Part shown: positions 1 to 64,000 of the stretch, in pieces
Layout: each line of letters opens with the position of its first letter
How positions within the stretch are numbered: position 1 is the stretch's first letter
Origin: Gekko japonicus
Taxonomy: Eukaryota
Length of the DNA stretch: 64,000 nucleotides
NCBI RefSeq assembly: GCF_001447785.1
Contig: NW_015166441.1
Span: 755,007-819,006, forward strand
Direction: 5' to 3'
Translations under genes and position numbers: made by a program
The notes under the pieces: generated by a model
What the model was told of the DNA's origin: nothing
What the model saw: only the letters and a program-made list of their open reading frames with translations
Database searches by the model: none

Positions 1-391
1 ATTGCAAGGAAGATACTGCATTTTGTGAGCACTTTATTTTATAGTAGAGAAAATGCAAAACTGCCTTTAAAGAGTGCGTCCATTGTCCTAATATTGGCAC
101 AACATAGCTTCTAAAACTTGAAGCAAAAGGCTGTAGAAGCTTACCCACATGCCCATGTTCTTTGTAAATCTGATGAGCCTTATCATTAAACAGTGTACGA
201 ACAAACATTCAGATCTAAGAGATGTAGTACATGTAATGCAGAAAGTCACAAATCCAGCACCATTATGTCTTTTCATAGCTAGTTCTTCTGTTCCTGTGAT
301 GTGACATTATTAACTTATGCTGTCACATTACTAGCTTATTAATATACAACAATGGAGTTTTATCGGTAGCAAAACCAACTTCTTTCTTTAC

Positions 392-522
392 CTTAGCTAT
401 TCTCTCATGCATCCTACTTTTCCGATCAGCTCCACTTGCTTTGGCTTGAGCTGCTGCTGCTTTGTATTTTTCCAGCCTCTGCTGCAAAGCTTCTAGGATT
501 GTTTTTGGCTGCTGCACAGAAC
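392..522 (-). CDS. CC2D1B: CC2D1B exon, DM14 repeat 3
   Basis: TILEALQQRLEKYKAAAAQAKASGADRKSRMHERIAK; aag/gtaaag. Confidence 0.92.
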
Positions 523-3500
523 CTTTGAAAAAGATACAGAAAATATATCACAAGAGCTCAACCAACTACATTCATCTGAACCTAATCAACACAGCAAGCT
601 GAATTCTATACAAAAGCAAAGCAAAAACACAAAAGCCCATCATAACTCTTGAGCTTTTAATCTATACAACATTGTTTACAATAGAGACCCTGCTTCAAAC
701 TTCTCTCACCTGAAGCTTCCTTACTTTGGAGCTCTTGGGTTGTAAGAGGCTGGGAAATTTCCACAGGTATAGATGGTGCTGGTTTAGGGGGAACACACAT
801 TTTTCCTGCACTTTCAAGTTCTGGAAAATATTTATTTATTTATTTATTTATGCATTTACATCCCGCCCTTTCCCGGAGGCTCAGGGCGGCTAACAGGGGC
901 ACCAAGTGCCAAGTAAAACAATATCATATAGTTTAAAACAAAACATATCATTAAAACCAATCACAGATAGTTTAAAACCATAGATTACAATCAGGAATAT
1001 CAATATACAACAAACTTCAGCAAGAGGGAGGATCTTAACGTCACCTAACTACCGACATGTCTCATACTCCAAGCCGGTTCCAGTGCCGCCATCCACAACC
1101 AGGGGGCAATACAATCAGATGTTAGATTCACTAGGGCATAGGGATGCAGATGGAATAGCGGTGGCGGCGGCTCCTATCCAAAGGGGTTTAAGAAGCAAAT
1201 GCCACTGAGCAGCCACCGAGGGGGTTGGCTAGGCAATCAAAACAGTACTGCAAACCTTCAAACCTTGGTTTCTGTCAGTAAGAGGCAGGAGAATGGGGCA
1301 GGGTTTTTTCCAGGGCTGTTTTTGCCTTTGATGGAGAACTCATCAGGGCCAGGCCAAGCAGTAGCCTCCAGGTGACTTGCATGACTCACCCAGGTCCGGC
1401 TGCTTGCTACTATTTAACAGCTGCCACTCCACGAAAGCCTGTGGTGTGGTGTCGTGGTTAGAGTTGAAGACTAGGCTCTGGGAGACCCAGGTTCAAACCC
1501 CCACTCAAGATGCTCACTGGGTACACTTGGGCTTGTTACACACACTGATCTCACAGTGTTGTTGTGAGGATAAAATGGAGAAGAATGACGCAACCTGCTT
1601 TGGGTCCAGTTGTGGATAAAAGGTAGGCTGGCTGCTGAGTAGGAAGGAGAAAAGAAAGCAGCGTAAGGTGACAATATAGGGGTTTGCCAGAAAGAGGGGA
1701 AAAGAAAATCATCTGGGGAGAGGGATACAGGGGAAAGTGAGGTGCACCCCACAAACTCTTGAGGGTTCCCAATGTGCAACTGGGCCCAGCAGCCAGCACT
1801 GCCCAACCAAGCCCAGCAGTTGGCACCATTGCTGGAATAGGATCACTTGAAGAAATATCTACTAAATACCCCTACTGTCAGATTTTCATGACAATATGTT
1901 TGAAGTCAATGTGCTCTACTGTCACCCTTTGCATATGATTCAGTGTTTCTGTGTTATTAAATATGGGAAGACAATCATCTTGTATCCAATAGTCATAGAT
2001 GGCCCTCCCATAAAGATGAAAAAAATCTACAAGGGAGACCACCCAAGGTTAGCACGCGTCTTTCTGCAGATGTGGAGTAATCTCGGGGTTTGCACAAAAG
2101 CATATTTTAAACTGGGACTTTACCCCCCCCCCCCCCAGTAGCCAGCCATCTGTGCATGCAAAAAATCCTGGCTAACATTTTGGGTTGCCTTGCAATATTT
2201 AAAGGCAGGGATTAGCCAGATCAAGGAAATCATGAAGAGAAGAAAGGGGGAAAACTCTGCAACTGGAGGGTTGCGCAGGGGAGAACAGAGGCAGGGGGGG
2301 AAAGTGAGGAAAACAAGATTTCCATGCCCCATGAATCCTTATGGGTCCCCCTCTAGCCGTACTTAATAATACACTGTATCAATCAAGCCACATGCCGATG
2401 AGTTAGGGTTCTCCAGACACTCAGTGCACTTCACGGATGCAGAAACATATTATTAATCAGAAATACCCCCATAACCCTAAAACACAGTCTGAGGAGGACA
2501 GAAATGCTCCACAAATGTGGAATACTGAGAGAAGCTGGAGTCAGTTGCAGAGGAAAGGAGAAATTAGTTTGCTCAAGACCCCAAGAGTTTACAGAATTCT
2601 GAAGGAGATTTGGGTTATGTTGTGGGATTTCCAGCTATGTCTGATACTAAAGAGGGTGGGTTGTACCAACCATGAACGAAGCAAAACCTGTTTGCCCACA
2701 GACAAGGCAGTAGTTTCTGCATACCTGAGGCACTCGCCAAAATTCTGGAAATTAACCAAAAAGAAAAAAAAATCAAATGACCTGAGGAAGATTGCGCATG
2801 CGGTAAGATACACAGACTTCTGACAGCAGATAAGCATCAGTTAAGAAAAGAAAAACAAGGAGGAAATGGGAAAATGCAAGGCCCTGAGAGCTTACAGAAT
2901 ACAAGATGGAGAATTTGCAGGGTATGCGTTGGGGGGGGGGGGATTATTTTGCTACTTGCTGATGGAACAGCAGGTTGGTATGGTGGCTATGAGTGCCCTC
3001 TATTAGTTGTACCTGGCCCACCAACCTTCTAATTTCTTAGACATAGCCAACCTGGCCATGCTGATCCATGATTCTGTAACATTGTGGCTGGATCACTGTA
3101 ATGTATACAAGATTAGGTTGCCACTGCAGACAACCCAGAACCTGCAGCTGGTTTAGACTTGTGGCAGCTCGATTACCCCCAGTGGCTAGATAATGGGAAT
3201 ATATCTAGCCATCTAAAAACAGCTACATCGGTTGCCAGTTTGTTACCAATTAATGTTGCTGGGAGAACTGGGTTTGATTCCCCACTCCTCTACATGGAGC
3301 TGCTGGTGTGAACTTGGGTCAGTCATAAATTCTTTCAGAGCTGTTCTCTCAAGGGCAATTATTCAGAGAGCTCTCTCAGCCCCACCTACCTCAAAGGCAG
3401 TGTTCCCTCTAAGCTGAGTTAGTGTGAGCTAACTCACAGTTTTTTAGCCTCCAGTTCACACATTTTTGTCTTAGCTCAGGAAGGATGGCTCCAAACTGCT

Positions 3501-6500
3501 CACTCACAATTTTAATGCCAGTAACTCACAAAGTAGAATTTTTGCTCACAGGACTCCACAGCTTAGAGGGAGCATTGCTCACAGGGTGTATGTTGAGGGG
3601 AGGGGAGGGGAAGGGAAAGGAGACTGTAAGCTGCTCTGAGACTTCCGAGTGAAGGACAGGGTATAAATCCAATGTCTTCTTCTTCTCTTATAACCTTTTA
3701 ATGTCCTTCACAGCCAAGACCCACACATCTAAAGAACATTCTCCTCCCAATAGTCCCTGTGTGCCAAATATAGTCCTCAAGCTGCCACCTACTGACTGTA
3801 ACCCCACTCAAGGTGGCCCACCTGGCATCATCCAGAGTTTGTATTCTATTATAGCTCCAACTCTGTGGAACAGGCTCCATGAGGTGGGAGTATGCCATCA
3901 CTGGAAGTCTTCAGGCAGTGATGCAAGACCATTTTATTTACCATGGTTTTTAACAGTGTTTAGACTGCAGGTAATAGAGGAGAAGTAGGTTATTATTATT
4001 TTTTGTTATACATTGTAATTGGTAAGCTGCCTTCAGCTATGAGGAAGTATTTTACATTAAACAGGTATGGAGAAATATATTAGTGTGTGTTTTTTTAATT
4101 TAAAGATGCCTTGAGCCACGAGAAAAGGTGGGATATGTTTTAACAAATTAAATAATAAAATTGCAAACCCACCCTCAGAAAAACTCACTGCTTTCAGAAT
4201 ATTTAGTAAAGAGGAAGAAAAGCAGGGTATGTGCCTGCTCAGACCAATCAGAATTAATAGTTTCTGTAGAGATGGGGATTATGATACTCTACTTATTTCT
4301 TCTCTACTACTACAATTCCTCACTGGCACCCAAACTTTTAAAAATCACTAGTGGTCTTACCGTCTGGGGCTGGAGGCATATCTTTGAGATCTACAGAATG
4401 TCCACTGTCCAGTGCTTCTAGAACCATGATGAATTTCTGAAACAACACAGCATAGTCAAACCAATACAAATTGTTATCAGATGATTTAGAGATCTGCATG
4501 ATCCTGCTTTCAACATGATTCCTAGAACACTGCTCCTGAAAAAAGCTTGAAAGTCTACGTTCATTTACAATAATATTCACTCAAGCTTCTAATGCTCATT
4601 CTGATTTGGAAAACAAGCAAACAAGCCAACTCCTACTATGTTTTAAAACAAGGATCCCTAATGCTGTGCCTGAGGGCACCATGGCGATCACTGACATCAT
4701 ACTTGGTGCCCAAGTATTTTTAGAAAGTGGGTGGGACTCTTGCCTAGCACAGCTTCTGATTGGTCAATGGAAACCTAATGGTTTGTGCAGATTAAAATAC
4801 GGTAGCTTCAGAGGCAACTGCCACCACCTTGTTCACCTAGCCACTTACATACCACCTTCCCACCAACATCCTTGTATTTGCCAACATCCCATATTACTTT
4901 ATAGCTAGAACAAAATACGCACATAATCCATTTAAGTGTGTCTTTCTAATTTGTATATTTTATTTTTATTTTTTTATTTACATGAGACTTATATACCGCC
5001 CATAACCCCTAATGGGTCTCAGAGCGGTTTACAGACTTACTACTATATAGTAGTGATTAAACCTACCTAGGGCCACATTTCACAAGGGGAGGGACTCCCT
5101 ATCAGCACCCTGTTGGCAGATCGACCCCTCTTCCGGCTGCAGCTTCCGGCTCACGTCCTTCCGGCTCCAGCCGTGCTGCGCCGTCCTGCGTCCACTTCGC
5201 CTGCGTCTCGCGTCCTGCGTTCGCTCCGCCTTCCGTCAGGTCTGGTCATCCGGAATTCAGCCGCCATTGTTGTTTTTCGCCACTGCCGTCTTTTACCTCC
5301 GTTGCAGCTGCCAACACTCCTGGCACGGAACCAGGAGGTGGGTGCCCCCTGCCACCTAGGGCAGGTACCCATTTATCTACTCGTTTTATTTACCTTTCAA
5401 ACCGCTGGGTTGGCGAGGGTAAATTAGTTTACCTGGTCACAGAATGTGGATTTCTAATCCCCAAAAAGAAAATGCTAGGACCATTCAGTTTAAGAGTTAA
5501 GCCAAATTCACCCATGTTTCAGAACGCAAACTCAAACACACAGTGTGTCATGTAAGCATTAAGCACATAACACAGTCTTGCATATTATGTTCCCTTACCT
5601 CCTACATCCTTGCTTTCCCTTGCCCTGTCAGCACTAAAATAGTCTAAACTGGGGCAAGCTACAAATCTTGCAGGGGGGCAGCCAAAACTTTTGGGAGCAT
5701 ATGCTGATCATTTGGATTTTGGGCAGCCCCTTGTTATTTGAATGGCTTGTCTGCTAGTGAAAGACAGTTGTTATATACTGCTCCTATATTCCCCCTATCC
5801 TATATTCTAGCCCCACTCTCGGCCTTAAAAATGCAGAACACAGCAAACAAGAATCACACCTAACATTAAGGAGTTAGCTGATGGCCATCAAGCACAAGTG
5901 ATTCATTAAATGTATGCCTGAAATCTGTATTGTCATAAGTACACCTATATTATCATAAGTACACCTTATGTACACCTGTCATGTCTGTTGTTTTAATGCC
6001 CTAATTTGTTTACTTGTGATGGGGGCAGGGATTCAAGGAGAGTGGTGTGTGCTTGGTAGACAGTAGTGTATTAAAGGTTAATAACCACTAAGCTAGACAA
6101 TGGGCTGAGGAGATGCGGCTAGGTAAAAATTCAACAGATACATCTTTCTCACACTTGCTACATATCTACCTAATGAATTTCTACCAACAAGCCATATAAA
6201 GCACAGTGAACCCTATCACAGCATTAGGTATACATGTAGCAAGTGTGAGAAAGATATACCTGTTGAATTTCTGCATAGCCACATCTCCTCAGCCCAGTGT
6301 CTAGGTCAGTGGTCCTTAAACTTTAATCCATTTAATCTTTTTCTCCATATTATGTCCTAACAGTAGCCTCTTGACAGGGTACAGGTTGTGCATCAAAACA
6401 ATCAGATGTTGTGGCACACCTATTTCTTTTAATACCAACCATAGCTTTTCATGATCCACACAGTCAAGAGCTTTGCTGTGAAATACAAGCTGATTTTTTC

Positions 6501-9500
6501 CTGAAGTTCTCATATGCTCCAGTTACCCATGTAAATTTGCAATATGATCTCTAGTGCCTGCTTAAATAACTGGTACTTCTCATTCCATACATGGTAACAG
6601 TCTTTGTTGTTTTGAGCATCACTTTATTCACGTGAGAAATGAATGGGATGGTCCGATAGTTGTTGCAGTCTAACGTTTCCATTTTCCAGAACTGGAATGT
6701 AGATTCAGCATTTCCAGTCTGCAGGCCATCATTTTGTTTTCCATACTTGTTGGCATATTCTTGTTAAGATTTTGATGGACTCTGTTTCTGTGGCTTGGTA
6801 TAGCTCTATTGATACCACATCTACTCCTGACGATTTGTTCCTCTCAACTGCTCTCAGTGCAGTTTTCACTTCACTGCAGGTTCCCATTCACTTGAATTAA
6901 ATTTGTAAAAAACATACTCTTTAAACTCTTCAGGAAACCTTTCTTAGTTTGCATTTTTGGCACTATGAATGTTTTGGTGTTTTTGGTCAGCTTTATTATA
7001 ATTTTTGATATTAACACTTCATGGTCTGTACCACAATCAGTTCCTGGTCTTGTTTTAGCAAAGAGAACAGAGCTTCTCCATCTTCTGTTTCCAATTATGT
7101 AAAATGTTTGATTTATGTATTGGCCATCCAATGATATCCACATATACAATTGTCTGATTACCTGAAATATGTTCGCAATGAACAACTTGTCATCTTCACA
7201 GAATTCTATGAGTCGCTCTTCTGCTTCATTTCATGCTCCTAGCCCAAATCTTCCAATAATATTTGATTCTGCTTTATTTCCTACTTTTTCATTCCAGTCA
7301 CCTATTAGTATGAGCACATCTTGTTTAGGTGTGTGATCAATTCCTTCTTGGACACTTGCACAAAAGCTTTCCATTTCTTCCTCTTCAGCGTCTGCAGCTG
7401 GGGTGTAAACTTGAAGGATGGTTATGTTGTTAGGCTTTCCATAAAGTCTGATTGATATTATTCGATCACACTTTGCATTATAACCCTTGATTACTTGTGC
7501 TACATCTTGACTCACTATTAGAGCAACTAAGTTTCTTCTGTGTTTGTCATTTCCAGAGTAAAACACCTTGTAATTTCCTGACTGAAAATGTCCTAATCCA
7601 GTCCACTTTAGTTCACACCCTCTCAAGACCGCAATGTTTAAATGTTCCATTTTACGATTTCGAGTTTACCTTGATTCATACTTTTCACGGTCCATGTTCC
7701 TGGTAGATGTGTTGAACAAGATTTGGACTTCCCTTTTACATCCACTGACATCAACAACTGAACGCCCTTCAGGCTTTGTCCAGTTGTATCATTAAAAACA
7801 GCTCTATTTGTAGTTGTCCTCAGCTCTTCCCCAGTAACTAACTAGGTGCCATTCGCCCTGGGGGTTCTGTCTTCTTTTTCTGTTTTGGATTGGCTCTTCA
7901 TAGGGTTCTCAAGGTAAGAGATTACCAGAAGTGATAACCTTCTTCTGCGCAGTATTAAACAGGGTTAGCTGAAGTGGCACTGCCATTGTCTACGAAAGAT
8001 CCTCTGCCCTTCTCAGCCACTACTGCAGCTGCCTGAAGGAATCTCCTTACAGATTCCTCTGCCCCCATCATCATTGGAACTGTCTGTTCTCTTCTGCTGA
8101 TGTGGCTGTTGATCCCTGAAGAGGGTGGTTGCATCTTAGTCTGGCATCTCAGCTGTGACCATTCTGCCTTGAGTGACTCTGCTAGTTTAGCCTCTTGACA
8201 CTAAATCTGGCTTAGTGGATCACAAGTTTTGTAACTCTTTGAACCATTTACTAACCATCAACTTGCAAACCTGAAATATAATCCATTTAAAAACCATTTC
8301 CAATGACAGTTAATAGGGGGCAGCTGCACTACATGGATAAAGTGCAATCCCTTCATACTCTTCCATTAGTCCTGGCCACATATATCTCAAAAAACTGCAA
8401 ATACAATTGAGGAAACTAAGTGCTTCATGTTCCTGTTTTTGAAATGTCTCATTCCCTAGCATTTCAGCTCTGGGCAGCCTTGAGTGAAACTGGATTATTG
8501 GGACCAATTTTAGTTGGCTTCCAGGCCCAGTTTTGGCACTGAAACTGCCATGTTCACTCTGGCTAATACTTGAATCAGGAGAGAGATGGTGGCTTTTAAT
8601 ACCAATAACCATGATAGCCTTCTGAAATGCCTTGCTAAGATGGGGGGTGGGGACTGTACTATGGAGGTTCCACTGTACCTGGAAGGCAGATACCAGAAGA
8701 TGGTGCTGGGGTTCTGACTCTTGACAGATGCTTTATGACACCTAGATCTATTCACTCAAGAAAGGACTGTGGCAACACAATTGTGGGCCACTCTTCACTG
8801 GGATGTTGCCTAGAACATCTTAGTTATCACTCTAGTGCAAGGTGAAAGCACTGTTGTTTCAGTTAGGTTTTGGTCATTTATGCTGGATTTTCAGGCATTA
8901 CAGTGATATATGCTACATAACAATGATGTGCATTAGCACAAGCAGCCATAAAAAAGAGCAGATCTCTAAGATGCCTAGGAACCAGTATCCTTGTGGTGAA
9001 TTTCCTACTCCTAGTATTATCACAAAGCACAGCTCATCACATTAGTAAGGACTGAGAGATTCATTATAATATGATAACCCCATTTTATACATTGAATGTA
9101 ACTTTATGATGTCATCTGGGGTGGGACACTAATTTTCTTCTACAAAGAAAATAACACATAAACTAGATCCTAAACTTACTCTCTGAAGATGGAAATATTT
9201 TTGGGCAAACCAAATTCCTAGGGAAAAAACTGGTTTGCACAAAGCTGCTTGGACTTGTGAATCAATGAAGCCTTACCTTTCCAGTTCTCATGTATTCTTT
9301 AGCCTTCTCAAGATCACCTTCCTGCTTGGCTTTCAGTGCTGCTAATTTATATTCCTTCTCTCTTGTCACAAGTAGTTCTCTCATACAAAGGTTTGAGGAA
9401 TCTGAACAAGACAGTAAGCCACCCAAGTAAGACTTCTCAAACACCTACTATAAACAAAGTGAAGAACACTTCCCAGTCCATCCCCCCTGCACCCCGGAAG

Positions 9501-12500
9501 ACAGAAACAGCAACGAGTGTATTACTCAAACATATCCAGAATAGAGATGACTTATGGGAAAGGGCCATAGCAGAAGTACTTACTATTTTCAAAAGTGGTA
9601 TCTGTTCCTGTAGCAACTCCATCTGCATCCTGGCCCCGGAGAGCAGTTGTGCTCACAAACAACTCATCACCACTGGGGTTCTTTAATTCATGGTCTACAG
9701 CAGAGACTTGTTCCTTCTCTTCCTTCTCAGGGACTGTTACTTTCTCTTGATCATCTGAGCTTTTAGACAAATTATGCATGGCTTGTGGCATGGCTACAGA
9801 GCTCTTTCCTGAAGCAACTGGTGGTGGCATCTCTTCCTCATTCACTTTCTTGCCCTTCCTCACAGCAGTCAGCATAGCTTCCAAAGTCTAGCAGTAATTA
9901 AGGGATAAAGGCACCAGGTAAAAGCAGCACCTGCCATTCATCCCAATCAAGCCCCTTCATTACAATGGAAACAATGGCAACCCAATGTAAAACACAGGTA
10001 CTGGAAGCAGAAAAGGCATAAACATTTCTAAAGAAGTGTACCTAATTTTCTCTGGGGCAACTTATTTTTACTAATCTGCTCTTGGTCTCTCAGACTGGCA
10101 GGAAGGTGGTTGCTTCTTGCAAGCATCACAGATACTAATTTAAAAAGTTCATTCTACGTGATCCAAGATCACCTATCAAATATATACAATTGTTTTAGAA
10201 TTGCTTCTATTCTGAATCTTCTGAACGATCCAGTTGTATACACAGAAATTACACAATTTGCTGGATGACTCCTACGCAAAGTAAGAATCTTAAATCATTC
10301 TGTATCAGCTATCAGGCTGATGTAACAAGGGAAGCATATCCACACACAAATGAATTTGTCTGGAAGTTGTTTTCAAGTAGCAGACTATCAATAGTTGTCA
10401 CCTTAAGTCATGCTTCAAAGGCTGCTTGGAGAGAACTTCATAGGATACCTGCAATCTCATACCCCACCATGTTCCTGAGAATAACAGCCTTTCAGTGCTA
10501 CAAGAACATGGGAAAACTCTATCTTAGTGTATTTTGCAAAACATTCATGCAAATCAATCTGTATCAACAGCAAATAAAGTACTGCAAATAAAGCACATTC
10601 ACTGGATAGTGCAGCCACCTAACACCACACCTCTAGCGTACAATAGCTCTCTGAGTCTGACCCCTTTAGTAATGGTATTTCCAATTAAAAACAAAATTTT
10701 CTTTTTATTTCATACAAAAATATTTCAATGGAGCGGCTTCTGTTATCCTATACAATTCTGTTTCTACGTGTATTCATTATTCTGTTTATACATACATACA
10801 TTATACGAACATACAATTAAAAACTACATTGAAAATATCACATTTCTGCATTTCTTTGCAATATATGGGAGTGACAGGCATATTTTAAACAGAGTTTTCC
10901 CTTCTCCACTGAAAGTACAAGGATTTATGGTTAACACAACATACCTTAAGGCCTCGCTCATACCGTCGTACTTTGGCACTCTCCCCTGCTTTCTTTGCAT
11001 TCATTATCGCTGCCTTATAGTTAGTTATTCTTTCTTCTACTGTTCGCTGTAGTTCACTGGAAGCAGAAGACATCTCAAAAGAGCAAAAAATAAAGAAAAT
11101 AAAAAGCAAAAGTATTTCTACAGAATTACACACACTCTGATACAAAACTGATTACCAGAGGAAAACAGCTCTCTAGGACAGGCACATATAAGACAGCACA
11201 GATTGAACAGGAAACCTCTTTTGAACAGAGAGGTTCTTGTCCTTCAGCAAACATTCCATGTGTCTACTCCTGGGCTTCCCATCAAAGCAGCAATAGAGAA
11301 GTGGGTGGAGTACCTCAGGAAAATTTGCAACCATGGGATAACTAGAGATATTTGGTCAAGTAGAGAAGATGAGGGAACACAGTCAAAAATGTTTAGTCAC
11401 TGCTAACAAAGACTGACTGCATAGTATTTTTGCAGACACTAAAAATGTTCTCTCGGCCGTTTGCTACGAGTGTTCAAAATGACCTCCTTCACTAGGCCTG
11501 CTTGCAAAATTCTGTCCTTTTATTCTGTGAGGAAAACTCAGCAGGAGAAATACCTCCCCCCCCCAAAGAACAAGGAAACCAACTGGAATTTATTTGCTTT
11601 GAAAAATTCCCCAAAGAGGTTACCACTATAAATATTGGTGTGATTATTAATCAAACCTGATCCTGCTAATTAACACGAATGACACAGGATTCAGAGAACC
11701 TGTTCAAAATGAAGGCAACTGGGTAAATCCTACAGAGGTGAACAGGGGAGGCAATTCTGCTCTACCCTCGTCAGTCTATACCATTCAAATTATGCTCTTA
11801 AAATCAGATATCTTGGAGGATCTCTAGGACATGCTCAGTTGTAACCATAAAAGAGGGAAAATGCAACTATTGTAAACAAATGTATGGACCCCAATGCAAG
11901 TGTAAGATTCATTTCTGCTCCTCATTCCATGTAGACCACAAAGTACAAAGGAACTGTGTGAGCCTGTGCTCAGAGACAAAAGAAGCTTTTGCTATGTACA
12001 TGCCTAAACATATATTCGTGCCTTTATTATTTCTTCTTCTTCAAAATGACTAATATACCCCAAGTGATTTACAGAGTGAAAACAAAGCACAGTGCTATGC
12101 TCCGATACAGAAGGCAGAAGTCTTTTCAATATTGAGAAAATACACTGGGAGACGTGGAGGCAGAATGGTGACCCAGATGGCTTTTAATTCCTTTCCATTT
12201 AAAATGTAGGCCAATGGGCTTAAAGACAAAAACTTTCACCTACCTGTGTCGGTAGTTCAGTAAGCTGATCTGTGGCCATAGGAGACACAGCTATGCTTTC
12301 TGTCTCATGTTCAGTGCTTCCTCCTTCTCCCAGAACCTCTTGCAACTCTGCCTACAGCAAGAACCAGTGCAAGGGGGTGCGGTGTTAGAATGAACTAAAG
12401 AATACTTAGCACCTTTCCACTGTCACTATTCCAAGACATGGCCTGAAGTCTCTTATTTAGAATGACAGAGGCATCCCTCTTACACTAAGCCAATGCCACT

Positions 12501-15500
12501 TTATTTTTAAAATGCAGCATTATTTCTGAATGATCTAAGAGCTGTTTAAATCATATTTTATCTACAGAAGTTTTGGCCATGGATCAGTGGGGCATGCAGA
12601 AAGTTCCAGTCTTTCTTGGATATTCAGTTGAAGGATATCAGGGAGCAGGTGTTGGGAAAAACCTCCCTCTCTGCTGAAGACCCTAAAATACTACTGCCAC
12701 TAAGCTAGATGGACCGATAGTTTGATTCAGTTTAAGGCAGTGTCATATGTTCAGTCTGTTCTGGTGTTTATAACTTTCTTGCCTGGTGAATCTATCATTT
12801 GAAAGCCCTTAACACATTTCTCGGGCAAGCAAGAACACATGAGGAGGTAACCATGCCTCTACAAGAGGTCTATTCCTGAGGAAGTACACAGCACATAAAA
12901 TGTCAAGTGAACATAAAAGACCCAATTATACTATTGCCAAGCTTCCAGCAATGGCAGCTGAACCTCTTCCTCTCAGCTTCAACTATCACGACCTCATAGT
13001 CTTGCGCAATATGACAGTTACTTTACATGGAAGAATCACATGAGGATAAAATGCAAAGCTCTTTTCCTACTGTGAGCAGGGCCTAAACAATTAGCAGCCC
13101 TGTAATATGTCACCTTTCCCCCCGAATCACTTCTAAAAATTGGAATACCTACAGCGTTGTCACAACTCAGAAACAGCACTTTCTTTACCACCACTCCTTA
13201 CACATGCAGGATATGTTTCTACTCTTGTTCCTATGTATTTTCTTCATCCATGCTATGTCAATTCCAGCTTCAGTTAATGAGACTGCTAGCAATCAGTGAT
13301 GATGTGACCATGTCCTTCCCTTCAAGTGAAATGGGAAATCCTGAGCTTTGATAATTTATAGCTTATTAGCATAAAGATCTGCAGAACTGACTTTGCACTT
13401 CCCAACTGCAATCTTCCATATAAGACAATGATGGCTGTTCCTTGACAAATCACCTGCCAACAGAAATCTATACATACCAAAAGATCATTGTCTTCCTCTA
13501 GCTCATCATCATCCTCATCCTCATCCAAGTCCTTCATACAATCTGCAGCCATCTTTTCAATATGATCCGTAGGTAGAGGAGCTGGAGAACAAAATGAAAA
13601 TGGGATAAAACCTGAGAGAGGGAACCCTGAGGTTCAGACACTTGGTGTTAACCATAGAATTACAACAAAGAGGTACCTGAAAGACCCTTCTCCAGTAAGG
13701 AGCCCATATATCAACTCCATTCTGTCTAACAACCTGCCCTGTGCCTTCTTTTAGGGAGGTAAGACCAGCTACAGCCCATCATAGGGCTTTTTCAGTGGTG
13801 GTTCCACTTACATGGAACGTATGCAGTGAGGTGAAAAGGCTATACCATCCTTATTTCTCCTTTAAGACAGCTTGAAATGTGGCATTATGTTGACAGGCTT
13901 CTCATTGATTCTTGGGTTTTTAGATTTTTATCGTCTGTGTTGTTGGATTAACAGATTACAAAATATTGTTAATTTTAAATTAATTTTACTGTTTATATAT
14001 ATTTGCATATCGTATGGAAACAGGAAAGGCAGTCTATAACTAAAGGTGGAATAAAGGTCAAATAAAGTAGCTGCTACTCTGGACTAACCTTATTTCCCTA
14101 AGAAACGATCACCAATTCTCCTGGAGAGTTTGGGAGCTAAAGATGCAACACAGTGGCCTACATACAGCCTTGCCCACACAGGGCTATATTGTCACTGTAA
14201 TATGCATCCTCATGAGACTGTAGTTGTTGAATAGAGGCTGAATGCTTTCAGCCACGTTTTATCCACATTGTACAACTGATCTTCCAGTACAGCAAAGGCA
14301 AAAGCCTGCAAGTACAAGTTCAAATGGATGTATATATGTTCACACACACATTTTCTAACCAGGCGAGAGCTAACTCTTTCAAGCAGCACAGGCCACCCAT
14401 ACTGCATGTGACACTGGCAGCAATGGCATATGCAATGGTGGGGGTAGGGAAAAACATGCCTGCCCACCAGTGTGTTCCTTCCTTTAGGAACTCTGTTATG
14501 CTTCGTACGTCCACCTGCCACCCCTTCGCTTGCAGTAAAAACGGCTACCATACTTTTGAGGGTGCTGATCATGTATGATATGAGGAGTACTCTAAGTACT
14601 AGTCTCTTGCTTCTAACCCTGAGGGACAGACCCTTCCTTGGTTCGAATATCTTCAGTTAAAGCATCTAGTCCATTGATAAAATAGCTTTTAGTAAACCTC
14701 TGAGTTTGTATGAACGACTACTGAACTCTAAAGTATTCCACAAAGAGGGGATGGTCTCCATGCTTTACAAGTTTCTTTTGACAAATCTAGAACTACCCAC
14801 TGCCTCTTTTCAAACTGCATGGCATAAAGACTTAAATAAGCACCTCACAGAGGAACAATAGACCAGAATTTGGGTTTCATCGATATATACCTCACGGTCA
14901 ACGCTTATCCACACCCAATTGGTCAATCTTCTTTTAAGATGGTAGCTAACTCCAGTCACACTAGCACATGTTAACCCATTAAATTCCCCCCTTTGTTGGA
15001 AACAGTGTGGGGGAAAGGACACCTACTTCCACAACTGGTGGACGTGTCCACTCATAGAGGATTTTTGGAACCAAATCATACTGGTTATAAAACAATGGAC
15101 TGGCCATATGGTCATTAAAGACCCTGCTCCTATCCTTTTAAATGTATGGCTCAAAACCAAAATCCCGAAACATGACAGGAACCTAATTGCAGTTCTATTT
15201 ACAGTGGCAAAAAATGTTATTGCTCAAGCAATGGAAACTTCATACTATTCCGTCATTACACCAGTGGCTCCTTAAGGTCTGGGACTACTTTATTTTTGAC
15301 AAGATCTCTGAACAGACTTCTCAGTCATGTATGGTTGCTCCTTCCGAGAGCTTAATGCTTAAATGGGCCCCCTTCATCAATGCTAATATTGGCCCACAGA
15401 TGTCTGCAGCACAACTTAGTGTAGACTTTTGCTCTCTCTACCTATTCTCATGAATATTATTAGGATGGTTTATTATAGCTTGCTATAAGTGGTTGTTTAA

Positions 15501-18500
15501 TTGTCAGTGTGAAGTTCACTTATTGTGTTTCATGTTATCAGTGTTTTCCATTATATGGTTTGAATGGTTTTACTCTGTTACTTTAACTGCAGTTTCTTGG
15601 TATTGTATTGTATTTATACTACACCTAATTTTAAAAAAAACCCTGAGGGACAGGGCACTTTATTTTGCTTCAGAGATGGGGAACACAGGCCAATAAGGAA
15701 CTAACAGGGACATAAAACCTGAGACTCTCAGCTCCAGCCTTAAGAATCTGCTCTCTAGACCTCTAGCTCTGCTGAACTATCATTATTAAATTATTTTTCT
15801 CTCAGCCAACTCCTCTTCTATTGTCTTTATGAGCTTATACTCATGAGCTTTAAGGCTTGTATATATAGCTCACCCCCTCCTACTTTTGTATCGTCTCCTC
15901 CTTCCTCATGTTCTGCCATCTGTCCAACCCCCCCTGTCATCTTCTCTGTTTGACTCCTATTGCTGACTTCAGTGATTGCTCTTGTAGCCTGAATTCCTAT
16001 TTAAGCATGCCTAATTCTTACCATTGCAGAAAGGGGAAGAGCACAACACAAGATCCACTGAGAAAAGCAAGGAAAGAGATGCACAATCCCAAGACTTCCT
16101 AGGCTCAGTGCACATAAAGAAGGGGCAAGTACACATACATGTGCATTAACAAGTCTGAAGAAGCCCTAAAAATCTGTCATGTGTGTTACTGTGAAAAGCC
16201 AGTATTGGAGACTACAAACGTACCAGCAAACAGTTAAAAGCTTCCATTTTGGACATTCAAGGTAACATATACAGCACATTGTGCAGGAAACTAGTCAAAT
16301 TATTAATACAGAACAGGTATCAAGTGACACCTTAAAGACTAACATTTATTCCAGGTTAAGCCTTCATGAGTCAGAGTTCACTTCTTCAGATGCATAAACT
16401 CTCTTGTTGTTACAAACTAACATGGCTTTGCTATGGAATTAGGTTTAGACTACTGTTTTCCACCATGGATGAAAAAGTTTATCTTTATTTCTAGGCTGGA
16501 TTGGCCTAACTTCAGCTTTGACACAATGACTCTAGTTGCTAAATTAAAATTTCTTTCTGCAAATGAGATCTTGATTAAATTCTACATAGCAAAAGCAAAA
16601 ATCCCCAACTAAATGCTAACGTCTTTTTAATTTTAAAAAATACCTTTTTTCTTTTGAACAAACTTACTCTTTCCTTTAGGCTTTGTCTTCCCAGTGGACA
16701 CATTCTCTCCTGTGATAGCAGCCAGTTCTGCTTCTAGGTCCCCATCATCACCATCCTCCTCCATTTTTCGCATCATCTCTTCGGGGCTGAACTCTAGAAA
16801 AAGTCCCAGCTGTTGGCAAGAGAGAAAATGCTCTGGTGAGGACAGCAGGCTTATCACAGCCACTGCAATATTAGCGCTGTGTGAACATCTCTACATGTTA
16901 CAAACTAAAATGTCAAACGGGCTTAATTTGCCTTAAACCAACGCTGTAAACCTGTTTGCCTAAAACTAAGTTCCACTGCCAACAGACATCAATACATCTA
17001 ATTCTCAACATAGCCCCAATCCAAATAAATCTGTGGATTGGGGCAATGTAGAGAGTAAGGGCATTTTTCTACAAACTACAGTTTTTAAAATAGAGGGAGT
17101 TAAATCCTCCCCAAACTGAACAGTGTTGCCTGCCTTGGTTGGATGGTGTGTGGGAGATGGGGGGGGAGCCACTGCCGCCTGAGCCAGATAACCAGAGGCC
17201 ATGGCAACACTGTAGGCAGGCAGGCAGGCAGAAGAGAGAGGGAGAGCCCCTCTCTTCCCACCACTCTCTACAGAGACGGGTGGGCAGACAGAGCAGTGGA
17301 GAGTGTGAAGAGGAGCGGGTGAGATCCTCCCTCCCCTTTCCACTGCTAAGGAGTGGAGTGGGAGCCTGAGCACCCCCACTCTCTGGTGGCACTGTGGGCT
17401 GCCAGACAGCCAAGAGAGCAAAGGGTGTGCGTGAAGATGAATCCCCATATAAGTCGTGCGGGTCCCTGCTTGTATAGTCTGTTTTCAGGCACATGAATCT
17501 AAACAATTCAGTTCTCAAGATTTGAAAGGAGCTGTTATTTTAATGATACGGAGTAATCAAAGTCAGTGATAAACAAAGCTAAATTATATATCAAAAATTT
17601 GCTCACAACAAAGAAAATATACTTGCCCCCACTCCAGGGAAATGTGGGGAAATATGGCTTCTCTCTTTAGAACCTGCAGAAGTTCAGCCATGTGTAAATA
17701 ACTGGGAGAAAACTGGTATAGACAGTAATAATGATAAAATAAACCATGCAAATTCATATTTGTAAAGCTGCAAAATCTATATGTATATTCTTGGTTCAAA
17801 AGACTGCATTTGAGACTACTGAATTATCATTTGAACTTTTGTAAAATTTAGATATTTTAAAATGTTGAATCTTTTGCAAAAAGACTGTAACAATAAGTAG
17901 AGTTATGGGTGTAATGCATAGGCACATACAAAAGACTGGTAATTCATCCTTACCCATGAATAAGAGCAACCAAGCTTCCGATCTTTGGTGTCTCAATGGC
18001 GGATGCGTTCCTGGAGCTCCCAGGGACGCGATCTGCATGCCAGTAGTTGGGAGGGGGTGTGATCGTACACACTCCCCCGGGGCCCTTACGTTGGGTCCCC
18101 AGCCATGGGGCGCTAAAAAGTTGCCTCTCCTCTGGCACGCTGCCGGAGAATTGAGACTCCCTTCTGCCCTGACGGTCCTGCTGCTGTGCGTCCACTATGG
18201 ATCTCAAGCCGCTGACCAGGACAAGCGCATGGAGGCCGAGCGAGCAACACGTACCTTTGGCGAGGTCTTCGGGCCGACATGAACTGTGAGTCCATGAAAG
18301 CGAAAACACCAGGATAAAGGCAGAAAGCCCCCCCCCCCGCAATAAAAGTAAGTGAGGGGAGGGAACTTCCCAAACGCAAAGACAGAGGCCTCTCCAAAGG
18401 GGGGAGGCAGCCATAAAAGCAAAACGGAGCTGTTTTAAGAACTTCATAAGAGATTTACAAGCATTAGCGCGAACTTTAGAGACTTTTGGCAAACTACTCT

Positions 18501-21500
18501 TAAAGATAAACATCCCCAAAGTTGGCGGGCAAAAAAACTGAGAAGGATAAGCAAGCGAAACTTAAGCTTTCTTCAGGAAGCCCAAGTCCAGCTGGGCTGG
18601 TCAGCCGACCGGAAACTTCCACAGACATTTCAAAGATGTTAGCAGACTCTTTGCGCCTCTGCTGGAACAAATGACAAACATAAACGAGCAACTGACAACT
18701 TTAAATCAGAACTTCGCAGCCCAGCAGCTCCGGCTAAGCGAAATTAACAAAAAGACTGAGCAGACAGCCAAGACGGTGAAGGAGGTGGATGCCAAGTCTA
18801 AAAAGGTTAAAAAATGTGTGCAGATGTTGGAAAAGAAGAGAACATCTGATAAATCACAGCGCTTGCAACTCCAAATGGAAAAAGCAAGCTTTGTCCTGAG
18901 ATTTCAGGGGCACCCTGAAACTAAGGGGGAGAATCTGAAACAAATTCTGATTGATGCCTTGGCCCCGATTGCAGATTTAAAAGCGGATTATATTCAAAAC
19001 GAGATGGATGTGGTCTATAGATCATATTCAGAATATATAAAGAAGAAAACTCTGCCAGAGGAGATAGCGGTCAGATTCTCAAAAAGGCATGTGAGGGATC
19101 AAATCCTGAAAGCAACATCAGGAATGTCCCTAAAAATCGAGGGCAAGGAAATAAGGGTTTTGAAAGATATTCCATTTGAAATTAGGAAGAGAAAGAAATT
19201 TAAAGACTTGGCAAGGTTTTTGCAAACAACCAACATCCCTTACAGATGGTTGGTACCCGAGAACATCCTTTTAAAGATAAACGACAAGAAAGAAAGAATT
19301 AACATTGCTAAGCAGCAACTTGGTTCTACAGGAGAGGACGACAAAGAAGACGATGACAGTGACAAAAGAAACGACAATGACTCTGATGCTACAACTTCTG
19401 AAGAAGATTCCGATTCGCAACGTGGGGTAGCCGCTCCCAAACAAGACTATCAATTGAGTAATAGAAGAGGAAAAAATGAGATGCTGAATGACTCTGAAGT
19501 TAGCCTTAAGTGGATTATTATTAGCGGGGGTTTTGTGGTATTTCTTGAACAGTTATTTTAACTGTTTTTGATAACACAAGCATACATATATTGATCACAC
19601 TCAATGTAACTAATAATCTCTCTAACAATTTAGCAAATTTTTATATGCTTTGTAATAGCCACCACCTCTTGGGTTTTTAGAGGGTTTTCTTTCCTTTCAC
19701 CTGTAGTTTGTAGATACCCTCCCTTATTTCTTTGTAGTTTATAGAAAATGCAATAAAAAATATCCCTTCGGGGGTTGAAAACAAAAACCAAAACCAAGAG
19801 CAACCGAACAATCTCATGGCATACACTAAACACAGCTAAAACAAATTTCATCCAAGATGCACTATCTATGCTGGCCACAAGACAAATAGAGTTAAATGCA
19901 CTTTAAGGTATTGATTTCAATAGGCTTAAAAGGTAAAGGTTCCCTTGCTCGAAAGCCAGTCGAATCCAACTCTAGGGTTGCAGTGCTCATCTCTGTTTCA
20001 AAGCCGAAGAGCCAACGCTGTCCGAAGACATTTCCGTGGTCATCTGGCTGGCATGACTAAACACCAAGGCACACGGAACACTGTTACCTTCCCACCGAAG
20101 TGGTACCTATTTATCTACTTGCAATTTCTTGCTTTCGAACTGCTAGGTTGGCAGGAGTCAATGGGCTTAAGTATGCTTAAATGTGTGCTGGATCATCTTC
20201 ACTACTGTTACCCTTTTACGGATGTAATACTTAATTTTTCTTTACTGCCCCACTTTTTCAGTTTTAACCTCCAGAGCCTTTTCCCTTTATTATTCAAACC
20301 AAAGCTCCTCAATTTGTAAACAGCTCAGATATCTCCAGGTTGTGAATCTTGGCCAGCATGGTGTAGTCAGAATAGGGAGACAGAAGTTCAAATCCCCACT
20401 GTACTATGAAACTCAAATGTCTGACTCTGGGCTTTTCTCAGCCTAACTTTTCTCACAAGATTGTTATGCGAATAAAATGGAATAAGGAAGAAACAAGTAT
20501 GCCTTGCCAAGCTCCCTGGAGGAATGGCGGAATAAAAATGTGCCACATTATCTCACACAGACTTCCTTTCAGAAAGATCATGACTACTACTCTGTAAGAC
20601 CTGCAGCCCAGTCATTTTTTAAAAAGCCAAATTAGCTGGTAAGTCTGGGATGTGTTGCTTTACCCAGCAGCATAAAGAACCACTTACCTGAACCGAGTTA
20701 TTTGTGCTGCTTTTCCTTCCTTCTCTCTACATCCTCTGTTAATGACACAGTAGCCTGGACAATATATGCTGGTTTGTAGGATGCTGAGGAATCGTACTTC
20801 AAAGGATTATTCTAGATCTCAACAGTTTCTGGTCCCTTCCATAAATACATGTTACAAATAATTGACTAGATCTGCTCTAATCATTTACACTGCAGTCCTA
20901 AACAGTCAATGGGCTTACAAGGTTGTAACTGCTTTAAAGCTCACTGTTATTGTATGAAATAACACAGGGCGCTAAGCTACCCTGTCATATACCCACTTTA
21001 GAATGTGATAGTAAATAATAAATCTGGCACTTCTACCAACACATTGACAATAAAAAGACTATGAAAACAAGAAAAAAAGCTGATTTAAACAACCAAGAGC
21101 CAGGTATTCTGGCTCTTTCTTGCTCCCCTCTAAAGATAGCATTCTGAGCATTTCAATTATCAGAAGTTTTCCTAAGCATTCAAGAGCTGGTAAAAATTCT
21201 GATGGGAGCCTAAGACTCTTATAATGGAGAATGACTCATCAGGTCACAAGGCAAAGATTTCAAGGATAAATTGCCTAACAGAGTATAGTAACAAGAGTCT
21301 AGCTGGGCATCTGTAAGGGCTTGTTTAAATCTAGGATAACCTGCCACGCAGAAACCATACAGCTTGAGATACATGTATAATTCAAAACTGGAGTAAAGTC
21401 TATGAGTGAATTCCTGATGCACATAAAACATAGACTATCAAATGCACCAATTTTCAACTATTATAGATGTAAGAAAAAGACATATTCTATAGTGTCTTGA

Positions 21501-21667
21501 GTTACAGAAACACAATGAAAAGTTGCACAAACAAAATGGGCTTAATGCTGGAACATTCTTCTAACAAGGTACACATACTGCTAGTAGAAAGATTTATATA
21601 CCTGCTTTGCTGCAGCAGCTCCCTGACCCTTTTGTTGGGGGTTTTTCCTGGGTCTTCTACCAAGCAT
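392..21667 (-). CDS. CC2D1B: Coiled-coil and C2 domain-containing protein 1B (Lgd homolog), 5' portion; continues beyond window start
   Basis: Phase-consistent GT-AG exons 21602-21667, 16668-16809, 13478-13581, 12244-12351, 10945-11073, 9584-9887, 9277-9401, 4361-4436, 710-820, 392-522. Translation MLGRRPRKNPQQKGQGAAAAKQLGLFLEF...DLEAELAAITG... with DM14 repeats (EERITNYKAA..RRYERGLK; REKEYKLAALKAK; LQQRLEKYKAAA..RMHERIAK). Synteny with ORC1 favours 1B over 1A. Confidence 0.93.
710..820 (-). CDS. CC2D1B: CC2D1B linker exon (LESAGKMCVPPKPAPSIP...EAS)
   Basis: cag/gtgaga, 111 nt, symmetric phase 1, open frame. Confidence 0.8.
829..1190 (-). mobile_element. 3' end of an L2-type LINE/SINE with (AAAT)n tail
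   Basis: Reverse strand reads tgttagccgccctgagcctccgggaaagggcgggatgtaaat(aaat)n; 5' boundary uncertain. Confidence 0.6.
1435..1628 (+). mobile_element. tRNA-derived SINE (Squam3/MIR-like)
   Basis: A box tggtgtcgtggtta, B box ggttcaaaccc, core gttgttgtgaggataaaatggag. Confidence 0.7.
3259..3688 (+). mobile_element. Squam3-like SINE containing a nested hAT MITE
   Basis: ggagaactgggtttgattccccactcctc...ctctctcagccccacctacctc...gggaaaggaga...(tct)n tail. Confidence 0.8.
3398..3577. mobile_element. hAT-type MITE
   Basis: TIRs CAGTGTTCCCTCTAAGCTG / CAGCTTAGAGGGAGCATTG; 8-bp TSD ctcaaagg/ctcacagg; second copy at 52930. Confidence 0.88.
4361..4436 (-). CDS. CC2D1B: CC2D1B exon (KFIMVLEALDSGHSVDLKDMPPAPD)
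   Basis: cag/gtaaga, 76 nt. Confidence 0.92.
4951..5450 (-). mobile_element. Composite SINE-like element: Sauria-like segment, CpG-rich core, L2-type tail
   Basis: Flanking direct repeat tttctaat (4943-4950 and 5451-5458); tail at 4954-5035; Sauria-like motif at 5364-5417. Confidence 0.55.
6084..6313. repeat. Inverted repeat, 92-bp arms and 46-nt loop
   Basis: Arms 6084-6175 and 6222-6313 are reverse complements with about 10 mismatches. Confidence 0.9.
6317..8200 (-). mobile_element. RTE/BovB-like LINE, 3'-truncated, internally deleted, decayed
   Basis: APE endonuclease ELKWTGLGHF..YSG..RIISIRL..ILQVY..LIGDWN.KVG; RT segment KALDCVDHEKLWLVLKEIGVPQHLIVLMHNLY. Confidence 0.9.
8590..8745 (+). 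mobile_element. Decayed L2 reverse transcriptase fragment
   Basis: Degenerate DTIDH..LL..L..GVGGTVL.WF..YLEGRYQKMVLG. Confidence 0.5.
9277..9401 (-). CDS. CC2D1B: CC2D1B exon, DM14 repeat 2
   Basis: REKEYKLAALKAKQEGDLEKAKEYMRTGK; cag/gtaagg. Confidence 0.92.
9584..9887 (-). CDS. CC2D1B: CC2D1B exon (TLEAMLTAVRKGKKVNEEEMPPPVA...)
   Basis: tag/gtaagt, 304 nt, phase 0 to 1. Confidence 0.9.
10945..11073 (-). CDS. CC2D1B: CC2D1B exon, DM14 repeat 1
   Basis: EERITNYKAAIMNAKKAGESAKVRRYERGLK; GAG acceptor after a long pyrimidine tract, gtatg donor. Confidence 0.88.
12244..12351 (-). CDS. CC2D1B: CC2D1B exon (AELQEVLGEGG...ELPTQ)
   Basis: tag/gtaggt, 108 nt, ELQEVLG motif. Confidence 0.88.
13478..13581 (-). 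CDS. CC2D1B: CC2D1B exon (PLPTDHIEKMAADCMKDLDEDE...DLL)
   Basis: cag/gtatgt, phase 1 to 0. Confidence 0.92.
14560..15640 (+). mobile_element. 5'-truncated L1-clade LINE (ORF2 C-terminus and 3'UTR)
   Basis: Zinc knuckle CWKQCGGKDTYFHNWWTCPLIEDFWNQI; T-rich 3'UTR; A-tail near 15633. Confidence 0.8.
16315..16425 (-). mobile_element. Penelope-like terminal fragment
   Basis: caccttaaagactaaca...cacttcttcagat motif shared with the copies at 52103 and 63722. Confidence 0.65.
16668..16809 (-). CDS. CC2D1B: CC2D1B exon (LGLFLEFSPEEMM...KPKGK)
   Basis: cag acceptor, gtaagt donor, phase 0 to 1. Confidence 0.92.
17972..19795 (+). mobile_element. Full-length ORF1-only L1-derived element (HAL1-like)
   Basis: TSD aagagcaacc (17962-17971 and 19796-19805); CpG-rich 5'UTR with ATGGCGG; ORF 18671-19561 is L1 ORF1p-like; AATAAA at 19752; A-rich tail; no ORF2. 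Confidence 0.85.
18671..19561 (+). CDS. L1 ORF1p-like RNA-binding protein (coiled coil, RRM, CTD) with acidic tail, 296 aa; probably N-terminally decayed
   Basis: Heptad-rich N-terminus, LRFQGHPE, IAVRF..RDQIL, IRVLKDIP..IRKRK, IPYRWLVP. Confidence 0.75.
   Translation: MTNINEQLTTLNQNFAAQQLRLSEINKKTEQTAKTVKEVDAKSKKVKKCVQMLEKKRTSDKSQRLQLQMEKASFVLRFQGHPETKGENLKQILIDALAPIADLKADYIQNEMDVVYRSYSEYIKKKTLPEEIAVRFSKRHVRDQILKATSGMSLKIEGKEIRVLKDIPFEIRKRKKFKDLARFLQTTNIPYRWLVPENILLKINDKKERINIAKQQLGSTGEDDKEDDDSDKRNDNDSDATTSEEDSDSQRGVAAPKQDYQLSNRRGKNEMLNDSEVSLKWIIISGGFVVFLEQLF
19928..20157 (-). mobile_element. Sauria SINE
   Basis: aaaggtaaaggttccc..gtggtcat.tggc.ggcatgact..ggtacctatttatctact..ctttcgaactgctaggttggcagga. 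Confidence 0.85.
20352..20545 (+). mobile_element. tRNA-derived SINE (Squam3/MIR-like)
   Basis: gccagcatggtgtagt A box, gttcaaatccc B box, ctcagcctaac..ttgttatgcgaataaaatgga core. Confidence 0.7.
21602..21667 (-). CDS. CC2D1B: CC2D1B first coding exon (MLGRRPRKNPQQKGQGAAAAKQ)
   Basis: ATG at 21667, donor CAG|gtatat. Confidence 0.9.
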
Positions 21668-22639
21668 TTTGACTCACGACCACCAAATGCTTTGACGAGT
21701 CCACAAAAATTACCTATGCCCAAATACAATAAACAGCAATTATGTATAGCCATTTCCTGTTAAAACATGCAAATCATTCTTATTGGAAACTAGGTCTGAA
21801 AAACTTCAGTCTACCACCTCCTGGGCTGCTATAAACCTAATTCAAGTAAACACGCAACAAAGCTTGTCCCCTTAGATACGCTTGAACATCAGGCAATGAA
21901 CTGGACATTGTTTCCTGAATTACCTGAAATGGCAATCTCACAGAAGCTTTTAAAAATTGGTGTGCTTCTTTATTTGATTACAGAAAGGCCACAACCAGCC
22001 ATTTCAGTACTGACTTCACAACTATTAATTAATTAAAATTATTCAAAAGAGAGATCCTGGGGCTCATAATTGGATAGAGGCTACACCATCAGAATGGAAA
22101 TGTTGCTGGCCCAGTCCCAGGGTAGAAGAGGGGAGAGACATTCATATAGCACATTCTTTGACTGAATAAAAACACAGATTAAGATCTAGCATTTTCATCA
22201 TTAAAAATTTTTTGGGACTGCTCCCCTCCATCATCTGACTCACTTGAGATGTGCCTTACTGCAAACTCTGTAGGGGGAAACAGACCCTCTAGACCTGCTG
22301 AAGGGTGCTCTTTGTTATTACTTTCCATATCCCATAGCTGATGCCTTGGTGATCAACACATTCTGAGGCTCTTCGGGCTCAAATTAAGCCTTACACCTGC
22401 AAATGAGCCAAAAATGAGCATTACTGTCATTTTTCTGCACTGTTATTTCCTTAGGACAAACAGCTGGGCTTAGTATCGGAAACCACCATCCTCTGTATTA
22501 AAGTACCATTAACTTCTAGGGGCCCCTGAATCACGTTCATACACGGTAACTTGCATGTGTGACGAGATGCCACCACACAACAAACGCAGCTTTCATGGCA
22601 ACTGATATCAACTGGAACCCAAGACTTTGTAGAAGCAGT

Positions 22640-23400
22640 TCTCACGTTCAGGTACGAGGTGACCGAGGACCGTGCAACACGCGAATCAGTGCAGTCCCCA
22701 GTCCATAAGCAGCCAGTCGGCAACCACCCACCGCCTCCAAGGAGTCCACTCTGCCGGGGAAGGCTAAGAGCCACGAAATCAGATTACGCTCTGGGCTCAG
22801 TTAACAACAAACCGTCTGCCAGGACAGAGGCAGGAGCAGGAAGAGAAGGAGAAGGAACGGAAAGGGGTTCAGGCTAAACATCAGCAGCTGTCGCCCCCTG
22901 CTCAGGTGATAGCCACAGGAGACCAGGGCTGAGGGACGCTAGCCCATCCGACGACCCCGTCAAGAACGGGCGGCGCCCGAAACCACAAACTCACCTCCCG
23001 CAGCAGCCGACAAGCCCCGGCGCAGCACACAGGAAGCGCGGCGGCGCGCTCTTTCCACACCCACTCCGCCTCAGAAAAGGCCTGCACCAAGAGGCCCAGC
23101 AACGCACATGCGCAGACTGCGAGAAACAGGAGAATGGATAGGAGGCGGAGCTACCAGGCGAGGCGGGCGGGTAAAGAGATGGGCAGGGCGAACAGGCCGT
23201 GGGAGCATACCTGTCGCCAAAGGGCGGGCTCGTGGCAGTAGCCGGCTAGTCTGCCTTGCGATTTCGGAAGAAGAGCCACACGTTAGTTTTAGAATTGTAT
23301 TTGTGTAAAGGATTAGGTGGAACGGGGGGAAAACACCAACCCGCCAGAGCAAGAACGGAAGAGAGAACAAACGCCTTCTCAAGTCACCGCAAAGATGACA
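22640..23400 (-). promoter_or_regulatory. CC2D1B CpG-island promoter and non-coding exon 1 (donor GAG|gtgagt at 22995)
   Basis: CpG-rich; NRF1-like TGCGCATGTGCG at 23103-23114; GC boxes near 23141, 23161 and 23221; strong donor. Confidence 0.75.
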
Positions 23401-23497
23401 CTTTGCTGATTCAGCGCTGACTGGCTGTTTACTTCTGTAGAGCAGTTTATGGCGTCATGGTACTGCTTTGAACAAAGTTCGAGTCCAGTGGCACCGT

Positions 23498-23762
23498 AAG
23501 AACATAAGAAAAGACCTGCTGGACCAGACCCGTGGTCCATCGAGTCTAGCATCCTGTCTCACTCAGTGGCCAGCCAGTTCCTTCTGAGGCCTTCCCCTGA
23601 TGTTGCCTCCGGGCTCTGGGATTCAGAGGCACTAAGCCTCAGTCACCATGGCTAGTAGCCAGTGATAAAGTTAATCTCCATGAATCTATCTAATCCCCTT
23701 TTAAAGCTGTTTATTCCTGTGGCCATCACTACATTCTCTGACAGCAAATTCCACATTTTATT
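23498..23762 (-). mobile_element. CR1 LINE 3' end
   Basis: taagaacataaga..ccatc.agtc.agca..cagtggcc..tagcca.tgat..tctaatcccct tail motif. Confidence 0.75.
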
Positions 23763-23775
23763 TTTGTACACTACA

Positions 23776-24111
23776 CAGGGCTATTTTGGGGCAGGAACAG
23801 AGTTCCAGCTGGCTTCAGTGTTCACCACGCCCACTGCAGCCAAAACCTCTCAATGCCTGACTTACAGAGGGAAGGCCTGGAGAGCGACCCCCCCCCAGGT
23901 GGGCGGGCCGAGGGCCCCCTGGAAGGATTGGGGAGTCATTTAAATGCGGGGTGCCCAGGCAAGCCAAGGGAAGGCATGGGGATGTGGCCTAATATGCTAA
24001 TGAGCTGTGATATCAGAGATGTGGCCTAATATGCTAATAAGTTTCTGCTGTTGGGTGTGGCCTCTAATGCTAATGAGTTCCTGCTGGGCTTTTTCTACAA
24101 AAAAAGCCCTG
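23776..24111. mobile_element. hAT-type MITE with internal gtggcctaatatgctaat repeats
   Basis: Termini CAGGGCTATTTT / AAAAAAGCCCTG; degenerate 8-bp TSD acactaca/atagtaca. Confidence 0.75.
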
Positions 24112-24420
24112 ATAGTACATAATTTCAAAACAGGGCTAGAAAAGAAATGAATAAAAATAAATAATGGGAATTATTAAGCTAAAAACAACTTGAACAAATA
24201 AAATTTAATAGGCCAGGAGCCATACAAAAACCTCAAGTTATAATTCGATTTTACATTTAGAAAGCCAAGATTCTAATATGAAATGGACTGACACTAAAGA
24301 TGCATTATGACAGTTCCAAAGTTCATGTGGGAACAACATAGCCACAACCTCACTATCCATGAAGTTCTTTATGGCATGGGGTTCATGCAGAATTCGGGGG
24401 GGGGGGGTCCACTGATTAGC

Positions 24421-25220
24421 TGTTAGGTTTAATGGCTGCCAGCCATTTAACCCTTCTTGGGTGATCCCCCCTTCTTCCAGCTGCAGCAAGCCACAGCCAG
24501 GAGAAAGGGGGATCCAAACTGGCCGGTTGTCATACCCACCGTAAAGCCTGACCCAGTGGACCCTGATCCTGGGGACTCTGCACCTTTCACATCCAAGGAA
24601 GAGCTCCCTGCACCCCCAGACATAAGTTTTGCAGAGGCTGAACACCAACTGCCAGAAGGGTTCAAACCTGGAGCCACTCCTGCAGAGCCGAGCGCAAGCT
24701 CCACACCCCGATTCCCCTCCACCTGTAGCTCGTTTAAGAGACCAAAGGAGACGGGATTTGACAACCCGGTACAGGGAAGCACGCATGCGTGGGAGGCGTC
24801 CTCTGAGTCCAGAGTATTAACTGGAGCTAGGACTCTGTAATCAGCCGGCAATTAGGAACACAGGGAACAGGCTTTTAAGGAAGCCCTCTTCACTACCTAC
24901 CTCATGCTGGCATCTGATCATGATTGAATCGCTGCACCTCGGACCTTGCATCTTGTTTCCTGACTTTCTGCTTGACTCCCTCGGCTTTTTGACTCCAGAC
25001 TGCTTGACATCGTTCTTCTGGCTCCTTGACCTTGGAATGTGTAACCTGACTCTGAACAACGGCTTTCAGCTTTAGAACTGCCGATCTCTGGTAAACCTTG
25101 GACTGTGCAAGTGACCTGATATTTTGGATTACGCTTTTGTTTCTCTGCCTATCTGGTGCTCTGACCTCAGCCTGTGTTTTTGGATACTCTGTGCCTTGCC
25201 TAGCCTGCCCCGTCAGGACA
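24421..25220 (+). mobile_element. Probable Gypsy-type solo LTR
   Basis: TG...CA termini (tgttagg...caggaca); GC-rich with repeated TGAC/TGGAC motifs; TSD not clear. Confidence 0.5.
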
Positions 25221-25740
25221 ATCGTGACACCGGTTCAGGGCATTTTTGGCTCAGTTCGGATGCCACCCCAAACCCTGAACCAAACTGAAATTTTTATACT
25301 TGTGCCTGTCCCTAGTTTGGAATTATTGCTGAGGCCATGTGCGTTAGCTCTATTTTATTTGCTTGTAAGTTTTAAGATGTAAACCTCGTGACATCTAATG
25401 GAAAAATGTCAAAATCAGGCGTGTCCTTTATTGACTTTCAGCAGCTCCTGTCAGTGCTTCTTTACAGTATTATGGGAAATACGTGTTATTTTATATCTTC
25501 TACTGAATGTTTTAGTAGATTCTGTATGAGAAATGTTTAGTAATCGCATTTGGGAAATTGGATTAAATGCATTCTGAAGCTCTGTTTGTAACAGATGAGC
25601 ACACTTGAAAGCATGCAGACTGATACTATGTGTATTTATAAAGATGCTGGCCCCCTGTTTAAGAACCACAAGCGGAATTAAATGTAAGCATCTCAGACAT
25701 ATTAATCATTTCATATTCCCATTATAAATAGCAGCAAGAC

Positions 25741-27404
25741 GATTGAAGACTTCCTGTCTATGGCTTAAGAACATAAGAACATAAGAGACGCCAATGTTGG
25801 ATCAGGCCAAAGGCCCATCCAGTCCAACACTCTGTGTCACACAATGGCCAGAAATACCAGTGCCATCAGGCGATCCAGCAGTGGGGCCAGGACATTAGAA
25901 GCCCTCCCACTGTTGACCCTCCCCCAAGCAACAAGAAGACAGAGCATCACTTGCTCCAGAGCCCCTAGCTATACCTTGTGGCTAATAGCCACTGATGGAC
26001 CTCTGCTCCATATGCTTATCTAATTCCCTTTTGAAGCTATGGCGGAGGCTCTCTCCTGAACGGGGGAGGCATTCCGCGCTCCAGGGGTGTTGGAGGGGTG
26101 CCGCCTCAAGTGGCACCCCCAGGTGAGCCTCAGTAAGGAGGCTCCAAGCTGGGGGCGCTTGGAGGGCGACCTCTTCGATGGCTCGAAGCCGGAGAATTGA
26201 GGCGCTCTTTCTTGCCCCAATCGGTCCACCCCCCGCGAGGTTCGGTTTTACCGAGCATAGCTGAATGCCGATCGGGACAAGCAAGAAGGTCAAGCGAATG
26301 AAGCGCGATCAAAAGGTGTCTGTGATCAGACCGTCAATGAATCGGAGAACGAGACGAGCGAAAAAGTTTTAAAAGTGAGTTCTGATTCCCCCCCACCACC
26401 TTCAGCGGCGTCGGGAGAAATCCCGGACGCAAACAAACAGAACTGTGTTCTAAAAGAGACGGGGGGGGGGGGGAGAACAGAAAGCACTCAAGTGTGCTAG
26501 AGACTTAACTGCATTTACGGATAAGTTTTACACTTGCTGAAGAAGTGTGAAAAAAGCACTCTTTACTACTCTAAATATATCAAGCAAAACAACCTGCCGG
26601 GTGAGATTGTGATCAAATTTCTCCGATGACAGACAAGAGATGATATTCTCAAAGCGACAACAATCAAACCCCTGCAATTGGGATCAGCAACTATCAGGGT
26701 CCTAAAAGACGTTCCATTTGAGGTCAGACAGAAAAGAAAAGCATATAAAGAGCTCATTTCAACGCTTCAAATCAACCAGATTCAATATGCCTGGCTTTTT
26801 CCAGAGGGGGTGCAGTTTAAATAAGGAGACAAAAGGGAAAAAATTGACTCGGTGTCCAAAGCGGAAAATTGGTTGAAGCAGTTTTTTGGAGCAAAAGAGG
26901 AAGAGCAGCAGGACGACGAAGGCCAAGCAGCCAGCCCAGACGAGACGGACAGAGACCTAAGGAGCAGAAGGAGGCACGGCCAGAGAAGCATATGATCTGC
27001 GACTGAGAGTTGCCAAGTAGCACTTATAATTTAAAAGATTATAGGCGAACTGGATGAAGTCTTTATGCACACTGAGAAGAAAATAGACATTTACTAAAAT
27101 GGACTCACTAATCTCCTTAATTCATTGACTTAAACAAAAGCTTTAATTCTTTATAACTAACTATGTACTAACTGTTAATGACCTTCCTTTCTTGGGTTTT
27201 TAGTTATAGCGTGGGGTCTTTTTCTTTTATACTGTCTGTATCCTGGGGTTTATTATTTTAGTTTGTTATTTGTTTCCCCCTCCCCTCCCCTACCACTTTT
27301 TTCTTTTTTCCGCTTTTCCTTTTTTTTTCTCTTTGTAGTCATGTAGGTGTAACAAAAATTAATAAAGCTACCCTGCCTTCAGGGGATTAAAAATAAATAA
27401 ATAA
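25741..27404 (+). mobile_element. Second ORF1-only L1-derived element (internally deleted, CR1 fragment nested in its 5' end)
   Basis: 17-bp TSD ataaatagcagcaagac (25724-25740 and 27405-27421); ORF1 remnant near 26565-26995, YSKYIKQNNLPGEIVIKFLRRQTRDDILKA..IRVLKDVPFEVRQKRK, homologous to the 18671 ORF; AATAAA at 27361. Confidence 0.85.
25765..26036 (-). mobile_element. CR1 3' fragment nested in the HAL1-like element
   Basis: aagaacataagaacataaga..ggcccatccagtccaacactctg; flanked by ctatggc direct repeats. Confidence 0.8.
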
Positions 27405-27974
27405 ATAAATAGCAGCAAGACAACTAACGTCCTTAAATCTTCGGAAGTAAATGCCACTTCGGGCATAATAGTGTCCTCTTAAAGCTGGGAACTGATATTG
27501 AAGAACAAGAAGCAACCTTCTGAAAGTAGTTAATGTAAACTTTCATTTTTTTTAAATCCTCCAGAAAGAATAGGAAGAGTTGTGCCACCCACTGGCCATA
27601 TACTGCACATGCAATTCAACACCTTCAGCCCAAAGTAATGTTCAGCCATGGGAGACTGATAGGGAGCACCACTGTAAGGTTCATGTGCTTCATCCTCCAG
27701 TCTCCAATTCTCACTAAGGGGCTGGCTGTGCCTGATCACCAAATCATGGCATGAATTAAATCTTAGAATGATTGAAAAAACATTGATACAGAGAAATTGA
27801 ACATTTTAAGAAAAGGATTTTATAAAAGTGAAATTAAAACAGTATAAAAGTACACTGAAAAATAGGTATGAATTTGATAATACAAATTATCACCAAGTTT
27901 TAATCAGCATCATTATTTAAAATAATTTCTTTAAAATTTAAGATTAACCTCCCCACCCAATTTACAGAATTGCT

Positions 27975-28169
27975 TTAGTCTTCCTTGAGTGCATACATAA
28001 CATCATCTTGGCTAACATTAAGTCGAATTCGGCCGTGTAGATATTTATTATTAGATTCTGCTAACAAGAGTCTACAGGCACTAAGCCGAGAGGAAATTGC
28101 CATTATTTCTGATACAGTAGGAGTTTTCAGGCCTTCAATCCTGCACAGTGCAACATGCTGGTGATATAC
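27975..28169 (-). CDS. ORC1: ORC1 last coding exon
   Basis: [14 protein letters not shown]...[15 protein letters not shown]. Confidence 0.95.
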
Positions 28170-31100
28170 CTAAAGAAAAATAAAACACAGTGAAATTTTC
28201 AACAAGTACAGAGGAAGCATCAATAGGAGAAACTGGATCTGCCCATCTATGGACTGCCCATTGTACCCGGAAGTCAGAAGTAAATTCTTGACTAGGATAA
28301 CAGATCAACTGTACAATTTTTCTGACATGGATAAATTAATATTTTTGCTGTCAGATGTAGACCCCTCTGTTTCTAACAAGGTGGCACTTTATGCACTAGC
28401 AGCTAAGAAAGTCGGAGCAAAGGTGGTTCTCATGAAAGCAGCTACATGAAATGTAATGTCCTGATATGTATTTAGTATTTCTTGAACCTGCCTGTGAATC
28501 TCTCGAGATGGATGTTTGTATTTTAAAAATTCAAGGTAATTAGCATTTCTGAGTATGAAAGTGAATATTTAAAGACGGACATTGTATTTTAAAATTTTAG
28601 TATGTTTAACTTGTAACGGCCAATGGCCACATACAATAAACTTGACTTGAACATGATATACATGGACAGTCCTTAAACCAAGTATATTCTTCTCAGAACA
28701 ATGCTGTTGTATATTCTAAACCACGGGGGAACTGAAGAGGAAAATGATGGAACTGGAATACAAGTAAAATTCTAGTTCATGCATGCTAGATGTACATTGG
28801 GTCTGTATCCTACCACTCTGTTCAGCAAAGTTCAAAGCCTTCCTCCAGCCTAAGGATCCCCTTCCAAAGATGGTGAATTTTGTAAAGAATACCTGCTGAA
28901 AAAAAAAGTAGCCTCTTCTAGTCCTGACCTGTGAAATTCTGCTATAGTTGCTTTCAGGAAAATTTGCTCCTGCAAGGACGCATTCCTGAAAGAGAACAAA
29001 AAAGTCCCAAAAGGTTAAACAGCCAGGCCAAGAAGTTTGTTGTTTTGCTGACTGAGCAAGCAATGTCAAAGACTTTTGGTAAACTACCAGGTTTTTTTCA
29101 AAATAGACGCCACAGAAAGGTAAATTAACCATTACTTTGAAGGTATGTATTTTATCCATTTGAAAAGCACTATACTGTTAAACCCTGCAATTTCTGGAAA
29201 TCATGAAGGCATGGAAAAACACCACAGAAATGGAAATAATGGAAAGGGGGGGGGACTGAAATATATGTAATAGTTACTTTTCTATCAAATCTAATCTTAT
29301 TTTTACTGCTTTAACAACATATGTATAAACACAGCATAATGGGCTAGATCCTATTGAAAATATCTATGCAAGGGGGCAGCGACACAGTTGATCTCTTGGG
29401 GAGCTCCTGAGATTCACCAACTCTCTGTGCTTTTTAGGGGATTATCAGGGGCTCCTGAAATTCCACCCGCCCTCCTGGAGGGAAGGCAGGTTGCAGGGGA
29501 CTTGATCCAGGATCCTCGCGAACGGAGGTGAGCGAGTTAAGCCTGAGATCGTCCTGAGGCAAAAGCACAGAGCTGCATAGTCATGAAGCCATTACTGCAC
29601 AAGCTGTGATCACCTGCATAAGAGAGTTTTGAGCCTCATCATAACACCGATGAAGATAAGACTATACCGTGAGTAACTCTAAAAGCAACAACTAATAGCT
29701 AAGATTTCAACGATTTGCATATCAAGCCCCTTTAAGCTTCCCAAAAAGACGAGGGAACGAGGTGTGGAATTCCTCCCCCCCCCCCTTTTCTCCTTTGCTA
29801 GCGGCTGCAACGAGACCGGGAACTAAAGATTGTTAAAACACATATGGGGGCTAAAAAGATTTACATCCGAATATCTTAACAGCCTTAATAATATCTCTAC
29901 TGGAAAATCTATGTGAAAAGCTACTGACTTTATCTTTTGGAACTTAAAGTATTACTTTGCGACTAATACTCTTAACAAAGAACAACTTTCATAAAAAGGA
30001 TTACAATACTCTATTAATTCTGTGTGAGACCACATTCTGTTTTTATATATAAAAAAATTACAGAAGATTAACTTTTCGGAGAGCACAAAGAGACTGTATG
30101 TTATCTGGTCTAGGCTGAAGGACTTTTGGAATTAATATGTCTACTGCAGCTGGACAGATATTGAAAGCGTAATCACAGAGTCCGCTTCTTTTGCTGGTTA
30201 AAACTAAAATCTTGATATGAGATGAAGATGAATGCTCAAACTATGTGCAAGGAGATAGACAATTTACAAGACTCGGATGACACAAAAGCTGCAAAAGCTT
30301 GGCAACAATTTAAGGAGACTCTTGTGGACAATCTATGCGGCTATTAAAGAAACCTTTGAGAGATTATTTGACAAGGAGAAAAGCAACTCACTGGAAGCTG
30401 CAACTAAACAGGAAGAATCACAACAACAGCAACAGATACTTCCTAAAAGATGGGACTTCAAACAAGATGCACTACCTTTTTCACAGATCCCTTCAACCAA
30501 AGAGACAATAAGATACTACACAGGACAATTCAACGGTCTTATTGAGAATATGAGAAATCTTTCAAACTCTGAGACAGCAAAGGAGAACATACTTGCCTCA
30601 GGAGAAAACAGAATTAATGGAAACTCCAACTGACTTAAAACTTAAATATAAATGGGAAGATGCAAGAGAAAACTTTTCTATATATAAAGAGAAAAGGAAT
30701 AGAGTCATGATGGTTTAAAAAATAAGAGTGCAGAGAAAGAAAAAGAGGATTAAATATTATGAGTAATTAGAATTATGTGTAATTGGCCAATTATGAGTTA
30801 TAGCTTAATCTGAAAGAACAACATAGCAGTAAAGAAGATAAGAGTAATATTAATGTAAAGCAATTAGGTGATCCTTAAAAAAAGAGTATAAGATACAAAT
30901 ATATTGTAATACTAATATTAGGCTAAGCAATATTTTAAGGTGTATGAATCAGATCTTACAAGTGGATTTAACCATTTGTACAAGTAATAATTTTTTGGCT
31001 AGTAATTTGCATTTAAATTATAGCTATAATTCACTTAGAAACATTATATTGGGTTTGGATCCTGATGAAGATTTTAACATGAAATAACTCTGGAACTTTC

Positions 31101-34100
31101 TTTTTCCTTATTTTCTTTGTAGCTACCGATCTATAGTCAAATATATACAGTAGAAATGAATCTGTATAGAAATGATACCAGAATGTTTAGCTATGTACGT
31201 AACTTCCTCTAAGTACATATTATTTGCTTAATTTAGTGTTGATAAGAATGAAGATGTGTAACAGTTATTTAGGATGCCTAGTAGAAAAGATAACAGATGG
31301 TATGGGCATGTGATAGATGAAAGGAAATATAGAGCATGTATACACTGTTGCTAAATGGATAGTATATGGATAGGTAAAAATTAGGTAACTTAGATATTTA
31401 GTTATGTATGAGAAATTTGAATAGAATTTATCAATATAATACACTCTCCTTTCTTTTCTTTTTGAAGACCAATAAAATATTAAATTAAAAAAAGAAAATA
31501 TTTATGCATGTGTGGCATGCGTGAATTTTACCCAATTCCATCCTCTAGGGGCAGACCTCCAACTCCACCCCACATGCTGGTCCTGGAAATCCACCATCTT
31601 CCAGATGCAGCATTTCAGGGGGCATTTTTGAGCTGCCACAGGAGGGAGGATGCAGGGAAGTAATATTTTGGTGCATAGAAATTTTACACAGAATAGTACG
31701 GTTTAGCATTTTTATGGAATTTAAGCAATAAATGCCTTAGTTTTCTACCAGCCAAACTGCTGGAGGTAATATGGAGGTAATTAAAAAAAAAATGTATGGA
31801 GGACATCTTGTTTTCTTCTTGCAAGTAGGGAGATAACAGATTGCTGTTCACCCCCCCAGTGCAGCTTCTTATCACCTCTGCTGCCAGTGGTGGTGGTGGG
31901 GGGGAGTGATTACTTTTCTTCCCTCCAAACTGGGCTGGGGGAAGATTGTCTTCTTATCGCTCTGCTTGCAAGGGGGAGATAAGCTGAATGCATCTTTTCC
32001 TCCCCTCTAAGCATGGGTGTGTGCACATCCTTGCACTGTGGTAACAGAAGCGATCAGCTTGTTCTTTCCCCGGGCAGGCAGATGAGAAACTGATTGTTTA
32101 TGCTCTCCCCCCCCCAACTGGGGTGTGTATGAACAGAAGTAATCAGCTTCTGATTTCCCTGTCCCAAGCATCTCCTGTGTCCCTGCAAGACCCAGACTTA
32201 GGGAGGAGCGGCGGGGACGGTGACGGGACTGGTCATCAAAGTGTCATTTCTCTTCTCCCCCAAGCTTTTCCCCAAGTGTCTGCAAGGCTAGAGCAGATGA
32301 AGTCACACATAGGGAGCTCACAGATGGCTATCATAGCATATTAGTCATCAGAAGTCATCCCAAAAGACTGAACTAAACTAAGGACACTACAGACCCAAAC
32401 TCTGGAATTACCTAATTATATGTATATAGGGTGATGAGAACATTTCATCCATGGCTTGCATGATGTGTGTCATGGTGACCAGTCCAGAGCTACTCTTCTG
32501 ATTAGAGAGTTCACAGATCTCAGTAGACCTTCTACATATATCAAGGCAACGTCTTGCATCACCAGACAGAGCAGCCACCTAAAACAAAATAATGAAAGAA
32601 TAAGAACCATTCCTGATATCGCTATACTCAAAAGACAAAGTTATTTTAATGTATACCATTTGCTCCTTATAATATCAAACTTGAAACTGGTCACTTGACA
32701 CAGGCTTTCAAAATTCAAATCAAGTAAATTTAAGAAAACCACACACATTTCCCCCTCAGATGGCCAGGAGAGAAAATGAAGTCAATAGGTATGGGATTAG
32801 CTGAATTATCAGGGACTGCAGTCAGAACTTTTAAATATCATAGAAAGTGTCTCTTAATTATTAGGACCGGTGCTTTGAAGCCTAACTTTTAGGTGTAACT
32901 AACTTTACCTTTCTAGAAACTAACTGAATAGCATCCTCTTGAAATGCTTTCACTTGGGCCATCCTGGAGGAAACAATCTGCTGTAACTGTTTGTAGGTAT
33001 ATGGCTGGAAGGACATTCTGGTAAGGCCCTAGAACGAAGAAAATGTTAAATATTTAGGTGCCAAAACATCTCAAGAATTGCTTAATACAGAGAAATGTGC
33101 CACTTTGTGTACCCGAAACTACTTAAACTGACTTTTAAGCCCTTTTTCTGTTTACTACCTCTCCTTCCACAGCAGAATCAAATTTCAGATTCAAATTTCA
33201 AATTTATTACGGCCAATTGACAAGCAGTATCTTCCTTTAATCACATTCTTATCGTATAGATACAAGTTTACAAACTATACTGCAACCCACTTCCTCAAGG
33301 CACGCAAAGTGACTATCTAGGAACAAGGAAATTCTGTGTTCATGGAAACGGTTTCAGCTGTCAGTAAGTACTACACAGTTTGCAGAAAACCCAGTTATCT
33401 ACAGAAGACTGATGAGCCATCAGGCTCCCTCGACATTGAATAATTTTTTATCCTGTATAGAATGAAAAGTGGCCTCAAATCTAACGTTTTGAAGCTACTT
33501 TTTAAAAAAGCTAGTGGTAAGCTGGATTCACGTTATGTGTAAGCCACTGAAATAGGGGTTTTTAGAATTAACTACAATAATATTTTGTTTTAGAATTCTC
33601 TTGCATTCATGCCGCAAATATGGGTTGATGAAACAGGAATTCCTGTATATAGGATCTATTTCCATCTGTTACCTTTCAGAGTACCTCAACACATCAGAAA
33701 AATAAAGTAAGCCAATTACATAGCAGTGTGATACAGATGGGCAAGGAATGTTTGAATAGGATTTGCCATTAACTCAGATCATTTTCTAGACTGACATGCA
33801 CCATGCCACATTCACTTTTATCATACTGATAAGAACTGATAGCCTAAGCAATAGTTTTTTCATCCAAGAGATATAAGATACAAACCACCTCAACTGAAAG
33901 TTATCACACCACAATTAGGTCTGAATAAAGGTGACAAATGAATAGAATCATGGAAGATTCAGAATTCTTTATGACCATAGCAATAAAGCTGCAAGGACAT
34001 ACCAGCCTGCTAGCTACTCGGTTCATCATGATTCTCTCTGGCAGATCCATAGTGTTAGCAATGGCTAAAACGATCAACTTGGAACCCTTCTGCGTTGGCC

Positions 34101-34962
34101 AATCAAAGAGACTGTACATCACATTTTGTTTTTGGGTCCACAAGAGGTCAAGCTAGGTCAAGGAAACAGAACAAAAGGTTACAAAACAGGAAAATGTTCT
34201 AGAAAGATTGGACATATCTGGTTTCAATTGCAGTTTTGTAGACAGACTATAACCTTGTACAAGTCATTGCTCTCTTGATCTTGCCTATTCAAAATGGACA
34301 CACAAGAATATACAGAGTTGTATATTCCTCACTAGATCCTTACTACTTCCTCACTAGATCCTTACTACTGATTTCATAAAATAAAGGTTAATATTTAAAA
34401 AATGTAAACTACATTGCATCTATATGTGTATTAGTTCTTTTCTCTCTCTCACTGAACATGTAGGCAAGTGTACAAACTAGGGATTCTTCCTTCATGCCTC
34501 AGTAAAGCTCTTCTTGCAAAACCCACACATTACCTCATCCACAACAAGTACTGTGGTTTTCCTTTTAGGACTAGGTTTGCAGAACATCTTCTCTAGCAGC
34601 ACTGCAGCATGGGTAGCCGTTGCCTTCTGGTCTGTCAGTAACTGAATGGGATTAAACAGAGTCACAAGTTAAGATCTGGATGGTGAGAGAGCAACAGAAT
34701 CTGCTCTGCCAAGTTTACCTGTTTAATTTACAGCTCTTTTGACTTATGAACTTAATACAAAGATATTGAAATTGCACTAGACACACCCACCCAACCCACC
34801 ATTCAGAACCAGACAAGCAAGGCAAAATATGAGGCCTGAGAGCAAACTCAGGTAAGAGTAATGCTGCCAGCTCTGGGTGGGGGAATACCTGGAGATCTTG
34901 TGGCTGGAGCCCAGGGGAGGGGAGGATTTTGGGGAGGAGAGGGGGACCTCACCCGGATACAA

Positions 34963-34998
<36 letters not shown>

Positions 34999-37900
34999 AT
35001 GCCACGCTCCAAAGCAGCCATTTTCTCCAGGGGAACCAATCTCTGTCATCTGGAAATCAGTTGTAATAGCGGGAGATCTCCAGGCCATGCCTGGAGGCTG
35101 GCAACCCAGCTTATCTCCCTTTTGCAGGTACCACAGCCAGACCAAGTATCTTGATGTTCCCCATTAACAAACTGTTGCAGTGAGAAAAAAATAGGTGTAC
35201 CTGCAAAAGGTAGTGCCACTCTCCCCTTCCTGGTTCTTGAGAATGATTCCTCTACAGCTACAACATTATTCTTTGTTTATCCATTTAGAGGACTTCTGTC
35301 TAATTTGTTACCCTTGAAGGGAGACTTCATATAAGTTTACAGACTGTCAATGGAGTGTTTCCGGAAAAAGATTACCTATGTTAAGATATGATGCAAAGAA
35401 AGGGTATATTCTAAAACTACTGTTATGCCACGGGAAGGGCATATGCACAAGATTATTTTTGTCTATCTTAGCCGTCTTCTGGATAGCCATACATTTAATC
35501 TTGCTGCAAGTTACAAAATCTTGTATGACCTTTGAGACAAGGCCAAGGATGGACCTAGATTTGGCGACAACTCACCTTGGCCTAAATTCGACTGAGTCAC
35601 TGCTAGTCCATAGTCCTATCGTCTGATCCCAAGTTTAGAATTATTCTGAAGTTTAGGGACATACATCACCAGCACGGTCTCTATATAGACCAAGGATTCA
35701 ACTAAAGCCATCCTGAGGATCGTTTTATTATGATTAATAATGTGGACCACCCTTCAGCTGTACCATGAGTCACATACAGCCTCTCCAACTAATGCTAATG
35801 ATGTAACTGAATGCATTTCAGATTGCATATCATTCCAGTATTGCTTGAAGCAGTACACAAGAAACAATACAGCCACTACAAAGCCCCCCTGGAAAACATC
35901 CTCCAAGAATAATGTAGCAACCATGAGCAGGACTCTCAAATATCCCATTACAATTTTTCAGGGATGTTGGTACATGGCTCACTTGGATGCTTCCAGCAAT
36001 ATCAGAGCAACATACAAACCAACCAACCAACCAACCAACCAACCAACCAACCAACCAACCAACCAGTGAGCTAATTTCATTGGGCACTTCATATTTAGTG
36101 GGCTGGAAATACATGAGACTGATGCCTGGCTGCAAAAACTCATGGGGGGGACAACATATGCTTGTGGGCCATATATTATTCAAAGTTAGTACTAATAGAG
36201 CAGAAGCAGTAATCTCAGTGCTTAGCTGGCTAGAATGTTTTTCCCATTTCTAGTTGGCAGATGACCTGTCTGTTAAAGCAGTCTTAGGTAGTTATTTATT
36301 CAAAGCATCTCAAAGGTTTCTAATCAATACTATTTCAAGCACAAAATAAACAAAACAGTCACTCACTTTTAGAATCTGCACATAGGCTTGTTGGGGCTCT
36401 GTCAGCTTCATGCCATTGATCTCTATGAACTGGAAAGATGGTAGCTCATCATTTTCTACTGCTTGTTGGAGACAATGAATGACCTCATGAACTGTTGCTG
36501 TTTTTCCTGTTCCAGGAACTCCAGAAATGTACATGCACCTTAAGAAGCAAAAAGGCAGTGATGTAAAGATGCAATACAAGCTGGGAACCCCGAAGGATTC
36601 TAAGTGGTGGGGAAACACCACCCCAGCCCCCTACGTTCTTCAGTTGCTCCATCTCACTTGCCCAGCTTCTCCGCTCTATTTGTTTAATCTTATTTCTCCT
36701 CCTTCCCCAACTGGCGACCTGCTCTTTTCTTCCTCCCAGCCACTCACCTCAGCCACTTGCTCTTTTCTTCCTTCCCCCTCAGTTTTCCTCCCTAGCAGCC
36801 CCTGCACTGTTTCCTTCCTTCCTTCCCTCCCTTGCTTTCTCCTTGCTCCTGCTTTCCCTTCCAACTTAGTGATTTTGCAGCTCTAGATTTTGCCACTCAA
36901 AGTTCTTTTGTAGTTTTTAAAAGTTTCTGTATTTTAGCAAAAATATCTACTTTAGCTCTGGGTTGTCCTCCCTTGCAGATTTTTTTGATCTGCCTAGGTT
37001 GGAGAGCAAACTTGGTTATTAAATATATCTGTAGTCTTCATTCCACGGGCAGGGTGGATTGCAAGCCTCTATAGAGTTGCCCTTTTTTGTGGCTTTTTGG
37101 ATCTGCTGGTAATGTACGTGTTTAAAGAGCAAAGGCACCACATATCCTGCCTCACTGCATATAAGCTGAAAGGAGCAGAGGATGGCAACGCAACAGTGGA
37201 GAGGATTCCTTCATATTTCTAACTCTTTAGTTATTCCTCAGGATAGTACCCCTCTTGTAACCTGGCTTGTTTCTGTCCCTGAATGACTTGGTCTGTTGAC
37301 TAACGTTCTGTCCTTGGCACTGGTGAGGTCATAACTTGCCCTCTCATCCTGTCATGTGACTGTGATATCAAATGCTTGAAGCTTAGTGGAGTCCCATGCT
37401 GTCAAGAAGGGGTTAAAGATGACTGAGATGTAGGATGGTGGAATTAAAGTCTCCTGAATTTTATGCATTATTTATATTTTTTTAAAACTTCCCAGTATTA
37501 CCTGTTTTCTTATATGCAATGCAGATAGAATGACTTACTGTGCATCTAAGAATCAGCTAATGCAGCTGAAGAACTACATTATTTATTATGGTTCTGATCT
37601 GGCAGGTTCTAAAAGCTTTTTCACAAAGACAAAATTATATGCCTCTGTTGTTAAGAAAATCACATAATTGTGCTGAAAAATAATGATTAATGTCAGTGAG
37701 TTTAGAATGACTTTATTTCTGTTCAGTCAGACATACAAGTATAGATTTCCTCACTTTCTTCCTCTTCAATGAAATCCAGCATGCGCAAGCAGCTTTTCAC
37801 TGATCCCAGTAAAATGGCTAAGAGCAACTCACCCTCCTGTTCCATCAAGGAGCTTGCTTTCTATGAAGTTATAGACATCCTGGAATTCCTTTTCACGGCA

Positions 37901-40900
37901 GGGCAAGGACTCTGGGACAGCAGAAACATGCAGCCTTTGATTAAAAAAAAAAGGCAACTCATTATAAAAGGTAGTTCTGAGCCTTGTTATAAAAGATGCA
38001 CAAAGTGCAGAACAGATAGCAGTAGAAGTTGTCTTCTGCAGATGGTTCTGAAGAATTATTTTAAGTAGTTCTAAGGCTGCAAGAATACGGCTGAAATGCT
38101 GACATTAAGCCTTAACACTGAACTCAGATTTTCAAAGTGCTCTCAATGCAAAATCAAAACATAGGAAAAATGTGGCATACATTAATAAACACACATCTTT
38201 TTAAAGGAGCACTGATGTTACTGTTTAAGTTGCGCTTCACAGAATACATAGGGAATGTTTCCAAGTGCCTTTTATTTTGAAAACAGATTGTTCCTCTCAC
38301 TTCTATTTTATCAGGAGCCTCTCACTTTACCTTATCCTAGCCTCTTCTAGCACATTTGCTGGCTTTTGCGTTGTTTGATTTCGGCTGCGAATTTTGGGAG
38401 AAGCATTACGTGGAGTCTTGGGAGTTCTTGGTTGAGGCTGCAGAGGAAAGCGAAACGCTCAAAATAAACACTGCACTGAACCTAACCAACAGCACAACTA
38501 GCTTCAAAAAGCTTAGACATAAAACATTTAAAGAGCCTACGTTTAACAGGAACAGTAAAGGCCTGATTATTTGCTTATTTCCTGAAGCTCAGGTGGAAGT
38601 TAAACCATCTAGTAAATATTAGAAAATTTGGAACAAAGCTTTTTAGAACATTTAGGACTAAGGCTCACGTGGATGCTTTCGTAATCACATTACTTTATGT
38701 TTGTAAGAAGTACATATGAAGCTGTCCTGTACTTTCAGATGACGTTCTCTAAACCTAAATTGCCTACTCTGCATGGCAGCAGCTCCTCCAGAACACCTCT
38801 AAGCGAAGGTCTCGCATGACTCTAAAATCTGGTAATTTTTTAACTAGAGATATAAAGCTTCAGCCTTATGGATACAAAGGATATGCTCTGTCATTGAGCT
38901 ATTACAACAAAACTTACTGTTTTCCTTGAAGTTTTGGCAGGAGTCCCAGAAGATTCTTTTCTTGTAATATTTGGAGTAGACCTTATTTGCCTTTTGGGTG
39001 TTTGAAACACCTTTATGTCTTCATCATCACTGCTACTGGAATCAGAAACTTTCACTAGAGGGAAGTACTTTTCTTCATCTTCCTCCCCAGATGAATCTAA
39101 AATACTAACAGGGAAAACAGATGCATTATGTAATGTTTAACAGATGAATTGCAATATTAAGTACTACCACAAAAGAGATCCACCGCTATCACCTCTTTAA
39201 TGTTATCAGTTAATTTATTAGTAAGCAAACAGAAGCTTCCTATAGTTTGTCAAGACAGTCACCAGTACCTAGAATAAATCTCAGCCATGATTTTGTAAGT
39301 ATTACTATAAATGTAATGTCTTCAGATATCTGGTTCAGTAGGCATACAAGATTTGCCCTGATACCTGAGCACCAAATCACAACTTTCAAGCAATAGGAAA
39401 TGGGGCCTGTTTATACAGTCATTCAGAAGCACAGATCTAGTCATTAAAAATATTGCCATTGAGCAATCATAAGTGGATGGCAGTTTTTATATTGTCAGGA
39501 ATATGGCCAGCAGTATAAGGGAACAGTTGCTAGTCTTGACCAGAAAGATCATGGAAGCTATTTTTGCAGACCAGAAACAGAGATGGCCTAGTTTCTCAGC
39601 TAAACGTTCCTGGTAAGGAGTCTAGATACTGAGAATAGAATAGCCGCGAAGGGGAGTAAGAAACAAAGAAGTAAGACAATAATAGGGCATTTTGTAGATT
39701 TAAAACAATCTAATCCATATCAATAGATAAGGTGTGTCAGGGCCCAGGTGCAAGAAGCATCTGTGAATGGCAAGGGTATCCACCTTCACAGAAAATATAA
39801 TTCAATGATGGGATGTATTGATGTAGAGCGAACAGATATTTGTATGTATGAAAAACCTGTAATTAGTATTCTTAAGTGGACTTTGTTAAGATAAAAAGTA
39901 GCAAGAATGAACATTTTTTGTATATTTCAAGTATAGGTAACTCTGTATGGCGTCTGAAATTATAACATAATTAGGCAAGAATATGTGGCCCTATCAAGTG
40001 GGACAGTGAGCTATTGGAAGATTATTTTAAAAACCTATAAATATGGGCATCTAAAGAGATTAAGAGCTTCTTCTTAGAAAATGCTGCTTGCTTCTGATGT
40101 GCTTATCTTTGGGTAAGATATTTTAATGGACTCATTTAATTGCTCTCCTTTACTTATATATGTAACAGTAATGGATGGTATTTTTCTTTTGAGTTTGTCA
40201 GCATTAAAGATGAAAATAGTTACACTGTAATAAAAGGATAAAATTGAAGCAAAGGCTCTCTAATACTATTACTTGTGTACTATAAGCATAACAAACCTAA
40301 ACTTTGTTGGGGTATATGTCTTGCCAGGAATTAAGTGATCTGATAGAAGAAAGCTAACCAGCTGCCTAGGGCTTCTTAAATACATGTTTATATCTGAGTC
40401 AGCCCACAGCAGAGTCATCCAGAACGATTCGAAGCACTTGTTCTACTTTTCAACATTATGATGCACAATAAGGAGGTTGCATGAAGGTTTTATGCAAGAA
40501 GCATCTCAAGAAGTGTTTCTTACAGCTGCTTTTTATTATAAAATAGTGAAACACTCTTCATTATGAGAGTTGAGAGATATATGGAGGAAGGAATGTGGCT
40601 GTTGCAGGGACCACATTCAGTCCTTTGCAAATCCACGCATCAGGGTAAGTGTTCTAGCCTCTGCCAAACACCCCTGCTACAACATGAGAGTCCTTTCCTG
40701 TGAACCTCACAGGCAGAAGAGAGGGGGAAAGGTTTTGTATGTTACACTGCTGAGTTTTGGAGTGTTCTACGACACAGCAAGATAGCCCTGCCTCCTCTCA
40801 CACCCCAAAGTCCTTTACAACTCACAAAGGCCTTGGAGCAGAAAAGGGTCAGTGGCAACCAATCTGGCTAGTAAACCAAGACACAGTTCGCAGACCATAA

Positions 40901-43900
40901 CTGCAAACTGCCTGTGAATGTAGCCTGTGTGTTCCCAAAGTGTGTCCCCTTATCATTGGAAGAATTAGCCAGGTGGTAGGTATGTTTTGCCTCATGCAAC
41001 ATACCCCCAGATTCATCTAATCAATCCCATTTGTATGTAGAGATGGTAAATGCGTTCAGCATCTGAAACAAGGAGCAGGTTTAATGCCCTCTCAACAGTG
41101 TCCCAAGTCATTTCTTAACTTCATATTTATTTATTGCATTTATATCCTGCCTTTCTTCCATCATGGGATTCAATCATCATACATCTTCCAACTGTACTAG
41201 ACTAACCTCATAGACCCACCTCTTTATCCACACTGCAGTATGAAAAAACCCATAAATTGGCTTTTATATATGGGTTGGCTATTATGCAGCACCAGCATAA
41301 CTTTCTGGTAGAAGCCCTGACCTGGATAGCCCGGGCTAGCCCAGTCTCGTCAGATCTTGGAAGCTAAGCAGGGTCGGCCTTGGCTAGTATTTGGATGGGC
41401 AACTTCCAAGGAATACCAGGGTTGTGATGCAGATGCTGGCAATGGGAAACCAACTTTGAAATGTCTCTTCCTTTAAAAAAAAACAAGTCTCGCTTGCCAC
41501 ATGCAAACTTCTGGCTTTAATTTGCTGATATAGCAAAAAGGTTTTAAACTCCCTGAAGCTCTTTGTAATAAACAACTCAATGCGTACACATAAAAACACA
41601 TTTCACCAAGCATTTCAGCATCAGAGAGAGCACATCTGAAAAGTGAACTGGCAGCAGCAGTGTAGCTGCTATAATCACTCACTTAAGATGTTTTGCAATG
41701 CGAACAGCAGTCCTCTGTGCACATTTCCTTCGAGAAAGAAGAGTCCTCCGTGTACAGTTCCTTTGAGAAGAAGTCATCACTTTACTCCTGGCATCTGATT
41801 CTTGCTCTTCATCCGGACTGTAAGTAAAGAATGGCACAGGTTTCTCTAGCTTCCTTAAACACTATGGTTGGATCCAGTGAACATTCAACAGAAGATACTC
41901 ATGGTGGAATATCTTTCTCACTTTCTCCTCCTCCAGCAGCCATTTTCAACCTGGGGAAAGTTTTCCTAGGGTTCCAAAGCCCAAATGGATCAACAGCCAT
42001 CTGGATTGGTTAACTCCAGAGGGAAGCAGATATCACCCTTCCTGCCTGTTCTTTCAGTGGAGCTTGTTCTCATAGAAAAGGAAGCCATTTCACCCCTTTC
42101 TTCCTCCTTAATGCTGCCTATCAACTCAAGTGACTATTACTCCATGAAGGTCCTGCCATCAGCTTTCCTGTCATTAGAAATGGCTGCGGGGGGGGGGGGG
42201 GGGGGAGAGAAGAAAGCAGGGAAGACCCATAGTTCTTCTGTGAGTGGATCATTGGATCCAGCCCACTTAAAGATACTGGCTTTGTGACTTCCTAGATAGA
42301 AACATTGGATTTACTGTGGATTGGAAGGCATCCTTGTCTAGGTTGTGCCTTCTCCTTCCTCCATGGGCAGGGCACATGAAATTTTTTTGCAAAAGCTTCC
42401 ACTATCCTGAGAAGGTACTCAATCCCCCCTCCCCCAGTTAATGTTTTGCCAAGCTTCTGAGGAAGATAAGTCCATCTCCAACACAGAAGAAGAACAACTC
42501 CTCCCCTGAAGATCTGTAACTGGGAATACTGGATGCAGGCTGAAGAAATCTTAGACAGACTCTGTGTTAACCTAGGGAGTTCCTATCCAGTGTCAACTAG
42601 GGCAGGGAAGGATACCTTCCAATCCACTGATGAGAAGAAACCGTCATTGTAAGTCCAATGTCGTCTTCTCCATCAGTGGAGGAAAAACAGAGGAGAGGAA
42701 TTATTGAGGAACTACCTTTTGGAGGATTCTTCTGCCAAACACTGCCTTGACTGAGGTAAACGTGTCTATTCTGTAGAGCCTCACAAAGTTAGAGGTTGAG
42801 GCCCAGGTACTTGCCCTACAGATTTCTGTACTGGATGTGTTGGTGGAGAGGGCAGCAGAAGTAGTGGCTGCTATTGTAGAATGGAGCTGTTTGAAGATGC
42901 TGAACACTGTAAGCTGGGAAAATGCATGCTTAGATCAACCTGGATACAGTTGACTATGATGCCTTCTTCACCATGGCTAACGAAACAAACAAGGCATCTG
43001 AAGATCTGAAAGTTGCTATCCTCTTAACATGGAAGGCCCTCCAGACATCTAGTGTATGTTAGTCATATAACTTAGGATGGCTGGAATGAGTACAGAATGA
43101 AACTGATATCTGGGTATCCCTAACCCTCGTGAGCGGATTTATGCTTGCCCGCGGAGACAAATGGACATAAATAAGTCCCAGGAAGCTCTGTGGGATCCAA
43201 TTCCCTCTGGCAACTCGTTGGATGTGATGGTGGAAAATTGGCAATCCTGTCTTTCCGAAGCCATCAACGAAGTCCCCCCCCCCCGGTGTCCTCTTTGCCC
43301 CTGTACAAAACTAGCTCCGTGGTATATCCCGGAGCTACGGCGGATGAAACAGGAGCGAAGACAGCTAGAGAGAAGATGGCGACGAGCGTGTGACAAAGCC
43401 ACAAGAGCATCCTATATGTCGTTTATTAGAACCTATGAGATGGCAGTGAAGGCCGCAAAGGGTTTCTACGTGACCTCCATTGCGTCTGCTAGCTCTCACC
43501 CAGCCCAATTATTGAGAATTATTCGGTCACTGACTAATATGCCACAGGGCATTCCAAACGCTAGGGAATTGGCGATTGGCTGTGAGGCATTTGTGAGCGA
43601 TTTTGCAGACTCAGTCTTATCACTCTGCTGCAACCTCCCAACCACATTTGATACAACAAAAGAACTGGAAGCCCATTGGCCATCCCTGGGTCCAATTCTA
43701 GACCACTTCAGTCTGCTCTCCCAGGACGAAGTTGACAAGACTCTGTGGCTGTGAAGCCTACCACATGCCTCCTAGACCCCTGCCCATCATGGCTAGTTAA
43801 AGCCTGCTGCGATGAGGTGCGGATCCTTAATAACTACTGCTCAGTGTCTAATTTACCATTCCTGGGTAAGGTAATAGAGAGGGCAGTGGCAACGCAGCTC

Positions 43901-46900
43901 CAGACTTCCTTTGAGGATGCTAAGATTCTGGACCCCTTCCAGTCCGGCTTTCGCCCCGCCCACGGGATGGAGATGGTGCTGGTCGCCCTGGTGGATGACC
44001 TACGGAGACACCTGTATCGAGGTGGATCGGTGCTGCTGATCCTTCTTGATCTGTCAGCAGCATTCGACATGGTATACCATGATGTGTTAACCCACCGCCT
44101 CGCCAACATTGGGATACGGGGTTTTGCCTTGCAGTGGCTAGCCTCCTTCCTTCAAGGTTAGGGACAGAGGGAGAGCTATCCCAGCGACACCCACTGTAAT
44201 GTGGTGTGCCGCAGGGAGCAATTCTCTCCCCTTTGTTATTCAACATCTACACGTGCCCCCTCACCCAGATTATCCAGAGGTATGGGCTGGGGTGTCATCA
44301 GTATGCAGGTGACACTCCGCTCCAGAGGGCAGAGTTTGCAGCGTGGTGCAGCAGACGCTCTTTGGAGCTCTGCCACCTCCGGGTTCGTTTAAAAGGCCTT
44401 TCGGACAAATGGAGACCCCCCCCCACTCTCCTGGGGAAAGGGGTAATGGGTTGCAAGGGGCTTGATTTAGTCCCCTGCGCTGTGGCAACATGCAGGGAGC
44501 ACCAGGGCTCGCCCCCAACACTGGATCCGAAGAGGAGCCTGAATTCCCAGGCAAAGCCTCTGCTTTTTGTTCCGAGAGGGGTTAGAACTGTGAGTAACAT
44601 TTGAATTACAAAGGGGACATAACGAGGAGACTGTCACAACTAAGCCCCTAAAAGAGTTGTAAATAGCGTGGAGGGAGATTTTCCCCATCAGATAGAGCGG
44701 CCAACGAAAGAGAACAGACGGGAACACTGCACTTTCACACCTTAGCTCTTCCCACAGAGACAAAGATGGCCCTCACCTTTCTTTAAACATTTACGATTTT
44801 CTCCAGGGGAACTGATCTCTGTCATCATTTGGCTCTCATCATGAAGCCTTGTCCTGGGCCTTGGAGAATGAAGCAGGCATGTCACCCTCATGTGGCAGCT
44901 CAGATGGGGCATTCCAACTAAGAATGTTCTTTCTTTTTTTTGGCCCCTGCCACTGCTGGCAGAGAGCGAGATGTGAGAGGGCCACTGATTTCTTCAGATG
45001 CTTCAGTATTTTCTCCTACTTTTTTTCCTAACAAGGCGAGAGTGCTGTCACAACTTGTCTACCCATGGAGAGTGCAGGGCATGGACTGGGGTGGGGGATT
45101 AAGTGCCTGTTCAGGATACTGGAAACCTTTGCAAAAAATTGCATATGCCCTGTATATGCAGCAAGGCAGTAGCACAAGCCATACAAGAATAACCTTCCTC
45201 CACTGCTGGAGAATGTCACTTCCTTAGCTTAGCACCACATAGTTACCATGTGGGTGTAGGTAAGCCAATATTCATTCCTCACACAGCCTTCAAACCTGTA
45301 TATTTATTTATTTATTTAAAAACAGGTTCCACCTTTTCAAAAGTCCAAGGCAGACTGCAAACTTTCATAACAGAACACAGTTAAACATGTTTAGAATAAT
45401 TTTAAAAGTCAGTAATGCCCCAATTACCAGGCAGTAATTCTACAAAATCCCAATATTGGTAACTCAAATGTTCTGCCATCTTACTGCCCCCTGTGAAATG
45501 CCACCAACACAGAGGAAGAGCAGATTAGGAGCTGCTCCAGAGAAATCCTGGGCCCCAGGACTTGCCATTTCAAACCCACAAGAGACACCAGTGGCAGGAC
45601 CCGCTGGGAGGATCTGAGCCTTCGTTTCACGTGTCATAGGGAAACAAATCTTTAGCCAAGATTTAAACTGGCTAAATGACAGTTAACAGTAGCTCTGTCC
45701 ATGTTTGCCGCAACATATATAGTACTAAAACTGTCAAGAATTCCATTTACCAAACCTTTACATTGCAGTAATGGCTTGCTAGATACAGCATAAGGAACAT
45801 ACCGCACTTTTGTCTCACCCTTGCGCACTTTTGTCTCACCCTTGCGCAGGGCAGCATGCATGGTTCTCCCCTCCACCATTTTCGATCCCATAGCAACTTT
45901 GAGGTAGGTTAGGGAGAAACTTGTTCAAAATTACTCATAGATGCATAAAAATTAGAAGCCATGTCTCCCAACTCCTAGTCTAACACTTGACACTGCTCCA
46001 ACGAACATACTACAAATTAATTTTATACCAGGCATGTAATGTAACCTCTTAAAATTGAATTCACACCCTGAACTGGATAGCCTGGGCAGATCTTGGAAGC
46101 TAAGCAGGGCCGACCCTGGTAAGTACCTGGGAGATCTCCAAGGAATACCAGGGCCGGGACGCAGAGGCAGGCAATAGCAAGCTACCTCTCTGAAACGTCC
46201 AGACCCCACTAGGGGTCACCAGAAGTCAACCATAACTTCCAGGCATGCACACACACACACTACTCACCAAAAAAAAGCCTCTGTATTTCCTCACAGAAAC
46301 TTAAGAGTTTATCGGTACAAACATTACAAACACAGTACACAGTCACCTCTAAAGATCACTTACACTTGCTGGTTAGGATTGCTCTTGAGTGTTGCAACTT
46401 GCTTCACTGAGTTTTTGGATGTCTTGCAAATCTTATCCCTGTCATCTGTACTCCTTGAATTAATTGGGGGGAGAGATGGAATAAAAAAGAAGTGTGATCA
46501 TAAAAGGGCAATTAAAAAAAAAAGAATCCAATCCATATAATTTAGACCCTGGTTCTTCACAGCCGACTTATTCTCTATTCTTACATTTAAATTATTTTAA
46601 AGTTATTTTAAGTAGAATGGGGTTAACATGAACAAAACATAGTTTGAATAGACAGAGGACCAAAAAGAATAAAAGTTCTAAAATGATTCCAGATCCACTA
46701 GCCAGAATCTAAAAAACTGCTTTAGATTGTGCCTAAGAGTTTGAGGATGTCCACACACTAACCCCCACCCCACTTCCAGGCATCAAGAGGTCTGAAATCA
46801 GCCAAGTTTCAAACGCATTTTGCCACATGGTTGGAGGAAATGCTTTTGAAGAAACAAGTTCAAAGCCCTCTTTGACACAGACAATTAGTTGTATACTTCT

Positions 46901-49900
46901 GCAGGTCCTTGCCAATGTCTACAAGACAATTATTGTTTTTTAACACCCATGCATAGAGGAATGACAAGTATTTTTCTGCATTTTCACTACATAAAGATTT
47001 TTGGCTATTTAGCAGACTCTTACAAAACAAACAGCAAAGAACAGAAACAGAATGTACACTTTAACAATAGCTTCTTTGGTTTTCATTTTTTAAGATAGAG
47101 GGACTTGTTAAAATAAACCCTATCTTTCAGATACAAAATATTTCTGTCAGTTTCCTCTTCTCTTTTCCTCCCTTAAGAATGATTATCCAAAGAGCAACTT
47201 TTCTCCCAGACGATCTAGATCAGGGGTGTCAAACTCATTTGTTATGAGGGCCGGATCTGACATAAATGAGACCTTGTTGGGCTAGGCCATGCGTGTCATA
47301 AAATGTAATGCCAGGTAATAGAGATATAAACTTTATAAAGGACACAAACGGATTTTTTTTAACTTAAAAACATGCTTAAAACATCAGCAGTCTTGCAATC
47401 TTTTGTTTATTTAACAGTGTCTAATAACTGACACCTCTTGCTCTGAATTATTGCATCAAAATGTCTGTGCTGTTGCAATCCTGAGTATGCTGTTCAGGTG
47501 TGTATCTGTAAGTTGCAAACCTATGATGACGCAGCAGGAACAGAAATGGAAGCAGAAGCAGAAGACAGCCAGTTCCACTGCAGGCCTGATAGAAGCCCAC
47601 CGGGGCCTGATCTGGTCCCCGGGCCACATGTTTGACACCCCTGATCTAGATATCTGAAAATAAAATCAAGCTTTTTTTAAAAAAAGGTTTTAATTCATGT
47701 CCAATATTTATGACCGGCGGTGTCACTCACTCTCCAGCATTGTCCTTCACGGCAAAAATCCTGGTTTTCCAAGTGGTATCTTGGTTCCTCTCGGAAGAAG
47801 ATAATACACATGCATTAGATCTCTCTGATGTGTCTCCCAATGGCTCAGTGTTCTGAAACTGATTGTCTTCATCAGTAGGACAAGATACTTTGGGAGGTGA
47901 GCCTTTAATGCCAGTGAATGTGACTTTGCGTTTAAGTGGTGAGTGATCCAGGGACTCAGTGAAGTTAAAGTCTAGAAGCTCAATAACATCTTGTTCATTG
48001 AATATACTTCTTGGAAATTTGGTAGGACCTATAAACCAAAAACATCAAAATATTTTGTGTAAGTTTGTTTGGTAACAATCAGTTCTGAATCCATGCATGA
48101 AGGGTGCAAAATTTCAGTTGTATGTAGCAACACAGAATAGAACTTGTAAATGTCTTTTTGCGTTAGTAAATTTGTTCTCAGTAAAATTATTTTAGTCTGT
48201 ATGCCCAACCAATAAAATGGAAGGACAGAGTCAATCTCTCCTGCATTCACTTGTACGTGCCCCAATTCTTATCAAAGAGAGACATGTTCTAACCATCAGT
48301 GTACCTGCAAACTCCATAAAACTAAGTTTGTTCTTGAGTAAACTCTAGAAACTCAGTGGACAATAACATAATGTAATCCGAGACAGATTCTGGGGCACAG
48401 CATTTAGATATATTGATAACGGTATTAATAAATGCAACACAACTGGAGTTATAAACAAAGATACCACCACTATTCTTGGCCCCACCACATACAAATAGTT
48501 ATGTATATTATCTTACAAAAAGGATTTAGGAACAAATTATTTCCCTCCAACAATCTGTAATGGGAAAAGGATGTCCAAATTGAGCAGCTAAACCGTATGC
48601 TAGATCTGAATCCAGAAACCCTCCCTAATGTGTATTCCTTTACATCTTACTAACCCAGAGGACTGAGATATGTTCATTCAGAAGTCTCAGCATGCACAAC
48701 TGTAGCATAGTTGCCTTCAGCACAAGAACACAATGTTAGCTATGGCTCTTCATGAACACATGAAGCTGCCTTATCAATCAGGCCATTGGTCCATCAAGGT
48801 CAGTATTGTCATTCTACTGTGACTGGCAACAGCTCTCCAAGGTCTTAGTTAGAAGTCTTCACACTACATAGTTCTTTTAACTGGTGATCCCAGGACTGAA
48901 TTTAGGACCTTCTGCATGCCAAGCAGCTGTACCACTCAGCCACAGCCCCTCTCCTGAAAGTAGTATCATTCATGCTCTTGTACCACTCAGCCACAGCCCC
49001 TCTCCTGAAAGTAGTTATCATTCATGCTCTTGACCACAGTAGATGCCTGATATGAAGATGCAGATGGTTAATATTGCTGCTATCTCCTGTTCAAGGATTT
49101 CAGGTGTCCTGATTCACAATAGCTTCTTTATCCATAGAACTCATGTTAATGTTGATTTCATGCAGCCAGCCACAGAAAGATTCCTATTGTACCTGTTCCC
49201 AAAGAATTAGGAAAGCAGCAAAGCTCATAGTATAGCATTTTAAAACATGCATTCCTCCATGGGAATTATTCTAAGGTACTTGGGTGGGGGGCTGTGGAAA
49301 CAAGCTCTCAATTACAAATTTGTGCTCTGGGGTGAAAGGCTCTTGTTTTGAAATTACAGCATCCAAGAAAGTCCTGCAAGAGTTATTCATAAACTATCCT
49401 GGCCCCACTGGAGGACCTCCTGAAGGCACCTGGTATTTTTGGCCACTGTATGACAGAGTTTTGGACTAGATGGGCCATTGGCCTGATCCAACATTGGCTT
49501 CTCTTATGTTCTTATCCTTTTCAAGATCAGATACCCCATTTCCAGCTTCCAGAACCGTAAGACCCACTATCAGCCAAGAGCAATATCTGTATGATTCATG
49601 GCATACATACTGTTTAGCTGTAATTTTTTCTTCGCTGCTGGGGTGTTGGTGCTATTGGCCACTCTTTGTGAACATCTTTCCTTAGACAAGGATGACTTGG
49701 CATTTGAATGTTTTGATTCTGCTTCCATCTCATTCTTGGTACTTTGAGTCACCCTCCTGGTTTTTGCTTCTGCAGAGCAAGTGGTACGTGGGGGGGTCAC
49801 TTGGTATTCAGCTGCAACGTTCACAGCATCACTCTTCATTTTCATAGAATCTTTCAGCTCTGCCAATAAGCTAGACAACAAAGGTTTAAACTTTTTGCCA

Positions 49901-52900
49901 CTCCACGACTCCCTCACAAAGAGCATCTCTTTATTGTGAAGCACAGCGGGAAGCACTTCACTCGGTGACACTGGGATAACCTAAAAAAGCAAAACATCAG
50001 ATGATTGTACTTTATGTTAGAATGTGCTATTCATATAGTAAAGGTTCCCTTGCTCGAAAGCCAGTCGAGTCCGACTCTAGGGTTGCGGTGATCATCTCCA
50101 TTTCAAAGCCGAAGAGCCAGCGCTGTCCGAAGACGTTTCCATGGTCATGTGGCCGGCATGACTAAACACCAAGGCGCATGGAACGCTGTTATATAGTACT
50201 TCAGTATTATCAAATATCAGACTTTAACCTAGCTTTCAATACTATATTAAGCCTATGTAGCTTTAGTTTCTAAAGCATCACCAAGGCAAGACACTCCTTT
50301 AAAAACATAAATCAGTTAATCCTCTGAATGTTCAGCAAAACAGAACAGAAAATTGAAACTCAGAGCTTTAGAATTACCTCTTTTGTTTGATACCAGCTGT
50401 TCACAGTTCTTATACTGTGTATCTCAGGTTATTACCCAATTACGTAACTCTTAGTCATTTAGTACTGCATACATTTTCATACAAGTAAAGATAGTTCTGG
50501 AGAAAAAGATAATGCATATTTACATTACACCAGGCCGCATACTAGAAGAGACACCCATTACTATGTGAGAGAGGAATATTTCCTCTAAGATTGTGATTGC
50601 AATCTGCAGTTTCTGTAAATAATTACAAATAACTAAACTATTTTTTAATAAAAAAAGTTCTTGGGACTGGCTATTTGTCACCTACTGAATTTCAGCAACT
50701 CCTGTATAAATAAGTTAGTTCAGTACTTGCTTGCTGAACAATAGCTGGCACATACATAATGTTCAACCAGACATTTCAGTTGTTTGGGTAGCCATTTTTT
50801 ATTAAAAATAGTTTAGTTATTTGTAATTATTTACAGAAACTGCAGATTGCAATCACAATCTTAGAGGAAATATTCCTCTCTCACATAGTAATGGGTGTCT
50901 CTTCTAGTAAACCTGGCACGTAAGACTAAGATACTTAGTATGTCTTAACTCACAGTTGCAGCGCAGTTTTAGCTCTCAAATTTCCCCAAGAACACTGAAT
51001 CAAGCATTACTACCAGTTCTGCCCTGCCAATGTCATTCAAACACCCTATACACTACTGCTGTGCTACAGCACAGAACAACTGGTATTTCCTCCAGTGAAG
51101 TCAAAAAAATTTCAATGGTCAAGGACACTTGTTATATATGGATATTTAAATCTATTTCTGTGAGTGCTCATGTAACAAGTTCATATTTTTCATCCCTCAA
51201 ATTTGTTGAATAACTAGAGTGGTGTTTCATACAGAGACTCAAGCCAGCCTTTCAAAACACAGTTTAAGACCTTTCAAAAGACAGTTTAAGGAACACAAAT
51301 ATCCAGCATCATCACAGTTATGCATTATGAACTTAAGAACTAGAAACTCTCTCTTCCCTTCTGTTCTTTTACAAGAGTAAAATATACACACCGTGACATT
51401 ACTAATGATAGATGTAATGAGTATGTCAGTATCCCACTCAGGATTTTCATTTAAAAATATCTCCTGAGAATCCTCTTTTCCTAAATTTATGCGTTGATAG
51501 AGAGGTATTTCTTCAATATGAGAAAACCACTGAACAATTGCATGTTTTTCCTTAGAACCTGAAGCAGACAAAAATACATACACACACAATTAATTTCTGC
51601 ATAAGTAAAAACACTAAAAGCATTTTAGCTTAGCAATGATTCCTTCATTTCACAAAATCTGGATGGTCTACAGTATCGTTTCTCTTTTTTTTCACTTTCA
51701 GGAAACCTTTCCCACATCTACTAGTCTGATAAGGAACCACTATGCATTTACCAAAGCTGTGGGTGCAGAGAATTTTGAGATGCTTTCTTAGGATATACAA
51801 TCTTTTCCAGTGAAGGGCTGGCCAGCTCACCACTGCCCTGTGTGGCCCAAGACTGCATGATAGGACACACTGTAACATTCTCCTATAACTTTGTATTTTA
51901 GGGGATAATTATCTATCGTGGACACTCTGTCTTTCAGGAATGGCCGTCTACCATTACCAGGCATCAACACCCTCTAGGCTCACACTCTCTATGTGAGCCT
52001 ATCCAAAATGGTGTGGAAACTACAGTGAGCAAAAAAAATGCAGTCAGACTATTTAGAAGCACTGACCTAAACAAACATACTCCAAAGCCAATCAAACTGC
52101 TGTAGAAAAGAGCAAGAGACCAGTAGCACCTTAAAGAGTAACAAAATAAATGGCAGGGTATGGGTATGAGCTTTCATAATTCACTGTTCACTTCTTCAGA
52201 TACAGCTAAAATGTGAGTCCATCTGTCCTATTTATTAAAAAGTGGAGTTATTTCAGATGCCAAATGATATTAGCAGGCAAATGACAATAGCAGGTGACTG
52301 ACAATAGCAGGCATGATTGGATTTAGGTGAGATATGCAGAGGGGTAATAGGCATGGAGAAATCAGCATTAGTAATGAGACAGGAAACCTAGATCTCGATT
52401 CAGTCCAGGAAGATGCATTGTCTTGAGCATCATTATCAGTTGCAATTCAGCAGTCTCTCTGCTTTGGAGCTGGAAAGTACACAGCCTGTGAAAGTACCCT
52501 AGCATTCATTCTGAAAACCACTGGGCCACACCTATAAAATACACAAACAACCTTACGCCGCCCAGAACATGACTTACGCAGCATATAATATATATCCACC
52601 ACCAGAAAATAATTAAATAATAATTTAAGCTCCTTGTTAATGTTCTTAATTCTTCCTGTAAGATTTCCACTTTACAAAAAAGGAGTAAGGCTATCTACTG
52701 AACATTTTAGGAGAGAGGTGGAAAAAACAGATTGACACTGAATGTACTGGTTTTGTCAGGAAAACACATACTGAAAAGGTTTTAAATTATGTATCTATGA
52801 TGTTAATGTACAGAGTTAATTCCTATAATAATCTTTATTTTGCTTGGGGTCCTAGAGCACTGGGACATTTGTTCAGAACTATAACCTTAATGTAGCAAAA

Positions 52901-54741
52901 AGCATAGCCCAGAAATATTGCATGGTTTGCAGTGTTCCTTCTAAGCTAAGTTAGTGTGAGCTAGCTCAGTTTTTTAGCCTCCGGCTCACACATTTTTGTC
53001 TTAGCTCAGGAAGAATGGCTCCAGAGCAAACTAATTTATGCAGAAACCAAATCACTCACTCACAATTTTAATGCCAACAGCTCACAAAGTAGAATTTTTG
53101 CTCACCAGACTCCACAGCTTAGAGGGAGCATTGATAGTTTGGCTTTGCCTCAGACCTCTTTTAGAATACCTAATGATGGGAGCCTTCCTGACCAGCATTT
53201 GACAAATTAACAGGTAATGCACAGGACAAAAATTCAAAGGGAAAATCAAAAAGCTTACCATCTTCATATAATTTTAGAAGTCTTGCCACGAGAATCTGCT
53301 CTGTGTTCTCACCCTCTATTAAAATAAACTCTCCAGGAAAAATGCGGGTTTCAGTTGTATTTTTTCCTGATTTAATACACATTCCCCTAGAAAGGGATGA
53401 TTATAAATGTTTTCCACATTTCTTGCAATTAAGATGCATTGTCAAGGTTATCAAGTACAATCTTTTCCTCTCTTCCATTCCCTCTTATTTGTTTCTATGT
53501 CTTTCAGATCCACACATCCTTCTTTAAAATGAACCCACGAAGCTAACTTATGCTGAATCGGATCACTGGTCCATCAAGGTCAGGACTGTCTACCAGCAGC
53601 GGCTCTCCAGAGTCTCAGTCAAAGATCCTTCCCATCTTCTACTACCTGATTCTTCTAACTGGAGATGTCAGGAATTGAACCTCTAGGACCTTCTGCATGC
53701 CAAGCAGATGCTCTACCACTGCGCCACAGCCTTTCCCTAAGTAATCCAGTCCACTTCCTACAGCAATTAATTATGAGTAGGCCAATAGTTAATTCTGTGT
53801 GAGTTATGGACACAGACAATAACTAATACACTTGTAAAAACATTGGTGAAATCATACTATCTATAGCTTCTATGTACACAATTATAATTTTAGAGGCTGC
53901 CGAAGAATTTGTGCAGTCCTGTTTAACAAAACAAGTCAGTACTGACGAACACTTTAAGGCAAGAAATGAAGAACACAAAAATCCAACACTGAGGTTATTA
54001 CTGGTTAATCCCTTTCCCCATCTCTGCTATGATCTTCACTCCTCCACCTTTGAAACTCCAAAGACATCATAGTCACTTAAATGACTGCATCATCTCTCAG
54101 TCCTGGAACTCTCTCAAGGAATGTCTACATGATATTACCACTTTCCGTTTCTTAACCCTAGGCCTGATTCTCCACTGAAACTAAGGCCTGGTTTTCATAC
54201 AGAAGAAAACCAGGTGGGAAAAAAGATAACATGGAGTGCACGCCTTCAGACTGCAGGAGGAGAATCACATTTTGGAATGCTCCCCTAGATTAAACCCTCC
54301 CTGCAAATAGAAAAGCAATACAGCAAGTGAAAAAATGGAATAAATCCTCTATCTTTCCTGTATCAGTTTTCTGTGCATGTAGTTTTTTAGCATAATTCAA
54401 ATTCAGAATCCACCGTCAGCAGTACAAAGAAATGCAGTCCATTGTACCACCTCATTTTATGCATAAAAATACATATATTTCTTATTATCCTCACTTCACC
54501 TGCCTCCTCTGTGTCACATTATACAGATTTCCCTTTTCATTTATTACTGTGTAATAATTAGAACTATGTTATTATGCCAACCATTCCTATACAAAACCCG
54601 GATTTATTTCATTATTCATTCATCTGTCCTATTTATCTGTCTAGATACAAACCCATAATTGGAGATCTGTAGTTGTTTATCAAAAGAGATGGCTCTTCCA
54701 TACCAAGAGTAAATGCGTTTACCCGAATTCCTTGTATTCAT
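27975..54741 (-). CDS. ORC1: Origin recognition complex subunit 1 (BAH + AAA+ + winged helix), about 890 aa; as assembled it carries a homopolymer frameshift in the penultimate exon
   Basis: Exons 54653-54741, 53259-53386, 51392-51558, 49611-49980, 47731-48028, 46364-46453, 41683-41817, 38918-39104, 38331-38437, 37833-37934, 36367-36538, 34534-34641, 34003-34152, 32909-33028, 32412-32578, 28893-28985, 27975-28169. Walker A GVPGTGKT, Walker [33 protein letters not shown]-terminus [16 protein letters not shown]. Confidence 0.96.
28240..28652 (+). mobile_element. LINE (L2/Crack-like) 3' end
   Basis: [33 protein letters not shown]; AATAAA followed by (cttga)n tail. Confidence 0.7.
28893..28985 (-). 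CDS. ORC1: ORC1 penultimate exon, winged helix ([28 protein letters not shown]) with a T9 run
   Basis: cag/gtattc; 93 nt, which breaks the frame. Confidence 0.88.
29371..31493 (+). mobile_element. Non-autonomous polyA retroelement, 2.1 kb
   Basis: 15-bp TSD gaaaatatctatgca/gaaaatatttatgca (29356-29370 and 31494-31508); GC-rich 5' end; short ORF 30277-30633; AATAAA plus A-tail. Confidence 0.8.
32412..32578 (-). CDS. ORC1: ORC1 exon, sensor II ([17 protein letters not shown])
   Basis: tag/gtaatt. Confidence 0.95.
32909..33028 (-). CDS. ORC1: ORC1 exon ([15 protein letters not shown]...QLVSRK)
   Basis: tag/gtaaag, 120 nt. Confidence 0.95.
34003..34152 (-). CDS. ORC1: ORC1 exon, sensor I
   Basis: [19 protein letters not shown]...[20 protein letters not shown]. 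Confidence 0.96.
34534..34641 (-). CDS. ORC1: ORC1 exon, Walker B
   Basis: [13 protein letters not shown]...TTVLVVDE. Confidence 0.95.
34860..35110. mobile_element. Non-autonomous DNA element ending TGGCAACCC, with an internal (AAAT)n microsatellite
   Basis: ttttctccagggga..ggagatctccagg..ggctggcaaccc; (AAAT)n at about 34964-35000. Confidence 0.6.
36017..36064. repeat. (AACC)12 microsatellite
   Basis: Perfect tetranucleotide repeat. Confidence 0.95.
36367..36538 (-). CDS. ORC1: ORC1 exon, Walker A
   Basis: [19 protein letters not shown]. Confidence 0.96.
37833..37934 (-). CDS. ORC1: ORC1 exon ([17 protein letters not shown]...DGTGG)
   Basis: aag/gtgagt. Confidence 0.95.
38331..38437 (-). 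CDS. ORC1: ORC1 exon (PRTPKTPR...VLEEARIR)
   Basis: cag/gtaaag. Confidence 0.92.
38716..38905 (-). mobile_element. tRNA-derived SINE, decayed
   Basis: atgaagctg..ggcagcagctc..aactagagat..gctctgtcattgagcta, similar to the copies at 48760 and 53538. Confidence 0.55.
38918..39104 (-). CDS. ORC1: ORC1 exon ([11 protein letters not shown]...TPAKTSRKT)
   Basis: tag/gtaagt, phase 2 to 0. Confidence 0.85.
41314..41475 (+). mobile_element. 5S rRNA-derived SINE
   Basis: tctcgtcagatcttggaagctaagcagggtcggccttggctagtatttggatggg matches the 5S internal promoter region, followed by a non-5S body. Confidence 0.85.
41683..41817 (-). CDS. ORC1: ORC1 exon (PDEEQE...[16 protein letters not shown])
   Basis: cag/gtgagt, 135 nt, phase 2 to 2. 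Confidence 0.82.
42700..43110 (-). mobile_element. DIRS-like retrotransposon tyrosine recombinase remnant
   Basis: [61 protein letters not shown]. Confidence 0.8.
43110..44318 (+). mobile_element. L2 LINE ORF2 (reverse transcriptase) fragment, frameshifted
   Basis: [12 protein letters not shown]; [13 protein letters not shown]; [11 protein letters not shown]; DPFQSGFRP; LLDLSAAFD; [15 protein letters not shown]; YAGDT. Confidence 0.92.
46066..46260 (+). mobile_element. 5S-derived SINE with RTE/Sauria-type tail and (CA)n
   Basis: gatcttggaagctaagcagggccgaccctggtaagtac..ggggtcacca. Confidence 0.8.
46364..46453 (-). CDS. ORC1: ORC1 90-nt symmetric exon
   Basis: aag acceptor after a pyrimidine tract, gtaagt donor, open phase 2 to 2. 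Confidence 0.65.
47221..47643. mobile_element. hAT (Charlie-like) MITE
   Basis: TIRs CAGGGGTGTCAAAC / GTTTGACACCCCTG; perfect 8-bp TSD ATCTAGAT. Confidence 0.93.
47731..48028 (-). CDS. ORC1: ORC1 exon, disordered region (SPLKRKVTF)
   Basis: Open 298 nt, tag/gtgagt, phases fit. Confidence 0.85.
48760..48955 (-). mobile_element. tRNA-derived SINE
   Basis: atgaagctgcctta..ggtccatcaaggtcag..ggaccttctgcatgccaagcag..accactcagccacagcccc. Confidence 0.75.
49405..49515 (+). mobile_element. CR1 3' tail
   Basis: ggccactgt..tggactagatgggccattggcctgatccaaca..ttctcttatgttctta. Confidence 0.8.
49611..49980 (-). CDS. ORC1: ORC1 exon, end of BAH and start of disordered region
   Basis: [15 protein letters not shown]...AAKKKLQLN; tag/gtatgt. 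Confidence 0.9.
50038..50191 (-). mobile_element. Sauria SINE, truncated
   Basis: Closely similar to the copy at 19928. Confidence 0.85.
50540..50909. repeat. Near-perfect inverted repeat, about 115-bp arms and 138-nt spacer
   Basis: Arms 50540-50656 and 50795-50909 differ only in homopolymer length. Confidence 0.95.
51392..51558 (-). CDS. ORC1: ORC1 exon, BAH domain
   Basis: AIVQWF..EEIP..QEIF; cag/gtgtgt. Confidence 0.9.
52103..52460 (-). mobile_element. Penelope-like element 3' end (GIY-YIG C-terminus and pseudo-LTR with hammerhead remnant)
   Basis: Minus strand [30 protein letters not shown]; CTGAAGA..GAAA core. Confidence 0.85.
52930..53133. mobile_element. hAT-type MITE, same family as 3398-3577
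   Basis: TIRs CAGTGTTCCTTCTAAGCT / AGCTTAGAGGGAGCATTG; TSD atggtttg/atagtttg. Confidence 0.88.
53259..53386 (-). CDS. ORC1: ORC1 exon, BAH domain
   Basis: [19 protein letters not shown]; tag/gtaagc. Confidence 0.9.
53538..53737 (-). mobile_element. tRNA-derived SINE
   Basis: ggtccatcaaggtcag..ggaattgaacct..ggaccttctgcatgccaagcagatgctctaccactgcgccacagcc. Confidence 0.8.
54653..54741 (-). CDS. ORC1: ORC1 first coding exon ([16 protein letters not shown]...)
   Basis: Exon begins at 54747 after a cag acceptor; ATG at 54741; YSW motif. Confidence 0.85.
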
Positions 54742-54859
54742 GTTTTCCTGTGAAGAAATACAAACAAAATAAATTTTGTATGCAGATATACACACTCTTA
54801 CAAAGACACGCACACAGAGAGAAACTGCTTATGTTGAAGTAACCCGTTTCGTGAATACT

Positions 54860-55390
54860 ACATCCCTCTAGCGCCCACTGGCGAATGAGAGAAGGTGCAG
54901 GGGAGCAGGGTTCCACTTGCGGGGTTCTGGGAAACCTTCGCACTCCCTTTTTCTATGTATTTCCTGACCTCAAGCCCGACTTCGGCTGCTGCATGCCACC
55001 CACCAGCAACAACAATTTGCTCGCTAGACTGAAGAACCCGTACAAGGAACTAGATGCGGCGCACAGCGAATTCTTCCTCAGGATGAAATTTCGCGCCGAA
55101 CTGAACGCGCCCCGCCCCGCCCCGCCCCGCCCCGGAACAAGAAGCAGAAGCATTGCCGGGGAAAACTCACTTCCGCCATGTCTGTTCCAGTCTCTATGAT
55201 GCCTGAAATAGGATACCCGTTTGCCCGGCGCTAAGATGACAGATTGGAAGCGTCAAAGTTCAACCTGAAAGGAATAGACCCCTGAAACGGAAGCGGAAAG
55301 CGCTGAGTTTGTCCGGTACCACAGTAGTCCACTTGTTCCGCTATATTTTCTTTCCTTTTTCCTCGGTATTGGTTCTCGGCCTCACAATGG
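54860..55390. promoter_or_regulatory. Bidirectional CpG promoter shared by ORC1 and PRPF38A
   Basis: E2F site TTTCGCGCCGAA at 55089-55100; tandem CCCCG GC-box repeats near 55109-55134; ETS/YY1 CACTTCCGCCATG at 55168-55180; tandem CGGAAGCGGAAA near 55288; candidate ORC1 exon-1 donor GAG|gtcagg at 54969. Confidence 0.85.
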
Positions 55391-55516
55391 CAAACCGGAC
55401 AGTAAAGGATGCGCATAGCATCCACGGCACTAACCCGCAATACCTGGTGGAGAAGATTATCCGCACTCGCATCTATGAGTCCAAGTATTGGAAGGAAGAA
55501 TGCTTTGGTCTGACTG
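55387..55516 (+). CDS. PRPF38A: PRPF38A exon 1
   Basis: ATG in acaATGg context; donor gtacgg. Confidence 0.96.
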
Positions 55517-58500
55517 GTACGGTTTGGGTAGCTATGAGGGCAACAGCGGGGGGCGGGGAGGACCATGTGGGGGGAGTATGTCGGGAGAGGGAACCTGAAA
55601 CAGGAGGGGGAGATGGTGAAATAGAGGCCCTGCTATCCATATTTTAGGACAGTGGTGGCGAACCTATGGCAGAGGTGGCACTCAGAGCCCTCTCTGTGGG
55701 TGCCATCGCCCCAGCCAGGCCCAGACCATCATTAAAGTGTCGAATTCTCTGCCAAATAATTTTAAGTAAATGAAAGCATTTGGGATTGCTTTCCTTACTT
55801 TGTTTGGATCATCTTAAGTTAATGTATGAGTTGTTTTTTCTAAAGTAAAACCTCAGTATTCAGGTTAAATTGTCGTGTTGGCACTTTGCGATAAATAAGT
55901 GGGTTTTGGGTCAGTTTGGGCACTCGGTCTCTAAAAGGTTCACCATCACTGTTTTAGGATAGTAACGACAATTAATGCCCCTCTTTCTTTCATTGGTATA
56001 TTAGCTGAACTGGTTGTGGATAAAGCTATGGAACTGAGGTACACTGGTGGAGTTTATGGTGGAAACATCAAGCCCACGCCATTCTTATGTTTGACTCTGA
56101 AGATGTTACAGATACAGCCTGAAAAAGACATCATTGTGGAATTTATAAAGAATGAAGATTTCAAGTAAGGAGCTCTTCAGTCTGAACACGAAGTTTATAC
56201 TTTGTCCTGTACTTGAAAGTAACTAGTAGCATTTTGTAGGTGTCCAGGTTCACATTACAGACTCTTTATAAATCCTACATTTAGTAATTTATATTGTTTC
56301 TCACACTGTATGTTTCTTGACAAATCAGAATTTTATGGATACATTCTTTGTTATTTGCTACTTTGTTTTCATTAATCCATTTGACAATGTTCCCTCACCA
56401 ATCTCCTGGTGGTATGAATCTACTGAGTATTTTGTATGTGCAGACTGATCTGCAGAACAGCAAATGAAGATTCCAGTAATCATGAACAATGATGTTTCAA
56501 ACTAATCTAACATGTGAAGGTTTCTATTTTTAGATTACTATACTTGAAAGAATGCCATTCCAAAATATTTTTTGTGCTTGCTAATTTTCAGGTATGTGAG
56601 ATTGCTGGGTGCATTGTATATGAGACTAACTGGCACTGCCATAGACTGCTACAAATACCTTGAACCCTTGTACAATGATTATCGAAAAATAAAAAACCAA
56701 AATAGAAATGGGGGTAAGTGGCCTGATTTTATAATTCATGTCCCTAAAATGAGGTGGTATTTGTCAACCATAAGTCACATGTATAGATAGAATCAATATT
56801 CTTATTAATTTTAATAAGCAGCCTGAATAGCCCATTTCAGCCTTAGCTTGCATGCTAAGCAGGGTCAGCCATGGTTAATACTTATGTGAAAGACCACCAA
56901 GGAAGACTGGGATTGGCAAACCACCTCTGCTTGTCACTTGGCTGGAATGCCCCATGGATGGGGTCACCATGAGTAGGTTGCAACTTGGTGACATCTTCTA
57001 ATTTTGATGCCATATATATGGATTTAGTCTTTACCAGGTGTCAAATAAGTTGTTGCTTGCTTCACTGTAACCATATTATTTGAAGATAAACTGCAGTTTT
57101 CTTGGAGAATGTGAGGAGAAGCATGGCATCAGGGATTGCTGAAAACTGAAGTATTTCTTATTTTCTAACAATAATTTTTTTTGGAAAATAGAGCTATAAA
57201 TTATAGGGTGGCTGTTTGCATTCTAAAATAAACTATTTTTTCTTCCAGAGTTTGAATTAATGCACGTGGATGAGTTTATTGATCAATTGCTCCACGATGA
57301 ACGTGTGTGTGATATCATTTTACCTAGACTACAGGTGTGTAACAATTAATAACGTATTAATGAGAAAAACAAGACTAGAGTATGTGCCAAGTAGTAACAA
57401 GATTTGACAAGATCCTTGCTACTTTTGCAAGTGAGGCTACAAATGCATGGGCTGTTGTATCACCCTTCCACCCATTAAGCATTGCCTACACTGAAAAGCT
57501 GTTGGTTATTTTTAGAAACGGTATGTCCTAGAAGAAGCTGAACAGCTGGAACCACGCATTAGTGCACTGGAAGAAGATATGGATGATGTGGAGTCTAGTG
57601 AAGACGAGGAAGAAGAGGATGAGAAGGTTTAAGTATTTGTGTGGTCTCTCTTCTGGTTTTTTCTGCACACACACACCCTACTCATACTGAGTTTGCTTGA
57701 TAAAATCCTTAATACTAGATTGTATTTGACTTTCTTTAGAGATGCATTGTACTCAGGTATTTTAACAGAGTGGTTTTGTTTGTAATACTTACAGATGGAA
57801 AGGGCTCCCACACCTGATCACAGGAGAAGAGGCTACAGGGATCTAGACAAACCCCGGAGATCTCCAACTCTGCGGTATAGGAGAAGCCGAAGCAGGTCTC
57901 CCAGAAGGTACATTTTTGGAAAATCCTTTCAATCAACATAAAGCTCATCCTAAAAAGATGTAAGACTAATACACTTACCTCCATTATCCCCCCCTTCTGT
58001 TTCAGACGAAGTCGATCTCCAAAGAGAAGAAGGTAGGAGAACTACTGAACTGTTTTTTAAAATTAAATTCCATATGTCATCACGCAGTCATATGCTGGCT
58101 ATGCCATCATTTAAGGTGGTCTATCCAGCATCAACCAGAGCCCAGGCCTTTTCTATCATGGCTCCAGCTCTGTGGAATGGGCTCCCTGAAGAGATGCAGA
58201 GAGGAGGATTTCCTCCTTGAAGATCTTCAGGAGGTATTGGGAGGCCTGACTGTTTGCTAGGGCTATTGAGGGAGTCTGAATAGGCAGGCATCTTTGAAGG
58301 GGGAGGAAGTTTTGGGATTTGTTATTTTATTTTTGCCTTTAATCTGAAAATGTTTGTAGCTATTATTGCAAGCTGCCTTGAACCATGAGGAAAGGCAGAT
58401 ATATTTTATTCAATAATTAAATAAATTAGGTTTAACACTAATAATATCCTGTGTTCGATTAGTCCTTCACCACGGCGGGAAAGGCACCGTAGTAAGAGCC

Positions 58501-59199
58501 CAAGGCGGCATCGAAGCAGATCCAGGGACAGACGGCACAGATCAAGATCTAAATCTCCAGGTAGTTGAGTTTGTGATTTCTCTGGTATGTGACTCATGAA
58601 AACTCATACCCTGCCACAAATTTTGTTAGTCTTTAAGGTGCTACTGGACTCTTGGTCCTTTCTACTGCTACAGACACAGACTGACTAACATGGCTACCCA
58701 TCTTGATCTATTTGGCATGTCAGTAACTAATAGTTTCAGCTCCAGTTTCTACCTGTTTGTTTTTATCGTATCTCTGTAAAGCACCCTCCTTAATAATTCT
58801 GCATTATGTGGACTGGAACTTAGAAGGAACCCTATGCAGATGATTACTCAAAGTAAAGATTTTATGTCTTATTTTTGACAGGACACCATCGTAGCCACAG
58901 ACATCGCAGTCATTCCAAGTCTCCAGAAAGGTATAGACCATATTTTGCTGCTAAATAATAATGGTTTAGCAATGACTTTGTTCTTAGAAGTTTCTTTTTC
59001 CATGGTAACTGTCAAATTCCAAACAGTTTGTGTGTAATTGGGAGAGTTTGTTAAAAATGTCATAACTGACCCATAATCAAAATACTGGTCATGAATGTGC
59101 AATTCACATATACCCATTGGAATCAGACAATTGAGAAAATGTTGTTGTACTTTCAGATCTAAAAAAAGCCATAAGAAGAGTCGTCGGGGAAACGAATGA
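55387..59199 (+). CDS. PRPF38A: Pre-mRNA-splicing factor 38A, 312 aa
   Basis: Exons 55387-55516, 56005-56164, 56592-56713, 57249-57334, 57516-57626, 57795-57907, 58006-58032, 58463-58560, 58882-58930, 59157-59199 sum to 939 nt. MANRTVKDAHSIHGTNPQYLVEKIIRTRIYESKYWKEECFGLT... RS-rich tail ...HKKSRRGNE*. Confidence 0.98.
55650..55951. mobile_element. hAT MITE in PRPF38A intron 1
   Basis: TIRs CAGTGGTGGCGAACCT / AGGTTCACCATCACTG; perfect 8-bp TSD TTTTAGGA. Confidence 0.92.
56005..56164 (+). CDS. PRPF38A: PRPF38A exon 2
   Basis: ELVVDKAMEL...PTPFLCLTLKMLQIQPEKD. Confidence 0.96.
56592..56713 (+). CDS. PRPF38A: PRPF38A exon 3
   Basis: YVRLLGALYMRLTG...DYRKIK. Confidence 0.96.
56821..56995 (+). 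mobile_element. 5S-derived SINE, decayed
   Basis: gctaagcagggtcagccatggttaatactt..ggcaaaccacctctgc..ggggtcaccat. Confidence 0.7.
57249..57334 (+). CDS. PRPF38A: PRPF38A exon 4
   Basis: FELMHVDEFID...ILPRLQ. Confidence 0.96.
57516..57626 (+). CDS. PRPF38A: PRPF38A exon 5
   Basis: KRYVLEEAEQLEPRISALEED. Confidence 0.95.
57795..57907 (+). CDS. PRPF38A: PRPF38A exon 6
   Basis: MERAPTPDHRRRGYRDLDKPRRSP. Confidence 0.94.
58006..58032 (+). CDS. PRPF38A: PRPF38A exon 7 (27-nt microexon)
   Basis: RSRSPKRR; cag/gtagga. Confidence 0.9.
58105..58427 (+). mobile_element. L2 LINE 3' end
   Basis: ggccttttctatcatggctccagctctgtggaatgggctccct..gcaagctgccttga..aaataaat. Confidence 0.7.
58463..58560 (+). 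CDS. PRPF38A: PRPF38A exon 8
   Basis: PSPRRERHRSKSPRRHRSRSRDRRHRSRSKSP. Confidence 0.94.
58588..58710 (+). mobile_element. Penelope-like terminal fragment
   Basis: gtgactcatgaaaactcataccctgccacaaattttgttagtctttaaggtgctactggactc. Confidence 0.75.
58882..58930 (+). CDS. PRPF38A: PRPF38A exon 9
   Basis: HHRSHRHRSHSKSPE. Confidence 0.94.
59157..59199 (+). CDS. PRPF38A: PRPF38A exon 10 (coding part)
   Basis: SKKSHKKSRRGNE* with TGA at 59197-59199. Confidence 0.94.
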
Positions 59200-59436
59200 C
59201 TTGGACAGTGTAGCTGAGCCATCTTTGTTTGTAGATACGCACTCAGAAGATGGGTAGCTACTGCTGCAGTAGCCAACTTTTTGTATTATTTTTTAGTGTC
59301 TTAGACATGATAGTATTCTTTCTGTCAGATACAAGAAGGACATTTTCAATGTACAATCTGTTTAAATTCTTTTGAAAGCCAGTAAAAAAACCCAGCATAA
59401 GATAAGGAGCTGTGTAAATTCATTACAAGACCCGTT

Positions 59437-59442
59437 AATAAA
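59437..59442 (+). terminator. Candidate PRPF38A polyadenylation signal AATAAA
   Basis: First AATAAA after the stop codon, followed by GT/T-rich sequence. Confidence 0.55.
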
Positions 59443-61211
59443 GAATTGTTTATTTGGCGTTTTTACAATGTCTGATTGTTATGCAACTACTCATTTTTAC
59501 AAAGCCCAACAAACCATCAAAATACTACTAAGACTACAGGGATTGGTAAGTGAGAAAGCGGATAATTATTATTGTAAGTTCTGTATGAAAACCATTATGT
59601 TATTAATATTCCTTTCTACATATGTCCTGCATATGATTATACTTATACATCTCCCAGAGGTGATGAACTTGCACAATTTTCAGAAAGATGGTATGCAGAG
59701 TTGCAATTTAGGGGAAGTTTGCAACTTTAAAAAATGGTCTAATACACTCCTTTATAACACAGGGATTGGTAATCTAAATTGACAGAGCTTCTGGGCATAT
59801 TTTGCCCACCTTTCTAGAAGGTAGGAGTGTGTGACATTGCATTCAGCATATATGCTTTTCAAAAAAATTTTATAGAAACATGTAATTCATCCTAGGTATT
59901 CCAAGCATTCTCTTGTGGATGTCATAGGCTTAAATTCTTTAAAGTAGGAAGTTTCAATACAAACAGAAGGTAACAAACTTTTCATTTGAGTTCTGAACAA
60001 CTCAGCATTAATAGTAGGTTACCATATGGAACCTATGCAAATTTAGTCATAATCCAGTCATACTGAATTATATTGCAACCCTAGTTTGCAGGCACATTGG
60101 ATTATATTGCTTTATAATGTTCTCTAACATTTTGGTTATTCTCAATGATAGAAGTTCAGGACTGAGGGAAAGCTGCTGTTATCCAGACTGCATACACTAG
60201 GGGTCTCCAACAGGCTGTTTGTGAGCTACTCGCAGCTCACCAGCTGTTATAAAGTAGCATGTGCATCCCTAGAAAAACCAGGAAAAGATTGCAAAAAGAT
60301 CTGCTCTAGGTTTTTGTTCTTTAAAATGTTATTTCATAGGATTATGAAAGCTTCATTTCTAGTCCATGTCAATGTCTTACTGCTCTTCCTAGTCCATGTT
60401 AATTTCTAGGACAGAACAAAATTAGGTAACATGTCCAGGGCAGGGGGGTACCTTAGGATATTTTTCATTATTCAGAAATGGCTCTCTTTAAAAAGTTGGC
60501 AATTTTGGACAAACAATCTGTCTTTAATTTGTCAAGTGAAGCATCAAGCATATACACTTATTCATCAATGTAAGGATGAACAGGAGGAATTTCAAGAGGG
60601 AGAGATGGGCTGGCCTTCACAAGCCCACGGGCTTCCTCTCTACTTTCACTTCTGGAATCTGACCAAAAAACTTGCAAAGACTTCTGTAAAGTCTGAAAGT
60701 TTATGTAGTCTGATACTAACTTAAGTTGGTTCTGAAGTGATATTTAACCTAGTCTGTAATCTTAAAAAGACTAACATTATAGCCAGATGCACCCAAACTA
60801 GAAGAACATTCTGGTTGTGATTTCTAATTTTGCAATTTTATTTGTTTCTTTAAAAAAATTTGGCACTACATTGTTCTGTAAAGGTGACAGTCTTTAACAC
60901 AAAAAAACCCCTTTCTAATTTCTTTTTAGAACAATCGATATAAAGTTTGAACCAAGGTATGAATAAAGCTAATAGAAAATAAACAACTTAATTTTAAAAA
61001 CTCTCTTTACATTTTATCAAGATAAAATAAAACACAGTTGCCCTTAAAATAGGGTAATAAAATAGATGACATTTGTATCACAGTTGTGATACTGGTAAAA
61101 ACTATATTTTATATCTATGTACAAATGATACAGTTAAAAATTTTAAATAATCTCTAATCCAATAAGATTTTAATCCAGAACCTGATTTCTTCCCATCCTC
61201 TTAATTAAACT

Positions 61212-62550
61212 TCATTTTTTCTGTTGAATAAAATTCATGTTCAAGTGTGGGTGTCCTTGAGACAGAAGAGAAAAGCGCTGGTTGTTCTGCATCAGTAAGC
61301 CAGCTAAAAGAAAATGAATTACAATTACTTTAGCGGACACATTAGTTAAATCTACTGTACTTAATACACAGGTTAAAGACAAGTTGGATACAATGCCCAG
61401 TGGGCTTCACAGTGGGAATGGTGACTTGATGGACAGGAGACTGTAACACTCAGATGTATCAGCAGACTGTAGTTTAGCTGTATAAGAATTATCCCTTACT
61501 AAATCTGAATCTTGAAAAGTCCACCTTGAGCAGATAGTGGCTTAACAGGCAATCCTGTAAGGCAGATAAATTTGAAACTATTCAGGAAACATCAATGTAA
61601 GGAACATTTGCCGAAGTAATTTCATACTACTTATCTCTACAATTAGAGTGATTCTTTTGTTGTCAAAGGTTACAACTTTAACAGTCATAACAAAAAGGAA
61701 ACTTGTATAGATGAGAAACCAAGGAAAATCCCTTCTTCTGCAGAAACAACAAATTAATTAAATTAACAATGTGAATCCTGTTAATCTTGTTCCAGTGACC
61801 CAAAGGAGGCAAGCTGCATTCAGACAATTGATGATTAACTCCCTAATAGTATGCCTGTAAGCATACCAGCTTAGAAATAAGTTTCAGTGGAAAACCAAAA
61901 AAACTCCTTTAAGGGAAGAATTTATATATAAATTGTTAGAAGTGGCTGAAATTGAAAAGTTAACTCTTATGTTACAAGGTAAAAATGAAGAAGTATTTGA
62001 GAACTTATGGTCAAGAGTCTATAGATGGATTGAGAAAACCTCAAAGTGATGAATTCCTAAATTGCTGTAAAGTGTAATCTTATAAAACTGTAAACACTGG
62101 AAGAATCTTGGTACTATGATATGTTGTAAGCGAAATTCCAAGATGTTTTTCTGTTTTGGAAAAATTAAAAATATAATTAAAAAAATAAGTAAGTTTCACT
62201 ATATTTAAAGATCTATGATTCTTACATCTTATTAAAGGCTGATTTGCAACTACCATCCTAACTCTCACTGATTCCCATGGGGTTATTTCAGGATAAGGGG
62301 ATTAACAGCTGTAGACAAGTATCAGTGAAAAAAAGAGTTAGCGAAGTGCTTCATATATTTGCTCTAGTACCTTGAGGGTAGAAAGATTTGTTCAGTGGAT
62401 AGCTGGCATTTCCCTGTTGCATGTAGTTTGGAGACATACTGTAAGGCCACGTCCCTCGAAGTAGAGGAAAATGGGCAGGGGCACTGGGGTCCCAAGGAAC
62501 AGGAGGAGGAGGAGGGTTCACTTTACCAAACTGTCCTTGGAAGCTCTGAT
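61212..62550 (-). CDS. TUT4: Terminal uridylyltransferase 4 (ZCCHC11), last two coding exons; gene continues beyond window end
   Basis: Exon 62371-62550 encodes QSFQGQFGKVNPPPPPVPWDPSAPAHFPLLRGTWPYSMSPNYMQQGNASYPLNKSFYPQ, resembling the recalled human PIPWEHAPRPHFPLVPASWPYGLHQNFMHQGNARFQPNKPFYTQ. Exon 61212-61303 encodes AGLLMQNNQRFSLLSQGHPHLNMNFIQQKK*. Synteny supports the call. Confidence 0.85.
61887..62189 (+). mobile_element. 5'-truncated L1 3' end
   Basis: PLREEFIYKLLEVAEIEKLT..FENLWSRVYRW; A-rich tail; candidate TSD taagtttca. Confidence 0.7.
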
Positions 62551-63721
62551 CTAGTATTTATTCAAAAGGGAAAAGGAGGCATCGCTTATCATGAAACATT
62601 ATATGAAAAAGTGCATCAGTAACTGCCAAACCTTTAAATCAGTAAATATCAAACATATATTTTTAAAAAACTTACTGTTTAACTATGCATAACAACTTTG
62701 TCTATCTTGACTTTTTCCCCAATACACTTCAATGGTGTTTCCAGAATAAGAAACATGCACAGTAATCTACTAACTAGAAGAAGGTTTGTGTATTAAAAGC
62801 ATAATTGTTGTATCAAGTACTGAAAATGTGTGCTTGATTGACTACATTAAAAAATGCAGTTTTCTTGTGAGTGGTGTAAGAACATTCATTTCTGGGTAGC
62901 CTGGCACTGAAGAAATCATATAGTACACCAAGCCATAATAAATTTTTAAAAGTCAATCTTACTACTCAAACATTAATGATAATTAATTATAACAGTGAAC
63001 ACTTAATAAAAGAATAATGTAACACATTAGGAGGCTGGCATTAACAGTGATAGAGATAGGAAACAAACACAGGCTCTGGTAATTCTACAAACAAAGGTAA
63101 CAGAACTCACACTAACCCAGAAACAAATTCCTCTGACTCAGATGTCCTCCTTTTCAGCCTAGATGCAAGGAGTGTGCTTGTGGCTATGCTGTGGTATTCT
63201 GCATATGCTTTAATTTGTCCAAGGATTTTTCTTTAATTTGTCCAAGGATTGCTGTAGCACTGAAAACTAGTTTTCAGGCAATGCCATGGCTTAAACTATA
63301 TCCTCACAGGCTATACTGGTCTTTTATGGAAAATTTTACGTTTGATTATCAGGATTTGAGAGGCTATGCTGAGTGTTCTGCCTGCTCATGAGGAGGTTTG
63401 TGGCTATAGTTCCCATGTGTAGCCCTTTTCATTTTACTTAAGAGTTGTTCCTGAACTTCAGGAACCCACAGGAGCACTATTCAACATGGCCTGATGGGCT
63501 AAAGCAAGAAAGCAAAATGGGCAGCATTTCATGTGGAGATGCAGACACACTTTCCACTTGAGCACAGGATTCTTTTGATTTGCAGCTGTCGTCTCTACAT
63601 ACCTTGTCTTATCAACTTGTCTGTGGATGCAGTTTTGGAACCTATGTTTCTCAACAGAAAACCCAAACTCCTTTCCCTTTAGGGATAAATCAAGATGGGC
63701 AGCCATATTAGTATGTCTGCT

Positions 63722-63965
63722 GCAGCAGAAAAGAATCCAGTAGCACCTTAAAGACTAACAAAATTTGTGGTAAGGTATGAGCTTTTGTGAGTCACCGCTC
63801 ACTTCTTCAGATACAGCTAGAATGTGAGTCCATCTATCCTATATCTTGGAATGTGGAGTGGTTTCAGATACCAAATGACATTAGCAGGCAAATGACAATA
63901 GAAGGTGTGATTGGATTAGGTGTGATATGCAGAGAAGTAGTAGGCATGGAAAAATCAGCATTGAA
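63722..63965 (-). mobile_element. Penelope-like pseudo-LTR with hammerhead remnant
   Basis: Paralogous to 52103-52460. Confidence 0.82.
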
Positions 63966-64000
63966 AACTCCCTTCAACAAAGAATTAATAGTCTGACATC

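What the first reader, a model, noticed from the sequence alone, without database searches (positions are those of the whole stretch)
17962..27421. Family of TSD-flanked ORF1-only (half-L1) retroelements in a squamate
Seen: two independent insertions (17972-19795 and 25741-27404), each bounded by its own TSD. Each has a CpG-rich 5' end starting cttcc..ATGGCGGA, a single L1-ORF1p-like ORF with an acidic then basic C-terminal tail, a short 3'UTR, AATAAA and an A-rich tail, and no ORF2. The two ORF1s are clearly homologous but divergent (YSEYIKKKTLPEEIAVRF vs YSKYIKQNNLPGEIVIKF; IRVLKDIPFEIRKRK vs IRVLKDVPFEVRQKRK), so they are distinct subfamilies. Known: ORF1-only HAL1 elements are described mainly from mammals and need L1 ORF2p in trans. 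Inference: a long-lived, diversified HAL1-like lineage in this reptile, which encodes its own RNA chaperone and parasitises L1.
Basis: partly seen in the sequence, partly recalled or inferred. Interest (0 to 1): 0.72.

Follow-up and report, generated by a model that had tools for sequence, protein, structure and literature searches.

The report
Active lizard half-LINE-1 retrotransposon lineage
These are two decayed copies of an abundant, old and likely still active family of 1.8-kb lizard jumping genes that keep only the RNA-binding first gene of LINE-1 and likely borrow the copying enzyme from complete LINE-1s, a design I found described for LINE-1 only in mammals.

Summary
Real. Both window elements have target-site duplications (10 and 17 bp), an L1-type ORF1, a short 3' UTR and an A-tail. 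Neither ORF1 is intact, and the second copy carries a 272-bp insert and a 488-bp deletion. They belong to two of at least three ORF1-only families of about 1.8 kb, with 1,726 exact 3'-end matches genome-wide. No family member continues into ORF2: 0 of 120 ORF1 frames; 0 of 71 3' ends picked without regard to ORF1. The protein folds like human L1 ORF1p. The three families form one branch apart from all sampled autonomous L1s, and ORF1 is under purifying selection (dN/dS about 0.1-0.2). One subfamily is very young: 20 of 20 copies encode the same protein. Family ends carry a predicted hairpin before the A-tail that sampled L1s lack. It works like mammalian HAL1, most likely from an independent origin. 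The trans partner is untested and Repbase/Dfam were not checkable. The scan reported such elements before on other DNA of this genome.

The parts
17962..17971 (+). Element 1, left target-site duplication (10 bp)
17972..18521 (+). Element 1 (family 1) 5' UTR, about 550 nt, CpG-enriched, beginning with the CTTCC..ATGGCG terminal motif shared by full-length copies
   Evidence: motif compared with the lizard clade-1 L1 consensus in PMC5381506 section 9
18522..19561 (+). Element 1 ORF1 (L1 ORF1p type: coiled coil, RRM, CTD, acidic then basic tail), decayed: split over two frames, longest frame 18671-19561 reads past the family stop
   Evidence: (PF02994 E 0.0048, below cut-off); intact relatives 326-327 aa
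19752..19795 (+). Element 1 3' end: AATAAA, predicted hairpin (19763-19774), A-rich tail
19796..19805 (+). Element 1, right target-site duplication
25724..25740 (+). Element 2, left target-site duplication (17 bp)
25748..25764 (+). Element 2 (family 2) 5' terminus, cut off from the rest of the UTR by a later insertion
25765..26036 (-). Unrelated 272-bp repeat inserted into element 2, likely the 3' end of a CR1-type LINE in reverse orientation (label recalled); flanked by a 7-bp repeat that may be microhomology
   Evidence: 94-97% matches in 8 other loci, one overlapping the end of a 280-aa frame in L005; Pfam gave that frame no name
26037..26565 (+). Element 2, remainder of the 5' UTR
26566..27020 (+). 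Element 2, C-terminal half of ORF1 after a 488-nt deletion; in-frame stops and a frameshift
   Evidence: intact relatives 308 aa
27021..27404 (+). Element 2 3' UTR with AATAAA (27361), predicted hairpin and A-rich tail
27405..27421 (+). Element 2, right target-site duplication

Best explanation
The two elements are decayed copies of a multi-family lineage of 1.8-kb retroelements that encode an L1-type ORF1 protein and no ORF2, and that are likely copied by target-primed reverse transcription using the ORF2p of complete L1s in the same genome. Shown: family status, fixed ends, 9-24 bp duplications, A-tails, frequent 5' truncation, no ORF2, L1 ORF1p fold, purifying selection, one branch in the ORF1 tree. 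Inferred: the lineage arose once by loss of ORF2 from a lizard clade-1-type L1; the CpG-rich 5' UTR is an internal Pol II promoter; each RNA is coated in cis by its own ORF1p, which is why ORF1 is conserved; the hairpin just before the A-tail likely helps it capture or position a foreign ORF2p, as the Alu stem-loop does with human ORF2p.
For: Family and ends. Of 163 distinct loci, 147 end in hairpin plus A-tail and 73 have a detected duplication of 9-24 bp (median 17) around a unit of median 1,803 nt. No ORF2: 0 of 120 HAL-type ORF1 frames have an endonuclease frame behind them, against 63 of 64 L1-type frames (duplicates not removed, L1 side mostly picked by its endonuclease). The 1 of 163 hit is an insertion into an L1 ORF2. 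0 of 71 3' ends have ORF2 within 600 nt upstream. Protein: a profile hits human ORF1p structures at E 9e-14; the AlphaFold model (pLDDT 78) matches 2YKO at E 1.7e-11. Tree: HAL branch SH-aLRT 99; trees that join any one family to the sampled clade-1 L1s are rejected, p-AU 3e-9, 9e-12, 5e-6. dN/dS medians 0.18, 0.13, 0.12 against 0.09 for L1. The 5' terminus fits the lizard clade-1 consensus GACTTCCGGTG-N8-ATGGCG (PMC5381506). Intact L1 ORF2 frames exist in both L1 clades. Stem-loop engagement by human ORF2p: PMC10830416 passages.
Against: No experiment shows which enzyme mobilises it; duplications of clade-1 and clade-2 L1s look alike, so the partner cannot be named. L1 sampling was limited to the best 150 hits of three endonuclease queries and one Pfam query; the sampled clade-1 L1s do not carry the ATGGCG part of the terminus, so the true parent family may be unsampled. 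The trees are quick trees without bootstrap, and the careful search did not finish. The hairpin is not individually significant in family 1 (z from -0.58 to +0.36, 8 ends) and only partly in family 2 (2 of 9 below -2); it is clearer in family 3 (3 of 6 at or below -2.5). No compensatory changes within a family were shown. The ORFs score below the Pfam cut-off or not at all. About half of the 20 young copies have missing or scrambled ends, so assembly may have inflated their identity. RNA reads are few and unstranded.
Confidence: 0.85

Rival explanations
1. The elements are short products of unsampled autonomous L1 families, made again and again by early polyadenylation after ORF1; they are dead ends and the selection seen on ORF1 acted in the full-length parents.
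For: L1 sampling is incomplete. Some lizard L1s have a long ORF1-ORF2 spacer of about the length of these 3' UTRs (PMC5381506 passages; spacers of about 460 nt).
Against: Every subfamily would need its own unseen parent. A parent with a near-identical ORF1 would rank at the top of the ORF1 searches, yet 0 of 120 frames and 0 true cases among 163 loci have ORF2 behind, including 20 young near-identical copies (two ORF2 hits, L200 in a flank, L205 nested). Spacer-bearing L1s have ORF1s only 21-33% identical.
Confidence: 0.05
2. The elements are ORF1-only as described, but are mobilised by another LINE (CR1, L2 or RTE type) that recognises the 3' hairpin, as stringent LINEs do.
For: A conserved 3' hairpin is typical of stringent LINE partners (recalled) and is absent from the 29 L1 ends folded (lowest energy -4.4 kcal/mol, in a chimeric end).
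Against: Plain A-tails, 14-19 bp purine-rich-start duplications and an L1 5' terminus are L1 signatures; no microsatellite tail; the stem sequence differs between families. I did not compare the 3' ends with those of CR1, L2 or RTE elements.
Confidence: 0.06
3. The copies are processed pseudogenes of one or a few domesticated ORF1 host genes of the L1TD1 kind.
For: ORF1 is under purifying selection without ORF2.
Against: At least three families, each with many successive subfamilies (12, 16 and 6 clusters at 92%), 1,726 3' ends, an L1-type terminus on every full copy and no introns; this is the pattern of a replicating lineage.
Confidence: 0.04

Closest known systems
HAL1 (half-L1) of mammals (Smit 1999; Bao and Jurka 2010, not held; seen only as summarised in PMC5753468, PMC5786205, PMC3627910, PMC8535693)
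   Same: Non-autonomous L1 derivative that encodes ORF1p only, keeps ORF1 coding over long times, and has L1-type insertion signatures.
   Different: Reptile host; ORF1 and 5' terminus are of lizard clade-1 L1 type; three deep coexisting families with a near-identical young subfamily; a predicted 3' hairpin that the sampled L1s of the same genome lack. Whether mammalian HAL1s have such a hairpin was not checked.
Lizard clade-1 L1 (Boissinot and Sookdeo 2016, PMC5381506)
   Same: 5' terminal motif, ORF1p architecture with acidic then basic tail (28-42% identity to sampled L1 ORF1s), A-tail and duplications.
   Different: No ORF2; 5' UTR about 550 nt rather than about 1.3 kb; 3' UTR 250-370 nt ending in a hairpin, against about 10-210 nt without one in sampled L1s.
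HeT-A (Jockey clade) and Ag-Sponge (CR1 clade), ORF1-bearing non-autonomous LINEs (PMC5786205 passages)
   Same: ORF1-only design that depends on an autonomous partner.
   Different: Other LINE clades and insect hosts; no sequence comparison was made.
Alu (SINE with a stem-loop engaged by L1 ORF2p; PMC10830416)
   Same: L1 parasite with a stem-loop 5' of the A-tail (predicted here).
   Different: Alu is a non-coding Pol III RNA with a long stem; here a coding element with a 4-10 bp stem.

Membership tests
HAL1 (half-L1) | Encodes a protein homologous to L1 ORF1p | tested here: met
   Pfam alone is below cut-off
HAL1 (half-L1) | No ORF2 in the transposing unit | tested here: met
HAL1 (half-L1) | Multi-copy unit with fixed ends, A-tail and variable duplications | tested here: met
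HAL1 (half-L1) | ORF1 coding capacity maintained (purifying selection) | tested here: met
   dN/dS 0.08-0.18 between subfamily majority sequences, 9 pairs
HAL1 (half-L1) | Derived from an L1 (5' end and ORF1) | tested here: met
   ORF1 groups with clade-1-type L1 ORF1s to the exclusion of clade 2; 5' motif; the parent family was not found
HAL1 (half-L1) | Mobilised in trans by L1 ORF2p | not testable with these tools
   inferred from insertion signatures only
HAL1 (half-L1) | Descent from a mammalian HAL1 family (not required: HAL1s arose several times, PMC5753468) | not tested
   no mammalian HAL1 sequence was available; an independent origin is inferred from the lizard-type ORF1 and terminus
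Autonomous L1 | ORF2 with endonuclease and reverse transcriptase behind ORF1 | tested here: not met
Domesticated ORF1 gene (L1TD1 type) | Single conserved locus | tested here: not met
   hundreds of dispersed copies with duplications
LTR retroelement or endogenous retrovirus | Long terminal repeats, short fixed duplication, Gag-type protein | tested here: not met
   no terminal repeats, duplications 9-24 bp, ORF1p fold

The most novel reading that the evidence does not exclude
An ancient, single-origin and still active radiation of protein-coding L1 parasites in geckos, independent of mammalian HAL1, that has outlived its parent L1 family and has evolved an Alu-like 3' hairpin to capture ORF2p from any active L1; its identical young copies make it a ready system to test why a trans-mobilised element needs its own ORF1p.
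Probability: 0.4. Interest if true: 0.7.

Novelty: new variant of a known kind. Interest (0 to 1): 0.52.

Why it matters
The papers I could read describe ORF1-only L1 derivatives from mammals, and the claim that they need ORF1p in cis rests there on long-kept coding capacity. A reptile lineage with three deep families would show the strategy is a general and durable outcome of L1 evolution. A young subfamily with identical intact ORFs would let the cis requirement and the role of a 3' stem-loop in trans capture of ORF2p be tested directly. In practice these elements are an abundant repeat class that Pfam misses.

Tried and rejected
Pfam on the ORF1s: weak or no hits. Protein collection: one close relative, P0001, unnamed, 43-58% identical, inside family 2; its host is unknown, so distribution across species was not established. 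All 20 listed sequencing runs that hold the element carry one organism label; no listed holder is on record as RNA. Rfam: nothing inside the elements. Insertion polymorphism: no empty site was seen at L206 in 4 runs; a joint across L197 in RNA reads was rejected because its flanks behave like a repeat and the joint does not sit at the duplication. RNA-seq covers the young element (158-563 reads in about 14-17 million, 3 runs), but the reads lie on both strands and intronic read-through is not excluded, so it is not used as proof of own transcription. Endonuclease or ORF2 hits beside HAL copies (L044, L047, L088, L180, L205) proved to be nested insertions. Partner assignment from duplications failed. 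Family-1 3' ends could be counted (633) but not sampled for what lies upstream. Literature searches for a reptile HAL1 listed none; the library lacks most subscription papers, and supplements were not opened.

Full report
Observation. Both elements are at the stated places with their own duplications. Element 1 (17972-19795) is nearly full length but its ORF1 is split over frames; the 296-aa frame in the ORF list starts internally and overruns the family stop. Element 2 (25741-27404) has a 272-bp foreign repeat inside its 5' motif, a 488-nt deletion that removes the first half of ORF1, and stops in the rest. Both are dead copies. Element 1 likely lies antisense in a 5' intron of a CC2D1-type gene (DM14 exons at 9.5-11.1 kb on the minus strand, CpG-rich first-exon-like stretch near 23 kb); element 2 lies between that stretch and AAA-ATPase exons at 34-36 kb. 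This placement is inferred. The host is a squamate, likely a gecko: a protein annotated from a gecko is the close relative of one of the genome's L1 ORF1s.

Families. DNA searches gave 55 and 68 matches among 40 scored candidates each, many spanning about 1.82 kb with the same 5' and 3' ends. A third family turned up beside a family-2 copy. Exact 3'-end patterns match 633, 639 and 454 places (controls 0, 12, 0): a lower bound of about 1,700 insertions. Of 180 fetched loci, 163 were distinct; 147 end in a C-rich/G-rich hairpin and A-tail by my pattern, and 73 show a 9-24 bp duplication around a unit of median 1,803 nt (many loci were too short or gapped to hold both ends).

No ORF2. Among 184 stop-free ORF1 frames, 0 of 120 of the HAL type and 63 of 64 of the L1 type have an endonuclease frame behind them (duplicates not removed). 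In one search, 5 of 163 loci had an ORF2 hit within 900 nt; 4 end in their own tail first, and the one endonuclease hit (L205) is an insertion into an L1 ORF2. As an independent test I took 3' ends in contig order: for family 2, 41 ends at 40 loci (places already fetched skipped) gave 15 full-length, 14 truncated within ORF1 or the 5' UTR and 12 3'-UTR-only, one of which matched no reference; for family 3, 30 ends gave 4 full, 8 running off the locus, 15 truncated and 3 3'-UTR-only. None of the 71 has ORF2 within 600 nt upstream. So these 3' ends are not shared with an autonomous LINE at any appreciable rate, and 5' truncation is common, as expected from target-primed reverse transcription. 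Family 1 was not sampled this way.

Protein. Intact ORFs are 308-327 aa. Pfam is weak, but a 73-sequence profile, which includes L1 ORF1s, finds human ORF1p structures first (E 9e-14), and the model of the young family-2 protein has a long helix, RRM and CTD and matches the human ORF1p trimer chains (E 1.7e-11).

Descent and selection. The genome holds many autonomous L1 families of two clades with intact ORF2. In quick trees the three ORF1-only families form one branch (SH-aLRT 98-100), with family stems of 0.3-0.6 changes per site, as deep as splits among L1 families. AU tests reject joining any single family to all sampled clade-1 L1s (clade-2 rows and one long-branch row left out). This tests only that one alternative, and unsampled L1s could break the branch. 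The 5' terminus fits the lizard clade-1 consensus in PMC5381506 (section 9 read) better than the L1s I sampled do. dN/dS is 0.10-0.18 (family 2, 6 pairs) and 0.08-0.10 (family 3, 3 pairs) between subfamily majority sequences; medians over representative copies with dS 0.25-1.5 are 0.18 (42 pairs), 0.13 (104), 0.12 (15) and 0.09 for L1 (27) (intact frames only, pairs not independent).

Recent activity. 48 of 128 listed hits to family-2 ORF1 have the same score. All 20 that I fetched encode one identical 308-aa protein, with a mean of 0.49 differences per 927 nt, in different flanks; my pattern found 17-20 bp duplications at 6 of the 20. About half have missing or scrambled ends, so assembly may have smoothed them. 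In an independent DNA run the element is hundreds of times deeper than its flanks (not a copy count). No empty site was seen.

3' hairpin. All three families end in a predicted stem-loop between AATAAA (absent in many family-3 copies) and the A-tail, with different stems. In family 2, 67 of 72 ends of the 14-nt form keep the inner stem while showing 13 different loops (the pattern itself fixed the outer pairs). Against shuffles it is significant mainly in family 3. The 29 L1 ends have no comparable stem. PMC10830416 (passages) reports that human ORF2p engages a stem-loop 5' of the poly(A) and suggests this helps Alu outcompete the L1 3' UTR. A like role here is a hypothesis.

Known systems. 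HAL1 is described as an ORF1-only L1 derivative that arose several times in mammals (PMC5753468, PMC5786205, PMC3627910, PMC8535693: passages read). The primary paper was not held. Passages of PMC5381506, PMC5203782 and PMC11303007 showed no HAL1 in reptiles. Eight searches listed no reptile report; Repbase and Dfam could not be checked, and supplements were not opened. Earlier notes of this scan describe similar elements in this genome; I read them after forming my view and do not count them as support.

Verdict. A real ORF1-only L1 derivative that meets every HAL1 feature testable here, probably of independent origin, and unusual in its depth, recent activity and 3' hairpin. New variant of a known kind; interest 0.52.

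Noticed in passing
L053:227-1084 and L160-L189, L404-L433: Third ORF1-only family (about 1.77 kb, 320-aa ORF) with the longest 3' stem; many copies lack an upstream AATAAA yet end at the same place.
   Followed up: yes
L271, after the ORF2 frame: An L1 whose 3' end is replaced by a short stretch resembling the end of a HAL-type ORF1, ending in a G-run and a long A-tail; possibly a fourth, clipped family or a template-switch chimera.
   Followed up: no
L152, L157, L190, L191, L192, L193, L205: ORF1-only elements and L1s are often nested in each other.
   Followed up: partly
L267/L283 (clade 1) and L344/L345 (clade 2): Young autonomous L1 families with intact ORF1 and ORF2 and groups of equal-scoring copies (8 rows, 9): candidate trans partners.
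   Followed up: partly
window 25765-26036, also 23497-23710 and 49397-49515: Copies of an abundant repeat with a TAAGAACA tail, likely CR1 3' ends (label recalled).
   Followed up: partly
window 14624-15381 and 61885-62043: 5'-truncated L1 ORF2 remnants (clade-2-like and clade-1-like).
   Followed up: no
window 9555-11151, 33907-36630, 55240-56787: Host exons: CC2D1-type DM14, AAA ATPase (ORC1-like by recalled gene order) and PRP38.
   Followed up: partly
P0003, P0030: L1 ORF1-type proteins annotated in public databases as 'apolipoprotein A-IV-like'.
   Followed up: no
P0007: Unnamed 311-aa ORF1 that falls sister to the HAL branch on a long branch; could be a related lineage from another species.
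   Followed up: no
L140 / L112-L113: An L1 with its 5' UTR and ORF1 duplicated in tandem in front of a complete element.
   Followed up: no
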